In this document: positions 1-32,000 of the stretch, piece by piece
Numbering within the stretch: position 1 is the first letter of the stretch
How the letters are laid out: each line of letters starts with the position of its first letter
Assembly (NCBI RefSeq): GCF_900187275.1
Contig: NZ_LT906458.1
Location: forward strand, 1,650,001-1,682,000
Length of the DNA: 32,000 nucleotides
From: Pasteurella multocida
GTDB taxonomy: Bacteria > Pseudomonadota > Gammaproteobacteria > Enterobacterales > Pasteurellaceae
Direction of reading: 5' to 3'
Notes under the pieces: generated by a model
Told to the model about the DNA's origin: nothing
What the model saw: the letters and a program-made list of their open reading frames with translations, nothing else
Databases searched by the model: none
Program-made: the position numbers and the translations under genes

Positions 1-4
1 CAAC

Positions 5-34
5 AAAAATGCCTCTAAAATACTTTAGAGGCAT
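5..34 (-). terminator. Rho-independent terminator downstream of the PTS gene
   Basis: 11-bp perfect stem atgcctctaaa (9-19) / tttagaggcat (24-34) with a 4-nt loop. On the minus strand it is followed by a T-run (plus-strand a5-a9). It lies 20 nt past the PTS stop codon. Confidence 0.7.
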
Positions 35-53
35 GCTATCTTGGACAAGAAAA

Positions 54-1547
54 TTAATCTTCTTTACCTAAAATTTGGTTAACTTCACTTTTGTATAACA
101 CCGCTTTTGCCCCAAAAATCGCTTGAATACCTCCACCAACTTCAAGAACATCAATTGCCCCTAATGCTTTTAAACGTGCTTTATCTACTGCTTTCACGTC
201 TTTGACATTTACACGTAAACGCGTAATACAAGCATCCACATGTTCAATATTTTCAGCCTTGCCTAATGCCTCAATAATGTGATGTGCATTTTCAGTTAAC
301 GAAGAGTTAGTCGATTCAACCACTTCTTCCTGTTCTTCAGCTCTGCCCGGTGTCATCACATCAAATTTCGTAATCAGAAAGCGGAAGCTAAAGTAATATA
401 ACATTGCCCAAAACACACCGACAACGACTACGAGGATCCAGTTTGTGTTTTCATTCCCCTGTAAAATGCCAAATAAAAGGAAATCAATAAAGCCACCCGA
501 GAAAGTATTACCAATCGAAATATTCAAGAAATCGGCAATAAAGAATGAAACACCATCTAAGAAAGCATGGAAAACATACAACCAAGGTGCCACAAATAAG
601 AACATAAATTCGATAGGTTCTGTGATGCCTGTAATAAACGACGTTAAGGCGGCCCCTAAAAACAAACCACCAATCAAACCACGACGTGCTTTAGGTACAC
701 AGTGATACATTGCCAAACAGGCGGCGGGTAAGCCAAACATCATAGTATCGAAACGCCCCGCGAAGAAGCGAGTCCCTTCAGTGAATAACCCTTGATGGTT
801 CGGATCAGCTAATTGTGCAAAAAAGATTTTTTGTGCCCCGATAATGGTTTCACCGTTTACAATTTCCGTTCCCCCTAACTCTGTATACCAAAAGAGCGGA
901 TAAATCATGTGATGTAATCCCACCGCTCCACTCAAACGCATCAAAAAGCCGTAAAAAAACGTCCCAATTGCGCCCATAGAGGCGATACCCTCACCCGCGG
1001 ATACTAGCCAACCTTGGAAAGTTGGCCAAATAAGGAAAAAGAGGAAACCAACAAAAATTGCCGCAAACGCGGTAACAATAGGAACAAATCGCGATCCACC
1101 AAAGAACCCTAGAATTTGGGGTAACTGGATATTATGGTAACGATTATGTAACTTCACGGTTAATAATCCCATCACTAATGATCCAATCACCCCCGTATCA
1201 ATCCCTTTCACTTCTGGCGAAAAAATACTGATTAAGGCATTAATGGTGCCCGTCATGATTAAATAACCGACTACCGCCGCTAATGCAGCGACCCCTTTAT
1301 CACGTTTAGCCAGACCAATGCCTAAACCGATACAAAGTAATAACGCCAGATTAGCAAAAACCACACTGCCTGCGGCAGACATAATTTGGAAAATGCCTTG
1401 TAACACGGGGTTATCTAAAACAGGATAGGCCTGTACCGTCGCTTTATTCGATAATGCACCACCAATCCCTAGTAGCAAACCTGCAGCAGGTAGAATGGCA
1501 ATTGGTAACATGAACGCTTTACCAATTTGTTGAAGCTGCTTAAACAT
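54..1547 (-). CDS. PTS glucose/maltose-family EIICB component (497 aa)
   Basis: Polytopic EIIC-like N-terminal region followed by a C-terminal EIIB domain with the phospho-cysteine motif VDACITRLRV. I moved the start from the track ATG at 1568 to the ATG at 1547 (MFKQLQQIGK...), which sits 6 nt after GAGGAG. Confidence 0.85.
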   Translation of the reverse strand: MFKQLQQIGKAFMLPIAILPAAGLLLGIGGALSNKATVQAYPVLDNPVLQGIFQIMSAAGSVVFANLALLLCIGLGIGLAKRDKGVAALAAVVGYLIMTGTINALISIFSPEVKGIDTGVIGSLVMGLLTVKLHNRYHNIQLPQILGFFGGSRFVPIVTAFAAIFVGFLFFLIWPTFQGWLVSAGEGIASMGAIGTFFYGFLMRLSGAVGLHHMIYPLFWYTELGGTEIVNGETIIGAQKIFFAQLADPNHQGLFTEGTRFFAGRFDTMMFGLPAACLAMYHCVPKARRGLIGGLFLGAALTSFITGITEPIEFMFLFVAPWLYVFHAFLDGVSFFIADFLNISIGNTFSGGFIDFLLFGILQGNENTNWILVVVVGVFWAMLYYFSFRFLITKFDVMTPGRAEEQEEVVESTNSSLTENAHHIIEALGKAENIEHVDACITRLRVNVKDVKAVDKARLKALGAIDVLEVGGGIQAIFGAKAVLYKSEVNQILGKED

Positions 1548-1608
1548 AATGATCTCCTCTTCACACACAATGATTTGTACTAGTTTACCGCGTTTCTTAA
1601 CCTAACAT

Positions 1609-1624
1609 AGTGAAGTTAATCACA
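1609..1624. promoter_or_regulatory. Candidate CRP site upstream of the PTS gene
   Basis: AGTGA-agttaa-TCACA matches 9 of 10 core positions of TGTGA-N6-TCACA. It is centred about 70 nt upstream of the ATG at 1547. Confidence 0.35.
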
Positions 1625-1737
1625 TATTTATGATTTATCTCCTTATTTATCTTTGGAATGCTGCATAGAAGAAAAGAAATGAAATGTTTTTTGCTAACGA
1701 TTTTGTCAAGAAATTTAGTAAAATTTGCAGTAAAATG

Positions 1738-1746
1738 ACCGCACTT
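1738..1746 (-). repeat. Uptake signal sequence (Hin-type USS core)
   Basis: Exact ACCGCACTT, the reverse complement of AAGTGCGGT, in the intergenic region. Confidence 0.8.
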
Positions 1747-1766
1747 TTAACTCGTTTTGGGAAACT

Positions 1767-2630
1767 ATGCCAATTTCTAAACAAAAATGGATTGCCTACG
1801 CACAGCTGATGCGATTTGATAAGCCAATTGGCACTTTACTCTTACTTTGGCCAACCCTTTGGGCATTATTTCTATCCGTCAAAGGCATGCCCGACTTGTC
1901 GATATTAAGTATTTTTGTCTTAGGCGTGATTTTTATGCGTGCCGCGGGTTGTGTGATTAATGATTATGCCGATCGTCATATTGATGGTGCCGTCAAACGC
2001 ACCTCAAAACGACCGTTAGCAACGGGAGCCGCCACACCTGAAGAAGCAAAATGGCTGTTTGTATTACTGGTCTTCTGTTCATTCATATTAGTACTCTTTT
2101 TAAATACTTATGCTATCGTCTTGTCATTTATTGCTGTCTTTTTAGCCTTTATCTACCCCTTTATGAAACGCTACACCCATTTGCCACAACTGTTTTTAGG
2201 CATGGCATTTGGCTGGTCGATTCCCATGGCATATGGCGCCTCGATTGAAGCCTTACCGCTTGAATGCTGGCTGTTATTTTTCGCCAATTTAACGTGGACA
2301 GTCGCCTATGACACGCAATACGCCATGGTAGATCGCGATGATGATTTACGCATTGGGGTAAAATCCACCGCCATTTTATTTGCCCAATATGACAATAAAA
2401 TCATCTCATTATTGCAAATCGTCACGTTATTTTTCTTAGGGCTAATTGGTTATCTTTCCCAGTTACATACCAGCTATTTTGTGGTGCTTTTCCTCGCCAC
2501 TTTGTTATTTGTCTATCAATGCAAGCTCATCAAAGATCGTGAACGAGAATCCTGTTTCAAAGCCTTTTTAAATAACAACTACTTTGGCGCAATGGTATTT
2601 GTGGCGTTTCTCTTTGGTCTTTTTTATTAA
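1767..2630 (+). CDS. ubiA: 4-hydroxybenzoate polyprenyltransferase
   Basis: 287-aa polytopic protein with UbiA prenyltransferase motifs [10 protein letters not shown] and [13 protein letters not shown]. Confidence 0.9.
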
Positions 2631-2675
2631 TTTGAAAAGTCGTTTAAGATAACTAAGCGGCTTTTCTCTCTCATG

Positions 2676-2706
2676 CCCTTGATCTTTCCCATTTCATCGC
2701 CATATA
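2676..2706 (+). promoter_or_regulatory. Sigma32-type heat-shock promoter for hslVU
   Basis: CCCTTGATC (-35; consensus CTTGAAA), a 13-nt spacer, then CGCCATAT (-10; consensus CCCCATNT). It lies 36 nt upstream of hslV. hslVU is a classical sigma32 operon. Confidence 0.5.
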
Positions 2707-2741
2707 GTGCCTTATGATTTTGCAATAACAAAGGATACAAA

Positions 2742-3272
2742 ATGACAACGATTGTAAGTGTTCGCCGTAATGGTCAAGTTGTGGTCGGCGGTGATGGTCA
2801 AGTTTCATTAGGCAACACCGTGATGAAAGGCAATGCGCGTAAAGTGCGTCGTTTATATAATGGCAAAGTGTTAGCGGGATTTGCTGGTGGTACGGCGGAC
2901 GCGTTTACGTTATTTGAATTATTTGAACGTAAATTAGAAATGCATCAAGGGCATTTGTTGAAAAGTGCGGTGGAATTAGCTAAAGATTGGCGTACTGACC
3001 GTGCCTTACGTAAGTTAGAAGCGATGTTGATCGTGGCAGATGAAAAAGAAAGTTTAATTATTACGGGGATTGGTGATGTGGTGCAACCTGAAGCAGACCA
3101 GATTTTGGCGATTGGTTCAGGCGGTAATTTTGCGTTATCGGCAGCGCGTGCGTTAGTGGAAAATACAGAGTTATCTGCACGTGAGATTGTGGAAAAATCC
3201 TTAAAAATTGCAGGTGATATCTGCGTTTATACCAATACTCATTTTACCATTGAAGAATTACCTAATAGCTAG
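2742..3272 (+). CDS. hslV: ATP-dependent protease subunit HslV
   Basis: 176 aa. The MTTIVSVRR start gives the catalytic Thr2. The rest is typical HslV sequence, and an AAGGA RBS precedes it. Confidence 0.97.
2963..2971 (+). repeat. Uptake signal sequence
   Basis: Exact AAGTGCGGT inside hslV. Confidence 0.8.
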
Positions 3273-3287
3273 GTCATAGGAGTAAAC

Positions 3288-4619
3288 ATGTCTGAAATGA
3301 CCCCAAGAGAAATTGTCTCTGAATTGGATCAACATATTATCGGTCAAGCCGATGCGAAAAGGGCGGTGGCGATTGCGTTGCGTAATCGTTGGCGAAGAAT
3401 GCAATTACAAGAGCCACTTCGCCACGAAGTGACACCGAAAAATATTTTAATGATTGGTCCAACAGGGGTAGGGAAAACCGAAATTGCTCGTCGTTTAGCC
3501 AAACTCGCCAATGCGCCTTTTATTAAAGTGGAAGCCACCAAATTTACCGAAGTGGGCTATGTCGGGAAAGAGGTGGATTCGATTATCCGTGATTTAACCG
3601 ACAGCGCGATGAAGCTAGTGCGTCAAACGGAGATTGAAAAAAATCGCTTCCGTGCCGAAGAAGCGGCAGAAGATCGTATTTTAGATGCCTTACTGCCACC
3701 TGCCAAAAATCAGTGGGGACAAGTAGAAGCCTCGGATAACAATAATGCAACTCGCCAAGTCTTCCGCAAAAAATTGCGTGAAGGGCAATTAGACGATAAA
3801 GAAATTGATATTGATGTTGCCGCCCCTTCTATGGGCGTGGAAATTATGGCGCCGCCGGGCATGGAAGAAATGACTAATCAATTGCAATCGATGTTCCAAA
3901 ATCTTTCAAGCGGACAAACCAAAAAACGCAAAATGAAAATTAAAGACGCGTTAAAAACCTTGATTGATGATGAAGCAGCAAAACTGATTAACCCTGAAGA
4001 TCTCAAACAAAAAGCCATTGATGCGGTGGAACAAAACGGGATTGTATTCATTGATGAGATCGACAAAATCTGTAAGAAAGGTGAATACAACTGTGCCGAT
4101 GTCTCGCGTGAAGGGGTGCAGCGTGATTTGCTACCATTAGTGGAAGGCACAACGGTCAGTACTAAGCACGGTATGGTGAAAACCGACCATATTCTCTTTA
4201 TTGCTTCGGGTGCATTCCAAGTGGCTCGCCCTTCGGATTTAATCCCTGAATTGCAAGGACGCTTACCAATTCGGGTGGAATTATCTGCCTTAAGTGCGGT
4301 GGATTTTGAAAGAATTTTAACCGAACCTAATGCTTCATTAACAGAACAATACAAAGCCTTGATGGCAACAGAAGGGGTGAACATTGAGTTTACTGGCGAA
4401 TCAATTAAGAAAATTGCCGAAGCAGCATTCCGCGTTAATGAGAAAACCGAAAATATCGGTGCGCGCCGTTTACACACGGTGATGGAGCGCTTAATGGATA
4501 AAATTTCCTTTAATGCCAGTGACATGCAAGGTCAAGTGGTACGCATTGATGAAGCTTATGTGATGGATGCACTAGGCGATGTAGTAGAAAACGAAGATTT
4601 AAGCCGTTTCATTTTATAA
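3288..4619 (+). CDS. hslU: ATP-dependent protease ATPase subunit HslU
   Basis: 443 aa with Walker [16 protein letters not shown] and Walker B FIDEIDK. An AGGAG RBS precedes it, and the start is 16 nt after the hslV stop. Confidence 0.97.
4292..4300 (+). repeat. Uptake signal sequence
   Basis: Exact AAGTGCGGT inside hslU. Confidence 0.8.
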
Positions 4620-4633
4620 TCTTGCTTAACGTA

Positions 4634-4675
4634 AAACCGCACTTTATTTGAATCAATAAAGTGCGGTTTGTTTTT
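4634..4675. terminator. Inverted USS pair forming a terminator hairpin between the convergent genes hslU and coaA
   Basis: 14-bp perfect stem aaaccgcactttat (4634-4647) / ataaagtgcggttt (4656-4669) with an 8-nt loop, then gttttt. Each arm contains a perfect USS core (4636-4644 on minus, 4659-4667 on plus). Confidence 0.8.
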
Positions 4676-4699
4676 GTATGATTTCAATAGAAAGCAGAA

Positions 4700-5650
4700 C
4701 TATTTACGTAATTTCACCAACTCTACGGCATGATCTGTGCCTTTGGTCAGAATTAAATTGGCACGTTCTCTTGTCGGTAAAATATTTTCTCTTAAATTTA
4801 ACCCGTTAATTTCATCCCAAATCCGCCCTGCCGTACTGATCGCTTCAGGTTCTGATAAAGTAGCATAATGTTTAAAATACGAATTCGGATCGCTAAATGC
4901 GCTTTGACGGAATTTCAAAAAACGGCTGATATACCACGCTTTTAAGAGATCTTCATCTGCATCCACATAAATAGAAAAATCAACAAAATCAGAAACGAAA
5001 GTTTGACTAGAACGATCGCCTGTTTGTAGGACATTTAAGCCTTCTAAAATGAGAATATCAGGTTGATCCACCACATCAAATTGATCCGGTACGATATCAT
5101 AAATTAAATGGGAATAAACAGGCGCACTCACTTTTGGTTTACCTGATTTAATATCAGCTAAAAAACGCACTAAACGCGCCGTATCGTAAGAAACTGGAAA
5201 ACCTTTTTTATGTAAAAGATTGTCTTGTTGCAACTTAGCCAACGGATATAAAAAACCATCTGTCGTGATCAAATCCACTTTACGACGTTCTGGCCATTGG
5301 GAAAGTAACGATTGCAGAATACGTGCTGAAGTGCTTTTTCCGACGGCAACACTCCCTGCAATACTAATAATATAAGGTACTTTGTCAGGGTTGACGCCTA
5401 AAAAGCGATTCATCACTTGCTGACGCTGGATACGTTCTTCGATGTAATAATTAATTAAACGTACTAACGGCAAATAAATAGTTCGCACTTCATCTAAAGA
5501 AAGTTCTTCATTAATCCCAAGCAGGGGTTTTAAATCCTGTTCAGTTAAGGTTAACGGTACAGACTTTCTTAATTCAGCCCACTGCTCGCGGCTAAAAGAT
5601 AAAAAAGGGGTTAATTGATTTGATAAAAAAGTTGAATTTGTTAAGTCCAC
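4700..5650 (-). CDS. coaA: Type I pantothenate kinase
   Basis: 316 aa, collinear with E. coli CoaA, with P-loop [12 protein letters not shown] and C-terminal [15 protein letters not shown]. The track start is a GTG without a clear RBS, so the start is less certain than the rest of the call. Confidence 0.9.
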
Positions 5651-5819
5651 AATCTGTTTAAGTTGTCACGTTGCAATAAATTGAGTATGAAATATACCCT
5701 ATAAATAGGTAAAAAAGGATAAAAATTTTACAAAACTGGCTACTTTATAAGAAAAGATGGGCTTTTTGAGTGATAAATAGACGAACAAGTAAAAAAATCA
5801 TTTTTTTTCAAAAAAACAC

Positions 5820-5847
5820 TTGTCAGCGATGAAAATTTCCCTATAAT
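5820..5847 (+). promoter_or_regulatory. Sigma70 promoter of the tRNA-tuf operon
   Basis: TTGTCA (5820-5825), a 16-nt spacer, then TATAAT (5842-5847). An A/T-rich UP-like tract lies upstream and a GC-rich discriminator (cgcctcac) lies downstream. It sits about 23 nt before the first tRNA. Confidence 0.65.
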
Positions 5848-5869
5848 ACGCCTCACTTGCTTACGAGAT

Positions 5870-5945
<76 letters not shown>

Positions 5946-5974
5946 TTCATTCTCGGCAAGTGTTCATTTAACGC

Positions 5975-6059
5975 GGAGGGATTCCCGAGCGGCCAAAGGG
6001 AGCAGACTGTAAATCTGCCGGCTCAGCCTTCGAAGGTTCGAATCCTTCTCCCTCCACCA
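5975..6059 (+). tRNA. tyrU: tRNA-Tyr (anticodon GTA)
   Basis: 85 nt with a long variable arm and anticodon loop ctGTAaa. It is nearly identical in layout to E. coli tRNA-Tyr, with encoded CCA. Confidence 0.95.
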
Positions 6060-6105
6060 TTTTTTAAATGAAACTAGTTCTGATGGGTCAGATGAATTTA
6101 GGACT

Positions 6106-6180
<75 letters not shown>

Positions 6181-6183
6181 AAC

Positions 6184-6259
6184 GCTGATATAGCTCAGTT
6201 GGTAGAGCGCACCCTTGGTAAGGGTGAGGTCGGCGGTTCAAATCCGCCTATCAGCACCA
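6184..6259 (+). tRNA. thrT: tRNA-Thr (anticodon GGT)
   Basis: 76 nt with anticodon loop ttGGTaa and encoded CCA. It starts 3 nt after tRNA-Gly. Confidence 0.95.
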
Positions 6260-6331
6260 GTCCTAGTATTTCCTTTCTGTCCTGTCCTTAATTAACAGCA
6301 AATTTGAATTTTGGTTAATGTGGTATATTGA

Positions 6332-7552
<1,221 letters not shown>

Positions 7553-7572
7553 TTTGGCTTAACATGCGAAAG

Positions 7573-7600
7573 AAGGCGTATCGAAAGATACGCCTTTTGT
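7573..7600 (+). terminator. Rho-independent terminator of tuf
   Basis: Stem aaggcgtatc (7573-7582) / gatacgcctt (7587-7596) with a GAAA loop, followed by TTTT. Confidence 0.8.
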
Positions 7601-7674
7601 GTTTATCAAACACTTAACTTAAAAAGTAAAGAGATAAAAAGGCAAGGTTGATCCTCACCTTTTCACATAGCTGA

Positions 7675-9015
7675 TTATTTGGTTAAACGTTGATTAAGCA
7701 ACCACATAATCGCTTCAGGACTGTTAAACACCGCATCCCACGTGTTATGTGGATTGTTATTCACAATGCCATTATCTCCGGCTTGTTGCATCGTAAATTC
7801 AGTATATTTCACCTTGTCTGACTTCACTTCATCTTTCAAAATCGCATAATTGATGCGCGAACCTGCAACCGGCGAAACCTTATCTTCGATACTGTGGAAA
7901 AACCAAATTGGGGTATTTTTCAATGCCGATAAATGTTGTACGGACGCATTACCCTCTATCCATTCAAGCGTATTAGCCTCACGTCCACTCATTAATAACG
8001 CTCCCGCAAAAAAGTGCGGTCGTTTTTGTAATAAATATAATCCCCCTTCTGCCCCACGCGAGAGCCCAATAACATAGATCCGCTGTGTATCAATATTTGG
8101 GTGGCTAGCAATCACATCATCTAACAGCTTGAAAAGGAGTTGGTGACGATTGTCGGTTTGCCAATGGATACCGGTCTTATCGAAAGCATCAAAAACCGCA
8201 TCGTACTGAGGTGCCAAAACAAAACCGTCCTCATAAAGTAATGTGGCAATCGCACCTTTACTAGATAATAAATGTGCTAAATTATCTTTTCCTACCTGTC
8301 CAGAACCATGTAAAAATAAGGTTAATGGGTATTTTTTCCCGCTATCGACCGCGGGTTGATAAAAACGATATAAAAGTTGATTATCTTGCTGTGTATGCCA
8401 AACCCGATGCGCTGAGAAGTGATCTAGATAAGCGATGTTGATCTTTTCTTGCACTGCCGGTTGCTTAATTTCACTCGGCATCAGGGTTGTGCCATTGGTC
8501 AACTTTAACAAACCGGTTTGTTTAATACTGTATATTAATTTGTCACCATAAAACTCCGGCACACGATTTGCCTGCACCTTTTCGACTTCAATCATTTGCC
8601 CCGTTTTATCTTTTGCCTTAAATTTCATTGCCTGATTATTTTCCACTTTCAAAGCATAAAAATCGGCATTTTTATCACGTTCATCGAGTTCAAGGATCAC
8701 AAATTTTCCTGCTTGTGGGCGATGTGTTCGACTTGGTTGATTATTAACATAAGCCTTCAAGAGTGTTCTTGGTTCACTCGTGGTTTGCTCAAGTGCGGTC
8801 TGAATTTGATAAAGTTGACGTAGATCGGTGCCCGCCAAAATATTCGCCTCATATTCCAATGCAATCCCTGTAATCTTCGCCCCTTTTTCAGTGACATCAG
8901 CCAATAATGTTGCTTGGATCGCTTGTGGTGGCTTTGCTACATCTGGTATTTGTGTCGTTGCCATACTGACGAATGGAAAACTGACACAAGCTAAGATCAA
9001 AATTTGTCTTAACAT
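7675..9015 (-). CDS. Secreted two-domain alpha/beta hydrolase (esterase/peptidase-like); substrate unknown
   Basis: 446 aa. The N-terminal signal peptide is MLRQILILACVSFPFVSMA. An uncharacterised region of about 200 aa follows. The C-terminal alpha/beta-hydrolase fold has LFLHGSGQVGKDN (oxyanion region), nucleophile elbow GLSRG, and later SIEDKV and PHNTW as candidate Asp and His. RBS AGGGAGAG lies 5 nt before the ATG. Confidence 0.7.
   Translation of the reverse strand: MLRQILILACVSFPFVSMATTQIPDVAKPPQAIQATLLADVTEKGAKITGIALEYEANILAGTDLRQLYQIQTALEQTTSEPRTLLKAYVNNQPSRTHRPQAGKFVILELDERDKNADFYALKVENNQAMKFKAKDKTGQMIEVEKVQANRVPEFYGDKLIYSIKQTGLLKLTNGTTLMPSEIKQPAVQEKINIAYLDHFSAHRVWHTQQDNQLLYRFYQPAVDSGKKYPLTLFLHGSGQVGKDNLAHLLSSKGAIATLLYEDGFVLAPQYDAVFDAFDKTGIHWQTDNRHQLLFKLLDDVIASHPNIDTQRIYVIGLSRGAEGGLYLLQKRPHFFAGALLMSGREANTLEWIEGNASVQHLSALKNTPIWFFHSIEDKVSPVAGSRINYAILKDEVKSDKVKYTEFTMQQAGDNGIVNNNPHNTWDAVFNSPEAIMWLLNQRLTK
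8012..8020 (+). repeat. Uptake signal sequence
   Basis: Exact AAGTGCGGT. Confidence 0.8.
8791..8799 (+). repeat. Uptake signal sequence
   Basis: Exact AAGTGCGGT. Confidence 0.8.
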
Positions 9016-9028
9016 AATTTCTCTCCCT

Positions 9029-9066
9029 AAAAAAATAGCAACAAGCCCTCCTCGCCTTGTTGCTAT
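9029..9066 (-). terminator. Rho-independent terminator after gntP
   Basis: 11-bp perfect stem atagcaacaag (9035-9045) / cttgttgctat (9056-9066) with a 10-nt loop. On the minus strand a T7 run follows (plus-strand a9029-a9035). The T-run abuts the esterase RBS. Confidence 0.7.
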
Positions 9067-9079
9067 CTTTGTTTAACCC

Positions 9080-10546
9080 TTAGAGTTTTTTACTCTGTAA
9101 ATTGACATAAAGCAGAATTCCCGCCAACACACCGAGCGGTAACACCAAGTCTGTAATCGAACCATCATTGCCCCAAACTAAGTTCGCCAAAATCACTGAG
9201 CTACCACCAATTGCCCATGCGATTGTCGTTGGTACAGACCAAACAATCATTTGTTTCTTCACATCATTAATGCCCATCATGCGGTTCACGACCCAGAACA
9301 AGCTGTCATTAAAATAACCGAAGAACAAGGAGCCCATAGTCGCAGCCTGTGCCGCGAGTAACATATTCACCCCCGGAATCTGTGCTAGAATTGGCGCAGA
9401 AATCGAAGCCGCAGTGATCATAGCTACCGTACCTGAGCCCTGAATAAAGCGTACTAATGTTGAAACAATAAACGGAATCAAGATAGGTGAAATAGGTAAG
9501 GCAGCAACTTGTTCTGCCAATTCTTTACCCGCTCCACTATCACGTAATACCGCACCGAGCGCACCACCAGCACCCGTTACTAATAAAATAATGCCCGCCG
9601 TTTTTACCCCTTCTTCTAAATGCAGTGCTGTCGTGGTTTTATCGGCTTTAGGCAATAATGTGTACACAGCGACTAACACACTGATTGCAAGAGCAATCAT
9701 CGGATGACCAATAAAGTTAAACACTTGGTATAGGGTGTTTTGTGCAAGTTCAGGAGTGTTTTTAGCCAGTAAACCTAAAATGGCTTTAATGAAAATAAGC
9801 GCAATCGGTAAAACAATCGGTAATAATGATAAACCTAAACTTGGTAAGTTTTTCTTCTCACGGCTTTCAATATAATCATCATACTTTTGTTTTAATTCTT
9901 CTTGACTAAACACTTCCTGATTAAAGGTTGGATACTTTTTGTCTAACCATTTAGCATACAGCACCATCCCAACTACAGGTAAAACGGCCAACGACATCCC
10001 GACTAATAACATTGCCCCAATATCAACATTAAATAAGCCGGCTACACCTAATGGACCGGGTGTTGGAGGAACAGTATGGTGCGTAACAACTAAGCCACCT
10101 GCTAATGCTACCCCTAAAGTCAATAAAGAACGTTTCCCATTTTTAGCTAACGCTTTTGCTACTGGATACAAAATCACAAAGGCTGAATCCACAAAGATTG
10201 GAATACTCACAATATAGCCAGTAATAGCCAATGCCCATTCTTCCTTCTTCTTGCCTAAAAACTTAATAAAGCTATAAGCCATTTTCTCTGCGGCACCCGA
10301 AACCTCAAGGATACTTCCCATCATGACACCGAGTCCAATTACAATACCAATCCCCCCTAACGTGCCTCCAAAGCCTTTGGTAATTGCACCCAGTGTTTGG
10401 TCAACATTCATCCCACCAATAAGCCCTGCTATCGCTGCCGCAATTAACATGGCAATAAAAGCATGAACGCGCGTTCTTAACACTAAAAAGACGAGCACAA
10501 AAACGGCCACTAATAAGCCGATTATTGGAATAGGTAATCCAAACAT
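9080..10546 (-). CDS. GntP-family acid-sugar permease (probable tetronate transporter)
   Basis: 488-aa polytopic protein with a typical gluconate:H+ symporter-family sequence. A GGGAGG RBS precedes it, and the start is 11 nt after the denD stop. Confidence 0.85.
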   Translation of the reverse strand: MFGLPIPIIGLLVAVFVLVFLVLRTRVHAFIAMLIAAAIAGLIGGMNVDQTLGAITKGFGGTLGGIGIVIGLGVMMGSILEVSGAAEKMAYSFIKFLGKKKEEWALAITGYIVSIPIFVDSAFVILYPVAKALAKNGKRSLLTLGVALAGGLVVTHHTVPPTPGPLGVAGLFNVDIGAMLLVGMSLAVLPVVGMVLYAKWLDKKYPTFNQEVFSQEELKQKYDDYIESREKKNLPSLGLSLLPIVLPIALIFIKAILGLLAKNTPELAQNTLYQVFNFIGHPMIALAISVLVAVYTLLPKADKTTTALHLEEGVKTAGIILLVTGAGGALGAVLRDSGAGKELAEQVAALPISPILIPFIVSTLVRFIQGSGTVAMITAASISAPILAQIPGVNMLLAAQAATMGSLFFGYFNDSLFWVVNRMMGINDVKKQMIVWSVPTTIAWAIGGSSVILANLVWGNDGSITDLVLPLGVLAGILLYVNLQSKKL

Positions 10547-10557
10547 AACGCCTCCCG

Positions 10558-11505
10558 TTACATATCATATTGAATGAATTGTTGAATCACATCCGCAAAA
10601 CGTTGATCGGCATGGAAACCTAAACCAAGTGCGTGTGAACAGTTAATTGCCGCAGGCCAACTGGCAACAATATTGTTAATCCCTTCGTCAAATGCCACAT
10701 TGACATACTGTAAAATTGCATCCCCTTTTACCTTAGCTAACTCAGACAACATGTTTTCCACAGTCACAGTAAAGCCAGGTAAATTGATGACATGCCAATC
10801 TCTTGCAGGAAGAGAAGGTAGCTGAAGTGCGTGAATAAAATTATTCACGACTGTATTTGGACTTGATAGCCATAATTTTAATTGCACAGACACCGGGCAA
10901 ATCGCCATTTCGTTATGCAACGGCTCACGAATAATACTGCTCACAAATGAAGAAGCGGCTTTATTCGGTTTACCCGGACGAATACAAATGGTCGGCAAGC
11001 GAAGCACGATGCCGTCCACAAACCCTTTGCGGCTATAATCATTAATCAATAATTCACACATGGCTTTTTGTGTACCATAGGTGGATTGTGGTGTGACGGC
11101 AGTATGATCCTCAATAACGTCAGGTAGCTTTCCTCCATAGACAGCTAATGAGCTGGTAAAAATAAAACGAATCTTTGGATTACGACGGCGGCAGCATTCG
11201 AGTAAATGACGCGTCGCTAAGAAATTAATCTCATAGCCTAAATCAGGATCTTGTTCCGCATGGCTACTGACAATCGCCGCTAAATGGAAAATAGCGTCTG
11301 TCTGCTGATCAATAATCTCATCCAATCCTTCTGGCTGGCGTAAGTCCATTTCTATACAACGTACTCTGGGATCATAATTGGGTGCGATAGGCTTAATCAC
11401 ATCAATTAAAATCAGCTCATCGACTTGTACATGTGGATGGGATAACAAGGTTTTTGCTAAACGCTGTCCAAGGAATCCTTGCCCGCCCGTAATGATAATT
11501 TTCAT
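10558..11505 (-). CDS. denD: NAD-dependent epimerase/dehydratase-family dehydrogenase; probable D-erythronate 2-dehydrogenase
   Basis: 315 aa with the extended-SDR N-terminus MKIIITGGQGFLGQRL. Its position in an ltnD/otnK/otnC/otnI cluster matches the characterised DenD context. A GAGGAG RBS precedes it. Confidence 0.75.
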   Translation of the reverse strand: MKIIITGGQGFLGQRLAKTLLSHPHVQVDELILIDVIKPIAPNYDPRVRCIEMDLRQPEGLDEIIDQQTDAIFHLAAIVSSHAEQDPDLGYEINFLATRHLLECCRRRNPKIRFIFTSSLAVYGGKLPDVIEDHTAVTPQSTYGTQKAMCELLINDYSRKGFVDGIVLRLPTICIRPGKPNKAASSFVSSIIREPLHNEMAICPVSVQLKLWLSSPNTVVNNFIHALQLPSLPARDWHVINLPGFTVTVENMLSELAKVKGDAILQYVNVAFDEGINNIVASWPAAINCSHALGLGFHADQRFADVIQQFIQYDM

Positions 11506-11525
11506 CTTTTTCTCCTCAAAAATTC

Positions 11526-11534
11526 ACCGCACTT
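11526..11534 (-). repeat. Uptake signal sequence
   Basis: Exact ACCGCACTT in the denD leader. Confidence 0.8.
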
Positions 11535-11573
11535 TTGTTCACATTTCATGCAGTTTAAGGGTTATTATGTAAG

Positions 11574-11604
11574 AAATGCCCTACCCACTGACAACAGGGC
11601 ATTT
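11574..11604 (-). terminator. Intra-operon hairpin (possible partial terminator or attenuator) between the membrane hydrolase gene and denD
   Basis: 9-bp stem aaatgccct (11574-11582) / agggcattt (11596-11604) with a 13-nt loop. On the minus strand the sequence after it is tttctt. The large loop and weak T-run lower confidence. Confidence 0.4.
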
Positions 11605-11643
11605 TTCGAATGAATAACAACACGACTGTGACGAAATAAAGGT

Positions 11644-13443
11644 TTAGGCTAAGAATCGCCCAATGACTTGACCTCCGACTAACACCCAAGTCATTAACAG
11701 AGAGGTGAAAAATACCCCTAAATAAATATAGCCTGTTTTTAAATAGCACCAGTGATTGATCACGGTGAAGACAATAAACTGTGGAATAATAACGGCTAAC
11801 ATCATCATCCAACGTCCACCAAATTGTGGCAGTCCCACCACATCAAATCCCGGACCGATTTGCATAAAACCAGGAACAAAATGGAATAACCATAAAATAA
11901 TTAAACCACCAGTAGCAAAAAGTGCGGTTTTGAAACTCCAGATCAACAATGTTGCTGTAAACGAACTCGCCACTTTTTGTTTCATTTGGACTGACACGAT
12001 CAAACCGTTGAACACGAAGAAAAAGACCAAAATAGGTAACCAATACACGATAAATAAATTAAACCGCTCTACCGTTAATGGCTTCAATAATGGCCATAAG
12101 AAACGTAACTCAACATGGAAATATTGATAAATCAGACTGACAAGGAAATATAAACCGGCAAATAACAATAAGCTGAGTAATAAATAACGTCCAATCAGTT
12201 GCGCCGTTGTCAAGGAAGCAGATTGGCTCAACACACCAAACTCTGCCCAACAAAACTGTGCTTTTCTTTGCCACAAGCCAAATAAAAGACTACCGACAAG
12301 CCCACTCACAACGAGCCATAAAATAATGCCATTTCCCATTTCAAGTGGCATAAAACTCAATTTCGCGGCAATCGGTTCATTCGCACCGCCCCACTGGGTA
12401 AATAGCGGATAGAGCAGTAATGTCAGCACAATATTAATCAGCGTAAAGCCCCACCATTGTTTGCTCGAAATTGCTGTCTTTTCTGTGACGGCTTGATTCA
12501 TCACGCCAAAATAGGTCGTTTTTAAAAGTCCGCTGGCAAAACATAATGTGGCAAGCAAAGCACAAGCTAAAGCAAATAACCCTGTAAGTTCTTTATACCA
12601 ATAGGTTTGTTGGTCAGGATCAATCCAATCCGCACCTTTTTCGCCATGTTGCAATGCTTGATTAAACCAAAGAATGGCTTCTTTATTACTCTGGGAAGCA
12701 ATCATCACCCCAAGATGGGTACCATCGACCATTGCCGCACGACGTGCAGAACCGGTGTTAAAGTCACCATAGGTATGATCCCACTGCAAAGTTTCATTTT
12801 CGCCTAACCCAAATGCTTTCAGGCGGTTAGGATGATGAATCAAACTTTTTACAGGGAAGGTTCTTTCACGATAGCCACCGATTTCTTCGTACAATCCTTG
12901 TGTCAATAAGTAGTTATTCAATGTCATCTCACCACCATTGCTACTTAATCCATTGACAGCTTTGTGATCTGGATTGAGTTTTGCCACGCGAATTGCATTT
13001 AACGCGCCAGTAGAGTGACCAAAGAGACCTAACCGTGTGTTATCTACAAACGGCAACGTTTTTAAATATTGATAACCATTATTCGCTCCACTCATATTTT
13101 TATTTGAAGCGGGTAACTTAGTAGAATAGCCATGTCCAAAATGATCGATCGCTAGCACCACAAAACCGCGCTTAGCCAGCTCCAACGCACCAAATGTACT
13201 GGTTGCTTCTTTATCACTTTGATAGCCATGCAATGCCAAAAGTCCTGGCTTCGGTGTGTCTGCCGTAGCAGAAACTGGACGATATAGCTTCGCGGCCATC
13301 GGTTGCATTTCTTCTGTCATAAAGCTCACATGGCTCACCTCAATTCGACCAAAATCGCGATCTATTGCCGAAGCAAGATAGGCACCTAAAAACGTGAACA
13401 AAAGAAACACACTTCCCCAAAAATAAGGTTTACTTGAATGCAT
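11644..13443 (-). CDS. Membrane protein: N-terminal anchor, alpha/beta serine hydrolase domain and C-terminal 8-TM module (599 aa); function unknown
   Basis: The start was moved to the ATG at 13443 (MHSSKPYFWG...), preceded by GAGGAGAG and lying 1 nt after the cyclase-family stop codon. TM0 is FWGSVFLLFTFLGAYLASA. The hydrolase motifs are LLALHGYQSDKE (HG oxyanion) and GLFGHSTGA (GxSxG; Ser codon at 13012-13014). About eight hydrophobic helices run from about residue 285 to the C-terminus. Confidence 0.7.
   Translation of the reverse strand: MHSSKPYFWGSVFLLFTFLGAYLASAIDRDFGRIEVSHVSFMTEEMQPMAAKLYRPVSATADTPKPGLLALHGYQSDKEATSTFGALELAKRGFVVLAIDHFGHGYSTKLPASNKNMSGANNGYQYLKTLPFVDNTRLGLFGHSTGALNAIRVAKLNPDHKAVNGLSSNGGEMTLNNYLLTQGLYEEIGGYRERTFPVKSLIHHPNRLKAFGLGENETLQWDHTYGDFNTGSARRAAMVDGTHLGVMIASQSNKEAILWFNQALQHGEKGADWIDPDQQTYWYKELTGLFALACALLATLCFASGLLKTTYFGVMNQAVTEKTAISSKQWWGFTLINIVLTLLLYPLFTQWGGANEPIAAKLSFMPLEMGNGIILWLVVSGLVGSLLFGLWQRKAQFCWAEFGVLSQSASLTTAQLIGRYLLLSLLLFAGLYFLVSLIYQYFHVELRFLWPLLKPLTVERFNLFIVYWLPILVFFFVFNGLIVSVQMKQKVASSFTATLLIWSFKTALFATGGLIILWLFHFVPGFMQIGPGFDVVGLPQFGGRWMMMLAVIIPQFIVFTVINHWCYLKTGYIYLGVFFTSLLMTWVLVGGQVIGRFLA
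11920..11928 (+). repeat. Uptake signal sequence
   Basis: Exact AAGTGCGGT inside the membrane hydrolase gene. Confidence 0.8.
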
Positions 13444-13444
13444 C

Positions 13445-14119
13445 TTATCTCTCCTCTGCAAGCACAGTCACTTGTGCGCTATCAATTCCTTTGACTAATA
13501 AAGGCATCGCTAATACCCGCATTAACGTTTCACTGTTCACTTGAGATAATTTCATATCTTCAATAATGCAAATAAAGGCTGGCTTATACATCCCAAGCAT
13601 CACTTGATGTGCTTCCACACCATGTTCGGGATTTGCCGGCGATGCCAAGGAAATAAAATCAAAACCAATCGCTTTTAAATGACTCGCATGATCAATCAAA
13701 TATTTCGCTGCTTGGATACTGACAGCGCCGCCATTTGCAGCATATTGTTGCGGGTCGGTTTGGCGTAACTGCTCTAACCCCGTACGAATGAAAAGAGAGT
13801 CCGCTTGTTGCATTTGTGTCAAATAAGGCGCCAGATCTTCAGGTTCAATTAATGTACCGGGTGCTTTGGGAATATCAACTAACAACGGTTTTTCATAAAT
13901 AAATGTACTCAATGGCAGTTCTGAAATAGATAAGCCATTTGGATTGAAATGTTTTGGCGCATCAAAATGTGTACCAAAATGATTAAATAAATGAATAATG
14001 GCACTGTTATAAACATCCCCTTCGGCAATGCTCGTGCTACTTTCGAAAGTCAGTGTCGGCTCCCCGGGAAACCCGGGATCCTTGATATCTAACGGATAAG
14101 ACAGTAATTGATAATTCAT
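13445..14119 (-). CDS. Cyclase-family protein (kynurenine formamidase / isatin hydrolase-like metal-dependent hydrolase)
   Basis: 224 aa with the family signature HxGTHxDxPxH, present as HFGTHFDAPKH. An AGGAG RBS lies 7 nt before the ATG, and the gap after the otnI stop is 15 nt. Confidence 0.75.
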   Translation of the reverse strand: MNYQLLSYPLDIKDPGFPGEPTLTFESSTSIAEGDVYNSAIIHLFNHFGTHFDAPKHFNPNGLSISELPLSTFIYEKPLLVDIPKAPGTLIEPEDLAPYLTQMQQADSLFIRTGLEQLRQTDPQQYAANGGAVSIQAAKYLIDHASHLKAIGFDFISLASPANPEHGVEAHQVMLGMYKPAFICIIEDMKLSQVNSETLMRVLAMPLLVKGIDSAQVTVLAEER

Positions 14120-14134
14120 CTTAGCGCTCCTGAC

Positions 14135-14917
14135 TTACGCGTCTTTATAAGGCGCAAACCAATCTAATCCGACGACAGTTTCGATTTTTGGCTTATATTC
14201 ACAGCCAATAAAGCCGCGATAGCCCATTTGATCTAACTTATCAAATAAATAAGTGTAGTTAATTTCTCCTTCATTCGGCTCATGACGATCTGGTACCGAG
14301 GCAATTTGAATATGTGCCACTTTGTCTTTCAACAAATCTGTCAGCTGTGACAACTTGCCATCGACATTTTGGGCATGAAAATAATCAAGCTGGATAAAGA
14401 CATTATCCCGATCAACTAAATTCACAATGTCTAATGTATCAAATTGACTTTTTAGCAAATAATTTGGTTTCACCTGTGGACTTAAGGCTTCGAGTAGAAT
14501 CTTAATACCATGCGGTTTGAATTTTTCTGCCGCGTAACGAAGATTCTGCACAAAGGTACGTTTATACAGCTCGCGATCCGCACCTTCTGGTACAACCGCT
14601 GCCATAATATGAACACTCGGGCAATCGAGTGCTAGCGCATATTCCAAGGCTAAATCAATATCACGATGACTGTCTTGTTCGCGTCCCGGAATCGCTGACA
14701 CGCCCCACTCCCCTTGTTCAATATTTCCCGCAGCCGTATTAAATAACACTTGCTTCAGCCCATATTGCACCAATTTTTCTTTTAACACTGAGGCGGGATA
14801 GTCATAAGGCCATAAATATTCCACATATTTAAAGCCCGCTTTCGACGCCGCTTCAAAACGATCTAAAAAAGGCACTTCAGTAAACATCATGGTTAAATTT
14901 GCAGCAAATTTTGGCAT
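14135..14917 (-). CDS. otnI: 2-oxo-tetronate isomerase (hydroxypyruvate isomerase family)
   Basis: 260 aa, collinear with E. coli Hyi-type TIM-barrel proteins ([23 protein letters not shown]). The start is 1 nt after the otnC stop. Confidence 0.85.
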
Positions 14918-14918
14918 A

Positions 14919-15551
14919 CTATTTTCCCCTCTTTTCGAGATCTTTCACTTCGTCATCGGTCAGATAACGAACTTGTTGGCCTTTTAAGAGGAAATACAAT
15001 TTTGCGGTTTCCTCTAATTCTTCGGTATTGTCCACGGCATCAACCAAATCGGTTCCCGTTACAACCACACCGTGATTGGCCAATAAAAACGCTTTGCTCA
15101 GTAATGCGCGCTCACTCAGTTCACGCGCAATATTCGTATCACCGGGGCGATAATAAGGAATCACCGGAAGCTTGCCGACACGCATCACATAGTAGGGTGT
15201 GAATGCTTTCATCGCATTATCTGGATTGAGCCCCTCTAAACACGAAAGGGCAGTGAGATAAGTTGAATGTAAATGAACAATGGCATGACATGCCGGATTT
15301 TTGTGATACATCGCCAAATGAAAGACAGACTCCTTAGAGGGCTTCTTACCCGATAACAAGTTGCCTTCCATATCCAATACAGAGAGACTGTCCGCCTCTA
15401 AACGCCCCAAAGAAGAGCCCGTTGGCGTGACTAAAATACGTTTCTCATCTAAACGTACAGACAAATTTCCTGCGCCCCCCACACTATAGCCTCGTTCAAA
15501 TAATGAGCGCGCAAGATTCACCATTTCTTTTTTTTGTTCGAGTTCTGTCAT
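14919..15551 (-). CDS. otnC: 3-oxo-tetronate 4-phosphate decarboxylase (class II aldolase/adducin family)
   Basis: 210 aa with a class II aldolase fold sequence ([12 protein letters not shown]). Its ATGA start/stop overlap with otnK indicates translational coupling. Confidence 0.85.
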
Positions 15552-16789
15552 ATCAACATTCCTTGTGCGAAAGCAAAAAAGTCTTCTGTCCCGAAATTCC
15601 CTGATTTCAAAGCAAGATAAATATCTTCATCTAATGCTTTTAACCAAGGCACTCCGGGAGCAATTTGTTTACCGATTTGGAAGCCTGTAAAACCAAGTTG
15701 CTGAACCACAATGCTTGACGTTTCTCCACCCGCAGTAATGAAGTTCACTACCCCAGCGGCTTTCAGTTTTTGCGCGAGCTGTGCAAATGTGTTTTCGATC
15801 GCTTGGCTAGCTTTTTCCACACCAAATTCCGCTTGAATTTGTTTGAGCTTATCGGGTGATACCGTGGCATACACCATAGGCGCCAAATCGTGATCTAAAT
15901 GAGCAATAACCCATTTTGCTAGCACATCGGCATACGCAGGATTTGATAGGCTTTGTTCAACATCCAAATAAAAGTGCGGTGCTTTTTCTGCATATTTCGC
16001 CACTTGTTTATTGGTCATCACAGAACAAGACCCTGACAGCACCACCGTTTTACCTTTTGGTGGCAATAACGCATTGTCGCCATGCTGACCACCACTAGCA
16101 CGCGCCGCCATATAAGCAGCTAATCCCGATCCACCCGTCACCAATTTCAAGTCTGTAATGGCTTCTGCCAAAACAGCTAATTGATCATTATCGACAGAAT
16201 CCACGACTGCATAACGGAAGCCTTGTTGTTGTAAAGTACGAAAACACGATTTCACATAGTCACTGCCTTTCAACAGATCCGCATAGCACACAAGTCCTGT
16301 TTTCCCGAGCGCTTGTTGATCCATCAAGCGCACTAAATTGGCATCTTTCATCGGCGTAATCGGGTGATTTTGCATACCGGATTCATTCAATAGCACCTCA
16401 CCAACAAACAGATAACCATTAAAAATAGTGCGACCATTAACCGGTAAAGCTGGGCAAATAATCGTGAAATCCGCGTTTAACGCATCCAATAATGCATCCG
16501 TCACAGGACCAATATTGCCTTTTGCTGTACTATCAAAGGTGGAACAATATTTAAAATAGAACTGAGTACAGCCCTGTTGTTGTAACCAATGTAGTGCTTG
16601 TAAAGATTGAGCGATGGCTTCATCAACGGGATTAGAACGTGACTTTAAACTGATCACAATCGCATCCACAGGCGCTGTCAACGACTGCTTAGGCACCCCA
16701 TTCATCTGTACGGTAGCAAGCCCATTTTCCACTAGAAAACTGGCAATATCACTCGCACCAGTAAAATCATCTGCAATGACACCTAACAT
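15548..16789 (-). CDS. otnK: 3-oxo-tetronate kinase (DUF1537 four-carbon acid sugar kinase)
   Basis: 413 aa with N-terminus MLGVIADDFTGASD, typical of the DUF1537 kinase family. The start was moved to the ATG at 16789, 7 nt after AAGGAG. The track start is a GTG two codons upstream. Confidence 0.88.
   Translation of the reverse strand: MLGVIADDFTGASDIASFLVENGLATVQMNGVPKQSLTAPVDAIVISLKSRSNPVDEAIAQSLQALHWLQQQGCTQFYFKYCSTFDSTAKGNIGPVTDALLDALNADFTIICPALPVNGRTIFNGYLFVGEVLLNESGMQNHPITPMKDANLVRLMDQQALGKTGLVCYADLLKGSDYVKSCFRTLQQQGFRYAVVDSVDNDQLAVLAEAITDLKLVTGGSGLAAYMAARASGGQHGDNALLPPKGKTVVLSGSCSVMTNKQVAKYAEKAPHFYLDVEQSLSNPAYADVLAKWVIAHLDHDLAPMVYATVSPDKLKQIQAEFGVEKASQAIENTFAQLAQKLKAAGVVNFITAGGETSSIVVQQLGFTGFQIGKQIAPGVPWLKALDEDIYLALKSGNFGTEDFFAFAQGMLI
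15972..15980 (+). repeat. Uptake signal sequence
   Basis: Exact AAGTGCGGT inside otnK. Confidence 0.8.
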
Positions 16790-16791
16790 AA

Positions 16792-17697
16792 TCACGCTCC
16801 TTTTTTCTGTGGTAATTCAATGCCACTAAAAATCTTAATCACCGCACTATCATCTTCTTTGCCATACCCCGCATTGCTGGCTGACGTAAACATATTAAAC
16901 GCCGTGCTTGCTAGCGGTAACGGGAACTTCAAAGATTTTGCAGTATCCGTGACAAGACCTAAATCTTTCACAAAAATATCTACCATAGACAGTGGGGTAT
17001 AGTCGCCCTCTACAACGTGCTTCATACGATTTTCAAACATCCAAGAATTCCCTGCAGCATGAGTCACCACGTCATACATTAAATCGAGTGGAATACCAGC
17101 TCTAGCTGCTAATGCCATGGCTTCTGCACCCGCGGCAATATGTACCCCCGCGAGTAATTGGTGAATAATTTTCACGGTTGCCCCTAAGCCAATTTCTTCA
17201 CCGATGTTATACACTTTACCCGCCACCGCATCTAAGACTGGTTGCAATTTCGTAAAAGCTTGTTGAGAACCAGATGCCATCACGGTCATCTCGCCTGCCG
17301 CCGCTTTTGCTGCCCCTCCAGAAACAGGCGCATCTAACATCACCAACCCTAGCTCTGTTAATTTTTGTGAAATCTGCTGCGCATCTTGTGCAGAAATGGT
17401 AGAAGAGACCATCACCGCAGTACCTGGTTTTAAATGACTTGCCAAGCCTTTCTCGCCAAATAGCACTGTATTCACTTGGCTAGCATTGACAACTAACAAC
17501 AACACCGCATCTAATTCTTGTGCAAAATCCACCGCGCTTTGTGATACGCCTTTTGCTCCCTCGGCTTTAAGTTTCTCCAAGGCAAGCGGGTTCAGATCTG
17601 CACCGTAAGTTGTTAATCCTGCTCGAATACAAGATTGCGCGGCGCCCATTCCCATTGCACCTAAGCCAATCACGGCGACTGAAATATTTTGATTCAT
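16792..17697 (-). CDS. ltnD: L-threonate dehydrogenase (beta-hydroxyacid dehydrogenase family)
   Basis: 301 aa with the Rossmann motif VAVIGLGAMGMG and a 3-hydroxyisobutyrate dehydrogenase-like sequence. The start was moved to the ATG at 17697 (MNQNIS...), 4 nt after GGAGGA. Confidence 0.82.
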   Translation of the reverse strand: MNQNISVAVIGLGAMGMGAAQSCIRAGLTTYGADLNPLALEKLKAEGAKGVSQSAVDFAQELDAVLLLVVNASQVNTVLFGEKGLASHLKPGTAVMVSSTISAQDAQQISQKLTELGLVMLDAPVSGGAAKAAAGEMTVMASGSQQAFTKLQPVLDAVAGKVYNIGEEIGLGATVKIIHQLLAGVHIAAGAEAMALAARAGIPLDLMYDVVTHAAGNSWMFENRMKHVVEGDYTPLSMVDIFVKDLGLVTDTAKSLKFPLPLASTAFNMFTSASNAGYGKEDDSAVIKIFSGIELPQKKGA

Positions 17698-17781
17698 AAG
17701 TTCCTCCACTCAGATTTTAACGGGTGTTCGACTAACACTATATTGCCTCCTTTTATAAAATAAATCTGCGATCGAGATCTC

Positions 17782-17816
17782 AAAATTTAACAAATCAATG
17801 TTAAATTTTGTTAAAT
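17782..17816. promoter_or_regulatory. Candidate operator array for the DeoR regulator (TGTTAAAT repeats)
   Basis: 11-bp perfect inverted repeat aaaatttaaca (17782-17792) / tgttaaatttt (17799-17809) with a 6-nt spacer. A third direct copy, tgttaaat (17809-17816), follows immediately. A related GTTAAAT occurs at 17893-17899. The array lies between the divergent ltnD and regulator starts. Confidence 0.5.
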
Positions 17817-17911
17817 GCGTTTATTTTTAAGCCTTAAAATAGAAAACTTACACAGAATAAAAAAAATCAGCGTATAATTTGCCTTAATTTTGGTTAAATG
17901 GATGTAAAAGC

Positions 17912-18673
17912 ATGTTAATCCCCGCAGAACGTCAAAAGAAAATCCTTAATTTAATTCATCAACAAGGTATTGTCCGCATTACGAATCTGGTCGAATTAAT
18001 GGGTGTTTCCCACATGACCATTCGTCGCGATATTCAAAAATTGGAAGAAAAGGGCAAAGTCGTTTCTGTTTCGGGGGGAGTACAGCTATTAGAAAGGTTA
18101 ATTTCCGAGCCTACTCGCGATGATAAATCGCTGTTATTTCATCAACAAAAATCAGCGATTGGTTTAGTCGCCGCAAATCTGATTCCTGCCAATGCAACGA
18201 TCTATTTAGATGCAGGCACCACCACTTTAGAAATCGCCAAACAGATTACAGATCGTGATGACTTATTGGTAATCACCAATGATTTTGGCATTGTGGATTA
18301 CTTAATTAGCAATGGACGTTGTGACTTAATTCATACTGGGGGGCGAGTGTGTAAAGAAAATCGTTCTTCTGTGGGGGAATTATCTGCCCAATTTTTGCGG
18401 AACATTTCTATTGATATCGCCTTTATTTCGACTTCCTCATGGAATTTACAAGGATTGACGACACCAGATGAAAATAAATTACCGGTTAAACGTGCCATTG
18501 TACAAGCTAGCAGACGGAATATCCTTGTCACAGACTCCTCAAAATACGGCAAAGTCGCGACGTTTTTACTCTATGCTCTGGATACATTAGATCAAATTAT
18601 TTGCGATAAAGCTTTGCTCATCAACGCGCAAGAAAAGATTAAAGAAATGGATATTGAACTTTTGTTAGTGTAA
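17912..18673 (+). CDS. DeoR-family transcriptional regulator of the tetronate operon
   Basis: 253 aa with an N-terminal wHTH (ITNLVELMGVSHMTIRRDIQKLEEKG) and a C-terminal DeoR sugar-phosphate sensor domain. It is divergent from ltnD, and a TATAAT lies at 17873-17878. Confidence 0.88.
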   Translation: MLIPAERQKKILNLIHQQGIVRITNLVELMGVSHMTIRRDIQKLEEKGKVVSVSGGVQLLERLISEPTRDDKSLLFHQQKSAIGLVAANLIPANATIYLDAGTTTLEIAKQITDRDDLLVITNDFGIVDYLISNGRCDLIHTGGRVCKENRSSVGELSAQFLRNISIDIAFISTSSWNLQGLTTPDENKLPVKRAIVQASRRNILVTDSSKYGKVATFLLYALDTLDQIICDKALLINAQEKIKEMDIELLLV

Positions 18674-18674
18674 G

Positions 18675-18716
18675 AAAAAATGCGGTGAATATGTCAACAT
18701 ATTCACTGCATTGTTA
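18675..18716. terminator. Bidirectional terminator hairpin between the DeoR regulator gene and pepD
   Basis: 9-bp perfect stem gtgaatatg (18685-18693) / catattcac (18698-18706) with loop tcaa, extendable to 13 bp with one G-U pair. An A6 run upstream gives a T6 run on the pepD (minus) strand. Confidence 0.7.
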
Positions 18717-18730
18717 TGCTCGTTTAATGC

Positions 18731-20191
18731 TTATTTTGCTGGAATCGCAGCTAACAACTTCGTCAGTAGCGCCCAATAGGTTTGTACCGCAGGAATATGC
18801 ACTTTTTCATCTGGTGAGTGCGCATTACGGATCGTCGGTCCAATTGATACCATATCCATATCCGGATAAATCTTTTTCAGTAAACCGCATTCTAAGCCTG
18901 CATGGATCACTTTCACAACCGGAGCATAGCCCAAGACGTCGGCATAGACCTTTTCCGTTAATCCGACAATAGGCGCATCATTATGTGGCTCCCAACCAGG
19001 ATAATAGCCACTCAGCGTCATTTCTGCGCCTGTTAACGCGGCCAATGATTTTAATAAACTGCCAATATAGCGATTACCACTATGAATGAGTGAACGAATC
19101 AAAATCGTCCCTTTAATTTCATTTTCTTCGGTACGTAATACACCAATACTTAACGAACTTTCCACAACATTCTCTAACGCATCACTATTACGGATCACGC
19201 CATTTGGCAGTACATTAAGTAAATGAATGACTTTTTGCGTCGTGTTTTGTGAAAACACTGTATCCGCATTCTCGACAGGTTTCAGCGTCAATGACAGATT
19301 AGGTTCAACTTTCACTAACTCATGTTTTAATATCCCCTCAAACTCACTGACTGCTTGTTGTAAAGTGGCTAAATCCTCATTAAAAGCAAGTGTTGCAAAG
19401 GCTTCACGAGGAATCGCATTACGCACCGACCCACCACGAATATCACTTAATGCAAATTGGAAGTCTGGCTTATCTTGGGTAAGTTTGGCTAAAAAACGGG
19501 CAAGTACTTTAATCGCATTTGCACGACCAGTATGAATATCACCACCTGAGTGTCCACCAGAAAGCCCTTTTAAAATAAGCTGATAACTTTGTTCAAAAGT
19601 ATTCAGCTTACGCTCAATTTCCAACGTAATATTGGCATTTTCACCGCCCGCACACCCAATGTAGATTTCACCGTTTTCTTCCGTATCGGTGTTGATCATG
19701 ATTTCACTTTGTAACCAATTTGGACGTAACCCAATCGCACCTTCCATGCCAGACTCTTCTGTCATAGTCAATAAGACTTCTAACGGAGGATGTACCAAAT
19801 CATCACTATCTAACACCGCTAACGCAGACGCCATACCAATTCCATTATCAGCACCAAGTGTTGTCCCTTTTGCTTTTACCCACTCACCATCAATATAAGG
19901 TTGAATAGGATCTTTGGTAAAATCATGCACGGTACCTTCATTCGCTTGAGGCACCATGTCTAAGTGCGCTTGTAATGCCACCGGCACATGGTTTTCCATA
20001 CCCGCACTGGCAGGTTTACGAATCAAAATATTGCCGACTTCATCACGCTCAGCATAAAACCCTTTGCCTTTTGCCCAATGCACAATGAATTGTGCAATTT
20101 GCTCTTCATGATAAGACGGATGTGGAATAGCGCAAATTTGGCTAAACCATTTCCATAATAATGTTGGTTGTAGTGTTTTGATTTCTGACAT
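18731..20191 (-). CDS. pepD: Aminoacyl-histidine (Xaa-His) dipeptidase, M20 family
   Basis: 486 aa with typical PepD sequence (HLDMV, GADNGIG, EESGM). The start was moved to the ATG at 20191 (MSEIKTLQP...), 6 nt after GAGGAG. Confidence 0.93.
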
Positions 20192-20349
20192 TGTGGTCTC
20201 CTCTTCAGAAATATGTACGCCTGTTCTGCTCATAAAAAATACGAAAAAAATCAGTAAAATTATAGCATAAAAGGCGATTTCGCGTTATCCTAACGCAATT
20301 TTTTAATTTATGGGTAAATTTTACCCCCTCTTTGTCAAAAGGTGTATTT

Positions 20350-20811
20350 ATGAGCGAAAAATATGTAGTGACTTGGGACATGTTCCAAATGCACGCGCGT
20401 AAATTATCGGAGCGCTTACTTCCTGCTTCACAATGGAAAGGCATTATTGCTGTCAGCCGTGGTGGATTATTTCCTGCGGCAGTACTTGCACGTGAACTGG
20501 GCATTCGTCATATCGAAACCGTCTGTATCGCTAGCTATCACGATCATGTTGAACAAGGCGAATTAAAAGTATTACATCGTGCCGAAGGTGATGGCGAAGG
20601 TTTCATCGTAGTGGATGACTTAGTGGATACAGGCAATACAGCACGTGCTATCCGTGACATGTATCCAAAAGCTAAATTTGTGACGGTATTCGCAAAACCC
20701 GCCGGTGCGGCATTAGTTGACGATTATGTGATCGATATTCCACAAAATACTTGGATTGAACAGCCTTGGGATTTAGGTTTAACCTTCATACCACCATTAG
20801 CCAGAAAATAA
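20350..20811 (+). CDS. gpt: Xanthine-guanine phosphoribosyltransferase
   Basis: 153 aa. The N-terminus [19 protein letters not shown] aligns with the start of E. coli Gpt, and the PRPP motif [11 protein letters not shown] is present. The track start at 20332 adds six unsupported residues. Confidence 0.95.
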
Positions 20812-20841
20812 TCACAACGTTATTTTCGCTTTTCAAACATA

Positions 20842-20874
20842 AAAAATGCGAGTAATTAACTCGCATTTTTTGTT
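20842..20874. repeat. Left copy of a 33-nt direct repeat containing a bidirectional terminator hairpin
   Basis: aaaaatgcgagtaattaactcgcattttttgtt is identical to 30316-30348. The stem is aaaaaatgcgagt/actcgcatttttt (13 bp in this copy) with a 5-nt loop. It lies between the gpt stop and the uxuA stop. Confidence 0.85.
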
Positions 20875-20885
20875 TTACGCGTTTA

Positions 20886-22070
20886 TTATCTTTCAAAATA
20901 AACTTTTTTGAGAGCTAACTCCAATCCTCTAAATTCTGCTAAACCTTTTAGCCGACCAATTGCTGAATAACCTGGATTTGTTTTTTTATTCAAATCATCA
21001 AGCATTTGATGACCATGATCAGGACGCATTGGAATTAAACGACCATTTCCATTAGCTTTTCGTCTGTATTCTTCCGTTAAGAGAGCTTTGACAACATTAA
21101 ACATATCCACATCGCCTTCTAAATGTGCCGCTTCGTGAAAACTCAGTGGATTTTCTTCACGACAAGTAGAACGTAAATGTGCAAAGTAAATACGATCAGA
21201 GAATTGTTCCGTCATTTTCACTAAGTCATTATCTGAACGAACTCCATAAGATCCCGTACACATTGTAAAACCATTCGCCGCTAATGGTTGAGTTTTGACA
21301 AACCACTGCATATCCTCAATTGTCGAAACAATACGTGGGAGACCTAAAATTGGACGAGGAGGATCATCAGGATGAATTGCCATTTTAATCCCCACTTCCT
21401 CTGCAACAGGAATAATCTCATTTAAGAAATACGCCAAATGCGTACGAAATTTCTCTGGCGTGATATTTTGATAACGATCTAGCTGCCCTTGAAATTCACT
21501 TAAAGTATAACCTTCTTCCGCGCCAGGCAAGCCCGCAATAATATTATTCGTCAATTGTTGAATATCCTGCTTACTCATTTTTTCAAAATAGGTTTTTGCT
21601 TGCGAGCACTCTTCAGCAGAATAACTTTGCTCTGCATTTGGGCGTTTTAAAATATATAATTCAAAGGCAGCAAAGGCGATATGGTCGAATCGTAAAGCTT
21701 TTGAACCATCTGGCATTTGGTATGCCAAATCTGTCCGAGTCCAATCTAATACAGGCATAAAATTATAACACACCGTATCAATACCACATTTGGCAAGATG
21801 ACGTAGCGTCTGTTTATAATTTTCGATCCATTGTTGATATTGCCCTGTTTGTGTTTTAATTTCTTCATGAACAGGCACACTCTCCACGACTGACCAAACC
21901 AAACCAGCTTTTTCAATATCTGCTTTACGCTTCTCAATCTCTTCCACTGACCAAATTTGCCCATTTGGAATATGGTGAAGCGCAGTAACGATTCCTGTTG
22001 CACCTGCTTGACGAATGTCTGCTAATGAAACCGGATCTTGGGGGCCATACCAACGCCATGTTTGTTCCAT
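20886..22070 (-). CDS. uxuA: Mannonate dehydratase
   Basis: 394 aa, collinear with E. coli UxuA from [10 protein letters not shown] to the C-terminus. The start was moved to the ATG at 22070, preceded by GGAGA. Confidence 0.96.
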
Positions 22071-22527
22071 AAAATTCTCCATTTAAGATTATTTGGCCTG
22101 TAAATAATGTTCACTCATCCATCGACATTGATACTTTTCTTTCGCTACCTTTTTAGGGAGAGTTTACTTTTATCAGTTTTTCTAACTATTTTATTGATTA
22201 TGATTTATAAGATTTATTGATGATATATTCTGGGTACATTTCATATTAATACAATAATCCTTAAATTATTCTTAACAGAGTTATATATGATGTAATATGA
22301 AAATAGCTAATTACTTTCCAGAGGCTTATATATCCATTAAATGGAAATCTTAATAACTTAATTGGTACTGTGTCACTTAAACACATCCTATTTAAGTTCA
22401 TCATAAATAAAACAATCAATATTAGTTATTGAAAAAGCAGTAACGATAAATTCATTATTTACTAGACCGTACTAGATTAACGTAGTAAATATTATTCTTT
22501 TGTAAAACGTTCTTTGATGATTTAAGT

Positions 22528-23274
22528 TCATATTCCAACAACAACAGGATTCCGATTAAATAAATAACCATCAAAATCAGGATCATCAAGATCAGATAAT
22601 TCAAATAATTTCTGTTTTACATTTTCAAGATGCTGCCACATGGCTTTTTTAGCAAGCGCAGGATCTTTTCGTTGGATACTATTGAGAATTGCCTCATGAT
22701 CTTTTAACCATAAGCGACGATAATGATGCACTTTAATATGCGAATGAAGCCCTTTCCACATTGGATTCGAACGATATTTCCATAGATCTTTTTGCATCTG
22801 AATTAAAACTTCATTCTGCGTTATTTCAGCAATCGCAGTATGAAATTCTTCATCTTCAGAATAATCATCATTACCACCTTGCTCTAACGTAACATATTCA
22901 CGCTTTAAAATTTCTTTCAATCGTACAATATCATTACGGTTCGCTTGAATTGCTGCAAATTCGGCAATACTGCTTTCTAATAATTGTCGAGCTTGCAACA
23001 ATTCAAATGGTCCTACATCTAAATAATCAAAACTATCATTACTGCTTGGTAAATTAATGATATAGACACCAGAACCCTTTCTAACAGAAATTAAGTTTTC
23101 TAGCTCCAACATAATTAATGCTTCTCTAACGACAGTACGGCTGACATCAAAACGTTCTGCAATATCACGTTCTGGAGGTAATCGCTCGCCAATTGTATAG
23201 ATTCCTTTGCGGAGCTCATCTTTCAATAATTCACCAATTTTCTTATAAGATCGTAATGAATAGTTTTCACTCAT
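22528..23274 (-). CDS. GntR/FadR-family regulator, UxuR/ExuR-like (hexuronate regulon repressor)
   Basis: 248 aa with an N-terminal GntR wHTH (LPPERDIAERFDVSRTVVREAL) and a FadR-type C-terminal domain. It sits within a hexuronate gene block. Confidence 0.85.
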   Translation of the reverse strand: MSENYSLRSYKKIGELLKDELRKGIYTIGERLPPERDIAERFDVSRTVVREALIMLELENLISVRKGSGVYIINLPSSNDSFDYLDVGPFELLQARQLLESSIAEFAAIQANRNDIVRLKEILKREYVTLEQGGNDDYSEDEEFHTAIAEITQNEVLIQMQKDLWKYRSNPMWKGLHSHIKVHHYRRLWLKDHEAILNSIQRKDPALAKKAMWQHLENVKQKLFELSDLDDPDFDGYLFNRNPVVVGI

Positions 23275-23321
23275 AATTAAAAAGCCTCAAATATTCCAAC
23301 AATAACAGTACCAATCTAAAT

Positions 23322-23340
23322 ATTGGTATAACAAATTATA
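23322..23340 (-). promoter_or_regulatory. Regulator promoter -10 element abutting a UxuR/ExuR-type operator (autoregulation)
   Basis: On the minus strand, TATAAT (23340-23335) is followed directly by ttgttataccaat. On the plus strand this reads ATTGGTATAACAAA at 23322-23335, matching 12 of 14 positions of ATTGGTATACCAAT. Confidence 0.45.
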
Positions 23341-23356
23341 ATTTAATATAACATAC

Positions 23357-24326
23357 CTACTGCAGTTTACGGATCTCTTCTACAATTTTATATGTGTCAG
23401 GATCTGTTTTTTGTAATTCTTCATACATTGGGATAACCGCAGCTTTGAATGTCGACTTATCTACTTCTACAAATGTTGAGCCTTGCTTAATCGCAGATTC
23501 TCTTTCTTTATTTTCAGAAGCAACCCAAAGCTCTTGCATTTTAGCAGTAGCCTCATCAGCAGCTTGTTTCAATGCTCGTTGTTCATTTTCACTCAAAGCA
23601 TCCCATATTTTTGTTGAGATGACTAACACATCTGGCACCATTGTGTGTTCATCTAAACTAAAAAGATACTTCACTATGACGGCTCAATGTATAAGATGGA
23701 ATATTATTTTCAGCAGCATCAACTACTCCTTGCTGAAGCGCAGTATAAAGTTCACCATAGGCTAATGGTGTTGGGTTTCCCCCCAAGAATTGCACCATAT
23801 TTACGGCTGTCGGACTAGGCTGGACTCGTACTTTCAAACCTTTTAAATCCTCAGGTGTTTTAATTGGTTTTGATGTATAAAAACTTCTTGCGCCAGCATC
23901 TAAGTAAGCTAAACCAATAAAGCCATTTTCTTTTGAAGACTGTAAAATATTTTGTCCAATCGGACTTTCCATCACTTTATAATAATGTTCCTTACTATTA
24001 AATAAATAAGGCAAATTATATACGCCATATGGCTTACTAAACGCTTCTAGCTCAGCGGCATTCGATTTTGCTAATGCTAAAGCTCCTTTTTGTACAAGTT
24101 CCAAAGATTCACGTTGTGAACCAAGTTGAGCATCCGGGTAGACTCGGATTTTTAGTGCTCCATCTGTTAATGTTTCAGTACGCTTAGCCATGTATTGCAA
24201 TACTTCATGAACTGGATGGGATCTATTTTGATTATGGCTTAATTTTAACGTAGTGCTCGCTAACGCATTAAAAGACAATCCTAGAACAACTGTCGTAATC
24301 ACTGTATTTAATAAGAATCTTTTCAT
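23357..24326 (-). pseudogene. dctP: TRAP transporter substrate-binding protein DctP, disrupted by a frameshift near 23658-23674
   Basis: Two overlapping ORFs (24413-23658 and 23674-23357) together reconstruct one DctP-family protein. The upstream frame ends ...NNIPSYTLSRHSEVSF*. The downstream frame continues (V)KYLFSLDEHTMVPDVLVIS.... The signal peptide is MKRFLLNTVITTVVLGLSFNALA, with the likely start at 24326 (6 nt after AAGGGG) or 24332. Confidence 0.75.
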
Positions 24327-24373
24327 CTTCATCCCCTTTATCATTAAATTCACATCAGACCAAAAAATAATAT

Positions 24374-24385
24374 TTGGCACACCAA
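24374..24385. promoter_or_regulatory. Second UxuR/ExuR-type operator core in the dctP leader
   Basis: TTGG-caca-CCAA, about 45 nt upstream of the dctP ATG. It has the same TTGG-N4-CCAA geometry as the perfect palindrome at 24458-24473. Confidence 0.35.
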
Positions 24386-24430
24386 TATTTGTATTTTTTC
24401 GCATTTCAGTCAAAACAATTTATTAAAAAA

Positions 24431-24446
24431 TGAGATAAAGATCACA
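24431..24446. promoter_or_regulatory. CRP site (dctP side)
   Basis: TGAGA-taaaga-TCACA matches 9 of 10 core positions. A TGAAAT -10 candidate on the minus strand at 24408-24403 fits class II spacing. Confidence 0.5.
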
Positions 24447-24457
24447 AAAAAACACAA

Positions 24458-24473
24458 AATTGGAATTCCAATT
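24458..24473. promoter_or_regulatory. UxuR/ExuR-type operator, 16-bp perfect palindrome
   Basis: AATTGGAATTCCAATT, a perfect inverted repeat with TTGG-N4-CCAA geometry like the enterobacterial UxuR/ExuR box AAATTGGTATACCAATTT. It is central in the dctP/dctQ divergent region. Confidence 0.6.
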
Positions 24474-24480
24474 ATAAAAA

Positions 24481-24496
24481 TGTGACAATGATCTCA
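24481..24496. promoter_or_regulatory. CRP site (dctQ side)
   Basis: TGTGA-caatga-TCTCA matches 9 of 10 core positions. A CATTAT/TATAGA -10 candidate at 24513-24521 gives class II spacing of about 40 nt. Confidence 0.5.
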
Positions 24497-24555
24497 TTTA
24501 AAATGAGAAAATCATTATAGAATTCGTTTCATGTTATAGACTCAAGGGGTTTTTT

Positions 24556-25044
24556 ATGGAAAGATTTTTAAAATTGGTGAACCAAATATTAATCTATTTC
24601 TTAGTATCGCTTTCCTCCGTTCTCGTAGCCTGTGTCATTTGGCAAGTTATCTCTCGCTATATTCTCAATGCAGCAAGTATTGTGACTGATGAACTAGCTC
24701 GTTTTCTCTTTATGTGGGTAGGTCTTATCGGGGCAGCTTATGCAACGGGGCTAAAAAGACACCTTGCGATTGACTTATTACTCATGAAAAGTAAAGGGAA
24801 AAATAAGACTATTCTTGAAATCTTCATTTCTTGTGTGATGCTCTTTTTTGCAGGATTTGTTCTCGTTTATGGTGGCGCTAATCTTGCATGGGATACGCAT
24901 ATATCTGGACAAATTTCGCCATCACTTGGTATAGACATGGGAATTATTTACCTTTGTTTACCTGTTTCTGGAGCAATTATGGTGTTCTATATTCTTATAG
25001 ACCTCGTTTCAAAATTTGATAAAACGGGTCAACAACTTAATTAA
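24556..25044 (+). CDS. dctQ: TRAP transporter small permease DctQ
   Basis: 162 aa with four hydrophobic helices. It lies immediately upstream of dctM, and an AAGGGG RBS precedes it. Confidence 0.88.
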   Translation: MERFLKLVNQILIYFLVSLSSVLVACVIWQVISRYILNAASIVTDELARFLFMWVGLIGAAYATGLKRHLAIDLLLMKSKGKNKTILEIFISCVMLFFAGFVLVYGGANLAWDTHISGQISPSLGIDMGIIYLCLPVSGAIMVFYILIDLVSKFDKTGQQLN

Positions 25045-25058
25045 GGAGCAATTTACTT

Positions 25059-26369
25059 ATGGAATGGACAAGTATTCTCGCCCTTTTTGGTTCTTTCATT
25101 TTAATGTTAGCGCTTTCCGTACCAATTTCTTTTGCGATTGCGATTTCAACATTAATTACAATTATGATTAGTTTACCATTAGATAGTGCCCTAACTGTTG
25201 TCACTCAAAAAATGGCATCTGGTTTGGATAATTTTGCGTTGTTAGCAATTCCTTTTTTTATTTTAGCAGGCAATATCATGAATCGTGGTGGCATTGCCAT
25301 CCGTTTAATTGCATTAGCAAAAGCATTAGGTGCTAGATTACCGGGATCATTATTCCACAGTAATGTACTTGCGAATATGTTATTTGGCTCAATTTCTGGC
25401 TCCGCTGTTGCTTCAGCTGCTGCAATGGGTGGGATTATGTCACCTTTACAAAAGAAAGAAGGTTATGATCCTGAAATTTCAGCCGCAGTCAATATTGCAT
25501 CTTGCCCAACGGGATTACTTATCCCACCAAGTAACACATTAATTGTTTATTCTCTCGTTTCAGGTGGTACATCCATTTCAGCACTCTTTCTAGCTGGCTA
25601 TTTACCAGGAATATTGATGGGATTAGGCATTATGCTTGTAGCTGGTTTTATTGCCAAAAAGAAAAAATATCCACTTGAACCAAGGCCAAGTTGCAAAGAC
25701 GTCATGTTAAAAACTATTGATGCGCTACCTTCTTTATTACTTATTTTCATTGTCATTGGCGGTATTATCGCTGGAATATTTACTGCAACAGAGGCTTCTG
25801 CTATTGCTGTAATCTATACTTTAGTGCTTGCTGTTGGATTCTATAAAGAAGTAAAAATTAAAGAACTCCCTGCGATAATCTTGGAATCAAGTGTAACAAC
25901 CGCAATTGTTCTATTACTCATAGGCGCTTCATCAGGTATGTCTTGGGCAATGGCAAATGCGGATATTCCTTATTTGATTCAAGATGCTTTACTCGCTGTT
26001 TCTGCTAATCCAATCGTTATTATGTTATTTATCACAGTACTCCTACTAATCGTAGGTACGTTTATGGATATGACGCCAGCGGTGTTGATTTTTACACCTA
26101 TTTTCTTACCTATTGCTATGGAATTAGGTATCGATCCCGTCCATTTCGGGATCATCATGACATTTAACCTCTGTATTGGTATCTGTACACCACCTGTTGG
26201 TAGCGCTTTATTTATTGGCTGTTCAGTAGGGCATGTGAGCATTGATCGCGTATTAAAACCGATGCTGCCATTTTTCATTGCGCTCATTGTTACTTTATTA
26301 ATGGTGACATTTATCCCTGATATCAGCTTATTGCTACCTAAATTATTCCTTAATTATTCACCAATGTAA
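25059..26369 (+). CDS. dctM: TRAP transporter large permease DctM
   Basis: 436-aa polytopic protein with DctM-family sequence (LLAIPFFILAGNIMNRGGI). An AAGGAG RBS precedes it. Confidence 0.92.
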   Translation: MEWTSILALFGSFILMLALSVPISFAIAISTLITIMISLPLDSALTVVTQKMASGLDNFALLAIPFFILAGNIMNRGGIAIRLIALAKALGARLPGSLFHSNVLANMLFGSISGSAVASAAAMGGIMSPLQKKEGYDPEISAAVNIASCPTGLLIPPSNTLIVYSLVSGGTSISALFLAGYLPGILMGLGIMLVAGFIAKKKKYPLEPRPSCKDVMLKTIDALPSLLLIFIVIGGIIAGIFTATEASAIAVIYTLVLAVGFYKEVKIKELPAIILESSVTTAIVLLLIGASSGMSWAMANADIPYLIQDALLAVSANPIVIMLFITVLLLIVGTFMDMTPAVLIFTPIFLPIAMELGIDPVHFGIIMTFNLCIGICTPPVGSALFIGCSVGHVSIDRVLKPMLPFFIALIVTLLMVTFIPDISLLLPKLFLNYSPM

Positions 26370-26418
26370 TTAAATCGTTTAGGTAAACATCGAATACTAT
26401 TACTAATAAGGAAAAATT

Positions 26419-27264
26419 ATGCAAATTCCATTTAATCATCAATTTAAAGACAAAGTTATCGTCATTACTGGCGCTGGCGGCGTATTATGTGGTTTCTTAT
26501 CTAAGCAACTCGCCAAAACAGGCGCTAAAATCGCCTTATTAGATATTAACCTGGAAATGGCAAACTATTTTGCAGAAGAGATCAATCAATCGGGAGGTAT
26601 TGCTAAAGGTTATCAAACTAATGTGTTAGAACTCAGTAGCATTCAAGCAACAAATGAGCACATTAAACAGGACTTTGGTTCCTGCGATATCCTCATTAAT
26701 GGTGCTGGCGGTAATAATCCTAAAGCCACAACAGATAATGAATTTCATGAATTTGAATTACCTGAAAAAACCAAATCTTTTTTTGACTTAGACAAAAGTG
26801 GTGTCGAGTTTGTTTTCAACCTCAATTACCTTGGCACACTTCTTCCGACTCAAGTTTTTGTGAAGGAAATGATAGGAAAACAAGGCTGTTGCATTATCAA
26901 TATTTCTAGCATGAATGCATTTACCCCACTCACTAAAATTCCTGCCTATTCAGGAGCGAAAGCCGCTATCAGTAATTTTACACAATGGCTTGCTGTACAT
27001 TTCTCTCATGTTGGTATTCGTTGCAATGCGATCGCACCAGGTTTTTTAGTAAGCAATCAAAATCGTACTTTGTTATTTAATACTGATGGCAGTCCAACAG
27101 CACGAGCACATAAAATTTTAACCAACACGCCAATGGGGCGTTTTGGAGAAGCAGAAGAGTTAGTGGGAGGCATTTTATTCTTAATTGATGAACGCTATTC
27201 AAGCTTTGTGAACGGCGTTGTCTTGCCTATTGATGGTGGTTTCTCAGCTTATAGCGGTGTGTAA
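26419..27264 (+). CDS. uxuB: SDR-family oxidoreductase; probable fructuronate reductase / D-mannonate oxidoreductase
   Basis: 281 aa with TGAGGVLC (glycine-rich NAD site), NGAGGN, and the S...YSGAK catalytic pattern. It sits between the TRAP genes and uxaC and is the only candidate for the missing reductase step. The symbol is given by pathway role, not by homology to the long-chain E. coli UxuB. Confidence 0.65.
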   Translation: MQIPFNHQFKDKVIVITGAGGVLCGFLSKQLAKTGAKIALLDINLEMANYFAEEINQSGGIAKGYQTNVLELSSIQATNEHIKQDFGSCDILINGAGGNNPKATTDNEFHEFELPEKTKSFFDLDKSGVEFVFNLNYLGTLLPTQVFVKEMIGKQGCCIINISSMNAFTPLTKIPAYSGAKAAISNFTQWLAVHFSHVGIRCNAIAPGFLVSNQNRTLLFNTDGSPTARAHKILTNTPMGRFGEAEELVGGILFLIDERYSSFVNGVVLPIDGGFSAYSGV

Positions 27265-27289
27265 TAAGTTATTTTAAGGAGGAAATAAG

Positions 27290-28693
27290 ATGAAATCCTT
27301 TCTATGCGAAAACTTCTTACTTTCAACAAGAACTGCAGAAAAACTGTATCATGACTATGCAGAAAATATGCCTATTTTTGATTATCATTGCCATCTCAAT
27401 CCCAAAGAAATTGCTGAAAATCGACAATTTAAAGATTTATCAGAAATTTGGTTAGAAGGCGATCACTATAAATGGCGTGCAATGCGAACTGCAGGCATTG
27501 AAGAACACTTCATTACAGGTTCAGCTACTCATTATGAAAAATATTTAGCTTGGGCAAAAACGGTCCCCCTTTGTATTGGTAACCCCATTTATCACTGGAC
27601 ACATTTAGAACTACGTCGTCCGTTTGGCATTCATAGTAAGCTCTTTAATCCTGAAAATGCGGTAACAATTTGGCATGAATGTAATGAAATGTTGCAACAA
27701 CCCGCGTTTTCTGCACGAGGTATTATGCAGCAGATGAATGTCAAACTCGCAGGAACGACGGATGACCCCATTGATTCTTTACACTACCATAAAGTAATTG
27801 CAGAAGATAAAACATTTGATATTGATGTGGTACCAAGTTGGCGACCAGACAAAATTTTTAAAATCGAACTCCCAACATTTAATGATTATATACAACAACT
27901 TGCTGAAGTCGCTGATATTGAAATTACTAATTTTTCAACATTACAACAAGCTATTTTAAAAAGGCTTGATCATTTTGAACAACATGGTTGTAAATCTGCC
28001 GATCATGGTATTGAAATTGTCCGCTTTGCTGACATCCCAACAGAACAAGAACTAGACAAAATCCTACATCACCGTCGCCAACACCAACCATTGACAGAAC
28101 TACAAATTTCGCAATTTAGTACCGCAATCTTAGTTTGGTTAGGACAAGAATATCATAAACGTCAGTGGGTGATGCAATTTCATATTGGTGCGATTCGTAA
28201 TAATAACAGCAGAATGTTTAGACTATTAGGTGCTGATAGTGGTTTTGATTCTATTGGTGATCGTATGTTTGCAGAACCACTTTCAAAACTATTAGATGCA
28301 ATGGATAAAACCAATCAATTACCTAAAACAATTTTATATTGTTTAAATCCTCGTGATAATGAAGTAATTGGTAGTATGATAGGTAATTTCCAAGGTGATG
28401 GCATTGCCGGCAAAATTCAATTTGGCTCAGGTTGGTGGTTTAACGATCAAAAAGATGGCATGGAGCGTCAATTAGAACAACTATCTCAACTGGGATTATT
28501 AAGTCAATTTGTTGGTATGTTGACGGATTCTCGTAGTTTTCTTTCTTATACTCGCCATGAATATTTCCGTCGTATCTTATGTGAAAAATTAGGATGTTGG
28601 GTTGAAAATGGAGAGGCGCCAAATGACCTAACATTGTTAGGTAATATGGTTCAAAATATTTGTTTCAATAATGCAAAACGCTATTTTAAATAA
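27290..28693 (+). CDS. uxaC: Glucuronate (uronate) isomerase
   Basis: 467 aa with typical UxaC sequence ([24 protein letters not shown]). An AAGGAGG RBS precedes it. Confidence 0.96.
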
Positions 28694-28702
28694 GGAACAT
28701 CC

Positions 28703-29644
28703 ATGAAAAAAATAGCAATTATTGGTGAATGTATGATTGAGCTAAATGGTGATGCATTTGGTCACATGTACCAAACCTATGGTGGAGATACACTAAATAC
28801 AGCAACTTATTTAACGCGTATTACACCATCAACAGCACTTGAAGTACAGTATATCTCAGTAATGGGAACAGATAAACTTAGCCAACAAATGATTGAGCAT
28901 TGGCAAACTGATGGTATCAATACCAATTGGGTACTGCGTGACCCGAAACGGCACGCAGGTCTCTATTTAATTCAACTAGATACACAAGGTGAGCGAACGT
29001 TTTTATATTGGCGTAATCAATCTGCTGCCCGTTATTTGTTACAACATATTGATATTAAAAAAGTATTTGAAGCACTAATAACTGTAGATATGATTTACTT
29101 AAGTGGCATTTCGTTAGCCATTTTACCTGATAATGACAGAATATCATTGCTTGCAGAATTAACTGTACTTGCAAAACAAGGCGTAAAAATTGCTTTTGAT
29201 AGTAATTACCGTCCTGCACTTTGGGAATCACGAGAAAAAACACAAGAAATTTATACCGCACTTTTACCTATCGTTGATCTAGCATTAGTCACATTCGAGG
29301 ACGAACACGCAATTTGGCAAGATAAAAATGCTATTGATACTATCCATCGTTTAAAACAAATGGGAGTCAAAGACGTCGTCGTCAAACAAGGAAAATCTGG
29401 GGCAATTTTCAGTGATCACCATGGCAATCAATGCGTAGTGCCTACACAAGAAGTCAAAAATATTGTTGATACAACTTCCGCTGGCGATGCGTTTAATGCA
29501 GGTTTCCTTAATGGCTATTTACAAGGTAAACCATTATATACTTGCTGTGAACAAGGTCATCAATTAGCAAGGCTCGTCATCCAGCACCGAGGTGCAATTA
29601 TCGACAAATCTGTGACATCTCATCTAATAAACAAATTCAACTAA
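28703..29644 (+). CDS. kdgK: 2-dehydro-3-deoxygluconokinase
   Basis: 313 aa, PfkB/ribokinase family, with the C-terminal motif DTTSAGDAFNAGF. The pathway context supports the call. Confidence 0.88.
   Translation: MKKIAIIGECMIELNGDAFGHMYQTYGGDTLNTATYLTRITPSTALEVQYISVMGTDKLSQQMIEHWQTDGINTNWVLRDPKRHAGLYLIQLDTQGERTFLYWRNQSAARYLLQHIDIKKVFEALITVDMIYLSGISLAILPDNDRISLLAELTVLAKQGVKIAFDSNYRPALWESREKTQEIYTALLPIVDLALVTFEDEHAIWQDKNAIDTIHRLKQMGVKDVVVKQGKSGAIFSDHHGNQCVVPTQEVKNIVDTTSAGDAFNAGFLNGYLQGKPLYTCCEQGHQLARLVIQHRGAIIDKSVTSHLINKFN
29255..29263 (-). repeat. Uptake signal sequence
   Basis: Exact ACCGCACTT inside kdgK. This is the only perfect USS within the hexuronate block. Confidence 0.8.
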
Positions 29645-29662
29645 TCATATTTAAGGATTTCT

Positions 29663-30301
29663 ATGAAATATAAGACTGCTCAAATTATTGAAAAGTTAAG
29701 AACGATTAAAATTGTGCCAGTTATTGCAGTAGAAGAAGCAGAGGCAATTTTACCCTTAGTAGAGACTTTAGCAAAAAATGGCTTACCTGTTGCAGAGATC
29801 ACTTTTCGCTCTGCAGCAGCAGAACAAGCGATCCGTTTAGTTCGTCAACATTACCCAGATATATTAATTGCGGCAGGTACGGTACTCACATCAGAACAAG
29901 TCATCCAAGCTAAAAATGCAGGTGCTGATTTTATTGTTACACCAGGTTTTAATCCTAACATTGTCAAACTTTGTCAAGCATTACAACTTCCTATTACGCC
30001 AGGTATAAACAATCCAATGTCGATTGAAGCAGCGCTTGAAATGGGCATTACAGCAGTAAAATTCTTTCCAGCCGAAGCTTCTGGTGGCGTAAGAATGATT
30101 AAAGCCTTACTGGGTCCTTATGCACAATTACAAATCATGCCAACAGGGGGAATTAGTTTACATAACATTCAAGAGTATTTAGCAATCCCAAATGTTGTCG
30201 CTTGTGGTGGTTCTTGGTTTGTAGAGAAAAAATTAATTCAAGAGAAAAATTGGGAAGAAATTGGACGTTTAGTTCGTGAAGTTTTAGACAAAATTAAGTA
30301 A
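29663..30301 (+). CDS. eda: KDPG / 4-hydroxy-2-oxoglutarate aldolase
   Basis: 212 aa with Eda-family sequence (EITFRS, VKFFPAE with the Schiff-base Lys region, MPTGGI). Confidence 0.93.
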   Translation: MKYKTAQIIEKLRTIKIVPVIAVEEAEAILPLVETLAKNGLPVAEITFRSAAAEQAIRLVRQHYPDILIAAGTVLTSEQVIQAKNAGADFIVTPGFNPNIVKLCQALQLPITPGINNPMSIEAALEMGITAVKFFPAEASGGVRMIKALLGPYAQLQIMPTGGISLHNIQEYLAIPNVVACGGSWFVEKKLIQEKNWEEIGRLVREVLDKIK

Positions 30302-30315
30302 TGACCCTATCAAAT

Positions 30316-30348
30316 AAAAATGCGAGTAATTAACTCGCATTTTTTGTT
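30316..30348. repeat. Right copy of the 33-nt direct repeat / bidirectional terminator hairpin
   Basis: Identical to 20842-20874. It lies between the eda stop and the proS stop. The flanks show further gapped similarity (tcaaa..t upstream in both copies). Confidence 0.85.
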
Positions 30349-30362
30349 GTCTATTCTTCGAC

Positions 30363-32000
30363 TTAGCTGGCGAATTTCGCCTTTAAGACGTCTAATAATT
30401 GATCTTTGGCAATCATTTCTTTTTCACCAGAACGACGATATTTATATTCAATTTCACCTTTCTCGAGATTTTTCTCACCAATCACGATCATATGTGGCAC
30501 GCCGATCAATTCCATATCCGCAAACATCACACCGGGACGCTCTTTACGATCATCAAAAATCACTTCCACGCCTTGGGCAGTTAAAGTGCGGTATAATTCT
30601 TCCGCAAATTGTTGCACGCTTTCCGATTTATGCATATTCATCGGCACAATCGCCACTTTGAATGGGGCAATATTGTCTGGCCAAATAATGCCACGCTCAT
30701 CATGATGCTGTTCAATCGCAGCCGCAATCACACGAGTGACACCAATCCCATAACAGCCCATAATCATGGTTTGCGGGCGACCATCTTCACCTTGTACAGT
30801 GGCGTTCATTGCCGCAGAATATTTGGTGCCTAATTGGAAAATATGCCCAACCTCGATACCACGTTTGATTTGTAGCACACCTTTACCATCTGGACTTGGA
30901 TCGCCTTCCACTACATTACGCAAATCGGCAATGTGTGGCACAGGTAAATCACGTTCCCAGTTAATACCAAAATAATGTTTGCCATCTTGATTCGCACCGG
31001 CTGAGAAGTTATCCATATTGGCGACGGTGCGATCAATCACAATCGGCATTGGTAAATTGATTGGACCTAGCGACCCCGTCCCTGCACCAACTACTGCACG
31101 GATTTCTTCGTCTGTGGCGAATTGTAATGGGCTTGCCACAATATCGACTTTTTCCGCTTTAATTTCATTCAGTTCGTGATCACCACGTACTAACAAGGCC
31201 ACTAACTTGTGACCACTTTCTTCCGTCGCGTGGACGACTAAGGTTTTGACGGTTTTTTCAATCGGTTGATTAAATTGTTCTACCAATTCCGCAATGGTTT
31301 TTGCATTAGGCGTATCCACGACACGTAATTCTTCTGTTGCCGCACCACGTTCACCTAATGCCACCGCTTCGGCAAGTTCAATGTTTGCGGCAAAATCTGA
31401 CTCGGTGGAAAACACCACATCATCTTCACCACTTTGTGCTAACACTTGGAATTCATGAGATGCACTCCCACCAATTGAACCTGTATCCGCTTGCACTGCG
31501 CGAAAATCTAACCCTAAGCGGTTAAAAATATTCGAATAGGTTTCATACATCACATCATAAGTATTTTGCAAACACTCATGAGTAGTATGGAAAGAGTATG
31601 CATCTTTCATCACAAACTCACGCGAACGCATTACGCCGAAACGCGGACGAACTTCATCACGGAATTTGGTTTGAATATGATATAAATTCAATGGTAACTG
31701 CTTATAAGAACTCAATTCACGGCGCACTAAATCGGTAATCACTTCTTCATTGGTTGGTCCAATCACAAAATCACGCTCGCCACGATCTTTAAAACGCAAT
31801 AACTCCGGACCATACTCTTCCCAACGACCAGACTCTTGCCATAATTCTGCTGGTTGCGTGACCGCCATTTTCACTTCTAACGCACCGCTTTTATCCATTT
31901 CTTCACGGATAATCTTTTCTACTTTATTTAAGACACGCAACCCGGTCGGCAACCAAGTATAGAGCCCCGATGCTAACGGACGAATCATGCCCGCACGTAA
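30363..32000 (-). CDS. proS: Prolyl-tRNA synthetase, 5' end beyond the window (partial)
   Basis: The ORF is open to the window edge. The sequence from ...[16 protein letters not shown] aligns to about residue 31 onward of E. coli ProRS, so the true start lies past 32000. The INS editing domain and class II motifs are present. Confidence 0.95.
30584..30592 (+). repeat. Uptake signal sequence
   Basis: Exact AAGTGCGGT inside proS. Confidence 0.8.

What the first reader, a model, noticed from the sequence alone, without database searches (positions are those of the whole stretch)
7675..17709. Tetronate (L-threonate/D-erythronate) operon with three hydrolase genes: a candidate front-end for conjugated or lactonised C4 acid sugars
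Seen in the sequence: ltnD, otnK, otnC and otnI are packed with 1-4 nt gaps or overlaps. After a 15-nt gap with its own AGGAG comes a cyclase-family hydrolase. One nt after its stop comes a 599-aa membrane alpha/beta hydrolase. Only after that come a hairpin, denD, gntP, a terminator and a secreted alpha/beta esterase.

Established knowledge: the DUF1537 kinase pathway described by Zhang et al. (2016) runs LtnD/DenD, then OtnI, OtnK and OtnC, converting free L-threonate or D-erythronate to DHAP plus CO2. No step needs a hydrolase. From memory, the characterised H. influenzae Rd cluster (HI1010-HI1015) has denD directly after otnI. That recollection must be verified.

Inference: three predicted hydrolases in three compartments (secreted, membrane-tethered and outward-facing, cytoplasmic) wrapped around a complete tetronate pathway and its permease suggest the real nutrient is not the free acid. 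It may be an ester or lactone, for example threono- or erythrono-1,4-lactone, or oxalyl-L-threonate esters from ascorbate breakdown on host surfaces. I know of no described pathway of this kind.
Basis: partly seen in the sequence, partly recalled or inferred. Interest (0 to 1): 0.75.

Follow-up and report, generated by a model that had tools for sequence, protein, structure and literature searches.

The report
Tetronate operon with conserved hydrolase front-end
A Pasteurella multocida operon for burning four-carbon sugar acids carries three extra hydrolase genes, one of them the kmt1 gene used worldwide to identify this pathogen. Related bacteria from several phyla keep the same hydrolases beside the same kind of kinase, which points to an undescribed step that frees these acids from esters or lactones.

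Summary
The window is Pasteurella multocida. On the minus strand lie ltnD-otnK-otnC-otnI, a cyclase-family hydrolase, a 599-aa membrane alpha/beta hydrolase, a hairpin, denD-gntP, a terminator and a signal-peptide esterase.

New findings:
1. The 599-aa gene is kmt1, the species-PCR target. Its function is unknown.
2. 35 of 37 loci holding a Kmt1 homologue of at least 44% identity carry a DUF1537 kinase within 10 kb. None of 43 loci with more distant homologues do.
3. The link recurs with different gene orders, and with a DUF1537 subfamily only 24% identical to OtnK, in Treponema, Actinomyces/Schaalia and Anaerotruncus-type contigs.
4. In Actinomyces the cyclase is replaced by an SMP30/gluconolactonase-family protein. 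In Cardiobacterium the esterase is replaced by an unrelated secreted hydrolase.
5. Kmt1 is an outward-facing, cutinase-like esterase on an 8-helix membrane domain with no Pfam family or structural relative.
6. E. coli, H. influenzae Rd/Eagan and Seminibacterium have the core operon without hydrolases.

The best reading is an accessory front-end that releases L-threonate from esters or lactones, plausibly oxidised vitamin C products. The substrate is untested.

The parts
17912..18673 (+). Divergent DeoR-family regulator, YgbI-like
   Evidence: DeoRC plus HTH_DeoR. NF040890 YgbI scores 363.5 bits, below its 400 cut-off. The same divergent position is seen in E. coli and in the Pasteurellaceae loci whose upstream flank was retrieved (21 of 25).
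16792..17697 (-). ltnD, L-threonate dehydrogenase
   Evidence: NF043037 equivalog, 486 bits against 350. ATG at 17697 preceded by GGAGGA.
15548..16789 (-). otnK, 3-oxo-tetronate kinase (DUF1537)
   Evidence: NF043035, 617 bits against 350. SBD_N plus NBD_C.
14919..15551 (-). [quoted passage not shown]
   Evidence: NF043034, 303 bits against 250.
14135..14917 (-). otnI, 2-oxo-tetronate isomerase
   Evidence: NF043033, 386 bits against 325.
13445..14119 (-). Cyclase-family metal-dependent hydrolase, cytoplasmic; proposed tetronolactone hydrolase
   Evidence: PF04199, 73 bits. Not a kynurenine formamidase equivalog: TIGR03035 scores 61 against 223. H47, H51, D53, H57, H171 and E187 are invariant in 10 orthologues and align to KynB 4cob. 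No signal peptide. In Actinomyces its slot is filled by an SMP30/gluconolactonase protein.
11644..13443 (-). kmt1: membrane-anchored ecto-esterase (residues 29-280) fused to an 8-helix membrane domain (281-591)
   Evidence: AF2 pLDDT 95, pTM 0.93. HG oxyanion motif, GHS144TG, E187 and H243 are invariant in 61 homologues. The catalytic domain is cutinase/PETase-like. Topology by the positive-inside rule. A UniRef homologue is named Kmt1.
11954..12410 (.). KMT1T7/KMT1SP6 diagnostic PCR amplicon (457 bp) inside the membrane domain of kmt1
   Evidence: Exact primer matches. Both primers occur together in 65 papers. A 460-bp product is reported in PMC12882374.
11574..11604 (-). Hairpin between kmt1 and denD, with no U-tract
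   Evidence: 12-bp stem in the minimum-free-energy fold. The whole intergenic region has z -0.9.
10558..11505 (-). denD, D-erythronate dehydrogenase
   Evidence: NF043036, 477 bits against 325.
9080..10546 (-). GntP-family permease
   Evidence: PF02447, 492 bits. TIGR00791, 325 against 293.
9031..9070 (-). Intrinsic terminator between gntP and est
   Evidence: -21.3 kcal/mol, z -6.1, followed by U7.
7675..9015 (-). est: signal-peptide esterase with an Ig-like N-domain plus alpha/beta hydrolase
   Evidence: EstA_Ig_like, 80 bits, plus Abhydrolase_2. T. maritima EstA 3doh, E 3.7e-28. Follows gntP in all 25 Pasteurellaceae loci with kmt1, and in G. parasuis and P. bettyae, which lack kmt1.
7634..7666 (-). 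Terminator after est
   Evidence: -16.1 kcal/mol, z -3.5.

Best explanation
The region is the P. multocida L-threonate/D-erythronate operon, extended by an accessory set of three hydrolases that prepare bound forms of C4 sugar acids for the pathway.

Core pathway: LtnD or DenD, then OtnI, OtnK and OtnC, giving DHAP plus CO2. This is established biochemistry for these families (summarised in PMC12540250) and was not re-tested here.

Proposed front-end (inferred):
1. Outside the cytoplasm, the signal-peptide esterase Est and the membrane-anchored ecto-esterase Kmt1 remove acyl groups from esterified tetronates.
2. The free acid enters through GntP. A neutral lactone may enter through or alongside the 8-helix domain of Kmt1.
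3. In the cytoplasm, the cyclase-family metal hydrolase opens the lactone ring. This yields L-threonate, or D-erythronate, for the dehydrogenases.

The most plausible natural substrates are products of dehydroascorbate oxidation by reactive oxygen species. These are 4-O- and 3-O-oxalyl-L-threonate, cyclic oxalyl-threonate and threonolactone-type species, which are expected on inflamed host mucosa.

Shown: gene content, conserved catalytic residues, predicted topology and the cross-phylum association with DUF1537 kinases.
Inferred: esterase and lactonase specificity, any transport role of the membrane domain, and the ascorbate origin of the substrate.
For: 1. Association.
- All 31 proteobacterial loci with Kmt1 at 59% identity or more hold it co-directionally in the otn cluster. 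They comprise 25 Pasteurellaceae, 3 Cardiobacterium, Lautropia, Dentiradicibacter and Propionivibrio. One of the 31 is cut by its contig end.
- 35 of 37 loci at 44% identity or more have a DUF1537 kinase within 10 kb, against 0 of 43 for homologues at 40% or less.

2. Independence of the association.
- Treponema: DH-Kmt1-cyclase-kinase.
- Actinomyces/Schaalia and a metagenome contig: kinase-DH-SGL-Kmt1.
- Anaerotruncus-type contigs: DH-kinase-(23%-identical Kmt1 homologue, E 7e-25 over the full length)-cyclase.
- The kinases there are only 24% identical to OtnK, so this is not a block transfer.

3. Analogous displacement.
- The cyclase is replaced by an SMP30/gluconolactonase-family protein (PF08450, 143 bits, no signal peptide).
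- Est is replaced in Cardiobacterium by an unrelated signal-peptide Abhydrolase_1 protein.

4. Enzymes appear intact.
- Kmt1: catalytic Ser, His and acid plus the HG motif are invariant.
- Cyclase: the binuclear-metal ligands are invariant.

5. Outward-facing active site. K+R per homologue is 14.3 on the predicted inner loops against 8.1 on the outer loops. The outer loops are far better conserved than the inner loops, 0.55-0.70 against 0.33-0.42.

6. The hydrolases track LtnD, not DenD. Eight proteobacterial loci lack denD but keep ltnD with est, cyc and kmt1, except that the two Rhodocyclales-type loci among them keep only kmt1. All modules outside Proteobacteria have an LtnD-family dehydrogenase.

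7. Chemistry. Dehydroascorbate plus H2O2 gives mainly oxalyl-threonate esters, with cyclic oxalyl-threonate as a further product. Esterases convert these to oxalate plus threonate (PMC6225978).

8. No separate transporter lies in the Actinomyces, Anaerotruncus-type or L034 Treponema modules.
Against: - No substrate or activity was tested, and the specificity of all three hydrolases is unknown.
- The characterised activities of the cyclase family are amidase-type (kynurenine formamidase). No paper in the searched library links PF04199 to a lactonase.
- The core pathway works without hydrolases in E. coli and H. influenzae. Several Pasteurellaceae have lost cyc and kmt1, or carry a frameshifted kmt1, so the hydrolases are dispensable.
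- In P. multocida est lies behind a strong terminator and may be transcribed separately.
- The modules outside Proteobacteria lack otnC and otnI and use an uncharacterised kinase subfamily, so their substrate may not be a tetronate.
- The most conserved parts of the membrane domain are its outer loops, which argues for a platform or substrate-binding role as much as for a channel.
- One cyclase homologue at 49% identity (Paenibacillus) sits with other dehydrogenases and no DUF1537 kinase.
Confidence: 0.55

Rival explanations
1. Metabolite handling rather than nutrient capture. The cytoplasmic cyclase-type or SMP30-type enzyme reopens lactones that form spontaneously from pathway acids or oxo-intermediates. 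An example is 3-oxo-tetronate cyclising to a hydroxytetronic-acid-type lactone. Est and Kmt1 are then general scavenging esterases that merely share regulation.
For: Both putative lactonases are cytoplasmic. In P. multocida the cyclase sits directly after otnI with a 15-nt gap. The core pathway functions without hydrolases elsewhere.
Against: This does not explain why the lactonase is always adjacent to the extracytoplasmic Kmt1, across four phyla and two lactonase folds. It also does not explain why A. gerencseriae keeps the SGL-Kmt1 pair without a nearby kinase (L033).
Confidence: 0.15
2. The module acts on a different class of acid-sugar derivative, such as C5/C6 aldonolactones or their acyl esters. 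The link to tetronate genes would then reflect the promiscuity of these dehydrogenase, kinase and decarboxylase enzymes.
For: The DUF1537 kinases in Treponema, Actinomyces and Anaerotruncus-type modules belong to an unassigned subfamily: about 50 bits to DtnK and 24% identity to OtnK. The Treponema dehydrogenase scores 393 bits against a 397 cut-off for tartronate-semialdehyde reductase. Published work shows that a related pathway accepts C4-C6 acids (PMC12994016 abstract).
Against: In 30 proteobacterial loci the partners are equivalog-level LtnD, OtnK, OtnC and OtnI homologues at 61-92% identity to the window proteins, which score above the NCBIfam equivalog cut-offs.
Confidence: 0.15
3. Amide reading. 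The cyclase-family enzyme is an amidohydrolase that releases threonate or oxalate from N-acyl adducts, such as ascorbate-derived amide glycation products. It would not be a lactonase.
For: The closest solved relatives are kynurenine formamidases. The known chemistry of the family is amide hydrolysis.
Against: The scores are far below the formamidase equivalog cut-off, 61 against 223. Replacement by an SMP30/gluconolactonase-family protein points to lactone chemistry.
Confidence: 0.07
4. There is no functional link. The hydrolase genes are passengers kept by shared ancestry at the end of an operon.
For: They have been lost or broken in several Pasteurellaceae. Distant Kmt1 homologues stand in unrelated contexts.
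Against: At least five different gene orders, two kinase subfamilies and four phyla are involved. The contrast is 35 of 37 against 0 of 43.
Confidence: 0.08

Closest known systems
L-threonate/D-erythronate catabolic cluster of E. coli (ygbI-ltnD-otnK-otnC-ygbM-ygbN) and H. influenzae (HI1010-HI1015), the DUF1537 kinase pathway (Zhang et al. 2016, as summarised in PMC12540250)
   Same: The same five enzymes at equivalog level, a GntP permease and a divergent DeoR regulator, with the same order for ltnD-otnK-otnC-otnI.
   Different: The window and most Pasteurellaceae add three hydrolase genes (est, cyclase-family, kmt1) that are absent from the characterised clusters.
Aldonolactonase steps of oxidative sugar pathways (SMP30/gluconolactonase family; amidohydrolase-type lactonases such as L-fucono-1,5-lactonase)
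   Same: A cytoplasmic ring-opening hydrolase placed upstream of a sugar-acid dehydrogenase or kinase. In Actinomyces the slot is filled by an SMP30-family protein.
   Different: Here the usual occupant has the cyclase/kynurenine-formamidase fold. No lactonase of that fold was found in the searched literature. There is also no aldose dehydrogenase in the cluster that would generate the lactone, so the lactone would have to come from outside.
Plant apoplastic oxalyl-threonate esterase activity in ascorbate breakdown (Green and Fry 2005; Dewhirst and Fry 2018, PMC6225978)
   Same: The proposed chemistry is extracytoplasmic hydrolysis of cyclic oxalyl-threonate, then oxalyl-threonate, to oxalate plus L-threonate.
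   Different: The source read here describes the plant esterases only as activities, and whether a gene is known was not checked. Nothing links them by sequence to Est or Kmt1. A bacterial counterpart has not been described.
Lidless cutinase/PETase/dienelactone-hydrolase-type alpha/beta hydrolases; T. maritima EstA (3DOH)
   Same: The Kmt1 ectodomain matches them by profile (E 1e-17 to 1e-5) and by fold (Foldseek E ~1e-7). Est matches EstA at E 3.7e-28.
   Different: Kmt1 has an N-terminal anchor and a C-terminal 8-helix domain with no Pfam family. That domain has no PDB match at E below 0.001; the best is Rce1 at TM-score 0.37-0.45. Only 169 clusters at 50% identity exist among 1.84 billion proteins, and most full-length members carry the same hydrolase fusion.

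Membership tests
Four-step tetronate (L-threonate/D-erythronate) catabolic cluster | LtnD, OtnK, OtnC, OtnI and DenD orthologues | tested here: met
   All five score above NCBIfam equivalog cut-offs: 486/350, 617/350, 303/250, 386/325 and 477/325.
Four-step tetronate (L-threonate/D-erythronate) catabolic cluster | Clustered GntP-type permease and divergent DeoR (YgbI) repressor | tested here: inconclusive
   GntP meets the subfamily cut-off, 325 against 293. The regulator scores 363.5, below the YgbI equivalog cut-off of 400, but occupies the same divergent position as in E. coli.
Four-step tetronate (L-threonate/D-erythronate) catabolic cluster | Growth on and induction by L-threonate or D-erythronate | not testable with these tools
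   Needs culture experiments.
Cyclase family PF04199 / kynurenine formamidase | Pfam domain and the HxGTHxDxPxH...H...E metal ligands | tested here: met
   PF04199, 73.2 bits against 23.1. H47, H51, D53, H57, H171 and E187 are invariant.
Cyclase family PF04199 / kynurenine formamidase | Arylformamidase (KynB) equivalog score | tested here: not met
   TIGR03035, 60.7 bits against 223. Only 35 bits to solved KynB. No tryptophan-pathway genes nearby.
Sugar-acid lactonase (function) | Hydrolysis of a 1,4- or 1,5-lactone of a sugar acid | not testable with these tools
   Only indirect evidence: positional replacement by the SMP30/gluconolactonase family in 5 loci.
Alpha/beta-hydrolase serine esterases | Nucleophile elbow GxSxG, catalytic His and acid, oxyanion HG motif, alpha/beta fold | tested here: met
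   Kmt1: HG72-73, GHS144TG, E187 and H243 are invariant in 61 sequences; AF2 fold plus Foldseek matches to cutinases and PETases. Est: the GLSRG motif can be read in the translated sequence, and it matches 3doh.
FrsA / PHB-depolymerase / named esterase equivalogs | Equivalog-level score | tested here: not met
   Kmt1 against FrsA: 32 bits against 477. Est against type-1 scl-PHA depolymerase: 49.6 against 150.
Known membrane transporter or intramembrane enzyme folds (for the Kmt1 8-helix domain) | Significant sequence or structural similarity to a characterised family | tested here: not met

The most novel reading that the evidence does not exclude
Kmt1 founds a new class of ecto-esterase fused to a dedicated membrane conduit. 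Together with a cytoplasmic lactonase of either of two folds, it would form a 'hydrolyse outside, trap inside' uptake route for oxidised vitamin C products (oxalyl-threonate and threonolactone species). This route would feed a DUF1537-kinase pathway to DHAP. Host-associated bacteria of at least four phyla would then harvest the debris of the host's own antioxidant defence. In Treponema, Actinomyces and Anaerotruncus-type organisms the four-gene module would be a self-contained pathway.
Probability: 0.15. Interest if true: 0.85.

Novelty: new variant of a known kind. Interest (0 to 1): 0.66.

Why it matters
Three reasons:

1. kmt1 is amplified in a great many veterinary laboratories to identify P. 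multocida; both primers occur together in 65 papers of the searched library. No paper read here says more about its product than 'hydrolase family protein'. This analysis gives it a concrete genomic and biochemical context.

2. The characterised tetronate pathways start from free acids. Yet ROS oxidation of dehydroascorbate yields mainly oxalyl esters of threonate (PMC6225978). A conserved esterase and lactonase front-end would close that gap. It would also define how mucosal and oral bacteria use an abundant host-derived carbon source during inflammation.

3. The work flags an uncharacterised, rare membrane domain, and a possible first lactonase within the cyclase/kynurenine-formamidase fold. 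Both are directly testable with simple substrates.

Tried and rejected
- Zhang et al. 2016 (PMC4961189) is not held. The pathway steps were taken from PMC12540250 and the H. influenzae operon from PMC3938079.
- Literature searches for PF04199 plus lactonase, for bacterial oxalyl-threonate esterases and across all DUF1537/OtnK papers found no description of hydrolases in these clusters.
- Papers on kmt1 say only 'hydrolase family protein'.
- My first neighbourhood script used out-of-frame ltnD and otnK queries. It was corrected.
- A forward primer recalled from memory for the P. multocida MLST 'est' locus does not match the window. I make no claim that the 446-aa esterase is the MLST est gene.
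- The simple terminator scan missed the gntP-est terminator because its loop exceeds 8 nt. Folding recovered it.
- I considered recent horizontal insertion of cyc and kmt1. The GC content is flat, 0.41-0.42 against 0.42-0.45 in the neighbouring genes, and the genes are family-wide, so I rejected this.
- Rfam found nothing in the operon's intergenic regions.

Full report
**What is there**

The window is Pasteurella multocida. The best database hits to the two 'extra' proteins are P. multocida proteins at 99-100% identity.

On the minus strand, from 17697 down to 7675, lie ltnD, otnK, otnC, otnI, a cyclase-family gene, a 599-aa membrane alpha/beta hydrolase, denD, gntP and a 446-aa esterase. A YgbI-like DeoR gene is divergent at 17912-18673.

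- The five pathway enzymes all exceed NCBIfam equivalog cut-offs.
- A strong intrinsic terminator separates gntP from est (-21.3 kcal/mol, z -6.1, U7). A second terminator follows est.
- The element between the 599-aa gene and denD is a plain hairpin without a U-tract.
- GC content is flat across the operon, so nothing suggests a recent insertion.

**The 599-aa gene is kmt1**

One homologue is named Kmt1 in UniRef. The classical KMT1T7 and KMT1SP6 primers match the gene exactly, at 12391-12410 and 11954-11973. They delimit 457 bp, the '460-bp' species-specific product (PMC12882374). Both primers occur together in 65 papers. The papers I could read say nothing about function beyond 'hydrolase family protein'.

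**Anatomy of the three hydrolases**

*Kmt1*
- The AF2 model is very confident: pLDDT 95, pTM 0.93.
- It has an N-terminal helix (residues 5-28), an alpha/beta-hydrolase domain (29-280) and eight further helices (281-591).
- The HG oxyanion motif, the GHS144TG elbow, E187 and H243 are invariant in 61 homologues that reach down to 35% identity.
- The catalytic domain resembles lidless cutinase, PETase and dienelactone-hydrolase-type esterases.
- Over the 61 homologues, the N-terminus and alternate loops carry 14.3 K+R per protein against 8.1 on the other face. This predicts an N-in topology with the catalytic domain outside.
- The outside loops are much better conserved than the inside loops, 0.55-0.70 against 0.33-0.42 majority fraction.
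- The eight-helix domain has no Pfam or NCBIfam model.
- Modelled alone (pLDDT 85), it has no PDB match at E below 0.001.
- It is rare: 169 clusters at 50% identity among 1.84 billion proteins. Most of the full-length members carry it behind an N-terminal region of the same length as the hydrolase domain.

*The cyclase-family protein*
- It keeps all binuclear-metal ligands: H47, H51, D53, H57, H171 and E187. These align with KynB.
- It scores far below the arylformamidase cut-off.
- It has no signal peptide.

*Est*
- It has a signal-like N-terminus.
- It has an Ig-like domain and an alpha/beta-hydrolase domain related to Thermotoga EstA.

A scan of one genome per species with a Kmt1 alignment returned 80 loci.

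*Proteobacteria.* All 31 loci with Kmt1 at 59% identity or more have it co-directional with ltnD-otnK-otnC-otnI. They comprise 25 Pasteurellaceae, 3 Cardiobacterium, Lautropia, Dentiradicibacter and a Propionivibrio MAG. One of them is cut off by its contig end.
- The commonest order is ygbI<-ltnD-otnK-otnC-otnI-denD-gntP-est-cyc-kmt1.
- Only P. multocida, P. oralis and P. canis have cyc-kmt1 between otnI and denD.
- All 25 Pasteurellaceae loci carry est and a cyclase-family gene. The cyclase is of one of two types, 65-87% or 38-40% identical to the window protein, and both keep the metal ligands.

*Beyond Proteobacteria.* The association recurs in new arrangements.

| Taxon | Gene order |
|---|---|
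| Treponema | dehydrogenase-Kmt1-cyclase-DUF1537 kinase-RpiR |
| Actinomyces/Schaalia and a metagenome contig | GntR<-DUF1537 kinase-LtnD-like dehydrogenase-SMP30/gluconolactonase protein-Kmt1 |
| Anaerotruncus-type gut contigs (reached through the cyclase) | GntR<-dehydrogenase-DUF1537 kinase-703-aa protein-cyclase |

- The 703-aa protein is a full-length but only 23%-identical Kmt1 homologue (E 7e-25).
- The kinases in these modules are only 24% identical to OtnK. A single block transfer therefore cannot explain the pattern.

*Totals.* 35 of 37 loci with Kmt1 at 44% identity or more hold a DUF1537 kinase within 10 kb. None of the 43 loci with more distant homologues do (Chloroflexi, Clostridia, Thorarchaeota and others). 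Three further distant homologues fetched separately gave two unrelated contexts and one kinase-DH-SGL-Kmt1 module, already counted in the table above.

**Two displacements sharpen the functional reading**

- Kmt1 is always adjacent to a cytoplasmic hydrolase. This is either the cyclase-family protein or, in all four Actinomyces/Schaalia loci and in contig L086, an SMP30/gluconolactonase-family protein without a signal peptide. A. gerencseriae keeps the pair even without a nearby kinase. Replacement of one fold by a family known for lactonases is the best available argument that the cyclase-family protein opens a lactone.
- In Cardiobacterium the slot of Est, after gntP, is filled by an unrelated Abhydrolase_1 protein with a clear signal peptide.

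**The hydrolases are accessory**

- E. coli has ygbI-ltnD-otnK-otnC-ygbM-ygbN with no hydrolase. A match to the otnC-otnI query was found in 4581 of 5426 genomes; the gene order was read in one of them.
- H. influenzae HI1010-HI1015 is dehydrogenase through GntP only (PMC3938079).
- Seminibacterium has none.
- Glaesserella parasuis and P. bettyae keep only est.
- In Volucribacter est is truncated next to a Mu-like prophage.
- A strain labelled H. influenzae has a cyclase and a frameshifted kmt1.
- Eight proteobacterial loci lack denD but keep ltnD; six of these also keep est, the cyclase and kmt1, and the two Rhodocyclales-type loci keep only kmt1. Every module outside Proteobacteria has an LtnD-family dehydrogenase. 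The hydrolases therefore track the L-threonate branch.

**How it most likely works**

Established knowledge: LtnD or DenD, then OtnI, OtnK and OtnC, convert free tetronates to DHAP and CO2. A three-step variant uses LtnD, 2-OtnK and 2-OtnC (PMC12540250).

Established chemistry: dehydroascorbate oxidised by H2O2 gives mainly 4-O- and 3-O-oxalyl-L-threonate, with cyclic oxalyl-threonate as a further product. Esterases convert these to oxalate and threonate (PMC6225978).

Inference:
1. Est in the periplasm, and Kmt1 at the outer face of the cytoplasmic membrane, de-esterify such compounds.
2. The free acid enters through GntP.
3. A neutral lactone enters with the help of the Kmt1 membrane domain. 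That domain is the only membrane protein in the Actinomyces, Anaerotruncus-type and one of the two Treponema modules.
4. The cytoplasmic metal hydrolase opens the lactone ring.

My confidence in each step:

| Claim | Confidence |
|---|---|
| Functional link of the hydrolases to the kinase pathway | about 0.8 |
| Lactonase role of the cyclase-family protein | about 0.5 |
| Ascorbate-derived substrates | about 0.25-0.3 |
| Transport role of the membrane domain | about 0.2 |

**Comparison with what is known, and novelty**

The core is a textbook member of the DUF1537 tetronate cluster. The hydrolase set is not part of any characterised version. I found no paper describing it. Neither NCBIfam nor Pfam has specific models for these proteins, and the Kmt1 membrane domain has no known relative. 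I therefore rate the finding a new variant of a known kind. It comes with a clear set of experiments that could turn a diagnostic marker of unknown function into a defined enzyme.

Noticed in passing
window 14135-14917; L093 5447-6223: OtnI (2-oxo-tetronate isomerase, a xylose-isomerase-like TIM barrel) also hits NCBIfam NF007441, whose product name is 'HPr family phosphocarrier protein' (377 bits). E. coli ygbM carries that name in RefSeq. This looks like a propagated misnomer.
   Followed up: partly
window 23357-24413 (minus strand), junction near 23658-23674: The TRAP solute-binding gene dctP is split into two ORFs of 251 and 105 aa. Shifting the frame by one base near a T-run restores the sequence '...YLFSLDEHTMVPDVLV'. 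This is either a pseudogene or a sequencing error, in the hexuronate cluster (uxuA, uxuR, dctPQM, uxuB-like, uxaC, kdgK, eda).
   Followed up: partly
window 22001-30000: GC content falls to 0.31-0.37 across the uxuR-TRAP-uxaC-kdgK region, against about 0.41 elsewhere in the window.
   Followed up: no
window 5870-7552: Classical thrU-tyrU-glyT-thrT-tufB arrangement: four tRNA genes (Thr-TGT, Tyr-GTA, Gly-TCC, Thr-GGT) directly upstream of EF-Tu.
   Followed up: yes
L090 14829-17078 (Pasteurella bettyae): Directly after ltnD-otnK-otnC-otnI-gntP-est lies a second DUF1537 kinase with a PdxA-family gene. From memory, this resembles the kinase plus PdxA2 route for D-threonate or D-erythronate. This species lacks cyc and kmt1.
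   Followed up: no
L088 8963-10758; L087 (strain labelled H. influenzae, GCA_040978225.1): kmt1 is split into 512-aa and 89-aa ORFs. The stop-to-stop ORF layout is the same in two independent assemblies. The ORF between otnI and the cyclase is short and its identity is ambiguous: the stored Pfam hit says GntP, while my phmmer search says Est. This suggests decay of the hydrolase module in this lineage.
   Followed up: partly
L091 13162-17389 (Volucribacter amazonae); L089 15633-16551 (Glaesserella parasuis): The 3' end of the operon, where cyc and kmt1 normally sit, is occupied by a Mu-like prophage in Volucribacter, leaving est truncated to 254 aa. In G. parasuis it is occupied by IS (Transposase_mut) copies.
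   Followed up: no
L023 8205-9299 (Cardiobacterium valvarum): A signal-peptide Abhydrolase_1 protein (GNSMGG motif) sits between gntP and cyc-kmt1. It is unrelated to the EstA-type Est. This is a non-orthologous replacement of the periplasmic esterase.
   Followed up: partly
L083 5917-10330 (Paenibacillus spongiae): A 49%-identical cyclase homologue sits with a Zn-dependent alcohol dehydrogenase, a 2-hydroxyacid dehydrogenase, a GntR regulator and an ABC solute-binding protein. There is no DUF1537 kinase. This may be another sugar-acid or lactone pathway using the same hydrolase subfamily.
   Followed up: no
window 30320-30661 (+): A 113-aa ORF lies almost entirely inside proS on the opposite strand and has no family hit. 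It is most likely spurious.
   Followed up: no

Follow-up and report, generated by a model that had tools for sequence, protein, structure and literature searches.

Enzymes such as Lnt, LtaS, EptA and the AT3-SGNH proteins (OafA) combine a polytopic base with an extracytoplasmic catalytic domain, and PlaF is a single-pass membrane-anchored alpha/beta-hydrolase whose substrate is membrane phospholipid. The product of the kmt1 gene of Pasteurella multocida, which we examined in a 32,000-nucleotide stretch of the genome (hereafter, the window), resembles these enzymes in part. With Lnt, LtaS, EptA and OafA it would share the general design of an outside catalytic domain mounted rigidly on a multi-helix module, but the membrane modules show no similarity in sequence or fold, the catalytic fold is another, and those enzymes serve envelope biosynthesis whereas kmt1 has a catabolic context. 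Like PlaF, Kmt1 has an N-terminal helix followed by an alpha/beta-hydrolase, but PlaF lacks the C-terminal polytopic module. The Kmt1 fold, the HG motif and the G-x-S-x-G motif also occur in soluble or secreted carboxylesterases (the MHETase-like MHT043-5, 9pjb; PET46, 8b4u; E. coli YcjY, 5xb6; YjfP, 9bd4; cutinases and PETases), none of which combines an N-terminal anchor with an eight-helix module as Kmt1 does; the signature HGYQ[SN]DK[ED] is specific to the kmt1 family. Uptake proteins of the GlpF or GntP type share with the Kmt1 family an operon position beside glpK-glpD or beside the kinases and dehydrogenases of tetronate catabolism, but the proteins are not homologous, the catalytic esterase is found on Kmt1 only, and transport by Kmt1 is putative.

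The ORF is kmt1, the gene used routinely as a species-PCR marker for P. multocida, because both classical KMT1 primers match it exactly. The KMT1T7 and KMT1SP6 sequences were borne out by exact matches in the window at 12391-12410 (minus strand) and 11954-11973 (plus strand). The literature gives the length of the PCR product as 460 bp. The protein is nearly identical to Pm70 Kmt1 (Q9CL81/AAK03445.1): it shares a 90% cluster with Q9CL81, annotated "Kmt1", has 99% identity to the representative of that cluster, and its exact sequence is on record in 488 contigs. By sequence identity the gene is not confined to P. multocida, with homologues of 83-84% identity in P. oralis and Histophilus somni. 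The initial annotation could name no family for this protein; this did not hold for the gene as a whole, which carries a name as a marker, but it did for the membrane part, which belongs to no recognisable family. In the literature that we found, kmt1 serves purely as a marker and no function is reported for it, nor did we find functional data for kmt1 or for PM1360-PM1362, the locus tags that we guessed.

As first described, the gene is an uninterrupted ORF of 599 codons; we add that it is encoded on the minus strand, from an ATG at 13443-13441 to a stop at 11646-11644. An in-frame TTG at 13461, upstream of the ATG, would yield an alternative product of 605 aa. We preferred the ATG because it is preceded by a GAGGAG Shine-Dalgarno sequence, begins 1 nt past the stop of the upstream cyclase-family gene and coincides in the alignment with the start position of the homologues. 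Relatives were encoded in 80 loci from many phyla, nearly all aligning over query residues ~20-595, and the ORFs called in 81 relative-bearing loci were mostly of 550-700 aa. Such full-span relatives across many phyla establish kmt1 as a single gene and rule out that two genes had been fused by a sequencing error. The G+C content over 11-14 kb (0.41) equals that of the neighbours, in agreement with the composition judged by eye in the initial annotation, and the perfect uptake signal sequence (USS) noted there is indeed present within the gene (Table 1), one of 12 in the window against 0.2 expected.

Table 1. Features of the kmt1 locus, with positions counted from the first nucleotide of the window.
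Feature	Position	Strand	Remarks
Secreted EstA-Ig-like/PHB-depolymerase-like esterase	7675..9015	minus	Pfam; signal-peptide-like N-terminus; final operon gene
GntP-family permease	9080..10546	minus	Pfam/NCBIfam-level profile matches
denD, D-erythronate dehydrogenase	10558..11505	minus	NCBIfam NF043036 (ErythonDh), 477 bits (cut-off 325)
kmt1 CDS	11644..13443	minus	599 aa plus stop; from ORF list
Family-specific eight-helix membrane module, residues 281-599	11647..12603	minus	Hydropathy; model pLDDT 92.4
USS, perfect Hin-type AAGTGCGGT	11920..11928	plus	Within kmt1
KMT1T7/KMT1SP6 species-PCR amplicon	11954..12410		457 bp, unstranded; inside membrane module; both primers exact
Alpha/beta-hydrolase (serine carboxylesterase) domain, residues 29-280	12604..13359	minus	Predicted periplasmic; Pfam, Foldseek, profile against PDB
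His243 codon, probable catalytic histidine	12715..12717	minus	Invariant; just after predicted strand 234-239
Glu187 codon, probable catalytic acid	12883..12885	minus	Invariant; just after predicted strand 178-183, canonical acid position
Ser144 codon, nucleophile of G-H-S-T-G	13012..13014	minus	Invariant; follows predicted strand 133-143
His72-Gly73, oxyanion-hole HG motif	13225..13230	minus	Opens family signature HGYQ[SN]DK[ED]; invariant in 37 sequences
TM1, N-terminal signal-anchor helix, residues 6-28	13360..13428	minus	Hydropathy 9-27; model helix 6-28, pLDDT 94-98
GAGGAG Shine-Dalgarno of kmt1	13451..13456	minus	Within 3' end of cyclase-family gene
Cyclase-family (PF04199) metal-hydrolase gene	13445..14119	minus	Lacks a signal peptide; translational coupling to kmt1
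otnI	14135-14917	minus	NCBIfam OxoTetrIsom 386 (cut-off 325)
otnC	14919-15551	minus	NCBIfam OxoTetrPhDc 303 (cut-off 250)
otnK	15548-16795	minus	NCBIfam OxoTetrKin 617 (cut-off 350)
ltnD	16792-17709	minus	NCBIfam ThreonDh 486 (cut-off 350)
Divergent DeoR-family regulator	17912..18673	plus	

The strongest clue to the role of kmt1, overlooked in the initial annotation, is its operon position. The gene lies within an operon for the catabolism of the four-carbon sugar acids L-threonate and D-erythronate (tetronates), whose ltnD, otnK, otnC, otnI and denD genes are contiguous and, like kmt1, all on the minus strand; a terminator-like hairpin (7666-7634) follows the secreted esterase gene. The cluster is kept around kmt1 in all nine other Pasteurellaceae loci and in Lautropia, and the nine Pasteurellaceae loci also include the secreted esterase; H. 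influenzae is not known to carry more than the core otn cluster. Together with the neighbour-like composition and the translational coupling to the gene upstream, this conserved position argues, as first proposed, against a recent insertion. The cyclase-family gene adjoins kmt1 homologues in 12 loci.

Catabolic neighbours of related types accompany kmt1 homologues elsewhere. In Actinomyces the order is GntR regulator, DUF1537 kinase, LtnD-like dehydrogenase, SGL lactonase and kmt1 homologue, and in Treponema-type loci it is GarR-like dehydrogenase, kmt1 homologue, cyclase and DUF1537 kinase. Five loci from Chloroflexota or metagenomes carry a SorC regulator divergent from a kmt1 homologue, GlpK and a GlpD-like protein; the GlpK of locus L005, the only such locus scored, reached 772 bits (cut-off 498). 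No protein but the kmt1 homologue has four or more membrane helices in the operons of Actinomyces and of the Treponema-type loci and in most of the glpK-glpD operons. It holds the slot that a permease or GlpF usually takes. The operons of the Pasteurellaceae and Lautropia also encode a GntP permease, so import by Kmt1 would not be strictly needed in these organisms. Among the more distant loci, roughly 60 in number, the majority showed no conserved catabolic neighbours.

The hydrolase domain of Kmt1 is, by profile and fold, a member of the alpha/beta-hydrolase superfamily of the serine esterase type. Pfam scores exceeded the cut-offs for Hydrolase_4 (33.5, cut-off 27), FrsA-like (28.6, cut-off 22) and AXE1 (25.7, cut-off 21), all generic alpha/beta-hydrolase families, and Pfam and NCBIfam searches with the whole protein gave hits of this generic kind only. 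The FrsA equivalog (NCBIfam NF003460) was rejected, scoring 32 bits where 477 are required. A Foldseek search of the PDB with the whole model retrieved PETases, cutinases and YjfP (E about 1e-7, probability 1.00), and a profile search of the PDB found 9pjb as the best match (9e-18); in searches with the single sequence and with the profile, only hydrolase residues of about 38-170 aligned to PDB sequences. Both motifs pointed out in the initial annotation proved invariant in their key positions over 37 homologues with identities down to 35%. The HG motif in LLALHGYQ (residues 67-74; H72 and G73 invariant) directly follows modelled strand 3 (65-71), and the nucleophile elbow GHSTG (residues 142-146; H143, S144 and G146 invariant) follows predicted strand 5, as a G-x-S-x-G motif. 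Counting from the start codon at 13443 places the Ser144 codon where it had been assigned. Glu187 and His243 probably complete the triad with Ser144, judging from their positions in the model. Between predicted strands 7 and 8 lies a family-specific segment with invariant R207, W221, Y225 and R234. The esterase looks active, as suggested by motifs that are invariant down to 35% identity, Pfam scores above the cut-offs and matches to carboxylesterases.

Hydropathy and the AlphaFold2 model agreed on the N-terminal hydrophobic anchor that had been read from the sequence. TM1 is likely uncleaved, because the A-S-A site that follows it in P. multocida is not conserved among the homologues; a cleavable signal peptide was rejected on this ground. 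The K+R counts over 37 homologues (15.5 in the predicted cytoplasmic loops versus 6.0 in the short outer loops) and the signal-anchor-like N-terminus support the earlier suggestion that the catalytic domain probably faces the periplasm, outside the cytoplasm. A cytoplasmic hydrolase, or one with a non-catalytic role as a ligand-binding or sensor domain, strikes us as very improbable. The topology is, to be sure, a prediction, and the charge bias of P. multocida Kmt1 itself is weak, with a lone Lys before TM1. Yet the positive-inside bias is clear across the family, the catalytic motifs are invariant, and the cytoplasmic loops are short and poorly conserved, with no output domain.

The rest of the protein, as the initial annotation had proposed, consists of about eight hydrophobic helices running to the C-terminus. 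Hydropathy placed them at residues 289-307, 331-349, 372-390, 420-438, 465-483, 499-526, 545-563 and 573-591, and AlphaFold2 models also contained eight. Because the hydrolase dominates the Foldseek results of the whole model, we modelled residues 276-599 separately. The model was confident (pLDDT 92) and retrieved no significant match among PDB or viral structures. Similarly, Pfam searches with the whole protein, the C-terminal 324 residues and 16 diverse members (E up to 10) returned no relatives of the module, NCBIfam gave no match covering the membrane part of the whole protein, and single-sequence and profile searches found no module relatives among PDB sequences. Comparisons with transporter, channel and intramembrane-enzyme families (MFS, GntP, MIP, CPBP/Rce1, rhomboid, AT3, MBOAT and others) gave no profile or fold match, in keeping with the lack of CPBP, rhomboid, MFS or acyltransferase signatures reported previously. 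A viral "CAAX protease self-immunity" protein (TM 0.49, E 2.0) raised CPBP kinship as a candidate, which we rejected because hhalign against the CPBP protein of locus L001 gave a probability of 0.1% and the module contains no invariant Glu or His. An internal duplication of four plus four helices was likewise unsupported (hhalign E 0.084-0.87). Most invariant positions of the module are Gly, Pro or aromatic, with two arginines in loops as well (R447, W450, P451 and R460 all belong to the invariant set), and no polar pathway is obvious. Conservation was higher in the outer loops (0.61-0.70) than in most inner loops (0.41-0.48), with one short inner loop at 0.67. That no known transporter or channel is similar to the module, and that it contains no internal repeat, counts against import.

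Searches with the module profile recovered 689 relatives, and the family, which we located with the full-length alignment and the HGYQ[SN]DK[ED] pattern, ranges over many bacterial phyla and the Thorarchaeota (Asgard archaea). The hydrolase stood in front of the module in nearly all full-length profile matches listed. Apparent stand-alone modules of 340-390 aa were mostly fragments beginning in the hydrolase tail; only two intact genes (P0141 and P0168) genuinely encode the anchor helix and the eight-helix module without the hydrolase, which suggests an independent function for the module. The full-length model (pTM 0.91) depicts hydrolase and module as one rigid body, and this model, the near-universal fusion and the better conserved outer loops suggest that the two parts belong together. 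A periplasmic esterase that does all the chemistry on a module that only tethers, orients or oligomerises it, with products entering through separate transporters, here GntP, would account for the permease in the Pasteurellaceae and Lautropia operons and for a module devoid of transporter hallmarks and of an internal repeat. We consider such a passive role unlikely. One helix suffices for anchoring and TM1 already provides it, several operons encode no other membrane protein, and hydrolase-less versions exist. Moreover, a module of 320 residues with strongly conserved outer loops has been retained from bacteria to Thorarchaeota and, among the roughly 150 profile matches listed, was never exchanged for another anchor, all of which argues for a specific module function.

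The best explanation, to which as a whole we would give slightly less than an even chance, is that Kmt1 is an inner-membrane protein whose esterase faces outward and releases small polyols or hydroxy acids from their esters, and which passes these inward, possibly via its own module. A serine carboxylesterase facing the periplasm (Ser144, HG oxyanion hole), mounted on the eight-helix module behind a signal-anchor, would work on the outer side of the cytoplasmic membrane, cutting ester conjugates of small polyols or polyhydroxy acids (C3-C4), and the released molecule would be delivered to the cell, plausibly through the membrane module of Kmt1. The cytoplasmic cyclase-family hydrolase could then complete the de-esterification or open a lactone, ahead of the dehydrogenase and kinase steps; in Actinomyces, an SGL lactonase takes its place. 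We favor a role in nutrient acquisition because of the synteny, which is compatible with import. What the analysis shows is the architecture, how well the catalytic motifs are conserved, the probable topology, how widely the family occurs and the synteny; we infer the class of substrate, a connection to import and the way in which the three hydrolases share the work.

The same architecture could instead serve a membrane-embedded substrate, as the initial annotation also allowed, a reading that we regard as rather unlikely. The module would bind an outer-leaflet lipid or lipid-linked ester and present it to the hydrolase, a lipase, lysophospholipase or acyltransferase in this scheme; glycerol or another head group set free would then pass to the kinases encoded nearby, unless the gene order is a coincidence. 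Enzymes with lipid substrates are usually built in this way, as a polytopic base that bears a catalytic domain outside the cytoplasm (Lnt, LtaS, EptA, OafA), the conserved module residues are largely aromatic, Gly and Pro in outer loops beside the hydrolase, and a transporter-like signature was not found. Also, the best Pfam match is Hydrolase_4, a family that includes monoacylglycerol lipases, and the glpK-glpD context fits the release of glycerol from acylglycerols. Yet the operons are catabolic, with regulators of the sugar-acid type, rather than loci of envelope biogenesis, and the module has no likeness in sequence or fold to Lnt, LtaS, AT3 or MBOAT. The DUF1537-kinase context would also go unexplained, as we know of no lipid that contains threonate, erythronate or glycerate.

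Carrying the esterase-and-uptake proposal further, we speculate, with rather low confidence, that the Kmt1 family is an unrecognised class of hard-wired esterase-permeases whose substrates in P. multocida and other inhabitants of the mouth and airways are esters and lactones from vitamin C oxidation. In such a protein, with its outward-facing serine esterase fused to a new membrane fold, release of a small polyol or hydroxy acid from an ester and its import would be a single step. Candidate substrates would be 4-O-oxalyl-L-threonate, cyclic oxalyl-threonate and oxalyl-threonolactone. Oxalyl-threonates and oxalyl-threonolactone are the main products of the reaction of dehydroascorbate with H2O2, and esterases split these oxalyl esters to oxalate and L-threonate (PMC6225978). 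The secreted esterase, Kmt1 and the cytoplasmic cyclase-family enzyme would remove such esters stepwise, and the L-threonate so released would supply the adjacent ltnD/otnKCI pathway.

Routine amplification of kmt1 identifies P. multocida, and its placement in a tetronate operon now offers a concrete, testable role for the gene. The family to which it belongs, spread across bacterial phyla and Asgard archaea, couples an esterase to a membrane fold that has no classified relative. If the module is a conduit, Kmt1 would represent a new mode of coupling extracellular hydrolysis to uptake and would add the natural precursors to the upstream end of the known threonate/erythronate pathway.

The single ORF that the initial annotation could place in no named family is the P. 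multocida kmt1 gene. Its product is 99% identical to the representative of a P. multocida 'alpha/beta hydrolase' cluster, is on record as an exact sequence from 488 contigs and shares a 90% cluster with the Pm70 protein Q9CL81, named Kmt1. Furthermore, KMT1T7 and KMT1SP6, the classical primers for P. multocida species PCR, both match exactly within the membrane half of the gene, 457 bp apart. The primer matches and the shared cluster thus identify the unnamed fusion. The product size in the literature is 460 bp. The reports consulted use the gene as a marker only and assign it no function. The PCR literature calls kmt1 species-specific, yet Pasteurella oralis and Histophilus somni have full-length homologues at 83-84% amino-acid identity, and others are found across the Pasteurellaceae at about 70%; the specificity of the PCR must therefore stem from nucleotide divergence at the primer sites. 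The ORF listing includes an alternative in-frame TTG that would add six codons upstream, but the ATG is favored by its GAGGAG Shine-Dalgarno sequence (13451-13456), its position 1 nt past the TAA of the upstream gene and the use of the same start in homologues. The elements originally read from the sequence all hold: the anchor helix, LLALHGYQ (residues 67-74), GHSTG (142-146, with the codon for Ser144 at 13012-13014) and the eight additional helices. So do the neighbor-like composition (G+C of 0.41, as in the flanks) and the perfect Hin-type uptake signal sequence (USS) within the gene (11920-11928); the window carries 12 USS versus 0.2 expected.

The kmt1 gene lies within a nine-gene, co-oriented cluster that ends in a terminator-like hairpin and corresponds to the L-threonate/D-erythronate pathway of Zhang et al. 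(2016), as cited in PMC10580937. The closing esterase carries a signal peptide, an EstA Ig-like N-domain and a weak PHB-depolymerase-like catalytic domain, and brings to three the hydrolases in a single sugar-acid operon. Between kmt1 and denD, a spacer of 138 nt (11506-11643) contains another USS (11526-11534, on the minus strand) and a weak hairpin, GCCCT...AGGGC, with ATTTCTT after it, which may be an attenuator or regulatory point inside the operon. Adjoining this tetronate operon is a second sugar-acid locus, for hexuronate utilization (20886-30301), of lower G+C (0.31-0.37 over 22-30 kb) and encoding uxuA, a GntR/FCD regulator, dctPQM, an SDR, uxaC, a PfkB kinase and KDPG aldolase. A frameshift splits its TRAP transporter gene dctP (23357-24413, minus strand) into a pair of ORFs that overlap and differ in frame, and reflects either a pseudogene or a sequencing error.

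Coordinates of kmt1, its operon and the frameshifted dctP within the window
Feature	Position	Strand	Description
secreted EstA-Ig-like esterase	7675-9015	minus	Pfam
gntP permease	9080-10546	minus	Pfam, NCBIfam
denD	10558-11505	minus	NCBIfam, 477 vs cut-off 325
kmt1	11644-13443	minus	single ORF, 599 aa; ATG at 13443, stop 11646-11644
cyclase-family hydrolase	13445-14119	minus	Pfam PF04199
otnI	14135-14917	minus	NCBIfam, 386 vs cut-off 325
otnC	14919-15551	minus	NCBIfam, 303 vs cut-off 250
otnK	15548-16795	minus	NCBIfam, 617 vs cut-off 350
ltnD	16792-17709	minus	NCBIfam equivalog, 486 vs cut-off 350
DeoR regulator	17912-18673	plus	divergent, upstream of cluster
dctP ORF 2	23357-23674	minus	105 aa, C-terminal part by reading
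dctP ORF 1	23658-24413	minus	251 aa, DctP profile positions 1-193 of 286

A genome scan recovered 366 relatives, and we kept 80 loci for ORF calling, neighbor clustering and BLAST comparison (Pasteurellaceae, Cardiobacterium, Treponema, Chloroflexota, Bacillota, Spirochaetota, Desulfobacterota, Gemmatimonadota, Myxococcota and Thorarchaeota). All nine other Pasteurellaceae loci retain otnK-otnC-otnI, gntP and the genes for the EstA-like esterase and the cyclase alongside kmt1; in eight, the cyclase gene is immediately upstream of kmt1. The Lautropia locus reads ltnD-otnK-otnC-otnI-denD-gntP-cyclase-homologue, and that of Actinomyces reads GntR, DUF1537 kinase, LtnD-like dehydrogenase, SGL lactonase (without a signal peptide) and homologue. 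In a Treponema genome, as in a metagenome contig that matches it, the order is GarR-like dehydrogenase, homologue, cyclase, DUF1537 kinase and RpiR. Five Chloroflexota or metagenome loci (33-37% identity) place a SorC regulator divergent from a homologue-GlpK-GlpD-like series; GlpK of L005, the sole glpK locus scored against NCBIfam, reached 772 versus an equivalog cut-off of 498. Most of the remaining distant loci had no recurrent neighbors. The nearest relatives beyond the Pasteurellaceae (Cardiobacterium, Lautropia, Actinomyces/Schaalia and Treponema) are all from host-associated oral or airway taxa, which suggests gene exchange inside this niche. Adjacent kmt1-like paralogues, inferred from the sequence of the neighbor-cluster representative, occur in some Bacillota, Chloroflexota, Clostridium and Spirochaetia genomes (loci L027, L029, L042, L067 and L083). 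Full-length homologues (32-35% identity) are also present in Thorarchaeota (Asgard archaea) and unclassified archaeal MAGs (loci L031, L032, L036, L037, L043 and L047), three with a small gene, methyltransferase-like by sequence reading, directly upstream.

Residues 28-166 of Kmt1 match the Pfam families Hydrolase_4, FrsA-like and AXE1 above gathering cut-offs; scores against the equivalogs of NCBIfam, FrsA among them, stay far short of the respective cut-offs. Searched against solved structures, a profile of 37 homologues matched carboxylesterases over Kmt1 residues of about 38-170 (best the MHETase-like 9pjb, 9e-18; also PET46 [8b4u], the alpha/beta-hydrolase 7qjm and YcjY), and Foldseek matched the full model to PETases, cutinases and YjfP (E about 1e-7). 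H72, G73, H143, S144, G146, E187 and H243 are invariant in the 37 homologues, down to 35% identity. In the model, E187 and H243 directly follow predicted strands (178-183 and 234-239), in what are predicted to be the canonical acid and histidine positions. Running on from the oxyanion motif is a family signature, HGYQ[SN]DK[ED], where model confidence is lowest (pLDDT below 50, residues 80-82), suggesting a mobile loop beside the active site. The basic residues K52, K78, R207 and R234, also invariant, would suit an anionic substrate.

The eight-helix module (residues 281-599) is modeled confidently within the full protein (pLDDT 91.8, pTM 0.91) and alone (pLDDT 92.4). It matched nothing in Pfam with E allowed up to 10 (16 diverse family members gave only scattered single matches, E 0.024 or weaker), and had no relative in a PDB sequence search, no significant Foldseek hit in PDB (best E 0.44, TM about 0.2) or BFVD, and no internal repeat detectable by profile comparison. 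A viral protein with the annotation 'CAAX protease self-immunity' bore a weak structural likeness to the module, but this failed a profile test. Among 1.84 billion representatives, the module profile found 689 proteins with an E-value of 1e-3 or below, 342 of them with 1e-10 or below. The full-length matches listed are almost all 580-690 aa long and have the module (about 275-600) after an alpha/beta-hydrolase; shorter matches are mostly fragments starting within the hydrolase tail. Two matches (P0141 and P0168) are intact genes for an anchor helix plus the module, with the hydrolase absent. The two metagenomic hydrolase-less genes (L091, 1366-2421; L092, 1153-2250) are intact ORFs away from contig ends.

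Across the 37 homologues, loops predicted to be cytoplasmic (N-in) average 15.5 K+R versus 6.0 in the short outer loops, and outer-loop conservation (0.61-0.70, with the motifs QWGGANEP, PLEMGNG, ELRFLWP..ER and HFVP..GPGFD..GGRW) exceeds that of most inner loops (0.41-0.48), the short loop 564-572 (0.67) excepted. This charge bias and conservation place the predicted position of the hydrolase outside the cytoplasm, adjoining the module's conserved face. An inverted topology or a non-catalytic role is highly improbable. The location beside that face and the pTM of 0.91 argue that the two parts would work as one unit. The interpretation in the initial annotation is supported in part: its topology and domain logic agree with these predictions, but the gene's identity and its tetronate operon had escaped it.

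The genomic contexts share a theme, the breakdown of small polyols and hydroxy acids (C3-C4) that must first be taken from outside, and the Kmt1 family often replaces the permease of its operon: in the operons of Actinomyces and of the Treponema type, and in most of those with glpK-glpD, no protein other than the homologue has as many as four membrane helices. The cytoplasmic partner hydrolase in the closest clade, a cyclase-family protein or SGL lactonase, looks like a non-orthologous replacement. Together with the outward, invariant esterase site and the conserved module in the permease's place, these features make substrate acquisition the role that we favor for Kmt1, though at slightly less than even odds. 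The protein would cleave ester conjugates at the outer face of the membrane, and the freed product would pass inward, possibly via Kmt1's own module, and undergo a second hydrolysis in the cytoplasm. Weighing against import by Kmt1 is a module without transporter-like features. That Kmt1 is an enzyme acting on lipid substrates, of Lnt, LtaS or OafA design, is rather unlikely. The Pasteurellaceae and Lautropia operons, moreover, already encode GntP, another point against import by Kmt1; we doubt, somewhat more strongly, that Kmt1 is a periplasmic esterase on a passive anchor and dependent on GntP. Under substrate acquisition, hypothetical candidates for the P. multocida operon are oxalyl esters and lactones of L-threonate, which arise from dehydroascorbate and H2O2 and which esterases convert to oxalate and threonate (PMC6225978). 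In an architecture not previously characterized, the Kmt1 family combines a serine esterase of ordinary type with a membrane module that is unclassified and widely distributed.
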